NCBI GenBank assembly: GCA_043821365.1
Contig: JBDRCX010000006.1
Location: 40,840 to 104,839, forward strand
Direction: 5' to 3'
From: Candidatus Micrarchaeota archaeon
GTDB taxonomy: Archaea > Micrarchaeota > Micrarchaeia > Anstonellales > Bilamarchaeaceae
Length of the DNA: 64,000 nucleotides
Shown here: one piece after another, positions 1 to 64,000 of the stretch
Layout of the letters: every line of letters begins with the position of its first letter
How positions within the stretch are numbered: the stretch's first letter is position 1
Translations under genes and position numbers: made by a program
The notes under the pieces: model-generated
What the model was told of the DNA's origin: nothing
Databases searched by the model: none
What the model saw: only the letters and a program-made list of their open reading frames with translations

Positions 1-117
1 AATTATCTGAGTCTGTTGGTCTAATTTAATTAATTGAGAAGAGAAGTAGGTCATCCCAACTCCAATAACTATTGACCCAACCAGAAGTAAAAAATTGCCA
101 AATGCGCTGCTTCCCAT
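1..117 (-). CDS. Partial CDS (N-terminus only; runs off window start): small membrane protein with an N-terminal TM helix (MGSSAFGNFLLLVGSIVIGVGMTYFSS...)
   Basis: ATG at 117-115 on the minus strand, preceded by AAAGGAG 5 nt upstream. The frame stays open to the window edge and the N-terminus is hydrophobic. It is not in the supplied ORF track because it is truncated. Confidence 0.25.
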   Translation of the reverse strand, partial: MGSSAFGNFLLLVGSIVIGVGMTYFSSQLIKLDQQTQII

Positions 118-127
118 AATGACTCCT

Positions 128-400
128 TTAATCAGATTTGTGTGAAGCTGACAGACCCTTTGTTACAACAATAACATCTTCGACTGATTTTACATTTTTA
201 TAAAGAATGCTTTTTTCACGAAGAGCTTTTCTTGCATCATCTTTTCCAAGTGGTAATGATTCAATTAATATCCTTGATACTTCCCCACCTTCAAGATCAA
301 CAATGAAGTCCTGTGCATTGCCAATGAACTTACCAGAGTCCGTAAAAATATCCATACCATATAGTCTTGATAGCTTTGTGCTCATCAGATCACCTTGCAC
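128..400 (-). CDS. PRC-barrel domain protein
   Basis: 90-aa ORF. The G-x-I-G-x-V-x-D-x-x-(D/E)-x-x-G-x-I pattern (SGKFIGNAQDFIVDLEGGEVSRILIE) is typical of small archaeal PRC-barrel proteins. The start may instead be the internal Met at 385. Confidence 0.5.
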   Translation of the reverse strand: MQGDLMSTKLSRLYGMDIFTDSGKFIGNAQDFIVDLEGGEVSRILIESLPLGKDDARKALREKSILYKNVKSVEDVIVVTKGLSASHKSD

Positions 401-449
401 AATTAATCGTGAAACTAATTAAAAAACCTTTCTCTCCCTAAATACGACG

Positions 450-1034
450 ATGAAAAGCGAATACATAGTTTATGGAGTATTTATTTTGTTTTTTTTGTTA
501 CTTATGGGGGCAACTTTTATTGTTCCTTTTATGGCATTTGACCAGGATATGGATTCTGCATATACTGCATTTGCATATACTTGCCACCAAAAACTTTCAC
601 GATCTCATTGTTTGTTTAAAGATGATCAAAATTTTTGGATAGCAGATTGCACTATACAAGATGGAAGTTTTGTAAACACAAAACAAGATAGAACAACAAT
701 AATGGTACAAGATGGAGACGCGATAGGTTACAAAATACCAATTTGTTCGAGAGATGTTGGGATATACGGTGCATTGTTAATTGGTGGAATAGCTTATCCT
801 TTTGTTCGCAAACTAGATGAACGACACATCTACCCAGCCATATACCTAATCCTAGCTCTGATCCCACTTGGACTTGATGGTAGCGTACAATTACTATCAG
901 AAATAGGGATACTACCATTCCTATATGAAAGTACAAATTTGATAAGATTATTCACTGGAGTAGTTGCTGGGTTTGTTTCCTCGTTTTATGCAATCCCAGT
1001 ATTGATGAATATGTTTGGTGGAATAAAAAAATAA
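450..1034 (+). CDS. Integral membrane protein, DUF2085-like (paired Cys plus multiple TM helices)
   Basis: 194-aa ORF. It has an N-terminal TM, a Cys-containing loop (CHQKLSRSHC...CTIQDG...C) and about 4 further hydrophobic helices. The family assignment is from memory only. Confidence 0.35.
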   Translation: MKSEYIVYGVFILFFLLLMGATFIVPFMAFDQDMDSAYTAFAYTCHQKLSRSHCLFKDDQNFWIADCTIQDGSFVNTKQDRTTIMVQDGDAIGYKIPICSRDVGIYGALLIGGIAYPFVRKLDERHIYPAIYLILALIPLGLDGSVQLLSEIGILPFLYESTNLIRLFTGVVAGFVSSFYAIPVLMNMFGGIKK

Positions 1035-1035
1035 A

Positions 1036-2277
1036 TTAAAAATCAGACAAGCTTTTTTGCTTTCTATCAATTTTATTTTTTATTTGTTGTGAATCATCCA
1101 ATATTAGCTGGCCAAAAACACCATCATAACCAGGAACCCAACTAACTTTACCCTCTTGGACACGAATAATTGAACTTGCAATATCTGTAGTAGTTGCCAA
1201 ACGAATTTGTTCTGCAGATGCTTCATAAACAGAAAACTCACTGCCAAAATAACGAATTAATTTGGAATATTCATCTAAAACTAATCTGGATGTTTCTGGT
1301 TTCTTCAATGTTTTCGATATGACAATTGATAGTGGGACTACATATTTGAAAGGGATATGATCAGATGGTTTGTACCCTAATCTTCGATCTGCAAGATCAG
1401 TTACACGATGAAGAACACCGAGTGTGAGTTTCTTTTTGCAAACAGGACAGATATTTCCATGTTCTTTTGATTCAAGTGGTGAGTAAGTAATATTGCAATT
1501 ACGATGACCATCATAGTGGTATTTGCCTTCTTCTGGATAGAATTCATAGGTATGAGTAAAATTTTTTCTTGTTTTTATGGCATTGATAATATTTTCATAA
1601 GTCAATTCTTCAAGATCAAAAACATTTGCTTCACGACCAAGTTTTTCCAAACTGTGCGCATCACTATTGGATAATAGTGAAATACCATCCAGATTACTCA
1701 GCATCCAATTCATAGATGGATCTGAACTGAGTCCTGTTTCCAATGCAAATATTCTATCAGTTTTATCCTCAAATGCATCCTTGAGCCTATCAACACCAGT
1801 CGAAGAACCAAAAACACCAAAATAAGGAGTCCATGCATGTGCTGGAAAAATAACAAACTTTTTTGATATTTCTTCACATTGCTCAATAAGTTCAGCAGAT
1901 GACATCTTAAGCATCGGTCGACCATCAGCAACCAGACTTCCAAAAGACTTCAATCTATCATTTAATTGCTCTGCCTCACTCAATCCAGGTGCAAGTACAA
2001 CATTGTGTATACGAAGGGAATGTTCTGGTGTTTTATAAAATAACGCAAGCTCTGTAGATAGGATAAAATGAACTCCGTCGTAAGGAAACAATCCATGTTC
2101 TTCTTTTTTTAAGTGTGTTTTGAGCTCATTAAAATAAGAAGGATGAGTAAAATCACCAGTGGCCATTACACTTATGCCTTTGATCTTTGCCCCTTGTGCA
2201 AGACCAGGAACATCACATTTTGGACTGGTTGCACGAGCATATTTGCTATGAACATGAAGATCAGCAATAATTCGCAT
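1036..2277 (-). CDS. EndoQ-like PHP-domain endonuclease with zinc finger
   Basis: The PHP N-terminal motif MRIIADLHVHSKYA begins at the ATG at 2277; the track ORF extends upstream to 2418 through non-ATG sequence. The protein is about 413 aa. It contains an internal H..GHRNC...CPVCKKK zinc-finger-like cluster. Size and architecture match archaeal EndoQ, which cleaves 5' of deaminated bases. Confidence 0.5.
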   Translation of the reverse strand: MRIIADLHVHSKYARATSPKCDVPGLAQGAKIKGISVMATGDFTHPSYFNELKTHLKKEEHGLFPYDGVHFILSTELALFYKTPEHSLRIHNVVLAPGLSEAEQLNDRLKSFGSLVADGRPMLKMSSAELIEQCEEISKKFVIFPAHAWTPYFGVFGSSTGVDRLKDAFEDKTDRIFALETGLSSDPSMNWMLSNLDGISLLSNSDAHSLEKLGREANVFDLEELTYENIINAIKTRKNFTHTYEFYPEEGKYHYDGHRNCNITYSPLESKEHGNICPVCKKKLTLGVLHRVTDLADRRLGYKPSDHIPFKYVVPLSIVISKTLKKPETSRLVLDEYSKLIRYFGSEFSVYEASAEQIRLATTTDIASSIIRVQEGKVSWVPGYDGVFGQLILDDSQQIKNKIDRKQKSLSDF

Positions 2278-2330
2278 TAAAATTGATAAGGCGGAGCAAA
2301 TTAAAAAACAGATATTACAATAGGTTGTGT

Positions 2331-3059
2331 ATGCGCGGGAAAAAAACATTTGAAAAAATAAAAAAACAGATTGAATCTTTTTCTCCATTTGTAAAAAGCT
2401 GGGAAAGTGCAAAGGCACTGTTTACGCCAAAGAAGATTGATAGCACATTAAAAGAATCAATAAAACTAGCTGATATGAATTTGGCAATAAAAATATTTAT
2501 TCTAGCGTCCATAATTGCCACATTCTTAACCTTACTTGGATTGGTCGAAATAATTTATCTTCTGAATTTTACTTCTGAAACAATGACAGATGTATTTGGA
2601 GTTGAGCAGCAGATGATGACATTGGAGGATATCATACCACTTGCCATATTCCATATCATCACTGGAATACCCCTTGCATTATTCATGAATATTGGTGGCG
2701 AATTCCTTGCTTATAAGATAGCAAAAATAAGCGGTGGAAAAGGAACTCTTGCTCAGCACCTATACCTTATTTCAGTTATAACATTGGCACTCGCAATGTT
2801 GAATGTAATTGCATTGGCATTACCAATACCATGTATACAAATAATTGCATGGATAATAAATATAGTAGGAATGATCTACCTATGGGGATACGTAGCAAGC
2901 AAAGCATATTCAGAAGCACATAATATAACTTTTGTACATTCATTGACCATTATCATAATAGTATCAATCATAAGATTTGCAATTATGATAACAGTAATAA
3001 ATTGGTTGACTGGTGCATTGAATTTAACAGAAATATTAGATTACCAAATTGGTGTGTGA
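2331..3059 (+). CDS. Multi-pass membrane protein (Yip1/DUF-like), hypothetical
   Basis: The ORF is open from 2283 (TTG). The first ATG at 2331 is taken as the start. There are 5-6 hydrophobic helices. The gene is divergent from the EndoQ-like gene. Confidence 0.4.
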   Translation: MRGKKTFEKIKKQIESFSPFVKSWESAKALFTPKKIDSTLKESIKLADMNLAIKIFILASIIATFLTLLGLVEIIYLLNFTSETMTDVFGVEQQMMTLEDIIPLAIFHIITGIPLALFMNIGGEFLAYKIAKISGGKGTLAQHLYLISVITLALAMLNVIALALPIPCIQIIAWIINIVGMIYLWGYVASKAYSEAHNITFVHSLTIIIIVSIIRFAIMITVINWLTGALNLTEILDYQIGV

Positions 3060-3060
3060 T

Positions 3061-4020
3061 ATGGGATTTCATCCGAAAAAATTCATTTTAGAAGCAGAAA
3101 ACAGCATAAAACAAACAATAGGAAAAGAACATGCAATAACTGCTCTTTCAGGTGGTGTTGATTCATTTGTTGCCGCAACTCTTGCATCAAGAGCTTTACC
3201 TGGCCAGATCCACGCATTTTATGTTGACAATGGGTTAATGAGAAAAAATGAAACAGAAAAGGTTATGGCAATTGCAAAATCACTTGGAGTTGAACTTACT
3301 GTAATAGATGCAAAAAAACGATTTTTAGATGCACTTAAGGGAATTGATGAACCAGAAAACAAACGTAAGGTGATTGGTGAAACTTTTGTAAGAATTTTCG
3401 AAGAAGAAGCAAAGAAAAAGAACAATATAACTTTTCTTATCCAAGGCACTATTGCACCAGACTGGATTGAAAGTGGTGGAATGGGAAGGGATACGATAAA
3501 AAGCCACCATAATGTCGGTGGATTACCAGAAAAGATGCACCTGAAGCTTTGTGAACCATTACGAGAATTGTATAAGCATGAAGTACGTGAAGTAGGCAAA
3601 GAACTTGAACTTCCAGAAATAGTACACCAAAGGCAGCCATTTCCAGGCCCAGGTCTTGCAGTTCGTGTAGTTGGGGAGATTACTGAAGAAAAAGTGAAGA
3701 TAGTGCAGGATGCATGCGAGATTGTAGAAACAGAACTTGACAATGCAGTCGAAGCAAAGGAAATTGACAAACCATGGCAGTATTTTGCTGCACTTCTTCC
3801 ATCAAAAACAGTTGGGGTCAGAGGAGACGAAAGAGCTTACCAGTATACCGTTATTGTTAGATCAGTAAGAAGCCTTGATGGTATGACTGCAAACTTTTCG
3901 CATATACCAATGGATATACTTGAAAAAATTTCAACTAGAATAACAAATGAAATAAGATCAGTTGGTAGAGTGGTTTATGATATAACGAATAAACCGCCAG
4001 GAACAGTAGAGATGGAATAA
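3061..4020 (+). CDS. guaAB: GMP synthase (glutamine-hydrolysing) subunit B, ATP-pyrophosphatase domain
   Basis: PP-loop SGGVDS near the N-terminus (ITALSGGVDSFVAATLA). The C-terminal dimerisation motif NKPPGTVEME corresponds to the canonical KPPGTIEWE. The length is about 319 aa. ATG at 3061; the track ORF begins at TTG 3049. Confidence 0.75.
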   Translation: MGFHPKKFILEAENSIKQTIGKEHAITALSGGVDSFVAATLASRALPGQIHAFYVDNGLMRKNETEKVMAIAKSLGVELTVIDAKKRFLDALKGIDEPENKRKVIGETFVRIFEEEAKKKNNITFLIQGTIAPDWIESGGMGRDTIKSHHNVGGLPEKMHLKLCEPLRELYKHEVREVGKELELPEIVHQRQPFPGPGLAVRVVGEITEEKVKIVQDACEIVETELDNAVEAKEIDKPWQYFAALLPSKTVGVRGDERAYQYTVIVRSVRSLDGMTANFSHIPMDILEKISTRITNEIRSVGRVVYDITNKPPGTVEME

Positions 4021-4269
4021 TTAGACACGTTCCATTAAAGCAGCAAAGCGTCTGCTAATAGGATTTGCAGGATTATCGTATTTTTCTTTGTTTGTAAGAG
4101 CACGGGTACTTATATCTGCCCTTGCAACTGTTGTATGTATCTCTCTCGAACGAACATCTGCAGCCCTTGAAAGAACATCGATACTAGAATGAGGTTCAGA
4201 TTCTGTTTTTCTGGCAACTGGAGAAACGATTATTGTTGGTTTTTTACGTTCTTTATATGCTTCAGCCAT
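4021..4269 (-). CDS. Small basic hypothetical protein (82 aa)
   Basis: Clean ORF in a gap between flanking genes. Rich in R, K and S. No recognisable family. Confidence 0.3.
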   Translation of the reverse strand: MAEAYKERKKPTIIVSPVARKTESEPHSSIDVLSRAADVRSREIHTTVARADISTRALTNKEKYDNPANPISRRFAALMERV

Positions 4270-4345
4270 GTTCCCACATTTTTACATTCTTTACAATAAA
4301 GCAATGTATAAAACCATTTAAAAGGTTACCTCTAAAGGAATAGTA

Positions 4346-4852
4346 ATGGCAGAATTCGACGAAGCACGTAATTTATTAAGCCAGCAAAAATACAAGGAAG
4401 CTGCCTTGATGCTTGACAGAACTATGCCTAATAATAAAAATAAAGACGAGTTTTGGTATCTTCGCGGAGTTGTATCATTAAAATTAAAAAATTATGATGC
4501 AGCACAAGAATTTTTTGATCGTGCATTGGCAGTTGAAAAAAAATCAAAATATTATCAGATAAAGGGAATGGCATATTTTGAACTTTTTGAGATTGACGAG
4601 GCAGTTGATGCATTTCTCAGTGCACTTGCACTTGAACCAGATAATGCAACAATAAACTTTTTCCTATCAATAAGTTACTTGTTCTTAGATGATCCAAGAT
4701 CAGAGCAATACATAAGAAAAGCATATACAGCTGATATGAAAAAAACAAGACAGCTACTTCTTAATTTTTACACTGTATTTTTGAAAAATGATAGAAGCTT
4801 AACAGATGTACAAAAAAGAAAAATAGAAGAAAAAATAAGAGGAAAGAATTAG
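4346..4852 (+). CDS. TPR-repeat protein
   Basis: 168 aa. Repeated 34-aa units with a W/Y-LG-Y-A-F-P consensus (EAALMLDRTMP...FWYLRGVVSLKLKNYDAAQEFFDRALAV...). Confidence 0.5.
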   Translation: MAEFDEARNLLSQQKYKEAALMLDRTMPNNKNKDEFWYLRGVVSLKLKNYDAAQEFFDRALAVEKKSKYYQIKGMAYFELFEIDEAVDAFLSALALEPDNATINFFLSISYLFLDDPRSEQYIRKAYTADMKKTRQLLLNFYTVFLKNDRSLTDVQKRKIEEKIRGKN

Positions 4853-4854
4853 CT

Positions 4855-4952
4855 GAATTTTTTCTTTAGGTTGAAAATTCGGAAGAATTTTTGACCTTGA
4901 AAAATTCAGACGAAATTTTTCTTCAGGTTGAAAATCTAGCAGGGTTTTCGAC
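4855..4952. repeat. Imperfect direct repeat (about 42 nt x2 plus a third partial 'ttgaaaattc' copy) in a convergent intergenic region
   Basis: gaattttttctttaggttgaaaattcggaagaatttttgac and gaaatttttcttcaggttgaaaatctagcagggttttcgac are about 80% identical. They lie between the convergent genes 4346-4852 (+) and 4965-5855 (-). Confidence 0.35.
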
Positions 4953-4964
4953 TATAGAGAAAGT

Positions 4965-5855
4965 TCAACTAAACTTTCTCTTCATCTCATTTAACCATGC
5001 TCTTTCTCTCAGAGTGTGTGGAGTAATTGTTTGAACGAATTTTTCAAGTCCGGTTGGTTTTTCTTTTGACAACCAGGCTTTTTTTTGTTTTATTTTCCTT
5101 AGATAGGATGGATTAGTAAGGAGGATCTGTCTGAGAATTCTTTCGTAGCGTTCTTTTTTTCTTGTTACTTCTTCTAATCTTCTTTGCGCAGCTGTTTCAA
5201 CAACAGTGCCTTTTCCAAGAACCCTGTAAAGATAACTTTTTGCAGTATTTTGTTCATAAGTATAATGATTTATTTTTGTCATAAATTTGGCTATGGGAAT
5301 TTGGATTAAAGAATCGGAAATAAGAAGAAGCCAGCCTTCACGAAGAACAACTTTTTCAGCTTCTTTAATTGCATCAAGAGCATCTGCCTTCATCATATCC
5401 TTATTTATGAAACCACGCAAGACAGGGAAATTTGCATCCATAGCACGTGCATTTACCTTTCCAACCCAACCACGTAATGATTCTCTTGCAGCTTTTATCT
5501 GCATTCTCCATTCCACAAGTTGTTCAAGTTTAACTGATGCCTCTTGTGGAGGAACCTGGTTAAAATCTAAAAGCCATGCTTTTTTCGATACAATAGGACC
5601 GACATATTTATCTTCCATTATAACACTAAGAAGTTCAGGATGGTATTTGTGCAATGCACGGAATTCATCAAGATTGAGGAGAAGTTGATCTATAACTTCA
5701 CCTCTTTTCTTTGACACTTCCCTACGAAGTATCATGGTTTCTCTTTTCAAATCACGATCATACACATCATGGAATTTACGTTCTAATTTTTGTATTTGAA
5801 TCATGCGATCTTTTATGTATTCAGATGCCTCTTCTAAATATTCCACAAGTAACAT
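4965..5855 (-). CDS. Hypothetical protein, coiled-coil rich (296 aa)
   Basis: Long ORF. Charged heptad-like segments. Its start codon overlaps the stop codon of the downstream gene (TAATG at 5855). Confidence 0.4.
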   Translation of the reverse strand: MLLVEYLEEASEYIKDRMIQIQKLERKFHDVYDRDLKRETMILRREVSKKRGEVIDQLLLNLDEFRALHKYHPELLSVIMEDKYVGPIVSKKAWLLDFNQVPPQEASVKLEQLVEWRMQIKAARESLRGWVGKVNARAMDANFPVLRGFINKDMMKADALDAIKEAEKVVLREGWLLLISDSLIQIPIAKFMTKINHYTYEQNTAKSYLYRVLGKGTVVETAAQRRLEEVTRKKERYERILRQILLTNPSYLRKIKQKKAWLSKEKPTGLEKFVQTITPHTLRERAWLNEMKRKFS

Positions 5856-6691
5856 TATTTCCCCTTTTTAAATTTCTCATATCTTTCCTTTAATACTAAA
5901 GCATCGATGTCGAGTTTGGGTGTTTCGCAAATAATTGTTCCGGAATAACCATTTTCAGCAAGTATTTTCATAAATGGTTCAAATGGCGGTTCGTTGTTTG
6001 TGCCAAGTACGTAATGATTCAGTTCTCCTTTATCTGAATAATTTATCTCAGAAAAATGACAGTGAAATCTTTTTACATAATCCCCAAGTTCATTTTCAAG
6101 TTTGTTGAAGATTGATAAATAATCTTTTTCGCCAGTGATTTTAAAATCACCGCGAGCATGAAGATGAGCGAAATCAAGCACTGGTTCAACCATATCCAAT
6201 TGCTGAGATAGTTTTATGTTCTCATCAAATCCACCAAATGCACTTTTTTTACCAACTGTTTCTGCACCAAGACGAATTTTGACATTGTGTTGTTTTAATT
6301 TTTCAACTAGATCAGAAAGGTTTTTTTTAGCGATCTCAAATGCTTTTTCTTTTGTTAACTTCTGATAGAAACCGGGATGAAAAACAGTTATGTTGCCACC
6401 ACACAACGAAGTTATTCTGGCAGATTCGAAAATATGTCTTTTTGTATTTTGAAGTTTATGCTCTTCAAGAGTGCAAAAATTAACATAGTATGGAGCATGT
6501 GAAGAAAGTGAGATATTGTATTTTTTTGAGATTGATGCTGCTTCTTTTGCAGTATCATCTTTCATTCTGACTCCATGAACAAATTCCATCTCCATTGCAG
6601 ACAATCCAATTTCTGAACAGCATTTTATTCCATCAAGAGTACTACTACCATTACATTGAATGGGAACTCCTGCTGGACCAAAAAGGATCAT
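5855..6691 (-). CDS. nfo: Endonuclease IV / AP endonuclease family 2 (xylose-isomerase-like TIM barrel)
   Basis: MILFGPAGVP start. The SSHAPYYVNF motif corresponds to endonuclease IV HAPYlINL. Additional His/Asp/Glu metal-ligand positions are present (DFAHLHARG, HCHFSE). 278 aa. Confidence 0.6.
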   Translation of the reverse strand: MILFGPAGVPIQCNGSSTLDGIKCCSEIGLSAMEMEFVHGVRMKDDTAKEAASISKKYNISLSSHAPYYVNFCTLEEHKLQNTKRHIFESARITSLCGGNITVFHPGFYQKLTKEKAFEIAKKNLSDLVEKLKQHNVKIRLGAETVGKKSAFGGFDENIKLSQQLDMVEPVLDFAHLHARGDFKITGEKDYLSIFNKLENELGDYVKRFHCHFSEINYSDKGELNHYVLGTNNEPPFEPFMKILAENGYSGTIICETPKLDIDALVLKERYEKFKKGK

Positions 6692-6848
6692 AAAGTAGAT
6701 TTGAAGTGAAAAGATAAAAAAGGAAGGTTGAAACCTTAGGTTCTAAACAAAAAGGAAGCTCAGATAGAAAGGAGATTCGAAAAGGACCTCGCTCAAAATG
6801 CCTTGCATTTTGGGTGTACAAAACCTGCGGTTTTGAACATGGTCCTTT

Positions 6849-7694
6849 TCATTGGCACATATGTGTTTGCTGATTACATTGTTCTCCTTGTACACAATCA
6901 GCTGCAGTATTACAGTAACCTGTTTTTGCATTGCAATAATGGCTACTATCGCAAACTTGCCAAGTGCCACAGTCATCGTTTGAATTACAACGATCAACAT
7001 CATGCACACAAATATGAGTTGTGCTGCTGCACAATTCCCATTCATTACACTCATTGTGCCCCATACAGTAACCTTGTCTTGCAACACATTTGTTAGTTGT
7101 CTTATCACAAACTGACCATGCTTGACAATTCTCAGTACTTATACAGAAACCAACTTTTGGAATGCATGTATGTGAAGCTGAGTCACATGTTTGCCATGTT
7201 TCACAATCACCATCAAGATCGCATTTACCATCTAGTAGCATACATCTCTTAGAGGAGATATCACATTGTTTCCATGCATCACAATCTCTTGTGTCCACAC
7301 AGTAACCTGGAGCTGGACCACATTCATGCTTTGCTGGATTACAATATTCGTATGGTTGATTGCATTGATTGTCAGCATCACAGTAACCTGGAGCAGGTCT
7401 GCATGTTTGTGCTGAATCGCAAACCTGCCAACTCTGACAATCACTTGTTTTTCTACATAATCCAGTCTTATAAACACAAAGATGAGTTGAATCCGAATCG
7501 CATGTTGTCAGATTATCTGAACAATCAGTTTCAACATAACAAAAACCAGAACGAAGACCGCAGGTCTGAGAGGTTACATTACAACCTTCCCACGCCTGAC
7601 ATTCAGAATCAGATGTACATGCTTTGGGAGCACTACTGTCGCATCCAGCTAATATAAAAACAATGGCTATAAGCCCGATTAAGATTACTCTCAT
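6849..7694 (-). CDS. Secreted Cys-rich tandem-repeat lipoprotein (eight repeats of about 33 aa: C-x2-(S/T)-D-C-x-(A/S)-W-x-x-C-D-x5-C-x4-G-x-C)
   Basis: Signal peptide plus lipobox (LIAIVFILAG-C). About 60 Cys residues in 281 aa in a regular spacing. The repeat resembles the myxococcal-type Cys-rich repeat; that family assignment is from memory. Confidence 0.55.
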   Translation of the reverse strand: MRVILIGLIAIVFILAGCDSSAPKACTSDSECQAWEGCNVTSQTCGLRSGFCYVETDCSDNLTTCDSDSTHLCVYKTGLCRKTSDCQSWQVCDSAQTCRPAPGYCDADNQCNQPYEYCNPAKHECGPAPGYCVDTRDCDAWKQCDISSKRCMLLDGKCDLDGDCETWQTCDSASHTCIPKVGFCISTENCQAWSVCDKTTNKCVARQGYCMGHNECNEWELCSSTTHICVHDVDRCNSNDDCGTWQVCDSSHYCNAKTGYCNTAADCVQGEQCNQQTHMCQ

Positions 7695-7722
7695 GAGGAT
7701 GTATTAGATTGATGGTTTTAAA

Positions 7723-8382
7723 TTACTTAAGTTTGGCTAGAATAGACGATAGATCATGAATATTGTTGCTAATAAAATCTGCTTTACTTGGGATTTCTGA
7801 GTATTTTCCAGTTAAAACTCGGATTGTTTTTATGCCCACCTGTTTTGCAGGAAGGATATCCACATCCTCCCGATCACCAATCATCAAACATTCTTCTGGT
7901 TTCGCTCTGAGTTCGGATAGGATTTTCTTATAGAAATTTTTATCTTTCTCTTTTTTCGTTACGAAAACTCCATCAAAATACAATGACAAGCGCAATCGAA
8001 TGAGTTTATCCCATTGTTTAATTGAATTTCCACTTGTTGCTGCATAAATTTTGAATCCCTGTTCTTTAAGTCGTAGAAGGAGAAGTGGAACTTGAGGAAA
8101 TGGTTGGATTGATGTTTTAGTGTCATGATATGATGCAACTGCAGCAGCAACATATTTTTCAGGATTTTTTATTTTTAGTTGTTTGCACAACTCATCAAAA
8201 TGACCCTCATAGTTGGAACCCTTTTGTTTTATGATTCTCATTAATTTCTTGTTCAATGTGTTGTAATCATATCTGAGCCCCATTCCAATCATTGAAGTTA
8301 ATGCATTTTTTCTGGCTAAAGAAGAGAATTCTGTTGATGGGAATAAAGTATCATCAATATCAAATAAAACAAACCTAAGCAT
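7723..8382 (-). CDS. HAD-superfamily hydrolase
   Basis: HAD motif I FDIDDTLF sits immediately after the ATG at 8382. Motif IV is GDREDVD. About 220 aa. The track ORF extends to 8475 with no ATG. Confidence 0.6.
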   Translation of the reverse strand: MLRFVLFDIDDTLFPSTEFSSLARKNALTSMIGMGLRYDYNTLNKKLMRIIKQKGSNYEGHFDELCKQLKIKNPEKYVAAAVASYHDTKTSIQPFPQVPLLLLRLKEQGFKIYAATSGNSIKQWDKLIRLRLSLYFDGVFVTKKEKDKNFYKKILSELRAKPEECLMIGDREDVDILPAKQVGIKTIRVLTGKYSEIPSKADFISNNIHDLSSILAKLK

Positions 8383-8452
8383 AATAGTAATTTGATGAAT
8401 AAATCTTAAGAATAGGATGATTTTATAATAAGAAAAATTATAAAATAAAAAA

Positions 8453-9505
8453 TTATTGTCTTTGTTCTGGGCCAACTACCACAGTGTGTGCAACACCTTT
8501 ACATTCTCCACTGTCTAAACGTACTAATTTGCTTGTTGCAAGGCTTAATACTTGTGATTCGTTACCTGGACTTGCACAGCCATCTCTTCCACATGATACG
8601 CCTCCATTTCTTACTACTGGCATACCAGAAGAATCAACATCAATAGTAACACTAACTGTAAAGTCTCTGTCTTCTGCTCCTACTGTGCCTCTTATGCGTT
8701 TTATGTGTGAAAGAACAGATTGCTTTACCCTTTGATAAATTGATGCATTAACATCATCAGTACATTCTGGGACTATTTTTACACGTGCTGCTGCCCTTAC
8801 TGGGCTGGGTTTTCTTCCACTACAATCATCCTTACATCTTGGGTCAATTCCTGGATCGCAAACTTCGTTAATTTTAACTGTTGCAAATTCATAGACAGTT
8901 GTTCCATCCTCACGAACAACTGGAACTTCTACACCAACAACTACGTTTCTTTGTAGTATACCATCACCACAGTGAGTGTCTGCAAGACAAACAACTGGCT
9001 TGGCATCTTCTGGTGTGAAAGTAGGCTCACCATCTTGTTTTGATCTAACTGGAGCATCCGCATTAGGTATTTCTAATGGACCTGCAACCCCATCACCACA
9101 ACGACCAGCATCTGCTGGATCATGTCTTGGTGATCTTGATTCGCCTTCACCTTTACTTAATTCTACTATTCCGTCTCCTTTAACTGGAGGAAGATCACAT
9201 GGAACACAATCAGTTCTTGGTGCTTCAACTTCCACCCATTCTATTTGAGTTACTTCTTGAACATTTCGCACAACTCTAGTAACTTGAACACACTCTTTTG
9301 GTTCTTCATGCATAGTTGCTGCGGCAACTGGTTTTGATGGTTCTGGAGGCAATATTGGTCCTTCAGTTTGTGGTCCGCCACTGCATGTTTTGAAAAGAAG
9401 CATAGCTGCAACTGCAGCTGTAGTTGTACCGATAGCAGCATAATTCTTCCATCCCATCTTTTTTGATTCTGGTGTTTTAGGACCAGATGTGCGAGTTGTT
9501 CTCAT
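8453..9505 (-). CDS. Secreted/membrane-anchored Cys-containing hypothetical protein (first gene of the island cluster when read from the 3' side)
   Basis: ATG at 9505; the track ORF starts at TTG 9517. There is an N-terminal TM (AAIGTTTAAVAAMLLF). The protein is rich in Pro, Gly, Asp and Cys. A TATA-like tataaaat lies about 20-26 nt upstream of the ATG, consistent with a leaderless mRNA. Confidence 0.45.
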   Translation of the reverse strand: MRTTRTSGPKTPESKKMGWKNYAAIGTTTAAVAAMLLFKTCSGGPQTEGPILPPEPSKPVAAATMHEEPKECVQVTRVVRNVQEVTQIEWVEVEAPRTDCVPCDLPPVKGDGIVELSKGEGESRSPRHDPADAGRCGDGVAGPLEIPNADAPVRSKQDGEPTFTPEDAKPVVCLADTHCGDGILQRNVVVGVEVPVVREDGTTVYEFATVKINEVCDPGIDPRCKDDCSGRKPSPVRAAARVKIVPECTDDVNASIYQRVKQSVLSHIKRIRGTVGAEDRDFTVSVTIDVDSSGMPVVRNGGVSCGRDGCASPGNESQVLSLATSKLVRLDSGECKGVAHTVVVGPEQRQ

Positions 9506-9523
9506 AAATTTCACCAAATAAAC

Positions 9524-9531
9524 ATTTTATA
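9524..9531 (-). promoter_or_regulatory. Putative TATA box (tataaaat on minus strand) for gene 8453..9505
   Basis: It is the AT-rich octamer at the expected distance upstream of the ATG. There is no SD sequence. Confidence 0.3.
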
Positions 9532-9613
9532 CCCCATAGGGTAGTTGTGTTATATTATATACTTTAGTGGTAAAGTATATTTAAACCTATCTTTTTTCTG
9601 GTTTGTTGAAAAA

Positions 9614-11134
9614 TCATGACTTTACCTCTAAAGATGCTGCTTCCTTATTGAGGTTGGTGTTTCTTGTTCCTCGGCTGAATAAAAGTAAACCTGCCTGTAC
9701 TGCTGCAAGGGCCACAAGTGCTGGTTGGTAGAAAGTACCCAAAAGATCACTGCCAGTTGATGTTAAAAACAACGCAGCATCTGCACCAAAACATACTGTA
9801 GCAGTTGCTATTTCGAATGTGTATGGTTTCAACCTCAAGTTAGACCACATTTCTGCAATGCCTCCTCGAGATATTGAATCAAGGATTTTTTGCTGAGTTT
9901 CCATTTTAACTGAAACCAACTTATTTCCTGATTTTCCATTGTGTGAATTTAGTGTTATTTCAACATCAGCTTTGACGCCTTTGATAGTAACTTGTTTTGA
10001 ATACTGTTCTGTAATAACTAATCTGAATAGATCTGGTTTAGCACCTTTTTGATGAAGAACAAACTCGTATTGACCATCTTTTGCACCTTTGTATTCAAGA
10101 TAGCACCCTGATGCTAGCCTTCTTTTTGATCCTGGAAGACCGAACGAATGTGGATAAGTTTTTTCACCCATTTTTGGTGGTTCTACTTTCTTTGGTTCGG
10201 GTTTTGGCTTAAGAGATTCTGCAATTGCTCTTACTATTCTTTTGTTATTTTTATTCATTACAGATGAAAAACCATTTTGAGTTCTTCCGTTACACACCAA
10301 CCAATCAATTACTTGTTTATCAGTGTGTTTGAAGTTTCTAGTTGTTGAAGCTTCAAGAACAACAGCTGAAAATCTTGGTAAATAATATCTGATATTGGTT
10401 TCTGATGATTCTGTTTCGCCTAATTTTTGTTTTAAAAGTTCAACTGCACTTTCAGCTCTTGCAGTACCGAATGTTTTAAGTTGTCTTAAATATTTATCAT
10501 TAAACTTGTGTGGTTTGTTAATATTGAAAAGATTAGAGTTATCTGCAAACAATCTACCGTCTTGATGGTAAAACCTAATTGATGTTTCTAAAGCAAGCCT
10601 AACAAGGTCTTCACTATATCCTGCTTTTTTTGCTGCTTCTGAAAATGCAACAATTGCAGCTTGGTATTTATCATTACTAAAATTGGCTCTTACAAAAACA
10701 CCTTCTACCCATGTTTGAATAGCAGAAACTTTTGGTATTGGTGGTTTTTCAACAAATGCTGGGTCTCTTTCTGATGGTGCAAAATCTAATACATCGCCCA
10801 ACTCAGAATATGCTGCTCTTGGTGGTTCTGCTGGCCCTGGTGCCACACCTGGTGCTTCCTCTCTGAATCTTGCTGGTGGCATTGAACCAAGATCAACTGA
10901 ATGATCACCTGGTGGACTAAAACCATCTGCATGAACATCAGTTCTGTCTGGTTCTCTGACTGGTGGTCTTGGTTCAGCTACTGGTGGTTTTCCACCGGTT
11001 GGAGCATCTTCAATCAAACTAGGTCTAAGTACTGGCCTTGGTAAAACTGTGGTGTCAAGAACTTTTCTTGCATCATCAAGTCTTCTTTTTGCTGCATCTC
11101 TTCCTGATGGTCCTACCTGTCCTCTTCCTGCCAT
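9614..11134 (-). CDS. Hypothetical protein, 506 aa, Pro/Ala/Arg-rich N-terminus and C-terminal hydrophobic helices
   Basis: ATG at 11134 overlaps the stop codon of the upstream gene (TAATG). The C-terminus VCFGADAALFLTSTGSDLLGTFYQPALVALAAVQAGLLLF predicts 2 TM helices. Confidence 0.45.
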   Translation of the reverse strand: MAGRGQVGPSGRDAAKRRLDDARKVLDTTVLPRPVLRPSLIEDAPTGGKPPVAEPRPPVREPDRTDVHADGFSPPGDHSVDLGSMPPARFREEAPGVAPGPAEPPRAAYSELGDVLDFAPSERDPAFVEKPPIPKVSAIQTWVEGVFVRANFSNDKYQAAIVAFSEAAKKAGYSEDLVRLALETSIRFYHQDGRLFADNSNLFNINKPHKFNDKYLRQLKTFGTARAESAVELLKQKLGETESSETNIRYYLPRFSAVVLEASTTRNFKHTDKQVIDWLVCNGRTQNGFSSVMNKNNKRIVRAIAESLKPKPEPKKVEPPKMGEKTYPHSFGLPGSKRRLASGCYLEYKGAKDGQYEFVLHQKGAKPDLFRLVITEQYSKQVTIKGVKADVEITLNSHNGKSGNKLVSVKMETQQKILDSISRGGIAEMWSNLRLKPYTFEIATATVCFGADAALFLTSTGSDLLGTFYQPALVALAAVQAGLLLFSRGTRNTNLNKEAASLEVKS

Positions 11135-12528
11135 TATGCACCACCTGAGTTAACTGAATCCCATTGGACAAGTACAAGCATTTCTGATGCTTTTGCCCTT
11201 ACGGTTTCAGCTATTTGAGTTACCTCTTCTTTGAGTTTTGCGTTCTCTGGTTTATCAAGATCAGTTAAAGAAACTCCTGCTTCTCTTGCAATAACTGCTT
11301 TAACTGAGCCTGGATCTTCAGTGAAAGATTCTAAAACTCCTTTCACTGTTTCAGCACCATATTGAGATGCAATTGTAGTCACTGTATTAGTGTCCTCTCT
11401 TGCTGGTCTTCTGCTTTTGTCAGCTGACAAAGCACCAATAAGCAAGTTTGAAACAATTTGTAATGTAAACTGTCTTACTCCATTTGCACTTTCTGCATTT
11501 GTACCAAGTGCTCTATCAAGATCTTGTTCAAGCTGTGCTACTCTGCCTGCTAAACCATGATCAGTTTTTTCTCCTTCTGCTGGCTCTGGTCCTTCAATTA
11601 CATCAAAGATACCATCAACTGTTTTTCTAAGTTCAGCCATGAAAGGATCGACTATTCCTCTTAATTCTCTCCTGATTGTTCTGGCAACTTCACCAGTGAC
11701 TTCTTCAACAGCTTCTGCTTTGAGTTGTTTTTTAAGATCTGGCAATACTCTGTCAAGAGCTGCTGCAACCATTGCTTCAAAATCAGGTTTTGCTTCTGGT
11801 TCTTGAACTACTGGAATTTGTCTTTCTGTATCTGGACCATCATCCATAGCTGGCATTTCTCTTTCTGGTTCTCGTTCTAAAAATGCTGGTCTTTCAACTG
11901 TATCTCTTGGACCAGCTGGTCTGTCTGCTAATGCATCTAAACCATCTGGAATTCCTGTAGCGTCTGGTTCTGGAACTTCAAATGGTGTACCTAGATCTCC
12001 AAAAGGATCAGAATCTAGATCAAAATCAGATGGTGGTGGTCTAGGAAGATCAGAAAATGCATCACGAACTTCGTCGCTTGGCCCTAGATCTGAATAACCG
12101 TCTCCTGAATCAACAGATACAAGAGCACCCACATCTAAATCATCAAATGAACGTCCTCTATCTTCTGGTTCTATTTCTGCAAGAACTTCAACTACTTCAT
12201 CCGTTCCTTGACCATCTTGGTGATCTCTTGTTACTAAACTAGCTAAATCATCTTCTGGTGCGAGACCTGGACCATGTAATGTTGGTTCTTGATCAACTGA
12301 ATCACCTTCAAGTGCTGGTGTTTCTTCTTGAACATCTGCAGCTTCACTTGGTAATTTTGCATCACGTTCAACTACTGGTGCTTTTGGTTCAGCTGCTGGA
12401 CCTTCTGTTAATCCAGCTCCAAGAACACCTGGTTTTAGTGGATCTGCAACTTTTTCAGGTGGTTTAGCTGCTCTTAATTTTGCTGCTTCCAATCTATCTT
12501 TCAAAGCTTGTCTTGGATCTGTCATCAT
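11134..12528 (-). CDS. Acidic, Pro/Asp/Glu-rich, probably intrinsically disordered protein (about 464 aa)
   Basis: Long ORF. ATG at 12528 (the track has GTG at 12534), 2 nt after the stop of the upstream gene. The composition is extreme (DLDSDPFGDLGTPFEVPEPD...). The antisense strand carries mirror Leu/Gln-rich ORFs, which are artefacts. Confidence 0.45.
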   Translation of the reverse strand: MMTDPRQALKDRLEAAKLRAAKPPEKVADPLKPGVLGAGLTEGPAAEPKAPVVERDAKLPSEAADVQEETPALEGDSVDQEPTLHGPGLAPEDDLASLVTRDHQDGQGTDEVVEVLAEIEPEDRGRSFDDLDVGALVSVDSGDGYSDLGPSDEVRDAFSDLPRPPPSDFDLDSDPFGDLGTPFEVPEPDATGIPDGLDALADRPAGPRDTVERPAFLEREPEREMPAMDDGPDTERQIPVVQEPEAKPDFEAMVAAALDRVLPDLKKQLKAEAVEEVTGEVARTIRRELRGIVDPFMAELRKTVDGIFDVIEGPEPAEGEKTDHGLAGRVAQLEQDLDRALGTNAESANGVRQFTLQIVSNLLIGALSADKSRRPAREDTNTVTTIASQYGAETVKGVLESFTEDPGSVKAVIAREAGVSLTDLDKPENAKLKEEVTQIAETVRAKASEMLVLVQWDSVNSGGA

Positions 12529-12530
12529 AA

Positions 12531-13979
12531 TCACCTTTTAATATCTTCAACTGGTTCTGTGGTCTTTGCCACTCCTTCATAACTTGGCTTTAGCATTAAT
12601 TCTGCTTGAGTCATTTCAGTCTCACTCAAATCTCTTCCAGCAGTTAGCATGTCAAATAATGCAGCAAGTTTTTGATCAACTACTTCAAATGCAGCTTTTA
12701 CTGCACCTTCAACTCCACTTAATTGTTCTTGAACTCCTGCAACAGCTTCTTGTGCTTGTACAAGCAAACCATTTGCTTGTTCAACAAGACCTTCTGCCCT
12801 GTCTGCTGCTTTTCTTGCTTCACTTGCTTCTCTTACAGCAGAACCTGCACTTCTTTTTGCAGTTCCAACTTCTGCTACAAGGTAGGCACTGAGTTCAGCT
12901 CCTGATAATGTTCTTTCTTCTCCATCGATTGTTACTCTGCATGTGAATACATCATCAACTGCTTTTCTTGTTTGTTCTGGTAATTCGAATTTTACTTTTT
13001 CTAAAGCATCAAACATATAGCCTAAAAGTTCAACACCCTTCTTTCTAACAGTTTTCAATTCACCAGAACCATTATCTGGAACTTGAACAGTTGCACTGAA
13101 TAGTTCATCCAATGAAACAGAAACAACACCTTTCATTACCATAGGATCTTGTAAATTATCAACTTGTGCACATAGATATGCCAAAGCCTCTAATCCTTTC
13201 AATTGTTTAACTTCAGGTGTACCAAAATCAACTGAATGATCAACTGATTCGCCCATACCTTCAACAAGAACTTCTGTTCTGTCTGCTGGTTTTGATTGAA
13301 CTGGACGATTAATTGTAATTGATTCTATTCCACTAACCATTTCTCCCAAAACTTCCATACCAACAACTTTATGTTCGCCACGCATTATTTCCAAACTTCC
13401 AATAGAACGAACAAGTTGTGCAACTGCTTCTGGTCCTTTTAGTTCTTCAGTACCAACAGCAATAGATACTTCAGCTATTGCAGCAACAACAGAACTTATT
13501 TGTTCCAATGCTTCTGGTCCTTTTAGTTCTTTCTCACCAACAGTAATTGTAATTGAATCTACCATTCCTTTCAAATCAGCTGCATCGCTTTGTGCTTTTT
13601 GTGCAGCGTCTGCAGCTTCAAGTGCTGAAGTTGCAGCTACTTCTGAATTTCCTCGAATCTCAACAGCAGCTTCAGATTGTTCTCCGATAAATCCTTCGAG
13701 CATATGACCTTGTTCTTCAACAAGTGTAGTAGCCTGAGTAAGTTTTCCTTTAGCTTCTTCAGCTGCTTCTTTAGCTCCCCGAGCATCTGCTCTAAGACCA
13801 TCCAATTGAGCATCAACATTTCCTTTAACAGCATCCAGTCCTTCGACAAGCGCTGCACCTACTGAACCAGTTTCACTACCAAGAACTTTACGAATATTTC
13901 TTTTTGCAACGTCTAAATCTGGTTGCCTAACTTCCTTTTTATCTGGAACCCCCGTACCTCTCTTCGTCAAACATATCAC
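12531..13979 (-). CDS. Ala/Glu-rich coiled-coil protein with internal repeats (482 aa)
   Basis: Internal repeat ...ELKGPEALEQISSVVAAIAEVSIAVGTEELKGPEAVAQLV.... There is no ATG near the 5' end, so a GTG start at 13979 is likely. It is the second gene of the coupled operon. Confidence 0.45.
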   Translation of the reverse strand: MICLTKRGTGVPDKKEVRQPDLDVAKRNIRKVLGSETGSVGAALVEGLDAVKGNVDAQLDGLRADARGAKEAAEEAKGKLTQATTLVEEQGHMLEGFIGEQSEAAVEIRGNSEVAATSALEAADAAQKAQSDAADLKGMVDSITITVGEKELKGPEALEQISSVVAAIAEVSIAVGTEELKGPEAVAQLVRSIGSLEIMRGEHKVVGMEVLGEMVSGIESITINRPVQSKPADRTEVLVEGMGESVDHSVDFGTPEVKQLKGLEALAYLCAQVDNLQDPMVMKGVVSVSLDELFSATVQVPDNGSGELKTVRKKGVELLGYMFDALEKVKFELPEQTRKAVDDVFTCRVTIDGEERTLSGAELSAYLVAEVGTAKRSAGSAVREASEARKAADRAEGLVEQANGLLVQAQEAVAGVQEQLSGVEGAVKAAFEVVDQKLAALFDMLTAGRDLSETEMTQAELMLKPSYEGVAKTTEPVEDIKR

Positions 13980-14126
13980 CTCATAGCGAAATATCTAAAT
14001 GTGTGTTATGGTATATTTTAGTGGGGACCAATATTTAAATGTTTGTATTTGTTCAATTGTGGTGGTACTAAGACATTCTTCATGCCCCCAAACCATACAA
14101 TACATTTCTAACAAAAACTAATAATA

Positions 14127-16319
14127 TCAAACTCGACGGAACATTAACGTCTTGTCATCATCATTTTTACTTTCTCTTTCTTTACATGAACACATGGTTG
14201 GGAATTTTGTTATTCTTTCCCCATCTGGACCATCATTATTATCTGCTCTTCTTTCTTCTGCCATTGATATTAGAGCATCTCTTGCCATAGTCAAATCCCC
14301 AGAATAAAGATCTATTACATCAACAATTTCATGATTGCAAATCGGTACTCCGATTCCATCACTATGCACAGCAATGATGTCACCTTTTTGTAGAACAAAT
14401 GGTTGGTGATGATAAAGTCTACCATTTATATGAATATGAGCAGCACCATGACCTAATGCTGAACCGATTATATGATCTGGATAATTAAGTTCAACTTGTT
14501 TTTTTAGAACTGCTTCGTAAAATTCTTTTGTTTGTGTTTCATCAAGATCTCTTACTCGAAGTCCTCTTTCTTCAAATTCATTAGAGACCAATCCAAAAGC
14601 ACCAACATAGTTAAAAGAGTGGCCAGCACTTTCAGCTACTATTTTACCACCACGAATTATTTTCCAATCACTATCCCCACAGTGAATTCCATAAAACTCA
14701 TTTTCTTTTTGATAGGATATTGTTACTGTGGTCCCCATATTGTTTATTTGTCTTCTATCTAGTGTTTGTTTTGATGCTATCTGGTCCATAACCACTGCCA
14801 AGTCCATTGCAACAATAGTAGCACGCACATCTTCTGGAGTTGATATCCAGCCCGCAGCAGATGCAATCTCAAAAACTTCTTTTGCAATTTCACTTGCTCT
14901 GCTGCCACCGCCATGTCCACCCATACCATCAAAAACTGCATCAAGATAGACTAGTTTACCATCAGGAAGAGTTACTCTGGCTGATGAGAAATTATCCTCA
15001 CACTCTTTTGGAGTACCATCACGACATCTTTTTGCTTTCATACTTGTGTTTTTGTAAGTTATTGAACCATAAACCTGGTGATTGAAGCCAAGAAACGAAG
15101 AGAAAACACTAAATTCTGCCTGTCTTAGTGCAGCTTGCCTAAGTGCACTCAGTTGCATTGTTTCTCCAAAAGCAGCAATATCAAGCAGTAGTTGTTGATG
15201 ATAATTTTGTTGATAAACTGGATGTAAAAAAGCACGTTCTAAATTTCCCACTACTTCCGAAGGGATTCTTCTTGCATTAGAATAACTTGGAACCAACCTT
15301 GTTGATAAACCATGTTGTTCTCTTTCATATTTACCCTCAAGTTGTGGTGTTTGCGTCAGCAAATCAACCAAACCAGTTTCTTCTCTTGTGAACCTAGGGG
15401 CATCTTCAAATCGAATTTTGTGAGCTAATGAAGCAAGAGTCCTAAGGTCTAAAACATTTCTACTATGAAATTGGAATCGCTCTGCAATTGGTGTGTTGAA
15501 CCAAAGATCGTGTGTTGAATTGTATTTGAACACAGTATTCTTATGTGCCATTGTTGCAGCATTTGTATCAACCAATAGACCTTTGCCTTTTTTTGCTTGT
15601 ATAAGTATTTGTACTCCTTCAACCCTTTCCATCCATCGTATAACTGCAATTGTTCTTTCATTTAATTTTCCTTTTCCAGATATTGCATCTGCAACAGATT
15701 GAAAATCAGAAGCAGAAGGATATGCCTTGCTCCAAAAATCAGAAAGTGCAGCATTATTTCCATCTAACCATGCATGAAATAATTCAAGTTTTAGTGCAGT
15801 TTCTGGTAAACAAACATCAGTAAGATTCTTGAATCTCGGTGCATTTGGTCCAAGTGATTCCATTGGCATTAAATAAAATGAATCAAGTTGAAAAGAATCT
15901 TCCATTGCCAGTGCTTCCAATCTTTTAGTTGGAGTTCCTGGAATAAGATCGCATTTGTCATAAATAGAACGAACAGCCAGACGAACTTCCTGTACTCTGT
16001 GCTGACCATCTTGTTTTTCCCACATTCCTGCAACTAAAAGCTGCATTCTCAAATCCCTAATTCCAGGATGCATTGCAAGGAACTCATTGAATCTTGATTG
16101 ATCTAATTCACCAACTGATATTCTCAAAGCTAATGAAATCGCATCTCTTTCTCTCACATTTAATTCATTGAAAAGCATTTCTTCTCTTGAAGTTATTTTT
16201 GATCTTAGTTCAAGTGTTGGTAGACCCATCCTATCAGCTAAACCTTTGGTAATATCTTTAGGAATAGCTCTGGTATGTAGCTGACGTGAAAGTAAAGTTT
16301 GTGGGTTAATCTCGGCCAT
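14127..16319 (-). CDS. Large multidomain protein with a C-terminal PP2C-type Ser/Thr phosphatase domain (730 aa)
   Basis: ATG at 16319. The PP2C signature VFDGMGGHGGGSRASEIA lies at about residue 460. Later HSDGI and further Asp-rich metal-binding motifs follow. The N-terminal roughly 450 aa have no recognisable domain. Confidence 0.55.
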   Translation of the reverse strand: MAEINPQTLLSRQLHTRAIPKDITKGLADRMGLPTLELRSKITSREEMLFNELNVRERDAISLALRISVGELDQSRFNEFLAMHPGIRDLRMQLLVAGMWEKQDGQHRVQEVRLAVRSIYDKCDLIPGTPTKRLEALAMEDSFQLDSFYLMPMESLGPNAPRFKNLTDVCLPETALKLELFHAWLDGNNAALSDFWSKAYPSASDFQSVADAISGKGKLNERTIAVIRWMERVEGVQILIQAKKGKGLLVDTNAATMAHKNTVFKYNSTHDLWFNTPIAERFQFHSRNVLDLRTLASLAHKIRFEDAPRFTREETGLVDLLTQTPQLEGKYEREQHGLSTRLVPSYSNARRIPSEVVGNLERAFLHPVYQQNYHQQLLLDIAAFGETMQLSALRQAALRQAEFSVFSSFLGFNHQVYGSITYKNTSMKAKRCRDGTPKECEDNFSSARVTLPDGKLVYLDAVFDGMGGHGGGSRASEIAKEVFEIASAAGWISTPEDVRATIVAMDLAVVMDQIASKQTLDRRQINNMGTTVTISYQKENEFYGIHCGDSDWKIIRGGKIVAESAGHSFNYVGAFGLVSNEFEERGLRVRDLDETQTKEFYEAVLKKQVELNYPDHIIGSALGHGAAHIHINGRLYHHQPFVLQKGDIIAVHSDGIGVPICNHEIVDVIDLYSGDLTMARDALISMAEERRADNNDGPDGERITKFPTMCSCKERESKNDDDKTLMFRRV

Positions 16320-16392
16320 TTTATCCCTTGTTTCTATGTATGTATTTTTGTGGGTATGTATTTTTAAATAAACCTTTTATGAAAATGGAAAA

Positions 16393-17097
16393 TTATGTTA
16401 ATGAGATTTGAAATAGAGTTCCAACAAAATAGCCAGTTAAAGCAGCTGCACCACCAATAAGCATCAACTCAATCCCACCATGAAGCCATTTGCCCGAGGT
16501 TAAATGACTTTTATATGCACCAAAAACAAATAGAAAAACAATGCTTATTATCAAACTTAGTATAATTGAAAAATTCACTGAAAAGAAAAAGAATGGGGCA
16601 ATAGGTATCAAAGATCCGATAATTGCACTGACTCCGACAATCAAACTTTGTTTCAAAGGAGACATACTTTCCCTTGGATCTTCAAGTTTTAGCTCATCCC
16701 GCATCATTGTTTTAAGCCAGACTTTTCTATTTGAAACAATTTTGTCAACAACTTGATTCAATAGTTTCCCTGAGAAACCTTTTTCTTTATATATCTCAGC
16801 TATTTCTTCACGTTCTTTATCTGGAAGATTTTCCATTTCCCAGATTTCTCTTGCTATTTCTGCTTCATAATGTTCAACTTCTGCACGTGCAGATGTATAT
16901 GCAACTGCCGCCATGCTTACACTCTCTGCAAATGTTGCAGCAAGACCAGCAAGAAGAACAAGCTGAGTTGATTGAGTTGCAACCGCCACACCCAAAAGAA
17001 TACCAAGAACATTGACAAGACCATCCTGGCCACCTAGAATAAGATTTCTGAAAAGTTCTCCTCGACCAGTTCGATGTTGCTCAATATGTTCTAACAT
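16393..17097 (-). CDS. VIT1/CCC1-family iron/manganese transporter
   Basis: N-terminal GGQDGLVNVLGILLGVA, a central acidic loop (EIAEIYKEKGFS...) and three C-terminal TM helices. 234 aa. ATG at 17097. Confidence 0.65.
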   Translation of the reverse strand: MLEHIEQHRTGRGELFRNLILGGQDGLVNVLGILLGVAVATQSTQLVLLAGLAATFAESVSMAAVAYTSARAEVEHYEAEIAREIWEMENLPDKEREEIAEIYKEKGFSGKLLNQVVDKIVSNRKVWLKTMMRDELKLEDPRESMSPLKQSLIVGVSAIIGSLIPIAPFFFFSVNFSIILSLIISIVFLFVFGAYKSHLTSGKWLHGGIELMLIGGAAALTGYFVGTLFQISLT

Positions 17098-17192
17098 ACA
17101 AAATCAATATAGTATATTACGATTAAAAAGATATCAAATTTTTCAGAATGAAAAATTCATCAACAAAAAATGGACTTGTTGTGAACTTCCAA

Positions 17193-17239
17193 CTGAACGA
17201 CGAATCGTTCAGTGGACCATAGAACGAATACTTCGTTCT
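17193..17239 (-). terminator. Two consecutive perfect hairpins (ctgaacga-cgaa-tcgttcag; gaacgaa-tac-ttcgttc) just downstream of the tRNA 3' end
   Basis: Palindromes seen directly at 17193-17212 and 17223-17239. They lie between the tRNA 3' end (17309) and the VIT gene start. Confidence 0.25.
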
Positions 17240-17308
17240 GTAGGTCGTTCACTTCTCGTCCAAATTTCTTGAGTATAGCTAATAGAAGAACAAAAATAAA
17301 ATGAAATT

Positions 17309-17568
17309 TGGACTTGAGGGGACTCGCACCCCTGGCCTCTCCGATTTTCTATTTACCATGAAATTGATAATTGCATGGCCGCATTGAACAGAGTCCAATA
17401 GCGTAGATATGCGAACGGAGCGCTCTGCTTCCCGCTTTTAGGAAAAGCGGGACCAAACCCCGCAGTTCATAAAAGATAATGCTCCAACCTTTTTCCTAAA
17501 AAGGTTGGACCAAAAACTAATTTTTGATCCAAACTTTTTTTCAAAAAGTTTGGCTGAGCTACAAGCCC
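17309..17568 (-). tRNA. tRNA-Ala (anticodon CGC) gene interrupted by about 190 nt of intron: about 121 nt in the D-loop region and about 65 nt in the anticodon loop (canonical 37/38)
   Basis: On the minus strand the 5' exon is GGGCTTG-TA-GCTC-AG. The 3' part is AGAGCG-CTCCG-TTCGCA[intron]T-CGGAG-AGGCC-AGGGG-TGCGAGT-CCCCT-CAAGTCC-A. The acceptor stem pairs perfectly and includes G3:U70, the alanine identity pair, and the discriminator is A73. The anticodon stem is CTCCG/CGGAG with loop TT-CGC-AT. The T-stem is AGGGG/CCCCT. No CCA is encoded. Hand-derived coordinates may be off by 1 nt. Confidence 0.55.
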
Positions 17569-17611
17569 TTCTGATAAATAATTAGGAGAAGATAATTAAG
17601 ACTTATCTAAG

Positions 17612-19234
17612 TCAATACATTGGTTGGGTTGCTTCACCATAATCTTTTGCCCACCTGTCAGCCATATTGGACAAATGCCTCTCAACTCTATCCCAAACTA
17701 ATTGATATTGTTCTTGTAAATAATCACTACAACCATATTCTACTGAACCAAACTTAAATTCAGACATTTTATTGATCATAAATTTTGCATATCTAAGAAG
17801 AGTACTAACTTCTCTCTCAGTAAGATCATACTCTTGCTTTAGTCTTCGTCTTTCATTATCTGGAATTTCTGTTTGTCCATTTGGTAGAGTCAATAGACTA
17901 TCAATAGCAAAATCAAGAGCATGCTGGAGTTGACTATACCTTCTATCAAATAATAGAGAATCAGCACTAACTATTCTCATAGGAAGGTGTTCTTCCAGAG
18001 GCAGTTCATGACCATTTGAACAAATGCCCTGTAGAAATCGATTTACATCTGAATATCTTTCTGTTCTCATAAGACGATAAATCCTATAAAGTCCTGCATT
18101 TAATTCAAATAATGGACTTGATGGATCATCATGCAAACCAAGAATTCTTTGCCTACGAGCACCGTATTGTAAATCAAACATGATAGTATCATTTGAACGA
18201 GCTTCTCTGGCTCCTTGTATTTGGCGCTTTTCTGCTGCAGAAACTGCATAATTTGAATAGTCCAATAATGGTGTAAGCAACCATGACTGTTCACTGTCTA
18301 ATAGACCTGCTTTAAGTGGTGCTCCAACCTCATTAATTCCAGCAGGATTTTTTGGTTGTAAATATTTCAAAAATAAACCATCATCAGTAATTGCAATGCA
18401 AAGATAGTACCTTGCATTAGAAACAACAAGATTAAGGTGGTAACCATAGGCCCCTTCTTTTGAATTGCCAGACCACCAAAAGGACACTAGACGATCTATA
18501 CCATCACCAGGCTCTGCAAATGTTAAGCTGCTTATTCCTTCTCTCATAGAATCCTGAATATCTTCTTCTGTCCTGAGGATAAGAGTATGCGCAACTGCCT
18601 GTCCGTCTTTGGTTTTTGCAACTGCATTTATACCAAAAGTTTCCAATTTTGTGTAGCCTCCTTTCAGAGTATAAACAATTGGAGCATCATGGTAAACTCT
18701 ATCAATAATATTTTGGATATCAAAATGGAAATTCTGTAAATGCTCCCCATCTCTTTGTGAACCTTTCCAAAAAATATTATGATATATAGAAAATCCAGCA
18801 AACCTACGCCAGCATTCTTGCGATTTTGAACGATAGGCAAAAACTAATCTTGTTTCATTATTCTGATGGACGTAAACTGGAACTGCTTCATACCCAACAT
18901 TAATTGGACTGCCAACACCAACCCACCCATCCTGAATTTTAACCATTTCACGTATTTTGAATGGCTCTTTGTTTCTTCTTATTATAGCTTCTATATGTCT
19001 TGCATGACGGTCAATTAAATTTGCTGCAATTGAACGTTTATCAGATTGAACACGCCACAATGAAGCATCACGATCAAATAAAGAGAATTTTGGAATGTCA
19101 CCAACACGAAAAGGTTTTGCATCAACTTGCCTTCTGATCGGATCCGAATATGGTAACCCCAGCTTATCAGCAAGAGAACGTGCTAATGCTGAGGGATTAA
19201 GATCTCTAGATTTATAGTTTAATCTGACTACCAT
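17612..19234 (-). CDS. Hypothetical protein (about 540 aa), Arg-rich, no recognisable domain
   Basis: Long clean ORF. ATG at 19234 (the track has TTG at 19240). Its composition resembles the 8.4-16.3 kb island proteins. Confidence 0.45.
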   Translation of the reverse strand: MVVRLNYKSRDLNPSALARSLADKLGLPYSDPIRRQVDAKPFRVGDIPKFSLFDRDASLWRVQSDKRSIAANLIDRHARHIEAIIRRNKEPFKIREMVKIQDGWVGVGSPINVGYEAVPVYVHQNNETRLVFAYRSKSQECWRRFAGFSIYHNIFWKGSQRDGEHLQNFHFDIQNIIDRVYHDAPIVYTLKGGYTKLETFGINAVAKTKDGQAVAHTLILRTEEDIQDSMREGISSLTFAEPGDGIDRLVSFWWSGNSKEGAYGYHLNLVVSNARYYLCIAITDDGLFLKYLQPKNPAGINEVGAPLKAGLLDSEQSWLLTPLLDYSNYAVSAAEKRQIQGAREARSNDTIMFDLQYGARRQRILGLHDDPSSPLFELNAGLYRIYRLMRTERYSDVNRFLQGICSNGHELPLEEHLPMRIVSADSLLFDRRYSQLQHALDFAIDSLLTLPNGQTEIPDNERRRLKQEYDLTEREVSTLLRYAKFMINKMSEFKFGSVEYGCSDYLQEQYQLVWDRVERHLSNMADRWAKDYGEATQPMY

Positions 19235-19341
19235 ATACAAACCTTCTGTTATTATCTATGTATATTAATGTAGAAAGAGTTTTTAAATATGTTCTAACTT
19301 GGGTTTTTATATATTAGCATATAATTTCTCGTAAGATTCTA

Positions 19342-20430
19342 ATGTTGCCTAATATTTACAAAGGAAATTATTTGTTACTAGCAATATTCCCGATTGCTTT
19401 GATTCTATTATCTATCTATTATATACCCACAATAAAATTAGGTGTTGATTTCCAGGGAGGTACGCTCATCACATTATCACTAAAAGAAAGCGTAGATGCA
19501 GATCAACTTGAGAGTCAACTTAATCAAGAAGGTTTAGAAGCTGATGTTAGAGTTTTTGAAACTGCTGTTGGTACAAGAGCAGAAATAGAAGTTCCACAAA
19601 GCACTGATTTGATAGAAGCAGATGAACTAAGAAATAAATTCAATATACTTTTACCAACAGTAACTCAACTAGAAGTTGCAAATTACCAAAACTCAAGTTT
19701 TAGTGATGAATACATAACAAAAAAAGCAGAATTAGATGCCCTAGCTGATGAAATGTTCACTCTTGCAGGAACAAATAGAAACGCATTGAACATAACAAGC
19801 ACAAATGAACTACAACAAGCTTTTTCACATGCATACACTGAGATTTACAAGAACTATCAGACTTCGATCTCACAACCAATAAACAAATATGTGGAATATG
19901 ACTCTATATCAGTCCAGACAGTTAGTCCTGCGTTAACCAGCCACTTTATCGAGGTCGCAACAAATGTTGTTATTATGGCAATAGTCTTGAGCCTCGTACT
20001 TGTGTTTTTATTTTTCAGGGCATTCGTACCAAGCCTTGCAGTTATGCTTGGAGCTGTTAGTGACATTTTAATAGCACTTGGTGCAATGGGTTTGTTTGGT
20101 ATACCATTAACCTTGGCTTCTTTTGCTGCGCTCCTCATGCTTCTCGGTTTCTCATTAGATACCGACATATTATTGACGACTAGAATGCTTAAGAGAAAAG
20201 GAGACCCAAGAGAAAACGCACACGATGCAATGAAAACAGGAATGACAATGAGTATTACTGCAATAATAGCTTTTTCTGCACTATTTATTTTAGCAACTTT
20301 AACACACATACCAACTTACCATGAAATATCTGCAGTTGCACTTGCGGGTTTGGTTGGAGACCTGTTTGCAACCTGGGGAATAAATGCAGTATTGATATTG
20401 CATTACGTAGAACATAGGAGGAGAACCTAA
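19342..20430 (+). CDS. secF: Protein-export membrane protein SecF
   Basis: The LGVDFQGGTLITLSL motif is the SecD/F periplasmic-domain signature. C-terminal multi-TM. The stop overlaps the secD start (TAATG). Confidence 0.6.
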   Translation: MLPNIYKGNYLLLAIFPIALILLSIYYIPTIKLGVDFQGGTLITLSLKESVDADQLESQLNQEGLEADVRVFETAVGTRAEIEVPQSTDLIEADELRNKFNILLPTVTQLEVANYQNSSFSDEYITKKAELDALADEMFTLAGTNRNALNITSTNELQQAFSHAYTEIYKNYQTSISQPINKYVEYDSISVQTVSPALTSHFIEVATNVVIMAIVLSLVLVFLFFRAFVPSLAVMLGAVSDILIALGAMGLFGIPLTLASFAALLMLLGFSLDTDILLTTRMLKRKGDPRENAHDAMKTGMTMSITAIIAFSALFILATLTHIPTYHEISAVALAGLVGDLFATWGINAVLILHYVEHRRRT

Positions 20431-22139
20431 TGGATTTTTATAAGGATAATCATTTCCTATTCTTATTATTCATTTTTGCATTATTTGCAGTTGCAATAGC
20501 AATGGTTGCAGGATGGATACTGATAATTGCAATTGTCTTTTTTGGAATTACTTCACTCAGGTGGAAACAGCCACACATAAAGATTTCTGGGATGGTATTC
20601 TTGGTTCTTTTGGCTCTTTTAAATGTCTACGTACACGGTATGAATTTTGGTATTGATTTTGTTGGTGGTACGCGAATCCCAGTTGTACTTGAACATGCAG
20701 TTGACCAAGATACAATGAACGAGATGGTTAATACAATAAAAAGCAGGGCAAATACACTTGGTCTTAAAGAAATTAAAGCAAGGGCAGTTGGCAATAGTCT
20801 TATCAACGTTGAAGTTGCAAGCAGCGATGAGGCAACTATTGAATATATAGAAAAAACACTTTCACAACAAGGAGTTTACATAGGTGTTGTTGATGGAGAA
20901 ATTGCCATAAGCGGAGACCATATTTTTAGAACATCCATAAGATCATTATCACCAAACGAACTTATACAGCAAGGTGGAGCAGATTGGGGAGTTGGATTTT
21001 CAGTTGATAGAGAAGGAGGAGAAATATTTGCAAGTACAGCAAAGGGAAAGGCAGATTATCCAGTTTACATGTTCATAGACAGACCAAATGATGCAGTCTT
21101 ATTTTATGATAAGGCCACATTCAAATCATATATACTTTCAGACGCAGGAGAAAAAGAATCATTGAAGGCAGTGCAAGAAATGCTTGAACTCGAAAATTCA
21201 AACATATCAGTCTATTTGATTGAAACAATTCCAGAGAATTTTACTGCTGCAACAAACTCAACTAAAGCAATAATTTCTTCCAACCTATCTGCAGAGATAA
21301 AACAAAACCTAACGAATATGGGTTTCACTCTTGTAGAATATGCAGAAGAAAAAATGAAGCCTGAATTTATGAGATCACGAACAGGAGTTCTTATTGTTAA
21401 CAAGCTGGAAGCAGTTGGATTGTTAACTGCACCATTGTTGAGCGGCGGAGTAACCTCTGGGGTTCCTAGTTATAATTATGTTATCACCGGAAGCATTGAA
21501 GCAAGCGATGGTAAATCAAAAAGTGCAGAGGCACTTGAAAAAGTAAAGAGCATAGAATCAATTTTGAAAGGAGGGGCATTACCAGTACAAATATCACTTG
21601 GATCAAGAACAACCTTACCAGCATCTCTTGGAAGTGAATTTTTAAAGCTAAGTTTGATCGCAATTGGCGGGTCGCTTCTTGCAATAGCTGTTTTGATTGG
21701 TTTGAGATATAGAAACATAAAAGCAACATTACCAATAGTTTTGATTAGTTTTGCTGAGTTAGCAATATTATTATCCATCCTAGGCTCATTTACAATTGAT
21801 CTTGCAGCAATGGCAGGTATTATTGCAGCCATAGGTGTTGGTGTAGATGCACAGATAGTTATTACTGATGAACTTCTGAAAAAGGACGACCATAAGATTT
21901 CTGAGAAAGTTGAACTTGCTTTCGGTATAATAAGAACAAATGCAATAGTTGCAATTTGTTCGATGATACCGCTTTTGTTCTCTGGTTTGGTAGAAATTAT
22001 CGGTTTCGCAATGTCAACCATGTTAGGTGCTTTGCTTGGTTATTTATTGACAAGACCAGCATATGCAGCGATGGTAGAGAAAGTGCTTGAAGCAGAAAAG
22101 AAAGGAGAAGCACACAAGCACGGGCATCCGATTGCTTAG
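20430..22139 (+). CDS. secD: Protein-export membrane protein SecD
   Basis: GIDFVGGTRIPVVL motif. Large extracytoplasmic domain. Six C-terminal TM helices. A strong GGAGGAG SD lies 8 nt upstream of the ATG. Confidence 0.6.
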   Translation: MDFYKDNHFLFLLFIFALFAVAIAMVAGWILIIAIVFFGITSLRWKQPHIKISGMVFLVLLALLNVYVHGMNFGIDFVGGTRIPVVLEHAVDQDTMNEMVNTIKSRANTLGLKEIKARAVGNSLINVEVASSDEATIEYIEKTLSQQGVYIGVVDGEIAISGDHIFRTSIRSLSPNELIQQGGADWGVGFSVDREGGEIFASTAKGKADYPVYMFIDRPNDAVLFYDKATFKSYILSDAGEKESLKAVQEMLELENSNISVYLIETIPENFTAATNSTKAIISSNLSAEIKQNLTNMGFTLVEYAEEKMKPEFMRSRTGVLIVNKLEAVGLLTAPLLSGGVTSGVPSYNYVITGSIEASDGKSKSAEALEKVKSIESILKGGALPVQISLGSRTTLPASLGSEFLKLSLIAIGGSLLAIAVLIGLRYRNIKATLPIVLISFAELAILLSILGSFTIDLAAMAGIIAAIGVGVDAQIVITDELLKKDDHKISEKVELAFGIIRTNAIVAICSMIPLLFSGLVEIIGFAMSTMLGALLGYLLTRPAYAAMVEKVLEAEKKGEAHKHGHPIA

Positions 22140-22224
22140 CGATGAAATGTATACCCTATTATACTAATTACTTGATTTGAAAGAGCTACCTAGTATTTAA
22201 AAACTATAATTGGATTAGTAAAAT

Positions 22225-24648
22225 ATGTGCAACTTATACCTAGAGGGTACAAGGGCAATAGTGGACTTAGCAAAATGTCCATATGAATTTGCCTCACCAG
22301 AGTTTCTTAATCTTCATCTAAAGGACCTCTCAACAACTGAATCACCAATAAAAACATTAAGGTATGAAGAGGAAATAGTTGTAGAACTTAATGAAGAAAA
22401 AACTGCAATCCTAACTCAATATGCTTCATTTATACGCCAATTGGAAACAATACTTTTGAAAGATGATATTTATGGATTACGACAGGATCCAGCATGTGAC
22501 AATAGGCGCAAATTATTGAAAAGATTTTATGAATATGTGTTCCTCAACCCACAGATGGCTTCTCAACAACTCAGAGATTATAATGAACCTGAACCTGAAA
22601 AAGCTATTTTTGTCAAAGGATATCAAACATTCAAGGGATGGATCGCAGGTATTTTGAAAAGTTATGAAGTGACAAAACTCTATAATTTAGTTAAGAATAC
22701 CGGAGATCTACGTGCAGCATTTCTTGAACTCGTTGGACTTAAGACTCTTTACTTTGTCCCTTCTTTGGTTTTAGGAATACCAAAAGATGCAGTTCCAATG
22801 AAAGGTCCTGAAGCAAAATATAGCCTTTCTTTTGGTGTTGATGTACAGATATATGAGATTCCGGGTGAAGAAGCATACTTATATGTCCAAGAAAACAAAG
22901 CCATAGATGGACTAAGTCCTGAACTCAATAAACTGTTGAAAACAACCATAAATGAACAATTCAAGGAAACGTTCTCAAATGTAGATTGGGACATATTAAT
23001 GAATTTAAAAACAAGAGATTATCGTCAATACTTCATAGATAGAGCAGTTATGGAAGGGATACCGATTACTCCACAACAGGCAATGGCCATGGGACACGAA
23101 TGTGCTGCATGGGTTGTTGGTCTTGGTGCCCATATTGAGAACCTATCTCTGGATAAAGAAAATATAACTGATATTTATATTGACAGCGAAAACTCTCCTT
23201 TGTACGTAGAACATGCAAAATATGGCCTGTGCCACACATTATACAGGTATAATAGAGATTTGCTAGATAGATGTTTCAGAAATATAGTCTATACACTTAA
23301 GGGCACTAGAAAATTTGATGAAAGCAACCCGATTGTTGATGTTGTACTAAAAAGACTTTCAATGAGATGCCACTTACAAAGACCTCCAGCTACATTCGGT
23401 GAATTGCAAGCTGCTTTGAGAATTATGAAAGAACAGCCATTTACATATGCACAATATTTAAACTTTAATTCATTTACCCCGTTTTTTGCAGGCTATGACG
23501 ATACAATGGTAACCTTAGGTTGTTCTGAAGCAGTTCTTGGATTAAAAGGTGTTGGAAAAACATCATTCACTGCAGCAAAAATTACCTCTATTGGAACTAG
23601 AAGAAGAATCATACCAGTTCAGGATATTGAAGAAATTCCAGTACGTGCATTTAGAAAACGTGGATTCCATATTGGTGCTGCGAGGGTTCAGAGTTCAGAT
23701 GTCGAAGAATCCCACACAAAAGAATTAGACCTTGTTGCAATGGCCAATGCTCTTCTGCGTATGGGTGATGCTGCACTTATTATTAACGAAGTTAGATCAC
23801 GTGTTGCAGTGCAGGGTATTATCAACTTACTTAATACCCAGCCAGGTGTTTTCCTTTTATACAATCTACACGCAGAATCACTTCGAGACATTCAAGATAG
23901 ATTGGAACTGGTATTTGGACTTCCAGCTGCCAGCATGTATGCCACTGATAGATATACCTTCTTGAAAAAAGTAAGATTTGGAAGAAAAGGAAGGATATAT
24001 CGTGTGGTTGGTTTTGAATTTGAAAGTGACATTGAAGAGAAAAAATTCGTGGAGATATTTAGGTTTAGAAGAGGGGAAAACATAAATAGCTGTACTTGGG
24101 AAGCAAAATTCCTTAGAAACCCTGAAGCAAGTATGTGGAATTTTGATAAAGTAGATATAAAGAAGTTGATGAAGGAAATTGACATTTCTTTTGTACCCCC
24201 AGCACTTGGAAGAAGAAGTGAAGAAAGTGGAATTTCACCAGAACAGTATATGCTTCAGGCATTCTGGAAAGGAAAAATGTACTATGATATATACAAACTT
24301 AGTAAACAGATGAATGATAAACTAATGCTTGAACTTGATTTTGTCCTCAAAGTGAATACTGCGGCAGGTAGACTACTTGTTTCAATGGAACAGGAACAGG
24401 GTGAAATTGATTTTGGAGAAGCATGGGATAGATGGGGACCAATCTTCAAAGATGTTGTAAAGAAAGACCTTGAAAAACGAAAATTAGGTGTGCCTGAAAT
24501 ACCAGATGAGCCAGAACTACCACAACCAGAAGATGATATCGATGATGGTGATGAACCACCAGAAGATGAAGAAATGGTTGAAGATCCAAGAATGAAAACT
24601 TTGAGAGAACGATTAAGACAAAAGAAATTGGAAACAAAGAAAAAATAG
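22225..24648 (+). CDS. Divergent secretion-superfamily (GspE/VirB11/FlaI-like) ATPase with a roughly 420-aa N-terminal extension and an acidic C-terminal tail
   Basis: Walker A GLKGVGKTS. Walker B / Asp box DAALIINEVRS matches the (D)RIIVGEVR motif. A His-box-like LYNLHAES matches the STLHANSA motif. 807 aa. The C-terminus is PDEPELPQPEDDIDDGDEPPEDEE. A TATA-like tatttaaaa lies about 30 nt upstream. The ATG in the printed sequence is about 1 nt off the track start. Confidence 0.45.
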   Translation: MCNLYLEGTRAIVDLAKCPYEFASPEFLNLHLKDLSTTESPIKTLRYEEEIVVELNEEKTAILTQYASFIRQLETILLKDDIYGLRQDPACDNRRKLLKRFYEYVFLNPQMASQQLRDYNEPEPEKAIFVKGYQTFKGWIAGILKSYEVTKLYNLVKNTGDLRAAFLELVGLKTLYFVPSLVLGIPKDAVPMKGPEAKYSLSFGVDVQIYEIPGEEAYLYVQENKAIDGLSPELNKLLKTTINEQFKETFSNVDWDILMNLKTRDYRQYFIDRAVMEGIPITPQQAMAMGHECAAWVVGLGAHIENLSLDKENITDIYIDSENSPLYVEHAKYGLCHTLYRYNRDLLDRCFRNIVYTLKGTRKFDESNPIVDVVLKRLSMRCHLQRPPATFGELQAALRIMKEQPFTYAQYLNFNSFTPFFAGYDDTMVTLGCSEAVLGLKGVGKTSFTAAKITSIGTRRRIIPVQDIEEIPVRAFRKRGFHIGAARVQSSDVEESHTKELDLVAMANALLRMGDAALIINEVRSRVAVQGIINLLNTQPGVFLLYNLHAESLRDIQDRLELVFGLPAASMYATDRYTFLKKVRFGRKGRIYRVVGFEFESDIEEKKFVEIFRFRRGENINSCTWEAKFLRNPEASMWNFDKVDIKKLMKEIDISFVPPALGRRSEESGISPEQYMLQAFWKGKMYYDIYKLSKQMNDKLMLELDFVLKVNTAAGRLLVSMEQEQGEIDFGEAWDRWGPIFKDVVKKDLEKRKLGVPEIPDEPELPQPEDDIDDGDEPPEDEEMVEDPRMKTLRERLRQKKLETKKK

Positions 24649-24651
24649 ATC

Positions 24652-25809
24652 TTATTTATTATTTTTCATATATTTTTCAATTCGATTCATTGCTTCATTT
24701 ATTTGTTCAGGTGAACCAAGGAAAACAACCCTGAAGTATTTCCCTTTGAGTGTTGGTGCAAATCCAGAGCCTGGGACTGCAACCACACCTGCTTTCAGTA
24801 ACCCATGAATAAATTCAACATCATTCTTCCAAGGACCTTCTACTTTTATGAATGCATAGAAAGCACCTTTAGGTGAAGCAAGGCTGAGACCTGGGATCTC
24901 ACTTACTCTTTTTGCTAGAATATCTCTTCGTTCTTTCAATTGAGCATTAAACTTGGCAATGTGATCATGTGGTCCTTTAAGTGCAGCAGTATATGCTCTT
25001 TGCATCTCCCAATTTACTGATAGTCTTTGGTTGCATAACCTTTGGACTGCATCCTTAATACCATCCCATTTATCTCCATGGAATGCTACATACCCAACAC
25101 GTGCACCTGGATAGATGTAATTTTTAGATAACGAATTACCAGAAATTAATGGAACGTCTTTATGAATTTCACGAAGATTTGTGTATTCTCCATCAAAAAC
25201 AAGTTTCTCATATGCATCATCTGAGATTATTGGGAGGTTGTGTTCTCCTGCAATATTAACAATTTCCTGGAGTGTTTTTCTTGAATAAACTGCACCAGTT
25301 GGATTATTTGGATTAATAACCAAAATTGCTTTTGTAAATTTATTTATACCTCTTCTGAGGCTGTCAGTATCTGGCTCGAAAGTTTCATCACAATCATAGA
25401 ATTCAACAGTACCATAACTTAGTCTTTCTTTTGTAAGATAAAGTGGGTATGTTGGAACAGGAAGAAGAATATTCCTACCAGGATCAACTAATGCCTGGAA
25501 AAGAAAATCAATTCCTTCGCTCAGACCAGATGTTATGAAAACATCTTCGTGAGAGGTTTTTTCATATTCTGCAATTGCTTTACGAAGATCATGATCTCCT
25601 TCGGATGGAGCATAACCAGAATAATTTTGTTTAAGTGCTTCTGCAGCTGCATCAAGAATATGTTGCGGTGGTCTAAAACCAAATGGAGCAGGATCACCAA
25701 TATTAAGATAAACCATTTCGGTTCCTTGTTTTTCCAAACGTTTTGCTTCCTGGACTATATCTCTAATTGGGTATGAAACTAATTCACTTCTCATAGATGG
25801 TTCAATCAT
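24652..25809 (-). CDS. Class-I/II PLP-dependent aminotransferase (aspartate/alanine aminotransferase-like)
   Basis: PLP-lysine motif SGNSLSKNY. N-terminal MIEPSMRSELV...IRDIV is typical of AspAT family I. ATG at 25809 with GGGAGG 7 nt upstream; the track ORF begins at TTG 25845. Confidence 0.7.
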   Translation of the reverse strand: MIEPSMRSELVSYPIRDIVQEAKRLEKQGTEMVYLNIGDPAPFGFRPPQHILDAAAEALKQNYSGYAPSEGDHDLRKAIAEYEKTSHEDVFITSGLSEGIDFLFQALVDPGRNILLPVPTYPLYLTKERLSYGTVEFYDCDETFEPDTDSLRRGINKFTKAILVINPNNPTGAVYSRKTLQEIVNIAGEHNLPIISDDAYEKLVFDGEYTNLREIHKDVPLISGNSLSKNYIYPGARVGYVAFHGDKWDGIKDAVQRLCNQRLSVNWEMQRAYTAALKGPHDHIAKFNAQLKERRDILAKRVSEIPGLSLASPKGAFYAFIKVEGPWKNDVEFIHGLLKAGVVAVPGSGFAPTLKGKYFRVVFLGSPEQINEAMNRIEKYMKNNK

Positions 25810-25958
25810 GTGAAAACCTCCCGAAAATAGGGATTCATCTACCAAATCAATTAACCAGATATATTCTGGAATCTTTTTATTAATGTCGTAATTGCATCGA
25901 TTATGATAATCTGGAACGAACGACGTTCCAGACTTGTTGATACGTCATAAGTCGATGG

Positions 25959-26294
25959 TCATCTCGGTGAGATTGAAAATGTAAATCTTTTCGATGTCCC
26001 GTAATATATTGTTGTTTTGGATAAGGAAGCTAATATGGTGTGGTTATTGCCAGAACGGCAATTTGTGAATTCAATACCATTAATGAAAAAACAAAGATTT
26101 GTCTTGTTGCCCATTATCTCCATGTCTGATTCAATTTTAATTCTACTAAGATCAGACATGTCCTGGAAATTATTTCTTAGATAGAGTACACGCCAACTAT
26201 CCTGAGCCAGTTGAAAATTGTAGAGTAGATTGGACGACTGGTATGGTTCAGGTATAATTGAAACTATGATTATTGTAAAAAATAATAACGACAA
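25959..26294 (-). CDS. Small N-terminally anchored protein (111 aa), hypothetical
   Basis: N-terminal TM (LLFFTIIIVSII). Last gene of a 4-gene tandem of small membrane-anchored proteins. Confidence 0.25.
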   Translation of the reverse strand: MSLLFFTIIIVSIIPEPYQSSNLLYNFQLAQDSWRVLYLRNNFQDMSDLSRIKIESDMEIMGNKTNLCFFINGIEFTNCRSGNNHTILASLSKTTIYYGTSKRFTFSISPR

Positions 26295-26315
26295 AAACGC
26301 TTCTATTGATTGTAT

Positions 26316-26741
26316 TTAACCACCACAAACAAAAAGCTGTTTTATTTCTTTTTCATCTCCAGTAACAACGATACGGTAGATACAGATAGGATATGTTTCT
26401 GAAGGAGGATTTGTCCCCAAGTAAAGTTTGGATAGGTCTGTTTTTTCCCTTAGATTTTCAGTTAGATTTTTATTTAATTTTTGTTCATCAATCCAGTTTG
26501 GATATTTCACATCATTAATATGTATTGCCGCACTGTTTTTTACCACATTATCTGCTATTGCAATAATCTTATTCATTATTTTTTGATGACGAGCATTCGT
26601 TGCATCTGTACTTGACAAAATAGAAATAGTCTTAGTAAGAAGGAAAATTATCAAAATGACTGATAGTAGGCTAATTAATCCATCAAGAGCAATAAAACCA
26701 TTATACTGGTTGGGCCTTGTCTGATTCAAAAACACCACCAA
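26316..26741 (-). CDS. Putative pilin-like protein (class-III/type-IV signal-peptide-like N-terminus)
   Basis: The N-terminus ...NQYNG-FIALDGLISLLSVILIIFLL resembles a prepilin-peptidase site: G followed by F-x-x-L-D/E and a hydrophobic helix. 141 aa. Confidence 0.3.
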   Translation of the reverse strand: MVVFLNQTRPNQYNGFIALDGLISLLSVILIIFLLTKTISILSSTDATNARHQKIMNKIIAIADNVVKNSAAIHINDVKYPNWIDEQKLNKNLTENLREKTDLSKLYLGTNPPSETYPICIYRIVVTGDEKEIKQLFVCGG

Positions 26742-26991
26742 CCTCGATAATTTTACTTCCGTTAGTTATATGAAGTTTGTTTTGCTCTATACTAAAATAG
26801 CCATCAAAAGTAGCTTCCACTCCATCATTCAGAGCGCAATCAATTGCTATTGCCATGGAATGTGCTTTGTTTATGTCATTCTGGGAGTATATGGAAGATT
26901 TATCCATTTCAAAGAGAATTGCCCCGGTTAATATTATTATTAGAATAAATGAAATAAAAAATATCATGAAAAATTCTACAGTTAATGACAA
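26701..26991 (-). CDS. Small N-terminally anchored protein (96 aa), hypothetical/pilin-like
   Basis: N-terminal TM FFMIFFISFILIIILTGAILF. It overlaps both neighbouring genes. Confidence 0.25.
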   Translation of the reverse strand: MSLTVEFFMIFFISFILIIILTGAILFEMDKSSIYSQNDINKAHSMAIAIDCALNDGVEATFDGYFSIEQNKLHITNGSKIIEVGGVFESDKAQPV

Positions 26992-27542
26992 GAAACCACC
27001 AGTTCTGGCAAAGTAGAATTCACTGAAATAAATATAGAATCAAGAGCCAGCTGAATTTTATTTAATTTTATATAATCAAGAGAAAACATATTTTTTGCAA
27101 GCGGGTCTAATTTCAGGATTGTTGATATCGAAGGAGCTGAAAACGAAACAGAAAAATCAGGATCAAATTCGTGATTTAATAGGCTAGAAATTTTCATATT
27201 TGATGAGCCTGCTGCACTTAGCCGCGCTTCATTCTCTCTAAAACATAACGAACACAAATGATCATCACAATAGTTTGGATGATCTCTATCATAACTACAA
27301 AAATTATCTTTACAATGCATACACATTCTCACATCATGACTTAGATCATATTTTACAAATCCTTCCATTGCACCTTGTAAAGCACTCTCGATAATTGCTT
27401 CTTTTACATTCATAGATAGTGCATATGATCTTTCAATAGCCAATGCTTTGGAAAAATCAAATTTATTAGACAGATTAGCCATTGTAGTAAATATAAGCAG
27501 AAGAGAAACAAATACCAGTAGAAACGAAAAGTAACCTTTCAT
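26982..27542 (-). CDS. Cys-rich secreted/anchored protein, possibly pilin-like (186 aa)
   Basis: The MKG-YFSFLLVFVSLLLIF N-terminus has a short basic segment then a hydrophobic stretch. The C-terminal half has C-x-H-C...C...C-x2-H-x-C-x2-C. Confidence 0.3.
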   Translation of the reverse strand: MKGYFSFLLVFVSLLLIFTTMANLSNKFDFSKALAIERSYALSMNVKEAIIESALQGAMEGFVKYDLSHDVRMCMHCKDNFCSYDRDHPNYCDDHLCSLCFRENEARLSAAGSSNMKISSLLNHEFDPDFSVSFSAPSISTILKLDPLAKNMFSLDYIKLNKIQLALDSIFISVNSTLPELVVSCH

Positions 27543-27625
27543 TCATCCCCCGGATTTGCTCTCAGCTAAAATTAAAATGTCTTTTGTTTAGCTGGAAAAT
27601 GATAAAAATTAAGAAAAAAAGCTTT

Positions 27626-27808
27626 TCACTTTACTTTTACTGCATAACTGCCAACAACATTTATCCCTATAACTTTGGCAACTTCTGAACGTTCTGCATC
27701 AATAACAACAATCATCCCCGAATATTTTTCTGAAAGTTCACCCTGGCACTTTGGACAGGTTTTATCTTTTGTATGAACGATATATCTACATTGTTTACAG
27801 GCACTCAT
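27626..27808 (-). CDS. spt4: Transcription elongation factor Spt4 / RNA polymerase subunit E''
   Basis: 60 aa. A Zn ribbon C-x2-C...C-x2-C (CKQCRYIV...CPKCQG) is followed by SGMIVVIDAERSEVAKVIG...YAVKVK, matching the archaeal Spt4 consensus. It is immediately downstream of rpoE' with a 4-nt overlap. Confidence 0.7.
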   Translation of the reverse strand: MSACKQCRYIVHTKDKTCPKCQGELSEKYSGMIVVIDAERSEVAKVIGINVVGSYAVKVK

Positions 27809-28380
27809 TTCTCTTCACCTTTTTTCTTTTCTTTTTTTGGAGCTGCCTTTGCTTCCAACCATTCTGGTCTTCCAAGTCCATCTGGTCTCATGGTCAAACC
27901 AATCTTTGTATCTGAAGAAGTTGATTTTAAACTTACAGTTGAAACCTTGACAATTAGTTCATCTCCTTTTTTTATTACCTTTTTCAGAACTTTTGAACCA
28001 AGAGTTTTTGCTTTCTTATCATAATAGAATTTTTCTTTATCAATCTGTGAAACATGTAAAAGTCCTTGGAACGGACCAATAGATGCGAATGCACCGAATT
28101 CAACAATTTCTTTTACTTCTGCCTTGTAGACCTCATTTACCATTGGATAGAAACAAAGTGCTTCATACTGAACAGAATAATATGCACCACTGTCACCTGG
28201 AATGATGGTACCATCAGAAACAACTTTTGGATTGTTAATTGATAATATAATACCAAGATCTTTGTAAATGCGACCTTCATACCTTTCTCTTACGATTGCC
28301 TGAACTGCATTCTCAAGCTCACTGCCAAACATTGATGGCGGTACTCTAATCCGATCTTCAACTGTTTTTGTATAATACAT
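27805..28380 (-). CDS. rpoE: DNA-directed RNA polymerase subunit E' (Rpb7 homologue; S1 domain)
   Basis: MYYTKTVEDRIRVPPSMFG...VEFGAFASIGPFQGLLHVSQI matches the RpoE' N-terminus and the S1 fold. ATG at 28380 with GGAGG 8 nt upstream; the track ORF extends to 28401. Confidence 0.65.
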   Translation of the reverse strand: MYYTKTVEDRIRVPPSMFGSELENAVQAIVRERYEGRIYKDLGIILSINNPKVVSDGTIIPGDSGAYYSVQYEALCFYPMVNEVYKAEVKEIVEFGAFASIGPFQGLLHVSQIDKEKFYYDKKAKTLGSKVLKKVIKKGDELIVKVSTVSLKSTSSDTKIGLTMRPDGLGRPEWLEAKAAPKKEKKKGEEK

Positions 28381-28541
28381 GAAATTTTCCTCCTGCTTCA
28401 CACCGGTTAAAATTTCATTAAACTTCTACCGGCAATATTGAGGATTAGTTCCTCCGTCATTCGCCTCACGAGATTTTCGTGGGAGAGTCTAGCTAATTTT
28501 TTAGCAAGTAATATGAGAATGGATTAGTTTAAATGGCTTAC

Positions 28542-30062
28542 TTATGGTGGGCAGACAGTAGGTGGCATGTTTTTTCGGCCTTCACAGAAGTCATTGAATT
28601 CTGGTTCATATACTTTCTCCCCTTCACCAACATAGCGATACCACTTTCTAACTTCATGGTCATAGTACCACCAAATGACCTCTCCGTCAATTACATTTAA
28701 TCTGTTATGCTCAAACGCATAACGAATATCATTTGCCAGTCGTCTTCCAGTCATGTCATTCATTGATTCGGCTTCTTTAATTTCAGCATAAAAACCAAGC
28801 TCACGAACAGAAAAATCCTGGAACCCATAAATAAATGGTCCTGCCAGAGGACTTTCGCAATTTTTACCTGGAATTCTTCTACAGATAGCTGTTGCTTCTT
28901 CTTTATCAAGCCAATAATTTCTATCAGCGTCTGCATAAACAAGCACTCGTGCTTCCAATAATTTTCTATTAAGATCAGTAATCTTGTTTCGTTCTGTCAT
29001 GTATGCCCATACCACCAAACTCACAACTGCAGCTGTGGCTAGAATAATACTAGCATACTTAAATGCTGACCTTAGTCGTTGAATCCAATGTTTTTCAACA
29101 GCTTTTTTATCATATACCCCTTCGCCAGTATTGACAATAACGATAGTATCTTTTGCACCTAAACCATATCCTCTAGAATATTGCATTGCTCCTGCAAATG
29201 CAATAGCAGCAGATGGTTCAGAATGTATTCCAATTTCCTGTAATCTTCTGTACATTCTGAGTATATCTCTATCTTTTACAGTTATAAGTTCAAGTTTGTT
29301 AGCACTTTGAAGATCACGCACTAATTCAGAATACGGAGAACATGGAGTCACAATTTTATCAGCTATGCTTCGATCACGTTTTTTTGAAAAACGTTTACCA
29401 GAAATATGAGCATTAGTAGGAATTGATACTCCTATAATTTTAGGTGCATCTTCTCCCCAAAGATTTGATGCCTCAACTACCAGCTCAATTGCAAGTTCTG
29501 CACTACCAACAGGACAAACAATATGTGATGGTGGACTAGGAATACCACGAGCTGCAAGGTCTCTCTGAATCTCTTGGATTATTGTCCTATAACCAGTATC
29601 AAGTTGATAACTTTCAACCATACGAACTTCTTCATCAGTACAATCAGTGAGTCTCTTTGCAATTGACCGCATTTCATCTTGAGTAAGTTCATGATTGGTG
29701 AGATCCATTTCGTGGACAAATGAGCATTCTTTTAATCTATCTTTAATGACTTTTGGAAGATCTTTTGAAACTATATTCACAACTTTAACTCGGAAACTTT
29801 TCCAATCTCTCCCTTCTGATTCAGCAAGAGTTTTTGTTAACTGACCCATACTAAGACCAGAGTTCCCACATGTAATATGTATAAGAACTGCTTTCTCATC
29901 TGGTTTGACAGTTGCTAGTAATGCCTCACATCGCCTGTCCTTGTGGGTGCCAGAAATTTCATTAACACTTTCATCCTTTATGAAAGCTCTAGCACCGCGA
30001 CACATGCCTGAAACCTGATGGTATTCACGTAATGGCGTATGCCCTATTCTGAGTAGTCTCAT
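28542..30062 (-). CDS. Fusion: fold-type-II PLP-dependent enzyme domain (Trp-synthase-beta/threonine-dehydratase-like), one TM helix, then a roughly 150-aa C-terminal domain of unknown function
   Basis: The PLP-lysine motif SGTHKDR lies near the N-terminus of a roughly 320-aa domain. The TM helix is YASIILATAAVVSLVVWAYM at about residue 330. The C-terminal domain is rich in W/Y/E. 506 aa. Confidence 0.5.
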   Translation of the reverse strand: MRLLRIGHTPLREYHQVSGMCRGARAFIKDESVNEISGTHKDRRCEALLATVKPDEKAVLIHITCGNSGLSMGQLTKTLAESEGRDWKSFRVKVVNIVSKDLPKVIKDRLKECSFVHEMDLTNHELTQDEMRSIAKRLTDCTDEEVRMVESYQLDTGYRTIIQEIQRDLAARGIPSPPSHIVCPVGSAELAIELVVEASNLWGEDAPKIIGVSIPTNAHISGKRFSKKRDRSIADKIVTPCSPYSELVRDLQSANKLELITVKDRDILRMYRRLQEIGIHSEPSAAIAFAGAMQYSRGYGLGAKDTIVIVNTGEGVYDKKAVEKHWIQRLRSAFKYASIILATAAVVSLVVWAYMTERNKITDLNRKLLEARVLVYADADRNYWLDKEEATAICRRIPGKNCESPLAGPFIYGFQDFSVRELGFYAEIKEAESMNDMTGRRLANDIRYAFEHNRLNVIDGEVIWWYYDHEVRKWYRYVGEGEKVYEPEFNDFCEGRKNMPPTVCPP

Positions 30063-30174
30063 ATCTCTCCATAATAGTTGTGGTTGTTAGTGTTTTTAAA
30101 TGTGGTGTTTGATGAGTATTGTCGTATTACTTTGTTCAACAGAAGAATAAGAACAAAAAATGGGAAATTAAAAC

Positions 30175-30912
30175 ATGGAAATAAATCGTGCATTCAGATC
30201 AACAACAAAAATTTTACTTGGACAAGAACTTGGACCAGTGGAAGAATACCATGGATTTCTTAGTAGATATATTGATCTTCCAGTAGAGACAAAATCAATT
30301 CTATCAGGAAAGCCAGTTTATCTTGCAGCAGAAACAAAAAAGAAAATTATATCAAACGAAGAAATGAGTAAGTTGTCTTTGCCTTCGGTAAGTATCAATG
30401 AAATAAAAGATATTGATTCCCTTTTTCATGCAGTTCAAGAAAATTTTCATCATGCAGGAAATAAGATTGGGGGTCAGTTCAAAGAAATTAATCGATCAGA
30501 TGAATGTTATGATGTTTATTTCATTAACAATTGCCTCAATGTTTACGAAACTCAATATGCTTCAAATTGTCAAATGATGAAGGATACTAAATATGTTTTT
30601 GGTTGTGCCTGGGGGGTGGAAAATACTTTTGGGATTAATACGAATGAATTCTACAAAGTTTCGAGAGTATTTGAATCAACGATGGTTCTTCATTCTAATG
30701 ATGTCTACTACTCTTACAATTGTAGAAATTGCCATGATGTAATGTTTTGTATGAATCAAAGATCAAAAAGAAATGCAATTGGGAATAATGAACTTTCAAA
30801 AGAAAAATATTTCGAATTGAAGAAAAAACTTCTTTCTGAAATTTGTGATCTGTTAATTAGGAAAAAAACTGCACCCGGCCATATGGATTTGTTTCAGGGG
30901 GTAAATGAATGA
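30175..30912 (+). CDS. Cys-rich paralog family, N-module-only protein (245 aa)
   Basis: Family N-module motifs: RSTTKILLGQELG...Y..FL, INEIKDIDSLFHAV, and C-x-N-C-x-D-V-M-F-C-M-N-Q-R-S-K-R-N-A-I-G-N. It ends at the family linker (KKTAPGHMDLFQGVNE). The stop overlaps the next gene's ATG (ATGA). Confidence 0.5.
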   Translation: MEINRAFRSTTKILLGQELGPVEEYHGFLSRYIDLPVETKSILSGKPVYLAAETKKKIISNEEMSKLSLPSVSINEIKDIDSLFHAVQENFHHAGNKIGGQFKEINRSDECYDVYFINNCLNVYETQYASNCQMMKDTKYVFGCAWGVENTFGINTNEFYKVSRVFESTMVLHSNDVYYSYNCRNCHDVMFCMNQRSKRNAIGNNELSKEKYFELKKKLLSEICDLLIRKKTAPGHMDLFQGVNE

Positions 30913-31625
30913 ACATTCAGGAAAAATTTGATGGGACAGCATTAGTACTTTTTGGGACTGTATTAGGTGAAATTGATGATTTTGAAAAAACTTTAAGCAA
31001 GAAACTACCAAGAACAGTTGGTGAGAAAGGACTAACTATACCACAATATGGCTCATTTAAAAAAATACCAAAAAACAAAGTTGTTCCAATAACTGAATTA
31101 GATAGAGTAGGACAACATAGGATAGAAATTGGACCTGGTGAAAATCTGGAAACCATCTCAGAAAAATGGTCGGAAAAAGCAATTTTTGTAGCAGATTTGA
31201 ATGAAGGAATAAACAATGAGGTTATTGATTCTGCAATTTATTATAATCTGACAAATGCTTACAAAATAATTGATTGTTTTAGTTCCAAACATATTGCATA
31301 CTCTTTTTTCTCTGATAATTGCGATCATGCATTTGGAATAGAAAAATGCTTTGATTGTAGTTTTGTAATGAATGTAAGAGCATCCAGAAAAATAACAAGG
31401 GCATATGAAGTTGATTTTTCAGAGAACTGTAGTGACATAATGTTTTGCCATAATGTTGCAAATGTTAAAGACTCATTATTTTGCCATAATGTAAAAAATC
31501 TGAGATATGCAGTGTTAAATAAAGTAGTTGGAAAGGAAGAGTATCTTAGAATAAAGAAAATGGTAATTGAAGAAATAATAAAAAAATTAAAAACAAAAAA
31601 TTCCTATTTTTTGGCATGTACTTGA
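30909..31625 (+). CDS. Cys-rich paralog family, C-module-only protein (238 aa)
   Basis: C-module motifs: QEKFDGTALVLFGTVLGEIDDFEKTL and CSDIMFCHNVANVKDSLFCHNVKNLRYAVLNKVVGKEEYLRIKKM. Translationally coupled to 30175..30912. Its last 8 codons lie inside the 54-nt tandem repeat. Confidence 0.5.
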   Translation: MNIQEKFDGTALVLFGTVLGEIDDFEKTLSKKLPRTVGEKGLTIPQYGSFKKIPKNKVVPITELDRVGQHRIEIGPGENLETISEKWSEKAIFVADLNEGINNEVIDSAIYYNLTNAYKIIDCFSSKHIAYSFFSDNCDHAFGIEKCFDCSFVMNVRASRKITRAYEVDFSENCSDIMFCHNVANVKDSLFCHNVKNLRYAVLNKVVGKEEYLRIKKMVIEEIIKKLKTKNSYFLACT

Positions 31626-31727
31626 ACGGCGTTCCGTTCAAGATAGTCAAAAAATTCCTATTTTTTGGCATGTACTTGAACGGCGTTCCGTTCAAGATAG
31701 TCAAAAAATTCCTATTTTTTGGCATGC
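31595..31727. repeat. 54-nt tandem direct repeat, about 2.4 copies, each containing a 9-bp-stem hairpin (cttgaacgg-cgtt-ccgttcaag)
   Basis: The unit is aaaaaattcctattttttggcatgtacttgaacggcgttccgttcaagatagtc, seen at 31595-31648, 31649-31702 and partially at 31703-31726. It lies between two convergent genes. The first copy supplies the stop region of 30909..31625 and the last partial copy supplies the C-terminal codons (HAKK) of the minus-strand TrmB gene. Confidence 0.6.
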
Positions 31728-32470
31728 TTCCATAAAAGCTCAAACTGTCTGCGGTAGGCTTCTGCAAGATCCTTTCCACGAATAATAATCCCGTGGAATG
31801 GTTCTGAAAATGTAATAAAAGCAACATTATCACCATAGATAAAAGTTGCTGTTGGACTGAAGAATTCAGATGATAAAAACCTGTATTCAGTGGTACCATA
31901 ATCCTTTCCTGGAAGAAATCGATCACCTTCCCTAACAAGGACCCGTTCTTTGAGTTTGTGTTTTTTTAGAAGAAGGAAAATTTTGCTAAGGCCAATGGGA
32001 TCTGCATCCATGAATTTTTTTTCATCTACACCCATAACAAGATCCTCACCACCGGTACGGATAAGGGTTTCAATAACATCCATCATTATGGCTCGCACTG
32101 CTTTTTTACCGCTAAAAAGTTCAACCACTGAACGATCTTTCGAAGTGCCTGCTATTTTTGTAAGTTTTGGCATTATTTTTTTTACATTCTCATCAAATGA
32201 ACTTGCCCAAGATAGAAATTCAGTTGGTGGAGCTGCATTGTAAAGTCTAACTTTATCTTTGATAATAAAACTAACCAAACCTTTTTCAGAGAGTTTTTTC
32301 AAAGTGTCATAAACATATGGCCTATAGATACCAGAATATTGTGCAATTGTAGACACTGTTGCTTCGCCAATTCTCAGAAGAGTTAGATAGGCCAATGCTT
32401 CATTTTTTGTAAATCCAAGTTTGGTTAATGATTCTATTTCTTCTTCAAATGCCATAGTTAATTTATGCAA
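31712..32470 (-). CDS. TrmB-family transcriptional regulator (TrmB-like, about 250 aa)
   Basis: N-terminal winged HTH LGFTKNEALAYLTLLRIGEATVSTIAQYSGIYRPYVYDTLKKLSEKGLV matches the TrmB N-domain. It is followed by a shorter effector-like domain. Confidence 0.6.
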   Translation of the reverse strand: MHKLTMAFEEEIESLTKLGFTKNEALAYLTLLRIGEATVSTIAQYSGIYRPYVYDTLKKLSEKGLVSFIIKDKVRLYNAAPPTEFLSWASSFDENVKKIMPKLTKIAGTSKDRSVVELFSGKKAVRAIMMDVIETLIRTGGEDLVMGVDEKKFMDADPIGLSKIFLLLKKHKLKERVLVREGDRFLPGKDYGTTEYRFLSSEFFSPTATFIYGDNVAFITFSEPFHGIIIRGKDLAEAYRRQFELLWKHAKK

Positions 32471-32574
32471 TATAGCTATTTTTATGTTTGTCGTTCTTAC
32501 TAATACGACAGCCTCGTGATATAGGCGATGAATAGACGAATAAAGTGTCTATAAGTAAATATATGTGGAGCGAA

Positions 32575-32584
32575 TATTTAAATA
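32575..32584 (+). promoter_or_regulatory. Putative TATA box (tatttaaata) about 23-32 nt upstream of the 32607 ATG
   Basis: The AT-rich box is at the canonical archaeal distance for a leaderless transcript. No SD is present. Confidence 0.3.
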
Positions 32585-32606
32585 ATAAACAGAACATAAT
32601 TAAAGT

Positions 32607-33263
32607 ATGAAATTTTGTGAAATGGGAGTTTATCATCATGATTGTTGGTTTACAGATGCAATAGAAAAATTCCCAGAACTACAAGTCAAAGAAATATCTG
32701 CGCGAGTATGCAAATTAGAATCAGGGACAAAAATAAATACTGCGTGCTATCGTTTATTTTCACCAAAAAAAGAATCACTAGATGGTTTTGTCAAGCAGAT
32801 AGTTCCAAATGTATCTGGTGCTAAGCTTCTTTCTAGTGATGGTTCGGTTGCTTTATTGGAGGTATCATGGAGAGCACCAAAAACCTCCTACGATACTGTA
32901 CTTGCAAGTGGATGTTCCACCACTTCATCCTGTTATGCAAAAGATGGATATGAAACATACTCATTATTCACTGAGGATCCTACGCAAATAAAGAAATTGT
33001 TTACAGATATGAATGAGATAGGCGAGGTAAAAATATTTGGCATAAAGAATGAACCAAAAAATAATGATAATTACGGTCTAACTCCAAAACAAAGACAGGC
33101 ACTGGCATCTGCAGTTTCCATGGGATATTACGAATGGCCAAAGAAGGTTAACTTAGAGGAACTTGCATCCAGACTTGGAATCAAAAGACGTGCATTACAA
33201 GAGAATTTGAGAAAAGCGGAAGGTAGAGTGTTGCAGAAACTTTTGGATGAACTAACTAGTTAG
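32607..33263 (+). CDS. HTH_10 (Bat/DmsR-like) family transcriptional regulator
   Basis: C-terminal LTPKQRQALASAVSMGYYEWPKKVNLEELASRLGIKRRALQENLRKAEGRVL is the HTH_10 signature (E-x-P-R with a helix-turn-helix). 218 aa. Confidence 0.55.
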   Translation: MKFCEMGVYHHDCWFTDAIEKFPELQVKEISARVCKLESGTKINTACYRLFSPKKESLDGFVKQIVPNVSGAKLLSSDGSVALLEVSWRAPKTSYDTVLASGCSTTSSCYAKDGYETYSLFTEDPTQIKKLFTDMNEIGEVKIFGIKNEPKNNDNYGLTPKQRQALASAVSMGYYEWPKKVNLEELASRLGIKRRALQENLRKAEGRVLQKLLDELTS

Positions 33264-34027
33264 TTTTTTGCAATTATCCAAAGTGTATCAAAATATGCCC
33301 TAAAACTTTTTACTGCTTCTTCACTTTCAATCAGAAACCCTTTTGGCTCATTAGTAAAAAGTGCGATAAATGCTTTATTTTTATAGAAAACAATTTCCAT
33401 ATTCGTAATAAAATATTGCGGAAGAAAACGAATCTTAGATTTTTTCTGAGTAGTTGCCACCATCTTTCCTTTGATATCAAAATTAGCAAGCATGTTCACT
33501 TTGATACCCTTTACTACCCTTCTCAGATGATGTTTATAGAAAAAATTTCTCCACATCGAGGTTATTTCATCTTTTGTTTCCTCGCCATAATAGGCTCCAA
33601 TCACAAAATATTCATCATCCTTTTCCAACTCATCAACAAGATTCCTAAAGAAACTTGACACCCCCTTAAAGCCTTCATAAAGAGTTGCGTTGGTTTTCTG
33701 CTCTGCTGCTTTTTTTTGCATTTCTAAATCAGGAAGCAGTTTCATCAGAAGTTCCCGATTTTGTTCCATACGCAAACGATTTTCATCAACATAATCCATG
33801 ATTCGTTTAGGCTCCATTGCAGAGAAATGTTTTATTTTACCCTTGAGTACATGACCAACAAGACCTTTTTTTTCAAGTCGTCCCAGTATTTTGTAAACCT
33901 TGGATGATGAAACAGATGCAAGGGACGCGAGCTCTCCTGTTTTTGAACTGCCAAGTTTGAGAAGTGCAAGATAGACTTTTACCTCTCCTTTGCTCAATCC
34001 AATTTCTTCCAATAACTTCAAATCCAT
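33260..34027 (-). CDS. TrmB-family transcriptional regulator (255 aa)
   Basis: N-terminal LGLSKGEVKVYLALLKLGSSKTGELASLASVSSSKVYKILGRLEKKGLV. It is divergent from paralog gene 34122. Confidence 0.6.
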   Translation of the reverse strand: MDLKLLEEIGLSKGEVKVYLALLKLGSSKTGELASLASVSSSKVYKILGRLEKKGLVGHVLKGKIKHFSAMEPKRIMDYVDENRLRMEQNRELLMKLLPDLEMQKKAAEQKTNATLYEGFKGVSSFFRNLVDELEKDDEYFVIGAYYGEETKDEITSMWRNFFYKHHLRRVVKGIKVNMLANFDIKGKMVATTQKKSKIRFLPQYFITNMEIVFYKNKAFIALFTNEPKGFLIESEEAVKSFRAYFDTLWIIAKN

Positions 34028-34061
34028 GAATATTATTGATATTTACAATTTATTAATTTTA

Positions 34062-34086
34062 GCAACTACGACCCCTCCAGGGGAAG
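34062..34086. promoter_or_regulatory. Conserved GC-rich motif caactacgacccctccaggggaaga in the TrmB/paralog divergent intergenic region (copy 1)
   Basis: It is near-identical to 38237-38260 (ccaactacgacccccaggggggaa). Both contain a CCCC(N)GGGG inverted repeat. They are GC-rich islands in AT-rich spacers between a TrmB gene and a divergent paralog gene. Confidence 0.4.
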
Positions 34087-34121
34087 ATAGAATTAAAATA
34101 CACGCATTGGGCAGTTAGCCC

Positions 34122-35690
34122 ATGGATTTAGATATTTATAATCATTTAAACAAACAATGGAAATCAACATACAAAATTCTTCTTGGCCAAGAAGCAGATG
34201 AACTAATTGAGCATAAAGATTGGCTCTGTAGAGGTAATGGTCCAAGATTACTAAAAAAATCTTCTATTTCTGGAAAAGAAATTGTATATTCAAGTGATAA
34301 ATACTCTGATAATTCAAAATGGATAGGACATGATGAAGTGGGGGGGAAATTCGAACCATTGAATATGAATGAGATCAAAGATATTGATTCTATAATAGAG
34401 GCAGTAAGAGAAAGAATAACCTATTCTGGTAGTGTTGTTCTTGGAAACTCGAAATTTGTCAAAGGTAGTACAACCATTAGTGATTGTTTTTACATTTTGG
34501 ATTCAGAAAGAGTTGCATTTTCTAAAAATGTTGCGTACTCAACCAGAGGAGGGTACAGTGAGAACATATTCGGGTGTTATGGTTTCGGGCCAGTAACATT
34601 TGCAATAAAATCATATGGGATAACTGAATCAACCAGGATTTTTTTGACTTCAAAAGCAGATTTCTCTTCGGATATTTATTATTCGCATGGGATCTCAAAC
34701 TGTATGGAATGTATTTTTTCATTCAATATAAGAAGCAAAAGATATGCAATTGGAAATTTAGTTCTTCCAAAAGAAAAATATGCTTTGCTTAAAAAGAAAC
34801 TTCTTGCTGAGATTGCAGAAAAATTGAAAAAAGAAAAAACACTACCATCAATTGCTGAATTGATAAAGCATGAGGGAAATCCGATAGAATTGATAGATTT
34901 AGTTGGAACCACATCGAAAACTGAAAAGGAAGACAAACAAAGAATCGAAAAAGCATTTAAACAAACAACAGAGGTTTTGATTGGTAAACCATTGAATGGC
35001 ATAGATAAATATGCAACATGGATGAAACGTGAATCAAGTGTTTTATTGAAACCGGCAAACTCATGTATATCAGGAGAACCAATCACACTACCAGATTATG
35101 CAGGATTCATTGATTACCCGGATCAACGACTATTAACCCAAGAAGAAGCATACCGAGCAGGTGAAAAACTTGCCATTATAGAGGGAGAGGCACATAAATT
35201 ATCAATTGAAAACGCTTCTGTTATTCTTAGTAAAATAGCCTATTTCTGTCCGTTTTGGTTTGCAGGAAAACTTGAGAATAATATTGATTCACCATTGAAC
35301 ATTGATTCTAGAGATTGCTATAGTGGAATCTTATACATACGATCAAAATTATGTGCATTTTCTTTTAGCCCACGAAGTTGCGAATACTGTTTTGGTTCAA
35401 GAGAAGGAAGGCATGTTTCATTTTCCATAAATTCACATTTTTCTATGCGTGTAACCCGTTGTTTCGAAGTGGACCATTGCTCGGATTGCTCAGATTGCTA
35501 TTTTTGCCACAATTGCGAAAACGTTCAAGATTCAATGTTTTGTTTTAATGTAAAGAATTTGAGAAATGCAATTGGAAATACTCCAGTTGATCGCGGATTA
35601 TATCAACAAACAAAGACCAATTTGAGAGAGTGGTTAGCAGAAAAACTTGAACAGAAAAATAAGGTGGACTCAACTATTTTTTCACTCTAA
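34122..35690 (+). CDS. Cys-rich paralog family, fused N+C two-module protein (522 aa)
   Basis: N-module: WKSTYKILLGQEADELIEHKDWL, MNEIKDIDSIIEAV, CMECIFSFNIRSKRYAIGN. Linker KTLPSIAELI. C-module: IEKAFKQTTEVLIGKPLNGIDKYATWM, CFEVDHCSDCSDCYFCHNCENVQDSMFCFNVKNLRNAIGN. Confidence 0.55.
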   Translation: MDLDIYNHLNKQWKSTYKILLGQEADELIEHKDWLCRGNGPRLLKKSSISGKEIVYSSDKYSDNSKWIGHDEVGGKFEPLNMNEIKDIDSIIEAVRERITYSGSVVLGNSKFVKGSTTISDCFYILDSERVAFSKNVAYSTRGGYSENIFGCYGFGPVTFAIKSYGITESTRIFLTSKADFSSDIYYSHGISNCMECIFSFNIRSKRYAIGNLVLPKEKYALLKKKLLAEIAEKLKKEKTLPSIAELIKHEGNPIELIDLVGTTSKTEKEDKQRIEKAFKQTTEVLIGKPLNGIDKYATWMKRESSVLLKPANSCISGEPITLPDYAGFIDYPDQRLLTQEEAYRAGEKLAIIEGEAHKLSIENASVILSKIAYFCPFWFAGKLENNIDSPLNIDSRDCYSGILYIRSKLCAFSFSPRSCEYCFGSREGRHVSFSINSHFSMRVTRCFEVDHCSDCSDCYFCHNCENVQDSMFCFNVKNLRNAIGNTPVDRGLYQQTKTNLREWLAEKLEQKNKVDSTIFSL

Positions 35691-35739
35691 TGACAAATGT
35701 CAGTTCATCCTTATATCAGATAAATTTTCAGTAGATTGC

Positions 35740-37383
35740 ATGGAAGGTAGCTACAATGAACTCAACAAAGAATGGAAAATAACATCACGACTCGTATTTG
35801 GAGGAGAAATAGGGGAACTCCAAGATTATAGAGACTGGCTCATTGAATTGAATAATCCTAGATTTACAAAAAACTCCTCAATTTCTGGTAAGGAAACTAT
35901 TTTCTCAAGTAGTGAATATGATGACCAGTCCAGATTTCTGGCTCTTGACGAAATTCCAGCAACACAATATTTTGAACCATTGAAAAATCATCAGATTTTT
36001 CAAAATTTGAACGGTAAACCGTTCAATCCTTTGAATATCAATGAGATCAAAGATATTGATTCCATAGTAGAAGCGATCCAAGAAAGAATCTATTATTGTG
36101 GGAATATAGTTTTAGGTAATTCGAAGTTTGTTGAGAAAAGTTCAAACATAACAAACAGTTTCTATGTTTATGATTCTGTAAAAATTAGTGATTGTAAAAA
36201 TATAGCATACTCACAGTATCTTCGCCTATGTGAAAATGTATTCGGAACAAATGAGGGTGGAGAATCAAAATATTGCATACGGTGTTGTATACTTTTCAAA
36301 AATGCAAGAAGTTTTGAGTTGTGGAAAAGTACTTGTTGCACAGATTGTTATTATTCATTTGGATTGAATGGGTGTAATGATGTTATTTTCTCATTTAACA
36401 TCCAGGGAAAGTCCAACGTAATAGGAAATCTTTCGCTTCCAAAAGACAAATACCGTGAGATAAAGAAAAAACTACTTGATGAAATGAGAGACGAACTTGT
36501 TAAGACTAAAAAACTACCATCACTCGTAGAGCTGACTATAAAAGAACCGGAAATCCCTGATGGCTATGGTTTGTGTGGACAGGATAAGGAAAAAAGCAGA
36601 AGTACAGTTGATAGTGCATTTAGCAAAACTTCTGAACTTTTGTTTGGTCAACAACTTCAAGGAAAGATGGAGGATTACGATGAATGGTTACGCTCACATA
36701 TAATTGTCCCATATTCTGTGAAATCAGTACTAAGCAAAAAAACAGTCCAACTTTCTCAATGGCCTGGTTTGGCTCAGTTGCCAAAAAACAGGATAGTAAC
36801 TTTGAATGAGGCTAGAGAACTAGCCAAACTTATGATAACAAATGAGCAAGCAGAAAGAATATCACTAACAAATGCATCAGATTACTTAACAAAAATAGCA
36901 TATTTCCCACCTGAAGAGATGACAGGAGAAAATACAAACTTAATTGAATGTCAATGGGGATCATCAGCAGCAAATTGCTATCGATCTGTGATATGTGTAT
37001 ATAGTAAAAACTGCGGTTATTGTTCCTGGCCACGAAGTTCGGAAAATTGTTTTGGCTGTGGAATTGTTTTTGACTCTAATTTTTCGATGAAATGCTATGA
37101 TTCAATTAAACTTTCCAGATGTTTTGAAGTAGATGCATCATCATCCTGTACTGACACGTACTTTGCACATAACTGTGAAAATGTACGAGACTCGATGTTT
37201 TGCTTCAATGTAAAGAATTTGAAAAATGCAATTGGAAATTGTCAACTCCAAACTGATCAGTATAAGAGTATAAAATCATCATTACAAGTGCAACTCCATA
37301 ATGGATTAGAATTAAAAAAATGTCTTGGTCTAAGTATTTTTAGTCTTAATAGAAATAAGCCACTTAAAGCATATCCCACATAA
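35740..37383 (+). CDS. Cys-rich paralog family, fused N+C two-module protein (about 547 aa)
   Basis: ATG at 35740 (MEGSYNELNKEWKITSRLVFGGEIGEL); the track ORF opens at TTG 35647. INEIKDIDSIVEAI, linker KKLPSLVEL, C-terminal CFEVDASSSCTDTYFAHNCENVRDSMFCFNVKNLKNAIGN. Confidence 0.55.
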   Translation: MEGSYNELNKEWKITSRLVFGGEIGELQDYRDWLIELNNPRFTKNSSISGKETIFSSSEYDDQSRFLALDEIPATQYFEPLKNHQIFQNLNGKPFNPLNINEIKDIDSIVEAIQERIYYCGNIVLGNSKFVEKSSNITNSFYVYDSVKISDCKNIAYSQYLRLCENVFGTNEGGESKYCIRCCILFKNARSFELWKSTCCTDCYYSFGLNGCNDVIFSFNIQGKSNVIGNLSLPKDKYREIKKKLLDEMRDELVKTKKLPSLVELTIKEPEIPDGYGLCGQDKEKSRSTVDSAFSKTSELLFGQQLQGKMEDYDEWLRSHIIVPYSVKSVLSKKTVQLSQWPGLAQLPKNRIVTLNEARELAKLMITNEQAERISLTNASDYLTKIAYFPPEEMTGENTNLIECQWGSSAANCYRSVICVYSKNCGYCSWPRSSENCFGCGIVFDSNFSMKCYDSIKLSRCFEVDASSSCTDTYFAHNCENVRDSMFCFNVKNLKNAIGNCQLQTDQYKSIKSSLQVQLHNGLELKKCLGLSIFSLNRNKPLKAYPT

Positions 37384-38101
37384 ACCAAAAGAATTTTCTA
37401 TAACCATCTGCCAATTGCCTACTCTTCACTACGAATTGGATTGGGTTGTCACCCAACTTCCCAACTTCAACCCCAGTAAAACTAACCACATAATCTCCAA
37501 AAATATCGATTGCAGTTGGACTTGAATATTTTTTTGGTAGGAACTTATATGGTTTCCCAACAAATTTTAGTATCTCTGGTTTATTTTCCTTAACCTCATG
37601 ATCAAATAAATGCATGAATTTTATACCGCGTTTTTTTCTTTCACTATCAAACTTTGGAAGGAAATATTGCAATCTAGGATCAAGCCAAAATGCTTTTGCA
37701 CCTATGAAATAGACTGTTTCTTCTTGCTCAAGTATGTCGTTGAGGTAGTTTTTGAATCCTTCCATACCTCTATAAAAATAAGCTTCTTCATTTTCTCTAA
37801 CTTTCCGATATTCTTTCTGAAGCGAAGGAAGGATAGCACCCAATTCATTTTGTCTTTCTACAAGTATGTCTGCAAGCCTGTTTGGGTCCCTTGGGATATA
37901 ATGCTTTTTTCCGGATACTACCAACTCTGATATCAGGCCTTTATCGAGTAATTTTGCGATAGAATCGTAAATGTTTCTTCTATGAACACCAGAACGTACT
38001 GCTATCTTTTCTATTGGTGCCTGGCCCATTCTGATTAATGCTTCGTAAACCTTAACCTCATTGATTGTAAGGCCTATTTTTGCAAGTGTATCCTCGTACA
38101 T
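37364..38101 (-). CDS. TrmB-family transcriptional regulator (245 aa)
   Basis: N-terminal IGLTINEVKVYEALIRMGQAPIEKIAVRSGVHRRNIYDSIAKLLDKGLI. The 3' end overlaps the convergent paralog gene by 20 nt. It is divergent from paralog 38317. Confidence 0.6.
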   Translation of the reverse strand: MYEDTLAKIGLTINEVKVYEALIRMGQAPIEKIAVRSGVHRRNIYDSIAKLLDKGLISELVVSGKKHYIPRDPNRLADILVERQNELGAILPSLQKEYRKVRENEEAYFYRGMEGFKNYLNDILEQEETVYFIGAKAFWLDPRLQYFLPKFDSERKKRGIKFMHLFDHEVKENKPEILKFVGKPYKFLPKKYSSPTAIDIFGDYVVSFTGVEVGKLGDNPIQFVVKSRQLADGYRKFFWFMWDML

Positions 38102-38236
38102 AGTACTATGGTGACATATGTCACCAACATTATTTAAATATGCCCAGAGCGTAATAGTTTCAGGAAGTTTGAAAAGGGAAAATCAAACAAATTAGGTGGG
38201 GAGGATTATGATTACACATATTAGATTTAGCGTAAG

Positions 38237-38260
38237 CCAACTACGACCCCCAGGGGGGAA
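38237..38260. promoter_or_regulatory. Conserved GC-rich motif (copy 2) ccaactacgacccccaggggggaa in the TrmB/paralog divergent intergenic region
   Basis: See the motif at 34062-34086. The shared core is CAACTACGACCCC.CAGGGG.AA. Confidence 0.4.
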
Positions 38261-38316
38261 AATAAACTTAAAGAATAACATCTGGTGCAGTTATAAACAA
38301 CAAAAAGGCGAGGATT

Positions 38317-39909
38317 ATGGATAATCTGACTACTAACGAGCTTGAGAAGAAATGGAATAGCTCTTGCAAGCTAATCTTCAATCAAGAAATCGGAGATATG
38401 AACAGTTATGAACACTGGCTTACTGAACTTGTTGAACCTATTAATTATCACAAATCAAGCCTTTCTGGAAAAGACGTCATATCTGCACCAAACGGGTACT
38501 CTAAAGAATCAAAATGGCTTGCTTTCGATGAAGTTGATTTTAACAAGAAGTTCGAACCATTGAATATCAATGAAATTAAAGATATTGATTCATTAGTTCA
38601 AGCAATTTCAGAAAGATGGTACTACTCTGGAAACATATTTTTTGGGAATTCAGCATATATTGAAAAAAGCTCTAACATAAACGACAGTTTTTACATTTTC
38701 AAGAGTGCAAGATTCGGGAATTCAAAATATCTTGCCCATTGCACAATAGGAAGACAAAACCAGGAATGTTTTGGTTGTAATGTAATCAGTGAATCAAAAA
38801 ACTGTATTAAGTGTTATAGGTCTTTCCGTAATTCACGTTCATTTGAGCTTTGGATGAGCCAGAATTGCTCTGGATGTTACTACTCATTTGGATTGAATGG
38901 TTGTATTGATTGTATATTTTGCTTTAATGTTGAGAGCAGAAGACAATCCATAGGAAATCTAACGCTTGAACGTGATAAGTACATTAGCATAAAGAGTAAG
39001 TTACTAGAAGAAATAGCAGAAAAACTGCAAAAAGATCGTAGACTCATTTCCTTATTAGAGATAATTGACAAAGTTCCGCATAAAGGCCTTAGATTTAGTA
39101 ATAAAGATGGTATAAACGAACGAAATAATATAAATAAAAACAAAATTGAAAATGCATTTTCACAAACAACCAGCACATTATTTAGTAAAAAACTTGAAGG
39201 CATTGATGATTATTCAGATTATTTAAACAGACATATAAGAATAACAAAAAAATACTCATCAGCATTTAGTGGAGATGATCTTTTCATACCAGATTATGCA
39301 AATTATTCCAGATTACCTAAAGAAAGACTGCTTAGTTCAGGTGAGGCACACACTCATAGTAAGACGGTCCAGATAAAACCAAACGACCTAGAAAACCTAA
39401 ACTTAGACAATGTGCATGAAAAAATAGGTAGGATGTGTTTTTTCAATGCTGAGATGTTTGAAGGCACGAATTTGAATATGATTGAATGTGCAGTATCTGT
39501 TGATTCAGCAGATTGTTATCGGAGTTCAGTAACAGAATACTCGAAACACTGCGGGTATTCATTCTGGCCAAGAAGTTCCCAGTATCTGTTTGGTTGTGAT
39601 TCGCCTTTTGATTCAAGTTTTTGTATTAACTGTTATTCATGCACTTCACTTATACGATGTTTTGAAGTAGACTGTAGCGGCTACTGTTCAGATCTTTATT
39701 TTGGGCATAATTGCGAAAACGTTAGAGATAGCATGTTTTGTTTTAATGTCAAAAATCTCAGAAATGCAATTGGGAATGTACCACTACAATCTGATTCTTA
39801 CAAAAAAATCAAAGTAATGCTTCAGAACCAGATTCATGATGAATTACAATCAAAAAAATTCTTAGAATGGGATATTTACTCCCTGAATAGAGGTGGCAGA
39901 CATGGCTAA
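38317..39909 (+). CDS. Cys-rich paralog family, fused N+C two-module protein (530 aa)
   Basis: LEKKWNSSCKLIFNQEIGDM, INEIKDIDSLVQAI, linker RRLISLLEII, C-terminal CFEVDCSGYCSDLYFGHNCENVRDSMFCFNVKNLRNAIGN. The stop overlaps the next ORF start (ATGGCTAA). Confidence 0.55.
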   Translation: MDNLTTNELEKKWNSSCKLIFNQEIGDMNSYEHWLTELVEPINYHKSSLSGKDVISAPNGYSKESKWLAFDEVDFNKKFEPLNINEIKDIDSLVQAISERWYYSGNIFFGNSAYIEKSSNINDSFYIFKSARFGNSKYLAHCTIGRQNQECFGCNVISESKNCIKCYRSFRNSRSFELWMSQNCSGCYYSFGLNGCIDCIFCFNVESRRQSIGNLTLERDKYISIKSKLLEEIAEKLQKDRRLISLLEIIDKVPHKGLRFSNKDGINERNNINKNKIENAFSQTTSTLFSKKLEGIDDYSDYLNRHIRITKKYSSAFSGDDLFIPDYANYSRLPKERLLSSGEAHTHSKTVQIKPNDLENLNLDNVHEKIGRMCFFNAEMFEGTNLNMIECAVSVDSADCYRSSVTEYSKHCGYSFWPRSSQYLFGCDSPFDSSFCINCYSCTSLIRCFEVDCSGYCSDLYFGHNCENVRDSMFCFNVKNLRNAIGNVPLQSDSYKKIKVMLQNQIHDELQSKKFLEWDIYSLNRGGRHG

Positions 39910-40135
39910 ACAGTTATCGTCTTCATGCATACGACAACAGGATAAATATGCTGAAAGAGCAAGTTTACAAATGGGAAAGAAAACTTGGGAAACAAATAAA
40001 CAGCCAGTTTTGGACCTTATCTTTTCGATGAGTTTTTGGGTACCTTTTTCCAAAAAAGGTACAAAACCGCTCTACAGCGGCACTAGAGATATATATTTCA
40101 AAAAAGAGATAGTTGGTGTGGGAATATGGAAGTAA
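39902..40135 (+). CDS. Small hypothetical protein (77 aa) bridging the paralog gene and the HerA-like ATPase
   Basis: ATG at 39902 with GAGGTGG 7 nt upstream. It overlaps the upstream stop in the same ATGNNTAA pattern used by the split paralog pairs, and overlaps the ATPase start by 10 nt. It contains a hydrophobic segment VLDLIFSMSFWVPF. Confidence 0.3.
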   Translation: MAKQLSSSCIRQQDKYAERASLQMGKKTWETNKQPVLDLIFSMSFWVPFSKKGTKPLYSGTRDIYFKKEIVGVGIWK

Positions 40136-42270
40136 GAGAAATACACCTCTACTCGGAAAAAGTAGAGGATAATGATGTTAAGAATCTGTTCAACCAGGTT
40201 ACCAAATCTAGGTTTCCACTATTTGGACTGATAGATCTGTCTAATATTTTCTCTCCTAATGCCCTTACGCTAGTAGTTAAAAGGAATATAAATACAGTAA
40301 AATTCTATGCAAAGGAAAAAGATTGCCTCCAGAATATCTCTCCACTAATTTTTCCATACAGAATGTGTGATCCAAGCTTGCTGAAGCTTTCTGGGGGCTC
40401 TTATTTCCCTTTTCCAAGAATGTACATCATCAATGGTGCAACCCATGATCTGCTTGACTTTATACTAAAAGAAAAGATAGAACAAATGACATTAAACGTA
40501 ACAAAAGTCATGGGACAGTTCATTGCAAACGGAACAGTAGTATGTGAAAATGGACAAAAAGGGATGTTCACTGTGCTAGCACCTCAAAAATTCCTTACGA
40601 TTAATCTTGAGAAAAACCCATCAATTTACATTGAACTCCTTGAGCCATTGCCAAAACAAATATATGTAAGCTCAAAATTCCCTGTTTTTGAAGAAACCGG
40701 AATTACTATGGGTGTGGATAACTACGACCCATTACAACACACAATAATAGCAGGAACTTCTGGTTCAGGAAAAAGTAAAGGGCTTTTTGTGTTGTTAAAA
40801 GCATTAGAAGCAAAGTACAAAGACGGTGCACGGGTGGTTGTGGTTGACCCACATGGGGAATTTGCAAGACTGTTCCCTCATGCCAAAGTTATAGATTTCA
40901 TAAAAAATTATGTTGAGCCACTAGACGTAGGAAAAGATAAATCCCCAATGCTGACCCAGTTGGTCTCACAATTAATTACCTCTTCGATAGGGCAAGAAAA
41001 CAAATATTCAGAACGTGTATTGTTTTATACTGTTCACCTTCTCTCATCAATCAATAAACTTGACCTTAACAATATAAGCCTACTTTTAACAGACTCATCA
41101 GTAAAGGCAGAATATGTCAGCATGTGTGATAATGATGAGGTAAAAAGATTCTTTGATGAAGAATACAATGACATACACATCCACCATTTCAACAATGCTA
41201 TTCTTCCAATTTTGAACTTTATTGGGGAGTACCAATTGTATTTAGGAAAGGAGAAAAAACGAGAGGGGCTTTTGGAATCCATCCAACAGAACAGAATAAC
41301 TGTAGTTGCATTTGACCCCAAATTCTTCGGAAGAAGAATGATTAGTTTCCTTGCTGGAGCAGTTATCAATCAGATGTATATTCTAGCAATTACAGGAAAA
41401 CTCCAAGAAAAACCAACTGTTTTGGTTGTTGATGAATTCCCAAGAGTGGAAACAAGAGTAACCAAGGACATTCTTTCAGAAACAAGAAAATTCAATTTAT
41501 TCGCATACCTATCATGCCAGTATTTGGGCCAGCTGAGCAAAGAAGTTCTTGATTCAATTGTATCAAATGCAAGAAACATAATTGCATTTAAGATAAATAA
41601 ACAAGATGCTGCAATGCTCAGCTCAATCATGGAAATAAAGGTCGAGGAATACTTCAAAAAGAGCAGAGCAACAACTGAACTTGAAGAGTCTAAAAAAGAG
41701 ATGTTTGTACGTTTACACCAGAGAGAGTGCATTGTCAGATTATTTGATGGTGTCAAATATCTTTTACCAATGAAACTAAAGATTGTTGATGCAAAAAAGT
41801 GGGGGCTGAGAGAAGGGACAGTACCTTACGTTGAAAGAGATCCACCACCAGAGGCACCAGGAGTGCCAAGATCAAAACCAATGACAAATGCATTCCAAGG
41901 ACAAGAACCTCAAGAAAGCGAAAAACCACAAATGACACCAGCAGGACCATTACCAAGAATGTCTGTTTCGCAACAGCAGGGAATACCAGGAGCACCACCA
42001 ATTGACAATGACACTGGACTGTATTGTGTAGCTGAAGAAGGAGAAACACCACCAGAAGAAGAAAAAGAAGAGAAACCAGCATTACCAGAACCAATGACTG
42101 AGAGTCCATGGTTGCAAGAAACACCAGATGCGATATACCAATTGGAAAAAGCAAAACTTAATGGTGTTATAAAAGATATGCCAAAACAACCTAAAGAAAC
42201 AGAAGATACAGATAAAAAACCAGAAGAGAAAAAACACAAAAAATCAAAAAAACCTAAGAAGAAAGAGTGA
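40126..42270 (+). CDS. HerA/FtsK-superfamily (DUF87-type) ATPase with an N-terminal unknown domain and a Pro/Glu/Lys-rich disordered C-terminal tail (714 aa)
   Basis: Walker A IIAGTSGSGKSKG is followed by the HerA-typical VVVDPHGEF. Walker B is VLVVDEFPRV. The C-terminal roughly 160 aa are low-complexity (PPPEAPGVP...EEEKEEKPALPEP...KKHKKSKKPKKKE). It sits where the two paralog arrays converge. Confidence 0.6.
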   Translation: MEVREIHLYSEKVEDNDVKNLFNQVTKSRFPLFGLIDLSNIFSPNALTLVVKRNINTVKFYAKEKDCLQNISPLIFPYRMCDPSLLKLSGGSYFPFPRMYIINGATHDLLDFILKEKIEQMTLNVTKVMGQFIANGTVVCENGQKGMFTVLAPQKFLTINLEKNPSIYIELLEPLPKQIYVSSKFPVFEETGITMGVDNYDPLQHTIIAGTSGSGKSKGLFVLLKALEAKYKDGARVVVVDPHGEFARLFPHAKVIDFIKNYVEPLDVGKDKSPMLTQLVSQLITSSIGQENKYSERVLFYTVHLLSSINKLDLNNISLLLTDSSVKAEYVSMCDNDEVKRFFDEEYNDIHIHHFNNAILPILNFIGEYQLYLGKEKKREGLLESIQQNRITVVAFDPKFFGRRMISFLAGAVINQMYILAITGKLQEKPTVLVVDEFPRVETRVTKDILSETRKFNLFAYLSCQYLGQLSKEVLDSIVSNARNIIAFKINKQDAAMLSSIMEIKVEEYFKKSRATTELEESKKEMFVRLHQRECIVRLFDGVKYLLPMKLKIVDAKKWGLREGTVPYVERDPPPEAPGVPRSKPMTNAFQGQEPQESEKPQMTPAGPLPRMSVSQQQGIPGAPPIDNDTGLYCVAEEGETPPEEEKEEKPALPEPMTESPWLQETPDAIYQLEKAKLNGVIKDMPKQPKETEDTDKKPEEKKHKKSKKPKKKE

Positions 42271-43828
42271 ACACGCTCCACTTCAAACTTTTATTATTTT
42301 CTAGTTTTTGGTTTATTTCATCTAAAACCATTTTTTTAATTTTAAGATACCTCTCTTTACCAACCTCAACATTGCCTATAGCGTACCGTTTATTCTTTAG
42401 ATTAAAACAGAACAGACAATTCGACAAACTTTCGCAGTTATGGCAGAATAATGAATCTGAGCAATCCCTGCAATTATCCATTTCAAAACATCTTGATAAT
42501 TTTTGAGAATGATAACAATTGATACAGAAATTAGAATCGAAAATAGTATCAAATCCAAAGCAATTATTGGAATCCTTGGGCCACATACCACAAGCACAGT
42601 ATTTTGACCTCACTACGGCAGATGCCTTGTAACAATGTGCTGCTCCAACAGTGACCGTAGACTCGATAAAATTCTCAACTTTGCCCTCTCTAATATCAAC
42701 AGTAAAATAGGATATTTTTCCAATATTTTCATGTGCATTTTCCAAACTTAATTTTTCGACTTCGTCTAGGTTAAATTTCACAGACTCGCCAATCTGTCTA
42801 GCCTCACCCATTGTAACAACAATATCCTCTGGGAGGGCCTCAAGTGCAATAACATAGGGTAGCATAAGTAGTCTTTTTCCACTGATGGCAGATTTTCTTT
42901 CCTCTATTTTATGTGCATGCCTATAGAGCCAATCATGATACTCGTCGATATCCTTTAGTCTTTTTCCAAAAATTACTGCCGATGTATTTGTAAATGCATT
43001 TTCAACTATTTCCTTATTTTCAGAATATTTTTCTTCATCAAGTGGAGGTAAATTTGGCTTTTGTAATTTGCCTTTTTTAACAATATCAAGCAAAGAAGGC
43101 AATGATTTGTTCTTTTTTAGTTCATCAACCATTTGTTCACAGAGGGATTTTTTTATTGAGAAATATTTTTCTTTGTCGATTTCCAGATTCCCTATGCAGT
43201 ATCTTTTATTTTTTAAGTGGAAAGAAAAAAGACAGTTGGAACAACCAGTTAGGTTTGATACATAATAACAATCTGAACAGTTCTGAGCAGACCAAATTTC
43301 AAACGAACGTTTAACAGAAAATGTCTGAGTACAACGAATACAGAATTCTGTTTCTCCTGGGCCATGGACTCCAAAACAATTGTTGCTATCCCTACCAACA
43401 GTGCAGTAAGCAAGATATTTTGAATTTATAAATTGGGCTGAATCAGTTACATAAAAACAATCAGTAAGATTACAACTTCTTTCTACATGGCTTGAGTTAC
43501 CAAGAACAGTATTACCACAGTAATAAGCCCTATCCGAAACCGCTTGTATAAGAGAATCAATATCTTTAATTTCGTTAATATCCAATGGTTCGAACTTCTT
43601 GTTAAAATCAACTTCATCGAAACTTATCCACTTGGAATTTGGATAATACTCCTTTATTGAAAATGCAACTTCTTTCCCAGATAGGGTTGATTTTCTGATT
43701 AGGTTTGAATCGATAAGACCAGAAAGCCATTTTGAATATTCTTCAAGCTCACCAATCTCTTCGCCAAATAATAGTTTTGTAGTTTTTTTCCATGATTGAT
43801 TCAGTATATTATACGTTTCTGATGACAT
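42254..43828 (-). CDS. Cys-rich paralog family, fused N+C two-module protein (524 aa)
   Basis: WKKTTKLLFGEEIGELEEYSKWL, INEIKDIDSLIQAV, linker KSLPSLLDIV, C-terminal CFEMDNCRDCSDSLFCHNCESLSNCLFCFNLKNKRYAIGN. The 3' end overlaps the convergent ATPase gene by 17 nt. Confidence 0.55.
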   Translation of the reverse strand: MSSETYNILNQSWKKTTKLLFGEEIGELEEYSKWLSGLIDSNLIRKSTLSGKEVAFSIKEYYPNSKWISFDEVDFNKKFEPLDINEIKDIDSLIQAVSDRAYYCGNTVLGNSSHVERSCNLTDCFYVTDSAQFINSKYLAYCTVGRDSNNCFGVHGPGETEFCIRCTQTFSVKRSFEIWSAQNCSDCYYVSNLTGCSNCLFSFHLKNKRYCIGNLEIDKEKYFSIKKSLCEQMVDELKKNKSLPSLLDIVKKGKLQKPNLPPLDEEKYSENKEIVENAFTNTSAVIFGKRLKDIDEYHDWLYRHAHKIEERKSAISGKRLLMLPYVIALEALPEDIVVTMGEARQIGESVKFNLDEVEKLSLENAHENIGKISYFTVDIREGKVENFIESTVTVGAAHCYKASAVVRSKYCACGMWPKDSNNCFGFDTIFDSNFCINCYHSQKLSRCFEMDNCRDCSDSLFCHNCESLSNCLFCFNLKNKRYAIGNVEVGKERYLKIKKMVLDEINQKLENNKSLKWSVFTLSS

Positions 43829-43829
43829 G

Positions 43830-44594
43830 CTATTTTTTACCCCCCAAATTGTAGATGTTCAGAACAAGCTTTTTTTCATTTTCTATTTTTTCTGCAATTT
43901 CACTCACAATCATTTTCTTTATTCTAAGGTACTCCTCCTTTCCAACTTCCACATTCATTATAGCATATCTAAGCGATTTTGCATTAAAACAGAACATACA
44001 ATTGTTCAAATTCTCGCAGTTATGGCAAAAGTAGCAATCAGTACAGTTGCTACAATCGCTTAATTCAAAGCACCTTGCTAGTTTTACGGAATTATAACAT
44101 TTGATAGAAAAATTTGAAGCAAATAAAAAGTGGGAACCAAAACAATATTCTGATTCTCTTGGCCAAAAACAGTAAGCATCACATTTTGAATAGATATACC
44201 AGACTCCATCTAAACAATGTTGGGCATGCATACAGGTGGATGTTTTTTGAAGGTCTTGATTCTGGCCAAGCATGACATCAGAAGTTACATAGTTTATTTC
44301 TTGTAATTTTTCTGAGGCATTAGATAGGGTTAATGTCTTTGCACCATGTTCTGAGATTTGTTTTTTACCAAGTTCAAGTGATTCTTCTAAAGTAACAAGA
44401 TTCTTTTTTATGGAATTGAAGAAGAGGATATCTGGCACGTAGACAATCTTGTCACTTACCTGGGATTTGGTATGGAGTGCTTTGTTTACATTTTCTAAAA
44501 GCCAATTTCGATAGCTTTCCAAATTAGTCAATTTTCTACCGAAAATAATTGAAGTGGTTTCCTGAAAGGCTTTTTCAATTTCCAAATTACCCAT
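43830..44594 (-). CDS. Cys-rich paralog family, C-module-only protein (about 254 aa)
   Basis: MGNLEIEKAFQETTSIIFGRKL...CFELSDCSNCTDCYFCHNCENLNNCMFCFNAKSLRYAIMN. ATG at 44594. Its start overlaps the upstream N-module stop as ATGGGTAA. Confidence 0.5.
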   Translation of the reverse strand: MGNLEIEKAFQETTSIIFGRKLTNLESYRNWLLENVNKALHTKSQVSDKIVYVPDILFFNSIKKNLVTLEESLELGKKQISEHGAKTLTLSNASEKLQEINYVTSDVMLGQNQDLQKTSTCMHAQHCLDGVWYIYSKCDAYCFWPRESEYCFGSHFLFASNFSIKCYNSVKLARCFELSDCSNCTDCYFCHNCENLNNCMFCFNAKSLRYAIMNVEVGKEEYLRIKKMIVSEIAEKIENEKKLVLNIYNLGGKK

Positions 44595-45357
44595 GCACAT
44601 CACCGTTAATTATATCTATCAATGATGGAAGTTTCTTTCTTGCTTTCAGAATCTCACGCATTTCACCAATGAGTTTTTCCTTTAATTTATGGTATTCTTC
44701 AGGACTAAATTGGTGGTTTCCGATCATATAACTTTTATTTCTTTGATTGAAAGAAAACATACAATTGGTGCAATTTTCCAGACTTCCTGTAAAATAACAA
44801 TCTGATGCAACATAGTTTCTGATGGTTTCCAAGCATCGGACATTTTTGTAGGTTTCAAAGGTTTTGATATTAAACTTACTCCCTTCACCAATTGCATTAC
44901 CACCAAAGATGTACTCTGCAAATCTTAGAACTGATGAGTATGCGACAAATTTACAATCATAAACATCTTGGGTTTTATAAATAAATGAGGAATTGATGCA
45001 CCTATTAGAGACCTGAACTTCACGGGAGTTACCAAGAACAACATTACCAATATAATATGCTTTTTCATTAACAGCTTCAATAATGGAATCAATATCTTTG
45101 ATTTTGTTTATATCATATTTTTGCTTGCCAATTGTGTTCATATATTGATCAATTTCATCAAGGCTTAGGAATTTGGCCCCTGGAGCAACTTTTTCAGATG
45201 ATACAATAACTTCTTTCCCAGATAAGGCGGATTTTTTCATACCAAATGGATCAACATATCTTAGAAGCCATGTCTCGTATTCACCAAGGTTGCCAAGTTC
45301 TTCTCCAAATAGCACCTTGGATGTTTTTTTCCATGCAACATTAATATCAGAATTCAT
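44587..45357 (-). CDS. Cys-rich paralog family, N-module-only protein (256 aa)
   Basis: WKKTSKVLFGEELGNLGEYETWL, INKIKDIDSIIEAV, CTNCMFSFNQRNKSYMIGN. It ends at the linker KKLPSLIDIINGDVHG. Confidence 0.5.
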   Translation of the reverse strand: MNSDINVAWKKTSKVLFGEELGNLGEYETWLLRYVDPFGMKKSALSGKEVIVSSEKVAPGAKFLSLDEIDQYMNTIGKQKYDINKIKDIDSIIEAVNEKAYYIGNVVLGNSREVQVSNRCINSSFIYKTQDVYDCKFVAYSSVLRFAEYIFGGNAIGEGSKFNIKTFETYKNVRCLETIRNYVASDCYFTGSLENCTNCMFSFNQRNKSYMIGNHQFSPEEYHKLKEKLIGEMREILKARKKLPSLIDIINGDVHG

Positions 45358-46127
45358 TATTGCTGCCCCACATTAAAAATATTCAAACTAAGTCGTTTGT
45401 CTTTTTCTAGTTTTTTTGTAAGTTCTTCAAGAACTTTTTGTTTTATTTCGAGGTATTTTTCTTTACCGACTTCGATATTGGCAATTGCGTACCTCTTTGC
45501 TTTTACATTAAAACAAAACATGCAGTTATTCAGATTTTCACAATTATGACAGAACAGTGAATCAGTACAATTGCTACAGTCACTCATTTCAAAGCAACGA
45601 TTAAGGTTTTCAGAATTGTAACACTTGATACAGAATTGAGAGGAAAAAGTGTAGAAAGTACCAATATTGTAATCTGATTGCCTTGGCCAAAAACAATAGA
45701 AACAATATTTGGAACGGACAAGAGCAACACACTTGTAACTATAATGAGATGAATAGTAAAAATCACAATCAATAAGATTGCTGCACTCACCATAGCGAGT
45801 ATTTGGAGTGGTGGTGGATAATTTTGCCAAAAGATTTTTAGCAGTGGAAAAGGTTAGTTGGTTTAGTTCATCATCAGAAAGATGGTTTTTTCCGTGGGTA
45901 AAATAGGCTTCTTCTATGGTAAGTATGTTGTGTTTTATGTCTCGATAAAAATCAAATGGTGGAAGGTATATTTTTTCACCACTAATAAGTGATTTGCCAT
46001 ATTCATTCGTTGATACATTTTCAGTTAGCCAATCTTCATAATCTTTGAAATTACAAAGTTTTTTGCCTAGAACAATCGAAGTAATGGTCTGAAAAGATTT
46101 TTCAAGATCAGATTCTAGTTTATCCAT
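45357..46127 (-). CDS. Cys-rich paralog family, C-module-only protein (about 256 aa)
   Basis: ATG at 46127 (MDKLESDLEKSFQTITSIVLGKKL...). CFEMSDCSNCTDSLFCHNCENLNNCMFCFNVKAKRYAIAN. The stop overlaps the next N-module ATG (TAATG). Confidence 0.5.
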   Translation of the reverse strand: MDKLESDLEKSFQTITSIVLGKKLCNFKDYEDWLTENVSTNEYGKSLISGEKIYLPPFDFYRDIKHNILTIEEAYFTHGKNHLSDDELNQLTFSTAKNLLAKLSTTTPNTRYGECSNLIDCDFYYSSHYSYKCVALVRSKYCFYCFWPRQSDYNIGTFYTFSSQFCIKCYNSENLNRCFEMSDCSNCTDSLFCHNCENLNNCMFCFNVKAKRYAIANIEVGKEKYLEIKQKVLEELTKKLEKDKRLSLNIFNVGQQ

Positions 46128-46908
46128 TCCAATCACCTTTCCCACTTATTATCTCTATTATCGAGGGAAGTTTCTTCTTTCTTTTAAGTTCATCGGCAAA
46201 TTCACCAACTAATTTTGATTTCAGTTCAGCATATTTATCTTTAGTCAGCTGTATATTGCCAATTAGATAGTTCTTATTTCTTTGATTAAATGAAAAGATA
46301 CAGTTGGTACAGTCCTCAAGACTTGCAGAATAGAAACTATCAGATGCAACATTACAATGATAGGTTTCCAAGCACCGGAGTTGTTTGTGCGGATCAAGGA
46401 CTTTTATACAGAACTGAATCTCTCCACCAAAACAACAACCAAATGAGTACTCTGGACTGCGAATAGAAGTTGTATATGCAACGTATTTTCCATCATAAAC
46501 ATCCTGGCAACCCATGGCATAAACAGTATTAACGCAACGGTGTGAGTTTATCACATTGGTTGAATGTCCCAAAACAATATTTCCAGCATAACAGACTTTT
46601 TCTTTAGCTGCATGAATAATTGAATCAACATCTTTGATATCATTGATATTGAAGGGCATTGAAAACATTCTTTTTTCGTATTCATGCATTTCCTCATGAC
46701 CTATCACTGGTGCTTGTTTTGGCACCCTATTGGATGAGATTGTAACATCATTGCCACTTAGAATGGATTTTCTTTTTACGATTGGGTCAGTATATGTTTT
46801 TAGATAATTTGTAAATTCTGATAGTTCACCAACTTCTTGACCAAGCAGAACCTTACAAGTGGATTTCCAAGATTTATTTAATTGATTAATAATCATAGCA
46901 TCAGACAT
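46120..46908 (-). CDS. Cys-rich paralog family, N-module-only protein (about 262 aa)
   Basis: ATG at 46908 (MSDAMIINQLNKSWKSTCKVLLGQEVGEL). INDIKDVDSIIHAA, CTNCIFSFNQRNKNYLIGN, linker KKLPSIIEIISGKGDWNG. Its stop/start overlap with the next gene is ATGGATAA. Confidence 0.5.
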   Translation of the reverse strand: MSDAMIINQLNKSWKSTCKVLLGQEVGELSEFTNYLKTYTDPIVKRKSILSGNDVTISSNRVPKQAPVIGHEEMHEYEKRMFSMPFNINDIKDVDSIIHAAKEKVCYAGNIVLGHSTNVINSHRCVNTVYAMGCQDVYDGKYVAYTTSIRSPEYSFGCCFGGEIQFCIKVLDPHKQLRCLETYHCNVASDSFYSASLEDCTNCIFSFNQRNKNYLIGNIQLTKDKYAELKSKLVGEFADELKRKKKLPSIIEIISGKGDWNG

Positions 46909-47689
46909 TAGGATCACCTTTTCCTATTGAATAAATGTCAAAATTTACGGTTTTAGTTTTTGATAATTGATCGTTAATATGAGTAAGTAGAATTTTTTTC
47001 ACACGCATATATTCTTCACGGCCAACTTCTATGTTTCCTATCGCATAGCGCTTATTTTTCACATTAAAGCAAAACATGCAGTCGTTCAGACCTTCTGAAT
47101 TATGACAGAATAGAATATCGCTTGAATGATAGCAACCATCAACTTCGAATGACCGGATAACTTTAACTGAATTGTAAGCATGAATGCAGAATTGGGAATA
47201 GGGAGTATTATGGCAACCAAACATATTCTGAGAATACATTGGATAGTTGGAATATGCCACGTTTTTTATGCCGCCATAAAGGTCGTCACCGTAGTATAGA
47301 TACATGCCATCCCCTGCACCACTGCATTTTTCAATGTTTGAAAATGTCTTCCATCTGAAATTACCGATGGCATAGGCAACTGGTTTTACAATCCTGTTTA
47401 CCATGTCTTTTATGTCAGAATCCTTTATCTCATCATAAATGAATTTAGTATGATTTACTTTGTCCATTTCTTCCATGGAAATAGATCTTTTGCTTGAAAT
47501 TTTTCTCCCCATAAAATTTAGAGTTGGGAAGTTCCAAACCTCAACATCACTAACTGCAGATTTAGCTGGATGGGGGAGTGGAACATATTTACCAAGCCAG
47601 GGACCATAATCATCAATACCAACTAGTGGTTTGCCAAGTAAAAGGTTAGATGTACTAGAAAATTCCTTTTCTAATTCAGGCCAGACCAT
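46901..47689 (-). CDS. Cys-rich paralog family, C-module-only protein (about 262 aa)
   Basis: ATG at 47689 (MVWPELEKEFSSTSNLLLGKPL). CMFCFNVKNKRYAIGNIEVGREEYMRVKKIL. The overlap with the upstream N-module stop is ATGTCTGA. Confidence 0.5.
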   Translation of the reverse strand: MVWPELEKEFSSTSNLLLGKPLVGIDDYGPWLGKYVPLPHPAKSAVSDVEVWNFPTLNFMGRKISSKRSISMEEMDKVNHTKFIYDEIKDSDIKDMVNRIVKPVAYAIGNFRWKTFSNIEKCSGAGDGMYLYYGDDLYGGIKNVAYSNYPMYSQNMFGCHNTPYSQFCIHAYNSVKVIRSFEVDGCYHSSDILFCHNSEGLNDCMFCFNVKNKRYAIGNIEVGREEYMRVKKILLTHINDQLSKTKTVNFDIYSIGKGDPNV

Positions 47690-47690
47690 A

Positions 47691-48467
47691 TTAGGCACCC
47701 TCCCCCAGAATATCCATTATGGACATTATTCTCTTTCTTTTTTTCAAATCCTCAGCCATTTCGCCTATTAATTTTGCCCTCAACGGGGCATATTGTTCTT
47801 TTGTGAGTTGTACATTGCCGACCATATTTCGTTTTGCACGTACATTGAAAGTGAAAAGGCAATCAGATGAACCAGTAACATTATGGCAGAAATAACAATC
47901 AGAACTACTTACAGTAAGACTGCACTCAAAACAGCGTTTGAGAGAATTGTTATAGAGGCATCTTATGAGCATGGAACTGTCACCGCTTGAAGTTGATGCA
48001 AAACAATATTCGTTATTCCGTAGCATGTAGCAGTATGCAACATATTTTCCATTGACAATCATTGATGAATCAAGAACATAATTGCTGTCAGTTATGTTAT
48101 CTGAATTTTTCACAAATTTCGAGTTTCCGAGAACTTTGTTGCCACTGTAAATGAATTTTTCTTCTACTGCATCAAAGAGAGAATCAACATCCTTGATTCG
48201 GTTTACATCAATTGGCTTGGACAGAATAGATGCACTTTGGATTTCTTTATTGTAATCAAAAAATCTGGCTTTTGGAGGATAATGTTTTGACGTGACAAAT
48301 AGGTCTTTGCCAGATATTATTGATTTTACTGATTTGCCAACCAATGGTTCTTTTAGATAGTCAGAATAATCAGACATCACGCTAAGTGGTTCCCCAAATA
48401 GGACTTTGGTAGTTTGCTTCCAAGCATTATCCATAATTGTCTCTATGCCATTAGTTTCGAATGCCAT
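47691..48467 (-). CDS. Cys-rich paralog family, N-module-only protein (about 258 aa)
   Basis: ATG at 48467 (MAFETNGIETIMDNAWKQTTKVLFGEPL); the track ORF begins at GTG 48506. VNRIKDVDSLFDAV, CLFTFNVRAKRNMVGN, linker KRIMSIMDILGEGA. Confidence 0.5.
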   Translation of the reverse strand: MAFETNGIETIMDNAWKQTTKVLFGEPLSVMSDYSDYLKEPLVGKSVKSIISGKDLFVTSKHYPPKARFFDYNKEIQSASILSKPIDVNRIKDVDSLFDAVEEKFIYSGNKVLGNSKFVKNSDNITDSNYVLDSSMIVNGKYVAYCYMLRNNEYCFASTSSGDSSMLIRCLYNNSLKRCFECSLTVSSSDCYFCHNVTGSSDCLFTFNVRAKRNMVGNVQLTKEQYAPLRAKLIGEMAEDLKKRKRIMSIMDILGEGA

Positions 48468-50047
48468 AATTTTGACCCTCTTCCACCTAAATTGAAAATG
48501 CTCCACGGAATGCTCTTTCTTTTTTCAAGATCATCAACGATCTGAGCAAGAACAGTGGATTTAATTGATTTGAACTTATCCTGTGGCAACACTCCATTGC
48601 CAATTGCAAACCGTAAATTTTTTGCATTAAAACAAAACATACTATCTCGTACATTTTCGCAATTGTGTGCAAAGTAAATATCTGAACAGTTATTTGATGC
48701 ATCCACCTCAAATGCTCTTGAGAGATTCATGGAATAATATGTGTGAATACAGAAATTCGAAGTAAATGAAAGACCACAACCATAGACATATTTTGAATGC
48801 CTAGGCCAATAGGAAAAGGCAACATTTTCATTGAATGATGCAATTGGACAGTAATAACAATTTACAGAAGTATTGCAAAGTGGAACCATGATTAAATTTT
48901 TTGTTTCTCCCAATTGACCTTCTGGATTGAAATAAGCAATTTTACCGATTGATTTTTTCAAGCTAGACAATGACTCTATATCTTCTCCATCAAGTTGCAG
49001 ATTTTCTCCTAATGCCCAATTTTCCCATTGGGTAACTAATCGATCACGAGAATAAAGGTGGAATGGTGAAGTTTCACCAAGATAAACTGGTTTTCCGGTT
49101 GCCGAAGATTTTTCTTCACTTATATATGGCACATGACTTAGCAACCAGCCCTTATAATTATCAATTTGTGAAAGGGGGTTGTTGAATAAAAGAGATGTTG
49201 TTTTTTGAAAACCTAATTCAATAGGTCCTTTATTTTTTTGTTCTTTATCATCAGAAGGATTGAAATTTTTTGGAACAGGAAGTGCATCACAACTTTTTGA
49301 TGCAATTTCCATCAATGATGGAAGTTTTTTCTTTATCTCAAGCTCAATCTTAAGATCTTCAATAAGTTTTTCTTTTAAAGAAAGATATTTTTCTTTTGTC
49401 AATTGGATATTTCCTATGACATTTCTTTTGTTTTTTAGATTAAATGAAAAAAGAACATCCTGTGAACCCTGGACACATGAACTGAAATAACAATCACTTG
49501 AATCATAACATTTCCATGCTTCAAGACATCGTGATTGTTTGTGGGTTTCAAATGCCCTTACTGTTGAGGTTGTAAAAGCATCACTAACAACACCAAAAAG
49601 ATATTTGCTACCCCGGCAATATGAACAATATGCCATATATTCTGAATCATAGATAAAATTGGAATTGTAAACATAGAACGAGTTTTGTACATCTGAACTT
49701 TTTTCAACATGTTTGGAATTTCCAAGAACAACATTACCGCAATAGTAAACTCTTTCTTCCAAAGCTTCAATGATAGAATCGATATCTTTGATCTCATTTA
49801 TATTCAATGGTTCGAATTTTTGGCCATAATCAATTTCATCAAGTGAAATAAATTTGGCATTGTCTTCATAATCAGATACGGCACAGTACACTTCTTTATT
49901 TGATTTTGCTGATTTTTTATTTTTTAGAGGAACACAACCTTCTGAAAGCCATTCGGAATAGTTATCAATATCACCTACCTCTGCACCTAAGAGCACTTTC
50001 ATAGTAGATTTCCAAGACTTGTTTATTGATTCACGAACCTCGGTCAT
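48443..50047 (-). CDS. Cys-rich paralog family, fused N+C two-module protein (534 aa)
   Basis: INKSWKSTMKVLLGAEVGDIDNYSEWL, INEIKDIDSIIEAL, linker KKLPSLMEIA, C-terminal AFEVDASNNCSDIYFAHNCENVRDSMFCFNAKNLRFAIGN. Its ATG overlaps the upstream stop (ATGA). Confidence 0.55.
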   Translation of the reverse strand: MTEVRESINKSWKSTMKVLLGAEVGDIDNYSEWLSEGCVPLKNKKSAKSNKEVYCAVSDYEDNAKFISLDEIDYGQKFEPLNINEIKDIDSIIEALEERVYYCGNVVLGNSKHVEKSSDVQNSFYVYNSNFIYDSEYMAYCSYCRGSKYLFGVVSDAFTTSTVRAFETHKQSRCLEAWKCYDSSDCYFSSCVQGSQDVLFSFNLKNKRNVIGNIQLTKEKYLSLKEKLIEDLKIELEIKKKLPSLMEIASKSCDALPVPKNFNPSDDKEQKNKGPIELGFQKTTSLLFNNPLSQIDNYKGWLLSHVPYISEEKSSATGKPVYLGETSPFHLYSRDRLVTQWENWALGENLQLDGEDIESLSSLKKSIGKIAYFNPEGQLGETKNLIMVPLCNTSVNCYYCPIASFNENVAFSYWPRHSKYVYGCGLSFTSNFCIHTYYSMNLSRAFEVDASNNCSDIYFAHNCENVRDSMFCFNAKNLRFAIGNGVLPQDKFKSIKSTVLAQIVDDLEKRKSIPWSIFNLGGRGSKLWHSKLMA

Positions 50048-51609
50048 TTCATCCCTCCGATGGTAAAAATATTAAATCGAAGATTTTTCTTGTCAAGTAT
50101 TTCTGAACTTAGTTGCTCAGTGATAGATTCTTTTATTTTGGAATAATCTGCTTGTGGGATGGTCGTATTCCCAATTGCATGCCTCTTGCCTTTTACATTA
50201 AAACAGAACATACTGTCACTTAGACCCTCAGAATTATGACAGAAAAATGAATCAGAACATTTGTTCGACGTGTCTACTTCTAGACAACGGCTAAGATATA
50301 GTGAATTATGACAATTGATACAGAACTCGGAATTCATATTACGGTAGCCACCAAAAATATACTTTGAACTAAATGCTGATGATATGACACCAAGATTTTC
50401 ACTTTGGACTATGTCAAAGCCTTTGTAGACATTGTTCGTATAGTAAACTAATGGTGACTGAATGATATTACTATTTACACCATCCAAAATTTCAACTGAA
50501 AAATAGGCAATTTCAGCGAGATTTGAAATGATTGAATCTACTGAATTGATTTTTGATGGATCCAGAGTGAGTTTACTAAGTTCCAACCCTTCCCCTAAAG
50601 TAACTAGAAGTTCTTTTGGAAAAAGAGAAAGGGCATATAGATCTGGATGAAGAGGGAGATAGGTTGTTCTTCCAAACATTGTTTTTATTGAATCCATCTT
50701 TATTTTTTCAGATGAAAGCCAAGACTCATAATTTTTTATTGTTCCAGGATCTTTTTTCAGAATAATTTTGAATGTTGATGTAAAACTCCTCTCAATTACT
50801 TGCATATCGCCTGTATCTGGTTTTTTTGGTGTGGAAAGAACTGGTCGTTTTGGTATTTTTCCCTTTCTTACTAGATCAAATAATGAAGGGTATTTTTTAT
50901 TCTTTTTCAGATCATGAACAACTTCGGATATAAGCTTCTTTTTCAATTCTAGATATTTGTCCCTAGTAAGTTGAAGATTTCCAATTCTATACTTTTTATT
51001 TCTTTGGAAAAATGAAAACAAAAGCTCACTAGAATTGACGCATTGATTAGAAAAATAGATATCAGTACAATCACCGAGAATTTGACTTTCAAAAATACGC
51101 TTGCAATGAAACCCACCATAGAACTTTATTGTAAATTCTGTTTTTCCGAACCACCCTGAACCAAAAATATGTTTACTGTTAAGACGAACTAAAGATGAAT
51201 GGAAAACGTTAGTAGATTGGGAGATATTCAGAGAATTGGCAACATAATTTGAATCCATTACAAGATCTGAAGATTCAACGAACTTGGAATTACCTAGAAT
51301 TCTGTTGCCTGTGTATGTCCATTCTTCAGAAACTGCCCTTGTAATTGAATCAATGTCTTTGATATCATTTATTGACAGTGGTTTTGATTCTTTTATTTCA
51401 TCTGCAGAAATAACTTTTGCCAATTTAGAATAATCTGATGCAAGTACCACATCTTTACCAGAAATTGCGGATTTTGAAACTTGAGGTTTTGGACAGTACT
51501 CCTTCAACCACTCTTCATAATCCCTAAGCTCACCTAGCTCTTCTCCAAGAAGAATCTTGCATGTTGATGACCAGGATTTGTTAAGTGATGAATAAAGCTC
51601 GGAATTCAT
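50044..51609 (-). CDS. Cys-rich paralog family, fused N+C two-module protein, most divergent member (521 aa)
   Basis: LNKSWSSTCKILLGEELGELRDYEEWL, INDIKDIDSITRAV, linker KKYPSLFDLV, C-terminal CLEVDTSNKCSDSFFCHNSEGLSDSMFCFNVKGKRHAIGN. First paralog of the minus-strand array. Confidence 0.55.
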   Translation of the reverse strand: MNSELYSSLNKSWSSTCKILLGEELGELRDYEEWLKEYCPKPQVSKSAISGKDVVLASDYSKLAKVISADEIKESKPLSINDIKDIDSITRAVSEEWTYTGNRILGNSKFVESSDLVMDSNYVANSLNISQSTNVFHSSLVRLNSKHIFGSGWFGKTEFTIKFYGGFHCKRIFESQILGDCTDIYFSNQCVNSSELLFSFFQRNKKYRIGNLQLTRDKYLELKKKLISEVVHDLKKNKKYPSLFDLVRKGKIPKRPVLSTPKKPDTGDMQVIERSFTSTFKIILKKDPGTIKNYESWLSSEKIKMDSIKTMFGRTTYLPLHPDLYALSLFPKELLVTLGEGLELSKLTLDPSKINSVDSIISNLAEIAYFSVEILDGVNSNIIQSPLVYYTNNVYKGFDIVQSENLGVISSAFSSKYIFGGYRNMNSEFCINCHNSLYLSRCLEVDTSNKCSDSFFCHNSEGLSDSMFCFNVKGKRHAIGNTTIPQADYSKIKESITEQLSSEILDKKNLRFNIFTIGGMK

Positions 51610-51696
51610 GTTAGTATGGACGCTTTAATCATATAATAGAGTAACACCGTTGCAGAGCGGTTTTGGCATCTCTCAATGAAATAATGCGTTGTTTAA

Positions 51697-52413
51697 TCAG
51701 CGCATGATCCGTAAGATGTCATTCAAAACTGGAAGTAACTTCTTTTCTGCTTTTCTCAAAAGTTCTGCACAAGTAGACGGACTTATGTCTAGTTTCTTTG
51801 ACAGCTCTTCTATATTGATTTTTTTAGGTTCTTCATAATACCCATATCTACAGGCAAGATCAAAAACTTCCATCTGTCTATCTGTTAAAATTTCACTGGC
51901 AAATTTTAGTTTACTAAACCCAGACGTTCTAAAATTATCAAGAGAAACTGATTGTGAAGGTTCAAGATATCTTTTTGATTTGATTTTAAGATCATAACCA
52001 TGGTCTTTTACAAGTTCCATAAAATGTTTTAAACTTTTGAAATTCGGTGCAAGCATGGTAACATGATCAACACCATCCTCTGTCCATGTTGGCTCTATCC
52101 ACATGGTTTTAGTTTTTGCAAGTGCAGGAGCAGTGGCAAGATCCTTGCTTTGTTTAACAGAAATTTGTGACTTGTGATTACCTATTATGATTATTGCGAC
52201 TTCTTTGACTTTTGATTGTTTTTTGAAGAGTTCGACAGTAGACCTGAGGTTGGATGTATCAACTTCAAAAAGATTAGTAATTGTTTTTTCATCCTGGCCT
52301 ATTGTTGCAAGCCATTTTATTTTGACATCTTTTAATTTGTCAGTAACTGCTATTGAAGTACAATCATGGATTTGTTCAAGCTCCACAATAAGAGGTTGAA
52401 TTTTATCAGCCAT
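51697..52413 (-). CDS. HTH_10 (Bat/DmsR-like) family transcriptional regulator
   Basis: C-terminal LTDRQMEVFDLACRYGYYEEPKKINIEELSKKLDISPSTCAELLRKAEKKLL. 238 aa. It is immediately upstream of the minus-strand paralog array. Confidence 0.55.
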   Translation of the reverse strand: MADKIQPLIVELEQIHDCTSIAVTDKLKDVKIKWLATIGQDEKTITNLFEVDTSNLRSTVELFKKQSKVKEVAIIIIGNHKSQISVKQSKDLATAPALAKTKTMWIEPTWTEDGVDHVTMLAPNFKSLKHFMELVKDHGYDLKIKSKRYLEPSQSVSLDNFRTSGFSKLKFASEILTDRQMEVFDLACRYGYYEEPKKINIEELSKKLDISPSTCAELLRKAEKKLLPVLNDILRIMR

Positions 52414-52442
52414 ATAACAGATTCACCTTGATGATTTTAATA

Positions 52443-53549
52443 TTATGCAGCTTTTAGATTTTTTACAGGAAGAACTGTTTGTCCTTGGCCTCTGTGACTT
52501 GGGATTCTCTTCTTATCAAGTGCAAATGCCTCCCTTGCTCTTTTGCAGACAGTGTCACATATGGAACCCTGTTCAGTTTCCTTATTTGACCTAAGCCAGG
52601 CTTCTGCTTCTCTTACATAATGTGTAATTAAAAGAACACGATTTGCTACGATTTCTTCAAATGAATGGCCTCTAAGATCACCTTCATTCATATCAAGATT
52701 TGTAAATTTAGATGTGAAACATGCAGTAATATGGCCTTCTGCAGTTACACGCATATTATTTGAGGCACCATCGTGCACATCAGATAAAAAACGTTCGACT
52801 CTTTCCCTTGTTGTTAAACCATCACTTAGGATTAATGGTAAAGTGCATGCCCTTCCAGTTCTGCGCAATGGTTTTGCTGTTAAATCAACATCTAGAAATG
52901 GATTTGGAAGAGATCTTGGACTGCCATCAGGATTTGTCCTTCTTGCATTTTCAAAAATTGCAAAGTTTTCTCTTACCCATCTAAAAAAATCAGTCTCAAG
53001 AATTTCTCTTTCTGTTAAAACAGGGAATAGAGAACGGATCTGAACAGGCATCTCAACAGATTCAGGAAAACAAAGGACTTTTAGGCCTCTTGCAGCTAAC
53101 GGTGCTCTTGATATGAATAGAAGAGCATCACGAATTCTATTTTCATCTGAAAGATAACCGTATGGATGGTATGTGACATTGAAACGAACGTGTATACCAG
53201 ATTCTGCAAATTCTCGCAAAACAGTTTCAAGATGATCTTTATCCATATGGGGATTAAATCCACCAGTTAATACTCCTATGAAATTTGCATAACGTGAGAC
53301 TGAACGCAAAAAATTTGGAAGATCGCTGTGATAGGTTGGATCTCCACCTCCAAGTAGATTGATTTTTGTTCCAAGATCAGGAACTAGACGGGACTTGGGT
53401 CTTAGTCGGAAGTGACCAGACTGAAATAAAAGATCAACATCTTCTGGAGACAGCTCCAGTCCTTTCATATTGGCACTATCCCCACAGTGCTTGCAACCAT
53501 TGCCGCATTTGGATGTTGGATCTAATTGGCTGATGGTAAGATTATCCAT
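52443..53549 (-). CDS. Radical SAM domain protein (paralog 1)
   Basis: N-terminal CxxxCxxC cluster CGNGCKHCG at residues 15-22. About 368 aa. No C-terminal SPASM-type Cys cluster. Paralogous to 54787..55887 (shared LDPTS.CGN.CKHCGDS... and ...ICDTVCKRAREAF..D.KR.PSHRG.G.TVL). Confidence 0.55.
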   Translation of the reverse strand: MDNLTISQLDPTSKCGNGCKHCGDSANMKGLELSPEDVDLLFQSGHFRLRPKSRLVPDLGTKINLLGGGDPTYHSDLPNFLRSVSRYANFIGVLTGGFNPHMDKDHLETVLREFAESGIHVRFNVTYHPYGYLSDENRIRDALLFISRAPLAARGLKVLCFPESVEMPVQIRSLFPVLTEREILETDFFRWVRENFAIFENARRTNPDGSPRSLPNPFLDVDLTAKPLRRTGRACTLPLILSDGLTTRERVERFLSDVHDGASNNMRVTAEGHITACFTSKFTNLDMNEGDLRGHSFEEIVANRVLLITHYVREAEAWLRSNKETEQGSICDTVCKRAREAFALDKKRIPSHRGQGQTVLPVKNLKAA

Positions 53550-53653
53550 AGGCTAGTATTGTGTGGAAAACTATATAAAAGTGATGAATAGTGATAGAGA
53601 ATAAGTGTTTTAATTATTAGCAACTATTTAACATTTGTTAAATACTGGTTGTT

Positions 53654-53677
53654 AAAAATTTCACTTCGTGAAATTTT
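53654..53677. promoter_or_regulatory. Perfect 9-bp-arm palindrome (aaatttcac-ttc-gtgaaattt) overlapping a TATA-like AT box, 22 nt upstream of the inositol-phosphate synthase ATG
   Basis: Seen directly in the sequence. It lies in the divergent intergenic region between radical SAM paralog 1 and the synthase gene. Confidence 0.35.
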
Positions 53678-53699
53678 GACAAACCAACATAGTGATATT

Positions 53700-54785
53700 A
53701 TGAACAAGATCAAATGTGCAGTTGTTGGGGTTGGAAATTGTTTTGCTGGTCTGGTACAGGGAATTGAGTATTACAAACTGAATCCTGAACAGAGAGTAGT
53801 TGGAGTCATGCATGAAGAGATGGGCGGATATTCTATTCATGATATTGATTTTGTTGCTGGGTTTGATGTTGATTCTAAAAAAGTGGGCCAAACATTAAGC
53901 AATGCGGTTTATGCCGAACCGAATAAAGTAAAATGGGTTGAATCTTTATCTTCCATGAGTGATGTTACTGTGAAACAATCCCCCCAATTGGATGGAGTGG
54001 GGATATATGTAAGTAAAGTCGTGCACCCAGTAAAAGAAAGGCCAATTGAAGAACTTAAAAAAGAGATTGTGACAGAGTTGGCTGAAAAAAAAGTAGAGAT
54101 TATTGTTTCCTATTTACCAGTTGGATCTGATAATGCTACAAAATTCTGGGCACAGGTTTGTTTGGATGCTGGAGTTGGATTTGTTAATTGTATGCCGAGT
54201 TTTATTGCTTCAGATCCAGAATGGGCAGCGAAATTTGAAAATTCTGGAATTCCCATCGTTGGAGACGACATAAAAGGCCAGGTCGGAGCTACCATAGTTC
54301 ACAGAACACTTGCAAAACTCTGTGATAAAAGAGCAACAAAAATAGAAAAAACATATCAAATCAATGTTGGTGGAAATACTGATTTTTTATCCATGAAAGA
54401 ACAGGATAGACTCACATCAAAAAAGATATCAAAAACAGAATCAGTTCAATCACAACTTTCTCAGAGATTGGAGGATGACCAGATATATGTTGGGCCATCA
54501 GATTTCATCCCATTTTTAGGAAATACAAAATTAATGTTTATGCGAATAGAAGGTAAGATGTGGGCAAATATTCCTTATAATATGGAAGTTAGATTAGAAG
54601 TTGATGATAAAGCCAATTCAGCAGGAATAGTAGTTGATGCAATAAGATATTGTAGAATAGCACTTGACAGAAAGCAAGGAGGCCCATTGATTGGCCCAAG
54701 TGCCTGGTTGATGAAACATCCACCAAAACAGTTCAGTGATGATGAAGCACAACGACTTGCAAGTGAATTTGTAAAAAATAAATAA
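53700..54785 (+). CDS. myo-Inositol-1-phosphate (inositol-3-phosphate) synthase family protein
   Basis: N-terminal Rossmann motif KCAVVGVGN. GDDIKGQVGATIVHRTLAKL corresponds to MIPS NDGKTGETLVKTTLAPMF. GGNTDFLSMKEQDRLTSKKISKTESV corresponds to the MIPS KxSK region. ATG at 53700; the track ORF starts at 53649. Confidence 0.6.
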   Translation: MNKIKCAVVGVGNCFAGLVQGIEYYKLNPEQRVVGVMHEEMGGYSIHDIDFVAGFDVDSKKVGQTLSNAVYAEPNKVKWVESLSSMSDVTVKQSPQLDGVGIYVSKVVHPVKERPIEELKKEIVTELAEKKVEIIVSYLPVGSDNATKFWAQVCLDAGVGFVNCMPSFIASDPEWAAKFENSGIPIVGDDIKGQVGATIVHRTLAKLCDKRATKIEKTYQINVGGNTDFLSMKEQDRLTSKKISKTESVQSQLSQRLEDDQIYVGPSDFIPFLGNTKLMFMRIEGKMWANIPYNMEVRLEVDDKANSAGIVVDAIRYCRIALDRKQGGPLIGPSAWLMKHPPKQFSDDEAQRLASEFVKNK

Positions 54786-54786
54786 T

Positions 54787-55887
54787 CTAACGTACCAGAG
54801 CACGTGCTTTCAAGACAGTGTTTCCATGCCCGCGATGACTTGGAAAACGCTTGGGGTCATCTATAAATGCTTCTCTTGCTCTTCTACAAACAGTATCACA
54901 TATTGTACCTGATTCAGACGTATGTGATCTTAGCCATCTTCTTGATTCAGAAATAAGATGTTCGATAAATAATAAACGATTAGACCGAATTTCATCATAA
55001 TTATGACCATACAAATCTCCCTCAAAAAAATCTGTTCGTGGAAATCTGGATGATTCACAACCTGTCACAAAACCATCATATGTGACTCTAAGAGGATGGA
55101 CATATAATTGCGGTGCTAAAGCAAGCATAGCTTCAACATTCCTCGTAGTGGTAGTACCAGAAAGTAAAATACGTGGTAGTGTAAGTGCTCTTCCACTACA
55201 CCTCAAAGAATCTTCGTTATACTCCAGAATTAATGGTGGTTTGGTAGTATTATATGAAGCTGCACCAAGATACATCTTTAATGGGGAGGCCATAAAGATC
55301 ACTCCAAATTTTTTATTTATCCAACGCCAAAGATCGCTTCTCTCGAAATTAGCACGGGTCATGTAAGGAAAGGTATGTTTAATAGCACGGTCAACGTGAA
55401 CAGCAAGTTCTTCAGGTATGCAACGAACACGCAAAGTCCATCCAAGGATACCAGAATCTCTAAACATCAATAATGTTTTTTTTATTCTAGCATCATGACC
55501 ATTAGAACCAAAGGGATGATGATTAATGGTGAAATTGATCTTTACTCCAGTTGAACAAAGTGTATTGACCTTTCTTAATTGTTGTAAAGTTAGTTGGCGA
55601 CTAACACCACCAGTTAAAACAAGAATTGATGGTGCAAAAGAAGATAAAAGACGTATTAGTTCAACAAATCCATGCACATACGCAGTTGGATCTCCCCCAC
55701 CAGCTAAAGCAAACATCTGAGAATTAGCAACGCCAGAAATACCAAAGAAGCCAGAGGTAAATATAGCCTCAATATCTTCTAATGGCATGGCTTGCCCATT
55801 TGGTAAACTTGAATCGCCGCAATGTTTGCAAAAATTCCCACAGCTAGATGTCGGATCAAGTTGCCCAATGATTAATTTATCTGCCAT
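54787..55887 (-). CDS. Radical SAM domain protein (paralog 2)
   Basis: CGNFCKHCG at residues 16-23. 366 aa with ATG at 55887 (the track has TTG at 55896). Shares end-to-end similarity with paralog 1. Confidence 0.55.
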   Translation of the reverse strand: MADKLIIGQLDPTSSCGNFCKHCGDSSLPNGQAMPLEDIEAIFTSGFFGISGVANSQMFALAGGGDPTAYVHGFVELIRLLSSFAPSILVLTGGVSRQLTLQQLRKVNTLCSTGVKINFTINHHPFGSNGHDARIKKTLLMFRDSGILGWTLRVRCIPEELAVHVDRAIKHTFPYMTRANFERSDLWRWINKKFGVIFMASPLKMYLGAASYNTTKPPLILEYNEDSLRCSGRALTLPRILLSGTTTTRNVEAMLALAPQLYVHPLRVTYDGFVTGCESSRFPRTDFFEGDLYGHNYDEIRSNRLLFIEHLISESRRWLRSHTSESGTICDTVCRRAREAFIDDPKRFPSHRGHGNTVLKARALVR

Positions 55888-55981
55888 ACTAAACAACTAT
55901 ATACAACAAGATTTAAATATCAGATAGACCAGATAAGAGATAGAAGGTCTGCTTTAAATAATATTTTTACTTATTCAAATC

Positions 55982-57718
55982 ATGCTTCTTTTTTCAGATG
56001 TTGCAAACTTTTTTCAAGAAATAGAAAAGCGCAGCGGTAGGCTGGAAATGACAGACCTACTGGCGAATCTTTTCAAGCAAACAACAGCAGATGAAATCGA
56101 TAGACTAGTTTATATCTTACAAGGAATTCTAGCTCCACCATATGAAGGAATTGATTTGGGAATGGGAGAAAGATTCGCACTTGCAGCAATTGCATCAAGT
56201 TCTGGCTATTCTACAGCAGAAGTTGAAAAGAATTATAAAAAAAGTGGGGATTTGGGGGATACTGCAGAAGAATTTCTTGGTAGAAAAAAACAAACTGCCC
56301 TATCAACAACAGACATGGGAGTAACCTACTTATTTGATGCTTTAATGAGGATTGCGAAGTCTTCTGGACCAGGAAGCCAAGACCAAAAAATAAAAATTCT
56401 TACAGAACTTCTGAATAACTCCACAGGTCTTGAATCAAGATACATAATTAGATATGTAACTGGGAGCCTCAGGCTTGGAGTGGGGGACCCCACAATCCTA
56501 GATGCGATTTCTGTTGCGCATGCTGGTGATAAATCACTTAGAGAAAAACTTGAACGTGCATATAATACTTGTTCAGATCTTGGGCATGTTGCAAAGGTAT
56601 TTTACCAGGATCCAAAAAAGATAGAGAAATTTGTAGTTACTCCATTCAAACCATTGATGCCTGCGTTAGCTGAAAGAGAGAACACTCCAGAAGCCATAAT
56701 TAAACGGTTAGAAAAATGCGGAATTGAAATGAAATATGATGGTTTCAGACTTCAATGCCATAAAAAAGGAGATAACGTAGAATTATACTCACGAAAACTC
56801 GAAAAAATGACAGCCATGTTTCCAGATGTTGTTGAGGCTGTAAAGCAGATTAAAGCTGATGAACTGATATTTGAAGGAGAAGCTCTTGCATTTGACAATA
56901 AGAACAATAGATATTTTTCATTCCAACAAACCATGCACAGAAGAAGAAAACATGGGATTGAAGATGCATCAAAGGAATTTCCATTAAATGTTTTTGTTTT
57001 TGATGTTCTTTATGTTGATGGTAAGGATATGACTGAGATAGCCTACAACAAGAGAAGAAAAATAATTGAAAAATTATTCAAAAAAGACATACTTAAACCA
57101 AGTGAAATGAAACTCGTAAGCAGTGCAAATGAACTTGAAAAGATATTCCAAAATTCTATTAGTCAAGGATTGGAAGGGATAATAGCCAAGGATTTGAATG
57201 CACCCTATACTGCAGGAAAAAGAAAATTTGCATGGATAAAACTGAAAAAATCCTATGGAAAGGCAGTCGATACTATAGATGCTGTTATTGTTGGATATTA
57301 TTTGGGGCAGGGATCTAGAGCTGAGTTTGAATTTGGTGGACTTTTGGTAGCAGTTTACAATCCAGATAGAGGGAAATTAGAAACTGTTGCAAGAATAGGA
57401 TCAGGATTTAGTGAGGACGAGATGAAGAATTTCAGTGAGATGCTTGGTAAAATAAAAACCAAAAAAGCACCCGCAAAACTAGACTATTCAGTTGAAAAAC
57501 CAGATTTCTGGGTAACCCCAAAATATGTTGTTGAGGTTGCTTTTGATGATATTACTCAGTCATCCATGCACACATGTGGAACTATGGGAGTTGAAGATGA
57601 GAAGGGGTATGCATTGAGATTCCCAAGATTGGTTAGATTGAGAGAGGATAAGGGAACAGAGGAAGTAACAACAACTGAAGAAGTAATTGGAATGTTTAGA
57701 TTACAACGAAGGGGGTAA
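55982..57718 (+). CDS. lig: ATP-dependent DNA ligase (Lig I family)
   Basis: Adenylation motif I EMKYDGFRLQ (KxDG). Motifs EGIIAKD and the conserved C-terminal OB-fold region are present. 578 aa. Confidence 0.75.
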   Translation: MLLFSDVANFFQEIEKRSGRLEMTDLLANLFKQTTADEIDRLVYILQGILAPPYEGIDLGMGERFALAAIASSSGYSTAEVEKNYKKSGDLGDTAEEFLGRKKQTALSTTDMGVTYLFDALMRIAKSSGPGSQDQKIKILTELLNNSTGLESRYIIRYVTGSLRLGVGDPTILDAISVAHAGDKSLREKLERAYNTCSDLGHVAKVFYQDPKKIEKFVVTPFKPLMPALAERENTPEAIIKRLEKCGIEMKYDGFRLQCHKKGDNVELYSRKLEKMTAMFPDVVEAVKQIKADELIFEGEALAFDNKNNRYFSFQQTMHRRRKHGIEDASKEFPLNVFVFDVLYVDGKDMTEIAYNKRRKIIEKLFKKDILKPSEMKLVSSANELEKIFQNSISQGLEGIIAKDLNAPYTAGKRKFAWIKLKKSYGKAVDTIDAVIVGYYLGQGSRAEFEFGGLLVAVYNPDRGKLETVARIGSGFSEDEMKNFSEMLGKIKTKKAPAKLDYSVEKPDFWVTPKYVVEVAFDDITQSSMHTCGTMGVEDEKGYALRFPRLVRLREDKGTEEVTTTEEVIGMFRLQRRG

Positions 57719-57745
57719 ACGCAAATTTTTAATGCTCACCTGATT

Positions 57746-59215
57746 ATGCTAATCATGAAAGTTGAATTGAAGAAAGGACATTTATCGGATCTTAAAGGAG
57801 GACTTCTTTGTGTTTTTGTAATGCAAGGAGAAGAATTACCATGGGATGTTAGACCATTCTTAGACGGAGTGTCAAAAGAGAGATTTGAAGGAAAACTTCT
57901 GCAGACATATTCAACTGACACACTAAAAAAAGCAAAGTTTTCTAAATTGCTTATTGTTGGTTTGGGTAAAAAAGAAGAATTCAAAACTGATTATTTGAGA
58001 AGAGCAGCAGGAACAGCAGTAAGATATGCAACTGGTTCAAAAGAAAAGGAATTGACAATTCATATTCCAAGCAAATTTGTTGGCAGACCAGAACTTTTGA
58101 AAATGATTCAGGCAACAACCGAAGGTGCGATTCTTGCTGGATATAAATTCCACCAGTATAAAACCAAGAAAGAGGATTTGTTTTTAGTTGAGAAAGTCAA
58201 TATTTTGAGCAATGAAGATATAAGAGATGGAATAACCCAGGGAATAGTTTATGCAGAAGCACAGAATTATGCACGTGAACTTGATGAACAGCCAGGGAAC
58301 ATAGCAAGTCCGCAGTGGGTTGCAAATGAAGCAAAAAAACTGGCTAAGAAACATGGATTACGTTTAACCATTTTGGACAAACATGCAATGAAAAGAAAGG
58401 AGATGAATGCGCTTCTAGGCGTTGCACAGGGAAGTGGATATGACCCCTACCTCCTGAAATTAGAGTACAATAAAGGAAAAACTCCAACATATTGTGTTGT
58501 TGGTAAAGGAGTCATTTTCGATAGTGGTGGGATAAGCCTAAAACCATCACCAAATATGCACGAGATGAAATATGATAAAACAGGTGCAATAAATGTGCTT
58601 GGAGTTATGAAAGCAGTTGCTGAACTAAAACTACCAGTTAGAGTTGTTGGGATAATGCCAATGGTAGAGAACATGCCTTCAGGAACTGCCCAAAGACCAG
58701 GCGACATAGTAAAATCATATAGTGGAAAAACAATCGAAGTGCTTAATACTGATGCAGAGGGAAGGCTGATTCTTGCTGATGCGCTGGCTTATGCAACTGA
58801 AGAAAAGCCAAAATACATGATAGACATGGCAACCCTGACAGGTGCAATGGTTGTAAGCCTTGGAAGACATGCAATTGGTTTATTCTCCAATGATGATAAT
58901 CTTTCTGAGACGATAAAGGATGCAGGAGAAGAAACTCATGAGAGAATTTGGAGAATGCCACTTTGGCAGGAATACAGCGAGATGATGAAGTCTGAATTTG
59001 CTGATGTTAAAAATATATCAGAAGTTGGAGAAGCAGGATCAATAACTGCAGCTGCGTTCTTGAAAGAATTCATAGGAAAAACAAAATGGGCACATTTAGA
59101 TATTGCCGGGGTTGACCACACAAAACCACCTCACCCATATTTTGACAAAGGTGCAACTGGGATTGGAGTAAGATTGGTGACTAAAACTTTGGCGAAATTA
59201 GCTAAAAAGAAATAA
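57746..59215 (+). CDS. pepA: Leucyl aminopeptidase (M17 family)
   Basis: M17 signature NTDAEGRLILADAL. Metal ligands are in VGKGVIFDSGG. 489 aa. Confidence 0.75.
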   Translation: MLIMKVELKKGHLSDLKGGLLCVFVMQGEELPWDVRPFLDGVSKERFEGKLLQTYSTDTLKKAKFSKLLIVGLGKKEEFKTDYLRRAAGTAVRYATGSKEKELTIHIPSKFVGRPELLKMIQATTEGAILAGYKFHQYKTKKEDLFLVEKVNILSNEDIRDGITQGIVYAEAQNYARELDEQPGNIASPQWVANEAKKLAKKHGLRLTILDKHAMKRKEMNALLGVAQGSGYDPYLLKLEYNKGKTPTYCVVGKGVIFDSGGISLKPSPNMHEMKYDKTGAINVLGVMKAVAELKLPVRVVGIMPMVENMPSGTAQRPGDIVKSYSGKTIEVLNTDAEGRLILADALAYATEEKPKYMIDMATLTGAMVVSLGRHAIGLFSNDDNLSETIKDAGEETHERIWRMPLWQEYSEMMKSEFADVKNISEVGEAGSITAAAFLKEFIGKTKWAHLDIAGVDHTKPPHPYFDKGATGIGVRLVTKTLAKLAKKK

Positions 59216-59218
59216 TGA

Positions 59219-59962
59219 CTAAAATTCCAACTGAACAGAATTTCTTAATTCACCAAATTCAGTTGAATAAATAGTAACTTTATCGCCAGCCTGTGCATAG
59301 CAACGTTTTGGTAATATTAATCCAGTCCCTGCTAGGATAATTGTTCCTTTTGGCAAGAAACCATCTTGACCAATAGTTATTCTTTTTGATTGTGGCAGCG
59401 GCCCCAACTGAAGTAGTTCCTCCCTACGTGCAAATATTAATTCTGGAAATTCAGCAAACTCTCTTAATCTCTGAGAAGTGGAATATGAATTATCATATAT
59501 GGTGCTTCCATCTCTAATTATTCTTAGTCCGATTTCAATTTCATTCACATTTCCAACCTTACTGGCACGGTAAAATCTCGTTCCAATGCTACAACTTCCT
59601 GGCCAACACTTTCCAAAATAAGTTGGATCATAATCTGTTTTTGATCTTTCGAATTCAATATTCGCTGCAGTAAGATCATTTGCTAGAGCATATGCAACTA
59701 TAGTATGTTTTGGACCAAGTAATAATGCAAGTTCAGGTTCATACCAATGATCAGTTTGTTTGCCAGTTTCTGGATGTTTTCTTAATACTAAAGACCCACC
59801 ACCACGAATAATATCCTCTGGATTTTCTACTTTTTTGAAATAGGAAAATGCATCTTTTCCTTTGTGTGAACTATGATCTGCACGATCTTTTGCAAAAGAA
59901 TCTCTAACTGCAAGACTAACTCGGTATGTATATGCACATCCAATAACTTGAATAATTCTCAT
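59219..59962 (-). CDS. Fumarylacetoacetate hydrolase (FAH)-family protein
   Basis: YEPELALLLGPK corresponds to the FAH-family E-x-E-L-A/V motif. ATG at 59962 (MRIIQVIG...); the track ORF extends to 60052 and overlaps the next gene. Confidence 0.5.
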   Translation of the reverse strand: MRIIQVIGCAYTYRVSLAVRDSFAKDRADHSSHKGKDAFSYFKKVENPEDIIRGGGSLVLRKHPETGKQTDHWYEPELALLLGPKHTIVAYALANDLTAANIEFERSKTDYDPTYFGKCWPGSCSIGTRFYRASKVGNVNEIEIGLRIIRDGSTIYDNSYSTSQRLREFAEFPELIFARREELLQLGPLPQSKRITIGQDGFLPKGTIILAGTGLILPKRCYAQAGDKVTIYSTEFGELRNSVQLEF

Positions 59963-59966
59963 TTTA

Positions 59967-61181
59967 TCACCTTCCAAATTTTGCAACCAACTTGTCTCGT
60001 ATCTGGTCTTTTTTTCTAAGAAGAGCAAGATCATGTTTTCTAATCCAATCATTTGCTTTTGATTGGTCTAGAATACCTTGTTCAACAAGTATTCTGGTGT
60101 TTGTTAGCCTGCCAGTTAGATGAGCAGTTATTTGTGCTAATCCTGGCGCCACCAATTCATCTGAGCCAAAACAAATAGTGTGTAAAGCCATGTTCCTCTC
60201 ATGAGCTGCTTTGACCAGGCTCTTTGTTTTGATTTCTTCTAAAGTTGTTGCAAGCACAATTTCAACGTCGCCTTTTCTTCCGTTGTCTTGAACCTCTATT
60301 GCTTGATTGAAACCACAACCCCCATCATTACCAACTCCAGTCATATGACAGGGAAGTAAGCCTGAGAGAACTAGATTCGACCAAATTTCTCTTGTTTCAT
60401 CTCTAGCATCCCAAACCAGATTGTGTGCCATATGCTCTGCAGGGGCAACCAACAACCCATCAGTTGCATCAACTCTTACAATTGCCCTTTGTTTGAAAGC
60501 AGAGACAATATCTTCAACAATTTTTAGAAGTAATTCTGGCTCGATAATTCTTACTACTCCATCAACTAATTTTTCTAAATAAATTTCTCTGGTTGTTTCT
60601 ATTGATTCCGATTTGCCTGATAATAGAAGACCAACCTGTCTTGCAAGTATAAGCAAAGTTGCAATTGTAACTTCCTCTAGTTTTTGTTGGTCTTGAAGAG
60701 GAATGATAATGAGATGGTCTGGAACGTTTTGTTTTGTAATTAACCCATTTGCACTTATTGAGACGGTTCTGGCACCAGATTTCCTAGAAAGTGCTGACGC
60801 GCCCAAGATATTGCATGAGTTTCCGCTTGCACTAACCAAAATTACAAGATCTCCTTTTCTGGCTCTTCTGGTAAGTATATGGTCGAATAATGATTCGCTT
60901 CTTCTGGATAGGATTCCATCAAGTTTTGGATTGCCAAAACTACCAAATTTAATAGTAGGATCAACTTCTCGTTCAAGAGCAAAAAGGAATGAATCAGCCT
61001 CTGCGTGGCTGCCTCCATTTCCAAAGGCAAAAATATTTCCATTAGCACTTATTGTTTGGACAATATCATGAATGATTGGAATTAGAGAGTGATTGCAAAC
61101 TTCCCTTAGACCTGCCACCACATCTTGGACATATTCTTGTATAAATATACCGAGATCTTTTTCGAATTGTGGTGGGAACAT
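59967..61181 (-). CDS. SIS-domain protein (GmhA/phosphoheptose-isomerase-like N-domain) with a roughly 200-aa C-terminal extension
   Basis: FAFGNGGSHAEADSF and VILVSASGNSCNILGA are SIS motifs in the first roughly 190 aa. The C-terminal half has no recognisable motif. 404 aa. Confidence 0.45.
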   Translation of the reverse strand: MFPPQFEKDLGIFIQEYVQDVVAGLREVCNHSLIPIIHDIVQTISANGNIFAFGNGGSHAEADSFLFALEREVDPTIKFGSFGNPKLDGILSRRSESLFDHILTRRARKGDLVILVSASGNSCNILGASALSRKSGARTVSISANGLITKQNVPDHLIIIPLQDQQKLEEVTIATLLILARQVGLLLSGKSESIETTREIYLEKLVDGVVRIIEPELLLKIVEDIVSAFKQRAIVRVDATDGLLVAPAEHMAHNLVWDARDETREIWSNLVLSGLLPCHMTGVGNDGGCGFNQAIEVQDNGRKGDVEIVLATTLEEIKTKSLVKAAHERNMALHTICFGSDELVAPGLAQITAHLTGRLTNTRILVEQGILDQSKANDWIRKHDLALLRKKDQIRDKLVAKFGR

Positions 61182-61277
61182 ATGTTTACTAATGTATTTT
61201 CTTATATATTAAATATGTTAATAAAAAATTACACAAAATGAAAATATTTATATATTAAATTGCAAATAGAGTAAAAT

Positions 61278-62264
61278 ATGAAGAAATATGGGCTTGATTT
61301 ATTAGATAGAAAGATACTTTATGAACTTGATAAGAACAGTAGGATGACATTCAAACAGCTTGGGAAAAAAATAGGCATATCAAAAGAAACTGCAACTTTT
61401 AGAGTAAAACGCCTAGTAAAAAACAAGTATATCAAAAATTTTATAACGACAATTCATACTTCGAATCTGAATCGTTTTTACTATAAACTTTTTTACAAAT
61501 TTTATGGTACAACACCTGAAATAGATAGGGAGATTGTTGATTATATACAAAATTATCAATCAGTTGCTTATTTTGCAAGTTCAGAAGGTAGATATGACGT
61601 GCTATTCTTGATACTTGCAAAAGATATGAGAGATTTATATAAATTTTTAGTTCTGTTTAGAGAAAGATTTGGAGGTTATATATTAGAACAGGAAATTGTT
61701 ACTCTGCCATCAGTACATAGGTTTAATTTTAGGTTTTTTTACGAAGACGGAGAACTCCTGCATACAAAATATCCTGTTGAATTAGTGGAACCTAGGATAG
61801 ACGAAATGGATTACAAGATAATATCAGAAATAGCAAAAAATGCCCGTATTTCATTAACAGAAATTGCAAAGATAACAAAAACAGACATTAATGTGATTAA
61901 ATATAGAATGAACAAATTGAAAAAATCAAATATAATTGGTACTCATGTATTAGAGATAAATTTTGAGAAGTTCGGCCTCCAACAAATACAAATAGGGTAT
62001 ACATTGAAGAATCACAAATCAATAAACAAAATGATAGAATATGTTGCACAGAACCCAAAATCAACATTTGCAACAGTTATGTTAGGAAAGTACGATCTTG
62101 CAGTTGAATTCTTTGTAGAGAATATGGAAGAACTTCGTAGGATAATGAATGGGATAAAAAAAGAGTTCTCAGGAGATATCACAAATCATGATGTTTTCAT
62201 ACTAAAAGAACACACCCTGAACTGGTTCCCATATAAGCTTGGTAATTTTGAAACTAAGGAATAA
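61278..62264 (+). CDS. Tandem-duplicated Lrp/AsnC-family transcriptional regulator (two HTH+RAM units)
   Basis: Two HTH_AsnC-type segments: LDRKILYELDKNSRMTFKQLGKKIGISKETATFRVKRL at the N-terminus and MDYKIISEIAKNARISLTEIAKITKTDINVIKYRMNKL at about residue 180. 328 aa. Confidence 0.55.
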   Translation: MKKYGLDLLDRKILYELDKNSRMTFKQLGKKIGISKETATFRVKRLVKNKYIKNFITTIHTSNLNRFYYKLFYKFYGTTPEIDREIVDYIQNYQSVAYFASSEGRYDVLFLILAKDMRDLYKFLVLFRERFGGYILEQEIVTLPSVHRFNFRFFYEDGELLHTKYPVELVEPRIDEMDYKIISEIAKNARISLTEIAKITKTDINVIKYRMNKLKKSNIIGTHVLEINFEKFGLQQIQIGYTLKNHKSINKMIEYVAQNPKSTFATVMLGKYDLAVEFFVENMEELRRIMNGIKKEFSGDITNHDVFILKEHTLNWFPYKLGNFETKE

Positions 62265-62308
62265 AAACACTAGCAATGAAGTGAATATGGATACAAAAAG
62301 AACAGTGT

Positions 62309-62719
62309 GTGATAGGTATGGTTAGATATGTTTTCAATGAATTCTCAATAGAGTGGCTTAAAGAACAAAAATTCACAGATTATGAGATAGATGATGCTCA
62401 AAATCTATTGAATAAGGTTGAAGCACAGAGAGACAATAAAGAACTAATTAAGAGGCTCGTGCAGGGAAAAAGTCCAAGAATAGATGCAATAATTTCATTG
62501 CTTAGTTCAATAACAGATGCAGAAGGAAGACCAATTTGTTTTGAAGATAATGGAATGATAGACATACCAGACGAAGCACGAGAATATTTTGAGCATGATT
62601 TGGAGTTTGAAGAATTAGATATATTTGTCGGCAAACTAAAGAACATAAAATTTGCAAAACGATTCTCATACCCAAAAAGAAGAAGTGACAAAAAAGGAGA
62701 ACGACACAAATCGCTTTAA
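62309..62719 (+). CDS. Hypothetical protein (136 aa)
   Basis: Clean ORF with charged residues. No recognisable family. Confidence 0.35.
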   Translation: MIGMVRYVFNEFSIEWLKEQKFTDYEIDDAQNLLNKVEAQRDNKELIKRLVQGKSPRIDAIISLLSSITDAEGRPICFEDNGMIDIPDEAREYFEHDLEFEELDIFVGKLKNIKFAKRFSYPKRRSDKKGERHKSL

Positions 62720-63006
62720 CGAATAATTACAAATCCTTTGAATTTTTCTTCTGACTCAATCCAAGCATATTCCAGTTCAGAGACATCTGCACCAGATGGT
62801 CCGTGATAACACCATTCAAGTAATTTTTCTAATCCTTGTCTGTCTCCTTGAGCCATTATCTCTACTGATCCATCTTCCCTATTTTTTACCCAGCCAGTTA
62901 GACCAAGTTTAAGTGCCATGGTCTGAGTATTGGCTCGGAAGAAAACTCCTTGCACATGACCAAAAACTTGAATGATAATTGTTTGAAACATAAAAGGAAT
63001 AGACAA
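62716..63006 (-). CDS. acyP: Acylphosphatase
   Basis: The VxGxVQGVFFR signature (IIQVFGHVQGVFFRANT) and a later GWV.N..DGSVE motif. 96 aa. Confidence 0.7.
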   Translation of the reverse strand: MSIPFMFQTIIIQVFGHVQGVFFRANTQTMALKLGLTGWVKNREDGSVEIMAQGDRQGLEKLLEWCYHGPSGADVSELEYAWIESEEKFKGFVIIR

Positions 63007-63043
63007 AAAAACACTAAAAATATGAGTGTGGGAATTTAATTAT

Positions 63044-63829
63044 CTACATAGCTGTTCTCAAATCAAGAAACGCACCATTAAGATTAGAAAGTATTTCTTT
63101 ACCAACCTCAGTAGAAGGATCTGTGTTTATTGACATTGCATCATCTTTAGTTCTTCCTTTAGAACCACTACCAAATCTGCGTAAAAGATCAACTGATTCC
63201 AGATAGGCTAGAAAAGTTTTTGGTGAAACACTACAATGTCTTGAAATACTTGAACGGATTTTAGGCCCTTGATAATGTGAAAATCCAACAGCTCCACCTC
63301 CGCTTCCCTTACCAAAATCAAATCCTTTACAAATACCAAATACAACATCTCTTGATGTTAATCCAGCAGCACGAATATGTTCATCAGTAGCAGAAGAAAA
63401 TGAAATACTACCTAAAAATTCCTCTTTGGAAGCAAATCCATTTGAACCTGTAGAATCAGAAGGTAGTTGAACCGACTTGTGTTTATCTCTGCGTATGCAA
63501 TGTAGTCTGTATCTTTTGACTATCTTATCAAAATCCCTGGTGCCATTGTTTATACGAGTTACATAAAAACTTGCTGGAATTGATTCTTTTTCAAGTCTGC
63601 GTACAAGATCTTTTAGCAAACGATTATTGGCACGTCTTTCACGAATTTGTTGGATTTCGCTTGGGCTTGGATGGGTTGCAAGATGATAAAGTCCTGGAAA
63701 CTCCCTACGAACACACTTGAGTTCCTCTTTTTCAGTTCTTTTTGGAGATGCGGTTGGATCAACCCAATATGCTTCTGCAGCTATGCTCAATACCTTGGGA
63801 GGTTCAAGATCTTCCCATTGGGTACGCAA
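63044..63829 (-). CDS. Hypothetical protein (261 aa or more)
   Basis: Long ORF near the window end. Gly-rich segment GFDFGKGSGGGAVGF. No family recognised. Confidence 0.35.
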   Translation of the reverse strand: MRTQWEDLEPPKVLSIAAEAYWVDPTASPKRTEKEELKCVRREFPGLYHLATHPSPSEIQQIRERRANNRLLKDLVRRLEKESIPASFYVTRINNGTRDFDKIVKRYRLHCIRRDKHKSVQLPSDSTGSNGFASKEEFLGSISFSSATDEHIRAAGLTSRDVVFGICKGFDFGKGSGGGAVGFSHYQGPKIRSSISRHCSVSPKTFLAYLESVDLLRRFGSGSKGRTKDDAMSINTDPSTEVGKEILSNLNGAFLDLRTAM

Positions 63830-64000
63830 TTCTGCAAATGCTTGTCGATATACAATTTTACGCTTTTCTAACCTTAATTGTTTACGCTTTGCATCTGTAG
63901 AAGCTGCACGTGTTCTTCTTTCGATATCGCAGAGTTTCTTAAATCGATCATCATAGTTAGGATTAGCAAGGTAAAGAAGTGCATCTAACGAACATGTCTC

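Follow-up and report, generated by a model that had tools for sequence, protein, structure and literature searches.

Heritable split and fused versions of a two-module protein family in Candidatus Micrarchaeota, probably coupled in translation

Gene content of the locus

The window (the whole 64-kb stretch of DNA analysed, from a MAG of Candidatus Micrarchaeota, tiny archaea of the DPANN group) holds a cysteine-rich, two-module protein family as six fused N+C genes and four pairs of an N-module and a C-module gene, each pair cut at the module boundary (Table 1), with a density of up to 10 units within 22 kb. The original prediction had counted six fused genes and four pairs, and all were confirmed. 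The 8-nt overlap that it described between the paralogue at 38317-39909 and the small open reading frame (ORF) at 39902 is also present (ATGGCTAA), and the C-terminal ~30 residues of this ORF are kept in Bilamarchaeum (L002 15545-15712). The fused gene F2 shares 76-78% identity with a Bilamarchaeum gene (L002 15709-17367), and NCBI record P0121 gives S2C an identical start and length (254 aa). The ATPase gene next to the small ORF lies outside the family and matches Pfam DUF87 (1.2e-10) and TrwB_AAD_bind (9.7e-9), as well as PADLOC HerA and mad8.

Table 1 Family genes and neighbouring features in the window
Feature	Coordinates	Strand	Details
S1 N-module gene	30175..30912	+	245 aa; N-module HMM match at positions 8-254
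S1 C-module gene	30909..31625	+	238 aa; ATGA overlap with S1N; GGGGGT 7 nt upstream of start
F1, fused N+C gene	34122..35690	+	522 aa
F2, fused N+C gene	35740..37383	+	likely ATG 35740; open frame from 35647
F3, fused N+C gene	38317..39909	+	530 aa; Gly-rich tail ...NRGGRHG; 8-nt overlap with next ORF
Small ORF	39902..40135	+	77 aa; coupled to F3 via ATGGCTAA overlap; overlaps start of HerA-like ATPase gene
HerA/FtsK/VirD4-like ATPase, neighbour outside the family	40126..42270	+	714 aa
F4, fused N+C gene	42254..43828	-	524 aa; last gene of minus-strand operon; without Gly-rich tail
S2 C-module gene	43830..44594	-	254 aa
S2 N-module gene	44587..45357	-	256 aa; 8-nt overlap with S2C (ATGGGTAA)
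S3 C-module gene	45357..46127	-	256 aa; stop overlaps S2N start as TAATG (C to N junction)
S3 N-module gene	46120..46908	-	262 aa; 8-nt overlap with S3C (ATGGATAA)
S4 C-module gene	46901..47689	-	262 aa; stop overlaps S3N start as ATGTCTGA (C to N junction)
S4 N-module gene	47691..48467	-	258 aa from ATG 48467; TAA, 1 nt, then S4C ATG; GGAGGGTG upstream
F5, fused N+C gene	48443..50047	-	534 aa
F6, fused N+C gene	50044..51609	-	521 aa; first gene of minus-strand operon; ATGA overlap with F5

Module structure and family identity

On profile comparison, the N and C modules proved to be paralogous over their full length (235 aligned columns; hhalign probability, 100%; E, 1.3e-52; 23% identity), and the two module types were reciprocally monophyletic in 40/40 bootstraps. 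N genes span positions 1-254 of the N-module HMM and C genes positions 2-253 of the C-module HMM, and fused genes hold both in the same order; as aligned, the split proteins cover successive stretches of a composite homologue that do not overlap. Fused proteins join their modules through a linker of 16-32 aa (median, 21 aa). Split pairs do not have that linker—N tail and C head together have a median of 4 aa—and are therefore not frameshifted fused genes. The original prediction placed the break right after a conserved linker. All four N genes do stop 4-9 residues past the position of the ...KKLPS(L/I)xxI motif, but this motif marks where the N module ends and is not a linker, and the literal KKLPS occurs in only two of the four (S1 has KKTAPGHMDL and S4 has KRKRIMSIMDI).

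The family is large (~1,470 clusters at 50% identity), and its C module carries a conserved signature, R-x-x-E...D...H-N-x-E...F-C-F-N-x-K. Searches of Pfam, NCBIfam, PADLOC and PHROGs returned no match to the family apart from one to TRM1, which was rejected as a Cys-pattern artefact (24 bits against a 281-bit cut-off); a sequence-profile search of the PDB gave no match, and no relevant account of a Cys-rich family of Micrarchaeota turned up in literature searches. In structural models, the family unit would be a module of ~250 residues with helices at the N terminus, a core that is Cys-rich and beta-solenoid-like, and a long helix at the C terminus. The AF2 model of the fused protein F4 (pLDDT, 88.8; pTM, 0.87) implies, at this pTM, a fixed arrangement of N and C in the predicted structure. 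When S2C was modelled alone, the Cys-rich region had a pLDDT of 64-73 and its strands were lost, in a comparison with F4 that involves different proteins and different alignments. The predicted short-rung core, with its period-3 C-x-x-C-x-x pattern, weakly resembles the left-handed beta-helix (LbH; hexapeptide-repeat) of gamma-carbonic anhydrase, LpxD and PglD, and LbH proteins were the only recurring matches when two-module and single-module models were compared with the PDB using Foldseek, none of them significant (E of at least 0.04, TM of at most 0.25). No Pfam Hexapep match was found in the family. LbH proteins differ in carrying an aliphatic ladder, in contrast to the cysteine ladders of the family, and in forming homotrimers, where the models point to a pseudo-dimer with flanking helices.

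Conservation and history of the split state

The original prediction had proposed that orthologous loci in related genomes be compared for fused and split states, and this comparison showed the split state to be conserved, both in Ca. Bilamarchaeum dharawalense, a member of another genus, and in a wider census. The Bilamarchaeum genome has an orthologous operon with an identical layout (521-534-257-263-262-257-256-255-521 aa; two fused, six split and one fused gene, in the same order as in the window). Junction distances are identical at 5/8 junctions, and the S4N equivalent has both an identical +1 gap to its C gene and an identical 25-nt overlap with the F5 equivalent. Between the two operons, pN was 0.10-0.11 in all six split genes (0.103 for S2C) and pS was 0.66-0.89 and saturated; the fused neighbours have values equal to those of the split genes. 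We give pN and pS instead of dN/dS, as synonymous sites are saturated for most pairs. These values point to purifying selection on the split genes.

The census covered the window and 77 further loci (78 sequences) from 45 species-level genomes, and contained 154 fused units and 31 split pairs (30 clean and one, in L020, an apparent recent frameshift), with clean pairs in at least 15 of the 45 genomes. In 30/31 complete pairs neither module is damaged and the C gene begins at a start codon of its own; the L020 pair and two other copies resemble ordinary frameshifts. A search with a stand-alone C gene recovered ~110 stand-alone homologues of ~255 aa from independent assemblies. Throughout the 78 sequences, every complete N-only ORF is immediately followed by a C-only ORF, and the converse is equally true. 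This strict adjacency, like the pTM of F4 and the weaker model of the isolated C core, bears indirectly on the association of N with C.

Neighbour-joining trees of N modules only and of C modules only both recover the same four split clades holding the pairs of the window (bootstrap, 92-100%), which represent four orthologous clades spanning 2-8 genomes each; the S1 N gene, for example, clusters with L010 5125-5928 (clade bootstrap, 94-100%). Monophyly of all split pairs, as expected from a single event, appeared in 0% of bootstraps; about 7 changes between the fused and split states are needed under Fitch parsimony, a number that short deep branches make tentative. Paralogue rooting put an S4-type clade at the base of the N and C subtrees, which would suggest a split ancestor, but its support (8/40 and 17/40 bootstraps only) is too low to be relied on. 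The trees indicate that pairs descend as pairs within a few old lineages. The original reasoning, by which chance frameshifts should not strike a single position repeatedly, overstated the recurrence; selection would in any case spare only those breaks that lie at a domain boundary.

Junction geometry and ribosome-binding signals

The four N to C junctions within the pairs of the window lie at -4, -8, -8 and +1 nt. The overlap was originally described as ATGNNTRA in every pair; this holds for two of the four, the others being ATGA and a 1-nt gap. All the junction strings then listed are present (ATGA at 30909, ATGGGTAA at 44594, ATGGATAA at 46127, TAA-T-ATG at 47693/47689, TAATG at 45357 and ATGTCTGA at 46908), but those at 45357 and 46908 are C to N junctions between pairs. 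Across loci, the commonest N to C distances are -8 (11 cases) and +1 (7), followed by -14, -11 and -4 (2 each), and 29/30 scored junctions fall within -14 to +7. Tight junctions are not limited to the N to C step: C to N and fused to fused junctions are mostly at -4, and all eight junctions of the nine-gene minus-strand operon have spacings from -25 to +1 nt.

Shine-Dalgarno-like motifs accompany the starts of C genes. A 5-mer of GGAGGTGATC was found upstream of 47% of C starts compared with 3% of control internal ATGs, and 4-mers of the same sequence upstream of 73% and 16%, respectively. Within the window, a Gly-rich tail encoding such a motif closes 10/10 family genes that have a coupled gene downstream, as opposed to 0/4 of those that do not; the final residues of S2N (...PSLIDIINGDVHG) and S3N (...GKGDWNG) both code for GGTGAT, in S2N 4 nt upstream of the S2C ATG. 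The spacing and the motif embedded in the upstream gene both match those of described termination-reinitiation pairs (Huber et al. 2019, PMC6728339; 2023, PMC10666635), which are co-directional genes at -8 to +10 nt joined by ATGA, TAATG or 8-nt phase-1 overlaps and typically code for subunits of one complex. The commonest gene overlaps are -4, -1 and -8, the last being the shortest possible phase-1 overlap, and gene pairs at -8 to +10 nt are 4.5- to 8-fold enriched for subunits of heteromeric complexes (PMC10666635). The dominance of -8 and +1 among the split pairs, in contrast to the usual -4, is attributed to inheritance in a few clades. Judged by junction geometry alone, translation of C is probably coupled to that of N.

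Origin and probable role of the split pairs

The split pairs are likely to encode a pseudo-dimeric protein as two subunits, a state passed on by inheritance, with translational coupling supplying N and C in matched amounts. A selected two-subunit version was one of the two explanations first put forward, and the conserved operon in another genus, purifying selection, shared split clades and Shine-Dalgarno-like motifs all speak for it. An ancient duplication would have given rise to the two module types, N and C, paired as a pseudo-dimer. Most copies have N and C in a single chain, with the ~21-residue linker between them, and a few old lineages have them as separate adjacent genes with the linker absent. 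The break always falls at the module boundary, probably because no other cut gives two foldable halves. A ribosome ending N would restart at an ATG within -14 to +13 nt, most commonly across an 8-nt overlap or a 1-nt gap, aided by a Shine-Dalgarno-like GGTGA or GGAGG coded in the Gly-rich tail of the upstream gene. N and C made in matched amounts should then form the same two-module particle as the fused protein, and we infer that the two subunits associate physically.

Split protein genes are known from Nanoarchaeum equitans and from further reduced archaea. The arrangement resembles 'Rosetta stone' fission and fusion, in which a protein that is composite in some copies is encoded by two adjacent genes in others, cut at a domain boundary, with both states functional and heritable. 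It differs in that both states occur here as paralogues in one operon, where three fused genes surround three split pairs, and in that the two halves are paralogous to each other.

It is rather unlikely that N and C are unpaired proteins acting alone, as homo-oligomers or with other paralogues, in genes whose spacing merely reflects a compact DPANN operon. Junctions between units are equally often tight, unrelated genes in the window also lie close together (5/23 same-strand gaps within -8 to +10 nt) and the LbH enzymes that the beta-solenoid weakly resembles are homotrimers; yet no complete N-only gene was found without an adjoining downstream C-only gene, nor the reverse, the N and C trees agree on every split clade, the order N then C recurs on one chain in 154 units and the fused model has a pTM of 0.87. 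We consider it quite improbable that the family is an undescribed, Micrarchaeota-restricted cysteine-ladder beta-solenoid whose split subunits mix across pairs and fused paralogues to give a combinatorial cytoplasmic complex linked to the HerA-like ATPase and the many interspersed regulators.

The other original explanation was a reusable frameshift or read-through site, the overlap serving as a programmed +1/-1 shift or read-through signal that yields separate N and C as well as fused N-C from one locus. The frames lend it some appeal—C lies in the +1 frame relative to N in 26/31 pairs and in the +2 frame in 5/31—and a Shine-Dalgarno-like element stands a few nucleotides upstream of the stop, as at +1 sites of the prfB type, where the stop is in frame; three pairs end in GGG-TRA, at which +1 re-pairing to GGT is conceivable. 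Read-through is nevertheless excluded because 0/31 pairs are in frame, the frames within clade A are mixed (five +1 and three +2), and the excess of +1 probably reflects common ancestry of the pairs in clades B and C. Unlike prfB, the pairs have no conserved slippery codon, no uniform frame and no motif conserved among orthologues. The last sense codon varies over 20 codon/stop combinations (S2 ends in GGG TAA in the window and in GGA TGA in L002 and L050), and an X XXY YYZ heptamer occurs in only one clean pair, in the wrong direction, and in the apparently frameshifted L020. Both frames are open over just 1-35 nt in 26/31 pairs, a frameshift would yield a product whose linker is ~4 aa long, compared with the 16-32 aa of true fused proteins, and every C gene comes with an ATG and a Shine-Dalgarno-like motif of its own. 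Neither a conserved slippery sequence nor a uniform frame or in-frame stop was thus evident at these junctions, and such recoding is very improbable.

The idea that the split pairs stem from frameshift errors in sequencing or assembly, or from fused genes that recently became pseudogenes, has a negligible chance of being correct and is effectively refuted by the conserved split state: such errors do occur in MAG assemblies, and three cases were seen in related loci (L058 2351/2535, L068 560/1346 and L020 13988), but these differ from the clean pairs in having the break inside a module, or the linker kept and no start codon, and the window's pairs show the identical split in independent assemblies from other genera, are under strong purifying selection, lack the linker and carry their own ATG and Shine-Dalgarno-like signals.

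On the available sequences, the best reading of the coupled two-subunit pairs is ordinary gene fission and fusion with operon-style coupling, not a frameshift trick. They would add little to known mechanism beyond a clean and unusually well-replicated case of fission and fusion at a domain boundary with termination-reinitiation coupling, and the suggestion of a recoding site is removed. The family, which has no relative in Pfam or the PDB, can be flagged as a sizeable unknown of DPANN biology, and the indication that the N and C modules of this large group of hypothetical proteins act as a unit may provide a useful constraint for solving or modelling the protein.

Gene organization and census of the family

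The cysteine-rich two-module family occupies 14 ORFs between ~30.1 and 51.6 kb of the window—6 of the 14 are fused genes of ~520–545 aa (F1–F6), and the remaining 8, of ~240–265 aa, make up four pairs of an N-module gene followed by a C-module gene (S1N/S1C to S4N/S4C). Nine of the genes lie head to tail on the minus strand (F6 > F5 > S4N > S4C > S3N > S3C > S2N > S2C > F4), and the F4 protein is 100% identical to NCBI ABH842_02620. Family density is 10 two-module units per ~22 kb (30100–51650). Interspersed in the cluster are three TrmB-family and two HTH_10 regulators, a PALP enzyme, a radical-SAM-like protein and a HerA/VirD4-like ATPase. Built from the window's ten N and ten C modules, the two profiles can be aligned over 235 columns (hhalign probability 100%, E = 1.3e-52, 23% identity). 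A joint tree of 370 modules separates N from C with reciprocal monophyly in 40 of 40 bootstraps; thus, the unit of the family is a single ~250-aa module, and the N/C duplication is older than all of the diversification sampled.

Family genes, their junctions and interleaved genes in the window
Gene	Coordinates	Strand	Junction to next gene (position)	Gly-rich 3′ tail
S1N	30175–30912	+	N→C, ATGA (30909)	yes
S1C	30909–31625	+		no
F1	34122–35690	+		no
F2	~35740–37383	+		no
F3	38317–39909	+		yes
F6	50044–51609	−	between units, ATGA (50044)	yes
F5	48443–50047	−	between units, 25-nt overlap	yes
S4N	47691–48467	−	N→C, TAA-T-ATG (47693/47689)	yes
S4C	46901–47689	−	between units, ATGTCTGA (46908)	yes
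S3N	46120–46908	−	N→C, ATGGATAA (46127)	yes
S3C	45357–46127	−	between units, TAATG (45357)	yes
S2N	44587–45357	−	N→C, ATGGGTAA (44594)	yes
S2C	43830–44594	−	between units, TAG-C-ATG	yes
F4	42254–43828	−		no
TrmB or HTH_10 regulator	31712–32470	−
TrmB or HTH_10 regulator	32607–33263	+
TrmB or HTH_10 regulator	33260–34027	−
TrmB or HTH_10 regulator	37364–38101	−
TrmB or HTH_10 regulator	51697–52413	−
PALP enzyme	28542–30062	−
77-aa ORF	39902–40135	+
HerA-like ATPase	40126–42270	+

A pattern scan of one genome per GTDB species gave 77 loci in 45 Micrarchaeota genomes, the stop-to-stop ORFs of which were scored with N and C HMMs (164 N+C, 41 N-only and 36 C-only ORFs). Leaving out ORFs cut by contig ends, 154 complete units are fused and 31 are split pairs; in all loci scanned, a complete N-only ORF always has a C-only ORF immediately after it in the same orientation, and clean split pairs occur in at least 15 of the 45 genomes. 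Accidental frameshifts are exemplified by two copies broken inside the N module (L058 2351–3998 (2351/2535) and L068 560–2281 (560/1346)) and one, counted among the 31 pairs, that retains the linker and lacks a start codon (L020 13989–15538 (13988)). Unlike the clean split pairs, these interrupted copies probably reflect sequencing frameshifts or recent pseudogene formation. With the S2C protein as query, the best 120 matches are nearly all stand-alone proteins (246–293 aa) from many independent assemblies, and one NCBI record of the S2C protein begins at the same ATG. Searching 1.84 billion cluster representatives by profile gave 1,470 matching clusters at E ≤ 1e-3, of which 307 reach E ≤ 1e-30, with ~525-aa and ~255-aa forms both represented. 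The ~1,470 clusters are defined at 50% identity, and the family seems confined to Micrarchaeota, in which nearly all named matches fall. Two proteins, P0363 (532 aa) and P0366 (435 aa), match the C-type profile best in their N-terminal half (residues 8–248 and 7–241) and may be variants of other module order or composition.

Junctions within and between units

The original prediction held that the N and C genes of a pair are joined by ATGNNTRA overlaps at their break. Every junction string quoted there is found in the window sequence and all six quoted junctions exist, although two of them (46908 and 45357) were mislabelled, being C→N junctions between pairs rather than inside one. Just two of the four within-pair junctions fit ATGNNTRA, and the between-unit junctions of the minus-strand operon are tight as well; tightness is therefore a feature of the whole operon rather than of the N→C break. 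Among the 30 N→C junctions scored across loci, distances are −8 (n = 11), +1 (n = 7), −14, −11, −4 and +7 (n = 2 each) and −1, +4, +5 and +13 (n = 1 each); at other family junctions −4 is commonest (38 of 85). The commonest overlaps in Haloferax volcanii and E. coli alike are −4, −1 and −8, the last being the shortest possible phase-1 overlap, and subunits of heteromeric complexes are 4.5- to 8-fold enriched among pairs at −8 to +10 nt (Huber et al. 2023, PMC10666635). By these statistics, the ATGNNTRA junction has an ordinary coupling geometry.

Of the C starts, 47% have a 5-mer of the anti-16S motif GGAGGTGATC at 3–16 nt upstream, compared with 32% of other family starts and 3% of internal ATGs. 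Each of the 10 window family genes that have a coupled gene downstream carries a Gly-rich tail (GG, GxG or GDxxG) whose codons spell Shine–Dalgarno-like GGTGA/GGAGG (for example, GKGDWNG, NGDVHG, GEGA, LGGKK and IGGMK before the stop), as against none of the 4 without one (IFSL in F1, KAYPT in F2, TLSS in F4 and FLACT in S1C). This distribution suggests that the next gene's translation signal shapes the protein tails. One tail design, G-D-x-(N/H)-G-stop encoded with GGTGAT, is common to S2 and S3.

Conservation and history of the split state

Comparison of orthologous loci in relatives, as proposed in the original prediction, showed that the split state is kept in the operon of Ca. Bilamarchaeum dharawalense, in which radical SAM and HTH_10 genes are followed by genes for 521, 534, 257, 263, 262, 257, 256, 255 and 521 aa. 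F4 and its counterpart there are 79% identical, and junction distances are equal at 5 of 8 junctions. Non-synonymous differences per site are 0.10–0.11 for the six split genes and 0.09–0.13 for their fused neighbours, against saturated synonymous differences of 0.66–0.89; the split genes are therefore functional and have been kept split across a long divergence.

Neighbour-joining trees of N modules, C modules and both concatenated all gave the same split clades holding the window's pairs, found in 2–8 genomes: S1 (window and L010; bootstrap 94/100/100% for N/C/concatenated), S4 (8 genomes; 92/98/100%), S2 (3 genomes; 100/100/100%) and S3 (7 genomes; 98/92/98%). The N and C genes of each pair have therefore been inherited together. 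A single clade of all split pairs appeared in 0% of bootstraps. Fitch parsimony gave a tentative ~7 changes between fused and split states across very short deep branches; paralogue rooting, with the S4 clade basal in both the N and C subtrees (support just 8/40 and 17/40), hints at a split ancestor. The recurrence of the break therefore reflects a few old events, after which whole pairs were inherited and duplicated in tandem.

Position of the break and the frameshift alternative

In an alignment of the window family, N genes stop 4–9 residues past the position of ...KKLPS(L/I)xxI and C genes start 1–7 residues ahead of an (I/L)ExxF motif. All four breaks lie at the module boundary; the literal motif after which they were originally said always to fall is present in only two of the four N genes (S2 and S3). 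Between these two points, fused proteins have a linker of median 21 aa (5–95% range, 16–32 aa), compared with a median of 4 aa for N tail plus C head in split pairs; because the linker is absent, the split pairs are not frameshifted fused genes.

That the junction is a programmed frameshift or read-through site yielding both split and fused products, as also offered originally, we regard as very improbable. In all 31 pairs the C gene is out of frame with the N gene, and read-through is therefore excluded. The C frame is +1 in 26 of the 31, as would favour a frameshift, but +2 in the other 5, with both frames present within the S4 clade; as clades B and C are uniformly +1, the bias is best explained by descent. 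A slippery motif is not conserved either—the last sense codon is variable (20 codon/stop combinations) and differs even between orthologues (S2, GGG TAA in the window and GGA TGA in two relatives), and an X XXY YYZ heptamer occurs in one clean pair only, in the wrong direction. The doubly open stretch spans 1–35 nt in 26 of the 31 pairs, and a shifted product would carry a linker of ~4 aa rather than the 16–32 aa of natural fusions.

Predicted structure and neighbouring genes

No relatives of the family were found in Pfam, NCBIfam, PADLOC, PHROG or PDB sequences. F4 residues 158–264 weakly match the NCBIfam tRNA methyltransferase TRM1 (E = 2.4e-5; 24 bits against a 281-bit cut-off); lying over the Cys-rich part of the N module and far under the cut-off, the match is probably a coincidence of cysteine pattern, and we rejected this identity. 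An AlphaFold2 model of F4 (113-sequence alignment; pLDDT 88.8) gives each module N-terminal helices, very short period-3 strands through the Cys-rich region and a long C-terminal helix, and its pTM of 0.87 implies that N would be fixed relative to C. Modelled alone (110 sequences), S2C has a pLDDT of 86, with its strands lost and 64–73 in the Cys-rich region, compared with 76–93 for the equivalent region of F4 (another protein, with its 113-sequence alignment), which is suggestive of a Cys-rich core that needs the partner module. The C-module signature is R-x-x-E-x-D ... H-N-x-E ... F-C-F-N-x-K, with period-3 cysteines. R446, E449, D451, H463, N464, E466, F475, N476, K478, G485 and N486 (F4 numbering) are invariant or nearly so in C modules; the N module retains only the R/E/D and F-x-F...G-N positions, which suggests that a C module under tighter constraint is partnered by a more degenerate N module. 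No hydrophobic leader was seen by eye at N-termini of the window sequences, and the proteins are thus probably cytoplasmic.

The 77-aa ORF lies between F3 and the HerA-like ATPase gene and overlaps both; no family match was found for it. Its C-terminal ~30 residues (PFSKKGTKPLYSGTRDIYFKKEIVGVGIWK) are kept in Ca. Bilamarchaeum (L002 15545–15712, minus strand), where the small ORF follows the F2 orthologue, a different paralogue from that in the window, through an ATGA overlap. The HerA/FtsK/VirD4-like ATPase (best PADLOC match 'mad8', 7.8e-11) has a ~150-aa low-complexity Pro/Glu/Lys-rich C-terminal tail and adjoins a family gene in Bilamarchaeum too. Synteny there extends to the HTH_10 and radical-SAM-like genes that precede the minus-strand operon, and two PALP genes occur in the same neighbourhood. 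The window's PALP enzyme (threonine-synthase/cysteine-synthase-like) has a ~180-aa C-terminal extension with a hydrophobic stretch, YASIILATAAVVSLVVWAYM, that is probably membrane-spanning.

Implications

Apart from the mislabelled junctions, the observation is real, and known processes explain it: gene fission or fusion at the domain boundary of a two-module family. The conserved split state, purifying-type pN/pS and junction geometry back the two-subunit alternative of the original prediction, and point to split versions that persist as two subunits with translational coupling. The mechanism adds little that is new; the uncharacterised, lineage-restricted and heavily expanded family is the more interesting loose end.

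Follow-up and report, generated by a model that had tools for sequence, protein, structure and literature searches.

The DNA analysed here (the window) is a 64,000 nt stretch from a Candidatus Micrarchaeota archaeon (GCA_043821365.1, JBDRCX010000006.1:40840-104839), in which a gene for myo-inositol-1-phosphate synthase (MIPS) is bracketed by two intact, paralogous genes for radical-SAM proteins, rSAM-A and rSAM-B (Table 1). The two flanking reading frames and the similarity of their products along the whole length had been described in a first-pass annotation made from the sequence, and both are borne out. rSAM-A is divergent from MIPS and rSAM-B converges on it, with a single nucleotide between the MIPS and rSAM-B 3′ ends. 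As was also described, rSAM-A is followed on the same strand by the gene for an HTH_10 regulator and then by nine paralogous genes; the gap between rSAM-A and the regulator gene is 29 nt. The Cys-rich family to which the nine belong numbers 14 genes in the window.

Table 1. Features of the MIPS/radical-SAM locus, in coordinates of the window.
Feature	Coordinates	Strand	Evidence or remark
Nine-gene array of the Cys-rich paralogue family	42254..51609	-	Adjoins the rSAM genes; a functional link is a candidate
Promoter module of first array gene, ACCGn7ACGGTGTTA then TATTATAT	51631..51661	-	Conserved in the window, L001 and L009
HTH_10-family regulator, 238 aa	51697..52413	-	PF04967
rSAM-A, 368 aa, radical-SAM enzyme of the A clade	52443..53549	-	ORF, motif, alignment, AlphaFold
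TATA-like box TTTATATA	53572..53579	-	Centred ~26 nt upstream of the rSAM-A ATG
Palindrome P2, TATTTAACA-tt-TGTTAAATA	53625..53644		Sequence-invariant in relatives; overlooked in the first-pass annotation
Palindrome P1, AAAATTTCAC-ttc-GTGAAATTTT	53655..53677		Kept at the same position in L001 and L008
MIPS, myo-inositol-1-phosphate (inositol-3-phosphate) synthase	53700..54785	+	PF01658, TIGR03450, PDB 1gr0
rSAM-B, 366 aa, radical-SAM enzyme of the B clade	54787..55887	-	ORF, motif, alignment

The central gene had been placed in the MIPS family and, judged by its matches, is a bona fide MIPS. It scores 110.3 bits against PF01658 (cut-off 27), 370 bits against M. tuberculosis Ino1 (PDB 1gr0; E 8e-110, residues 3–358) and 400 bits against TIGR03450, which falls short of the 638-bit cut-off for the actinobacterial equivalog. 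CDP-alcohol phosphatidyltransferase makes archaetidylinositol phosphate; the motif of this enzyme is absent from the window.

The rSAM-A and rSAM-B proteins are 38% identical end to end (E 9e-83) and have a common C-terminal block, ICDTVC(K/R)RAREAF...PSHRG.G.TVL. Both contain the N-terminal CxxxCxxC previously noted (C15/C19/C22 in rSAM-A, C16/C20/C23 in rSAM-B), which is invariant in those members of the family with a complete N-terminus. The GGGDPT segment (67–72), the counterpart of the glycine-rich SAM-binding 'GGE' motif of the superfamily, aligns with the GGEPT block of Tes and is also invariant, as are the basic residues R138, R229, R339, R348, H128, H295, H310 and H352-R353. There is no N-terminal peptide-recognition domain, and the Cys motif begins at residue 15. 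Because the family is so divergent, both proteins miss the PF04055 gathering score of 29.5 bits (28.2 bits for rSAM-A, 20.6 bits for rSAM-B), although the precomputed annotation of rSAM-A (P0001) and its orthologues P0003 and P0004 does include PF04055. About a dozen full-length clusters were found among 1.8 billion representatives, every one from DPANN archaea, and there are two truncated fragments (P0014, P0015). By sequence, rSAM-A and rSAM-B are members of a very small, previously undescribed orphan radical-SAM family, and they represent two anciently diverged clades (A and B) of this DPANN-restricted group.

The first-pass annotation could place neither protein in a named radical-SAM subfamily, and no such subfamily, housekeeping ones included, was reached here. 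Scans of Pfam, NCBIfam, PADLOC and PHROGs gave no curated family model above its cut-off, and all NCBIfam matches are at 13 bits or less, compared with cut-offs of 131–325. The glycyl-radical-enzyme activase/NrdG model gives 13 bits over 47 residues (cut-off 131 bits), and MoaA (TIGR02668/TIGR02666) gives 12.9 bits (cut-off 325 bits) with a different Cys spacing (CxxC-x13-C, compared with C-x53-C-x3-C in the rSAM family). The YydG/EpeE peptide epimerase model (TIGR04078, cut-off 300 bits) has no match at E ≤ 0.1 and the likeness is at the level of fold only; Tes/GDGT-MAS (NF045702) has no NCBIfam match, and nothing above cut-off was seen for HxsC. Assignment to the SPASM subgroup was also rejected, as there are three conserved extra Cys only and PF13186 scores 17.1 bits in rSAM-A and does not match rSAM-B (cut-off 21.5). 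The single match in a PDB sequence search is the tetraether synthase GDGT-MAS/Tes (7tol; E 0.006–0.007, 18 bits), and it is restricted to residues 5–100 of the generic N-terminal core. The next-best proteins beyond the family are unnamed radical-SAM proteins, with weak matches to the YydG, Tes, MoaA, TrsS and HxsC models, and since these remote relatives are themselves unnamed, no function can be transferred from them. We found no matches in phage genomes or to defence systems that would indicate a mobile or viral origin, and no literature on radical SAM together with MIPS or archaetidylinositol in archaea or DPANN.

Enzymes of the SPASM subgroup bind two auxiliary clusters through a seven-Cys motif, and those of the twitch subgroup have a truncated SPASM domain with one auxiliary [4Fe-4S] cluster. 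The two proteins had been described as lacking any SPASM or twitch Cys cluster, but C277, C331 and C335 do not vary across the 15 sequences aligned, among them the 19%-identical outlier P0016. In rSAM-A, a β-hairpin (266–275) is followed by C277 in a G-x4-C pattern, with a weak SPASM match at 263–304. The predicted fold of rSAM-A (AlphaFold, pLDDT 83) superposes best on enzymes of the SPASM/twitch clade; the top Foldseek match is EpeE (TM 0.52–0.54, E 3e-5, probability 1.0), and MoaA and SuiB match with a probability of 0.99. These matches place the proteins with the partial TIM-barrel fold of the radical-SAM superfamily. By analogy, the most likely arrangement is a truncated twitch-like C-terminal domain in which the three Cys would coordinate a single auxiliary [4Fe-4S] cluster and leave one iron site open. 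MoaA provides a precedent for a three-Cys auxiliary cluster whose open Fe binds substrate (PMC9012708).

A single operon of about 11 kb running from rSAM-A through the array had been suggested. However, a conserved TATA-like element is centred about 26 nt before the start codon of HTH_10, and likewise before that of the first array gene. These are thus probably separate transcription units, and an 11-kb operon is unlikely. The element upstream of HTH_10 is a TATTAAAA box at 52435–52442, with a GGTGA Shine-Dalgarno-like motif at 52423–52427, and that of the first array gene, whose ATG is at 51609, is TATTATAT. The TTTATATA block upstream of rSAM-A is conserved in L001 and L008, and the sequence suggests a leaderless or short-leader promoter.

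The region between rSAM-A and MIPS contains two palindromes. The arms of P1 (53655–53664 and 53668–53677) are perfect over 10 bp rather than the 9 bp first reported; 22 nt separate P1 from the MIPS ATG, and an imperfect extension spans 53646–53686. Counterparts occupy this position in L001 (AAAATTTCGC-aa-GCGAAATTTT) and L008 (AAAATTCACT-ca-AGTGAATTTT). Chance alone would give about one perfect palindrome of this type per window, compared with the 10 found, so the significance of P1 rests on its conserved position in the two other genomes. The palindrome is real and positionally conserved, and its proposed role as an operator is supported in part: the inner bases of P1 co-vary symmetrically among the three genomes while the recognition helix of the HTH_10 regulator is identical, and P1 could thus be a hairpin rather than the operator of this regulator. 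The regulator itself matches PF04967 at residues 176–227 (69.5 bits, cut-off 23.1) and is 88–89% identical in relatives. P2 is a better operator candidate than P1, or may be a bidirectional TATA module, and its half-site ACTATTTAA(C/A)A is also present upstream of MIPS in L004 and L002. No known RNA family was found at the palindromes.

The linkage of rSAM and MIPS holds in the orthologues of several lineages. The two genes are divergent in Bilamarchaeum (L001), and in the Ga0233425/Ga0438288 population (L008, L005 and L009) two tandem rSAM genes are divergent from MIPS. Four pairings are convergent: that of rSAM-B in the window, L002 (a 0-nt gap between rSAM and AIPS-MIPS), L004 (two small genes between rSAM and AIPS-MIPS) and L007 (labelled Iainarchaeum), where rSAM and the 3′ end of AIPS-MIPS overlap. 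The MIPS neighbour, often accompanied by a gene for CDP-alcohol phosphatidyltransferase, thus recurs in each of the two ancient subclades and in at least four lineages that differ in arrangement, with rSAM within about 1 kb or less of MIPS/AIPS. The other neighbours of MIPS/AIPS vary between loci and rSAM is therefore the sole constant one; for the convergent pairs, promoter sharing is impossible. These lineages are fairly related DPANN archaea (MIPS is 60–82% identical), and part of the pattern is therefore inherited synteny. There is no MIPS within 10 kb of the basal member P0013 (L015) or the outlier P0016 (L016), nor within the 14 kb examined in L003. A second rSAM in L002, directly upstream of MIPS, is undetectable as a family member (hhalign E 0.05).

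Because relatives keep the MIPS neighbour, the substrate of the rSAM enzymes may be inositol phosphate or the head group of an inositol lipid. Our best explanation, based on gene neighbourhood and held at somewhat less than even confidence, is that the pair are twitch-like radical-SAM enzymes acting on inositol phosphate or the archaetidylinositol head group. A cyclitol or lipid-headgroup pathway had been put forward previously; the MIPS linkage favours it, and the inositol role is a candidate reading only. Each protein would cleave SAM at a canonical [4Fe-4S] site formed by CxxxCxxC and GGGDPT, and the 5′-deoxyadenosyl radical would take hydrogen off the cyclitol ring, leading to oxidation, epimerisation or rearrangement. 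Both would belong to the pathway of MIPS, which in relatives would also include the CDP-alcohol phosphatidyltransferase. The phosphate may be bound by the many Arg and His residues that are invariant, and these would fit an anionic, phosphorylated small substrate. Expression is probably controlled by HTH_10 and the conserved palindromes of the promoter region between the divergent MIPS and rSAM-A genes. That a twitch enzyme can oxidise a cyclitol is known from BtrN (PMC9012708). It is a more doubtful proposition that the family is a new twitch-type clade making an undescribed modified inositol, on inositol phosphate or archaetidylinositol, for which an oxidised, epimerised, ring-rearranged or aminated cyclitol head group are candidate products. 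Several points count against the inositol reading. All members of the family are uncharacterised and the functional evidence is gene neighbourhood throughout, several of the pairs are convergent, the rSAM genes of P0013, P0016 and L003 have no MIPS nearby, and the top structural match modifies peptides. Furthermore, rSAM-A is 47% identical between genomes compared with 77–88% for flanking genes, and rSAM-B is missing from Bilamarchaeum, which is unusual for an enzyme of a core lipid pathway.

The closest known systems are two twitch-domain enzymes, EpeE/YydG, calditol synthase and Tes. MoaA (GTP 3′,8-cyclase) and BtrN (2-deoxy-scyllo-inosamine dehydrogenase) resemble the rSAM pair in the N-terminal CxxxCxxC core, the short C-terminal extension and the β-hairpin ending in Cys, and MoaA also in its three additional Cys and its place among the top Foldseek matches. 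However, the genomic contexts of both differ, and neither the PDB sequence matches nor the fold matches include BtrN. EpeE/YydG (PDB 8ai1-8ai6) is of similar size and also has no separate peptide-recognition domain, but is only 13–14% identical; no small peptide gene is evident beside the rSAM genes, and it is MIPS rather than a peptide precursor that is conserved next to them. To our knowledge, no radical-SAM enzyme other than calditol synthase (Cds; Saci_1489) has been found to act on the head group of an archaeal lipid. In archaeal membrane lipids, Cds remodels a head group that is a sugar or cyclitol (PMC13459092), and it would be a functional analogue of the rSAM pair, likened by function and not sequence, although its head group is glucose-derived, on GDGT, and it is from Sulfolobales, whereas the genes here are linked to inositol phosphate or archaetidylinositol and are from DPANN.

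A different explanation is that the neighbourhood is uninformative and the substrate unrelated (a cofactor, nucleotide or RNA), with inheritance of the gene order, or a regulatory region in common, keeping the genes beside MIPS in small, compact genomes. We regard this as unlikely, though with some weight: the four convergent pairings and the unlinked basal and outlier members are consistent with it, the fast evolution, rSAM-B loss and fragments P0014 and P0015 suggest a dispensable accessory gene, and the three-Cys arrangement and basic residues would equally suit a nucleotide substrate, as in MoaA (PMC9012708). It does not readily account for rSAM staying close to MIPS/AIPS while all other neighbours change, in both clades and in both layouts. 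Modification of the isoprenoid chains of archaeal lipids, with the lipid recognised by its inositol-phosphate head group, is very unlikely. Tes, GrsA/B and Gms modify such chains, Tes is the only PDB sequence match and an archaeal lipid radical-SAM enzyme, the linked genes are those for lipid head groups, and in L003 the rSAM has a PcrB/GGGP synthase gene 7 kb away. However, the Tes similarity covers only the first 100 residues, and the rSAM proteins are about 150 aa shorter than Tes (526 aa), are without its extra cluster domains, and have no transmembrane or other hydrophobic segments.

The rSAMs could instead be maturases of the neighbouring Cys-rich, β-rich paralogues, with HTH_10 as regulator of the system and the modification a thioether cross-link, epimerisation or Cys/Ser oxidation; EpeE, SuiB, anSME and other SPASM/twitch enzymes modify proteins or peptides in this way. 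The array consists of alternating A and B units of about 255 aa, three genes being A-B fusions, and the predicted structure of one array protein is poor (pLDDT 62, no significant fold match). rSAM-A, HTH_10 and the array are on one strand in the window, L001 and L005/L009, and on an independent contig (L003) a B-clade rSAM is divergent from a 544-aa array-family member (38–41% identical), with a distant HTH_10 gene downstream; the EpeE fold match also agrees with this role. The HTH_10 and Cys-rich linkage proposed earlier does then recur, but in two independent lineages only, because the window, L001 and L005/L009 are close relatives (flanking genes are about 80% identical in amino acid sequence). 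Moreover, rSAM adjoins MIPS/AIPS without an array gene in the L002, L004 and L007 DNA examined, the first array gene has its own promoter, and five further family members 10–20 kb away are accompanied by TrmB regulators and not by rSAM. Array proteins are 79–83% conserved between genomes compared with the 47% of rSAM, and their Cys columns are often Ser, Asp or Ala, with 6 to 26 Cys per protein. The suggested Cys modification of these proteins thus finds no specific support, and we consider a maturase role improbable. If it were true, it would provide a first handle on a Cys-rich family whose genes cover about 15 kb in a genome of roughly 0.8 Mb.

The rSAM family, with about a dozen clusters, is small and has clear invariant residues, and is therefore tractable for in vitro reconstitution. 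If the inositol reading is true, these would be, after calditol synthase, only the second case of radical-SAM enzymes working on the head group of an archaeal lipid, with a new reaction for the twitch/SPASM class and a lineage-specific membrane lipid in Micrarchaeota and Iainarchaeota that is possibly a diagnostic biomarker. DPANN archaea are thought to be minimal in lipid metabolism and host-dependent, and a conserved lineage-specific pair tied to inositol-phosphate/archaetidylinositol synthesis would indicate that they have head-group chemistry of their own.

The paralogous radical-SAM proteins rSAM-A and rSAM-B are 38% identical over their whole length (E 9e-83), and both have a CxxxCxxC motif around residue 15 and a C-terminal block, ICDTVC.RAREAF...SHRG.G.TVL. 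The product of the gene between them scores 370 bits against the M. tuberculosis inositol-3-phosphate synthase (PDB 1gr0), and this is a genuine myo-inositol-1-phosphate synthase (MIPS) gene. Open reading frames, alignment and domain scores confirm the first-pass annotation's description of the region, with its radical-SAM pair, shared C-terminal block, MIPS, HTH_10 regulator and array of nine paralogues. A gene for a 404-aa SIS-domain (phosphosugar-binding) protein lies 4 kb from rSAM-B (59967-61181, minus strand), a neighbor that is not kept beside the cluster at other loci.

Features of the radical-SAM/MIPS region and plus-strand members of the Cys-rich family in the window
Feature	Coordinates	Strand	Remarks
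rSAM-A	52443-53549	-	368 aa
rSAM-B	54787-55887	-	366 aa
MIPS	ATG at 53700	+	between rSAM-A and rSAM-B; Inos-1-P_synth domain, 110 bits
HTH_10 regulator	51697-52413		29 nt beyond rSAM-A; nine paralogous genes next
Palindrome P1	53655-53664 and 53668-53677		perfect, 10-bp arms
Palindrome P2	53625-53644		TATTTAACA-tt-TGTTAAATA; sequence-invariant in three genomes
Cys-rich family gene	30175-30912	+	
Cys-rich family gene	30909-31625	+	
Cys-rich family gene	34122-35690	+	
Cys-rich family gene	35647-37383	+	
Cys-rich family gene	38317-39909	+	

The rSAM family is small and isolated. Word-indexed searches of 5.8 billion proteins gave only nine or ten relatives, and an exhaustive profile search with HMMER over 1.84 billion cluster representatives gave eight full-length clusters above 329 bits and two N-terminal fragments at 77-81 bits, below which scores fall to 60 bits or less and match the generic radical-SAM core alone. 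Members of traceable origin belong without exception to Micrarchaeota or to a MAG carrying the label Iainarchaeum. The fragments, P0014 (72 aa) and P0015 (181 aa), retain only the first ~70 residues of the family, which in P0015 are joined to unrelated sequence, a sign that in some populations the gene may be decaying. Pfam Radical_SAM scores 28.2 bits for rSAM-A and 20.6 bits for rSAM-B, both under the gathering threshold, and the best NCBIfam model reaches no more than 13 bits, which places the pair outside any housekeeping subfamily and leaves the earlier reading unrefuted on this count. The next-nearest proteins outside the family are unnamed, with weak matches to YydG, Tes, MoaA, TrsS and HxsC models.

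In an alignment of 15 family sequences, CxxxCxxC and a GGGDPT motif, the latter aligning with the GGEP SAM-binding motif of Tes, are invariant, as are three further cysteines (C277, C331 and C335) that are retained even in a 19%-identical outlier and contradict the initial view that there is no SPASM or twitch Cys cluster. C277 follows a predicted beta-hairpin, inside a stretch weakly matching the SPASM model. For an AlphaFold model (pLDDT 83, pTM 0.82) the best superposition is with EpeE, a radical-SAM epimerase (TM 0.52-0.54), and the next are with MoaA and SuiB, all three belonging to the SPASM/twitch clade. For a set of three Cys ligands MoaA is the precedent, where the iron left open takes up the substrate; a cyclitol is oxidised by the second of the classic twitch enzymes, BtrN (PMC9012708). 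Many Arg and His residues are also invariant, and the rSAM proteins lack both hydrophobic segments and an N-terminal recognition domain. We infer that these are twitch-like enzymes with one putative auxiliary cluster and an anionic small molecule as substrate.

Two palindromes, P1 and P2, lie between rSAM-A and MIPS. Perfect palindromes of the P1 kind number ten in the window against ~1 expected, and what gives P1 its weight is mainly that L001 (Bilamarchaeum) and L008 (Ga0233425/Ga0438288 population) have an equivalent palindrome at a like position, 22–24 nt ahead of the MIPS ATG. The arms there change symmetrically (CAC/GTG to CGC/GCG, with one T:A pair gone per arm), G·U-compatible positions in the extended stems occur on the MIPS-sense strand only, and the extended stem folds at -8.6 kcal/mol in the window and -16.6 kcal/mol in L008. 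The recognition helix of HTH_10 is identical in the three genomes, so this regulator does not account for the co-variation. P1 could act as a hairpin in a 5' leader or serve a different factor as its operator. A TATA-like box is centred ~26 nt from the start codon of each of rSAM-A, HTH_10 and the first array gene, which suggests leaderless transcripts and counts against a hairpin; ahead of MIPS this position falls on the right arm of P1, in agreement with the palindrome/TATA overlap noted at first pass. P2, whose half-site is seen again upstream of MIPS in L004 and L002, is the better operator candidate, or could be a TATA module. Ahead of the first array gene, an ACCGn7ACGGTGTTA-TATA module is conserved in three genomes, and this promoter, together with the separate TATA-like box of HTH_10, makes the ~11-kb operon proposed earlier unlikely. 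Elsewhere in the window, three perfect hairpins with 10–11-bp arms stand in tandem within 125 nt (17430-17553; TCCCGCTTTT, CCAACCTTTTT and CCAAACTTTTT with their complements) and may act as terminators or form a small repeat element.

The window, L001 and L005/L009 have rSAM genes linked with HTH_10 and Cys-rich genes, and L003 is an independent case: its clade B rSAM gene is the divergent partner of a gene for a 544-aa array-family protein, and a distant HTH_10 gene lies on the downstream side. Close kinship ties the Ga population to the window and L001, which share 85% identity in a ligase, 77% in an M17 peptidase and 88% in HTH_10, with array proteins 79–83% identical in one-to-one order; they thus approximate one lineage, and the MIPS link is therefore broader than the HTH_10/Cys-rich link. 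Between the window and L001 the flanking genes (ligase, M17 peptidase, HTH_10 and all nine array genes) are 77–88% identical, but rSAM-A (L001 10001-11137) only 47%, making it either a fast-evolving outlier or paralogue-replaced. At the position and orientation of rSAM-B, L001 has a gene for a 333-aa LAGLIDADG_3-domain protein (7734-8735, plus strand), with no detectable rSAM-B remnant in that contig. Thus the rSAM genes change rapidly and are not always retained. In the Ga population an inserted PIN/RHH toxin-antitoxin pair separates HTH_10 from the first array gene (L005 3064-3679, minus strand; L009 about 1390-2140).

The Cys-rich family comprises 14 genes (~15 kb) in the window, built of ~255-aa units in which A-type and B-type alternate, with A-B fusions in some genes. 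The five on the plus strand, within 30175-39909, are one A/B pair and three A-B fusions, interspersed with two TrmB-family regulators (33260-34027 and 37364-38101). A 714-aa HerA/FtsK/TrwB-like ATPase with a long Pro/Glu/Lys-rich tail (40126-42270, plus strand) weakly matches the PADLOC model mads_8, and the 3' end of its gene has 17 nt in common with the last array gene. Structure prediction for an array protein gave a poor model and no fold match.

A neighbor-joining tree splits the rSAM family into clade A (window rSAM-A, Bilamarchaeum, two tandem copies of the Ga population, L002 and P0011) and clade B (window rSAM-B, L003, L004, L007, P0007, P0009 and P0012), with P0013 basal, and rSAM is beside MIPS in both. 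The rSAM gene is divergent from MIPS in the window (rSAM-A), in Bilamarchaeum and, as two tandem copies, in L008. In L002, L004 and L007 MIPS is paired with a CDP-alcohol phosphatidyltransferase gene (AIPS); the 3' end of this pair abuts rSAM in L002 and overlaps the rSAM 3' end in L007, and two small genes intervene in L004. Three convergent arrangements, including that of rSAM-B and MIPS with its 1-nt gap, have gaps of 0–1 nt or overlapping ends (window 54785/54787; L002 11125/11126; L007 1123-1134), and with no space for a terminator transcription from the two sides would yield overlapping RNAs and might cause antisense interference. A third radical-SAM gene in L002 (383 aa, 12913-14064, minus strand) lies immediately 5' of MIPS-AIPS in the same orientation, so the pair is again flanked by two radical-SAM genes; relatedness of its product to the rSAM family is not detectable. 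There is also a class I/II aminotransferase gene upstream of MIPS in L004 (4071-5249, minus strand) and a class IV aminotransferase gene divergent from rSAM in L010 (71-1771, minus strand). These recall the aminocyclitol-pathway trio of cyclitol synthase, radical-SAM dehydrogenase and aminotransferase, although both may be ordinary housekeeping genes.

Our tentative reading is that the two are orphan radical-SAM enzymes of a twitch-like kind with a functional tie to inositol-phosphate/archaetidylinositol synthesis, and that their chemistry would most plausibly be radical oxidation, epimerisation or rearrangement of a cyclitol. It is somewhat doubtful that the rSAM substrate is unrelated to MIPS and the adjacency merely inherited synteny. 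The absence of MIPS linkage at the basal and outlier family members would favor this alternative; against it, at the six MIPS-linked loci all other neighbors change from locus to locus. A role as maturase for the Cys-rich family, to which the shared neighborhoods might point, is unlikely. Cysteines number from 6 to 26 per protein of that family and their columns are often Ser, Asp or Ala, a pattern that suits a repetitive beta-rich core more than it does fixed sites for metals or cross-links. It is quite improbable that the rSAM proteins are Tes-like and act on lipid chains.

In the literature, no connection of radical-SAM enzymes to archaeal MIPS or archaetidylinositol was found. For radical-SAM chemistry on the head groups of archaeal lipids, a 2026 review gives one example, calditol synthase (PMC13459092). 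The rSAM pair is real and new within a known enzyme class, and its functional context is suggestive.
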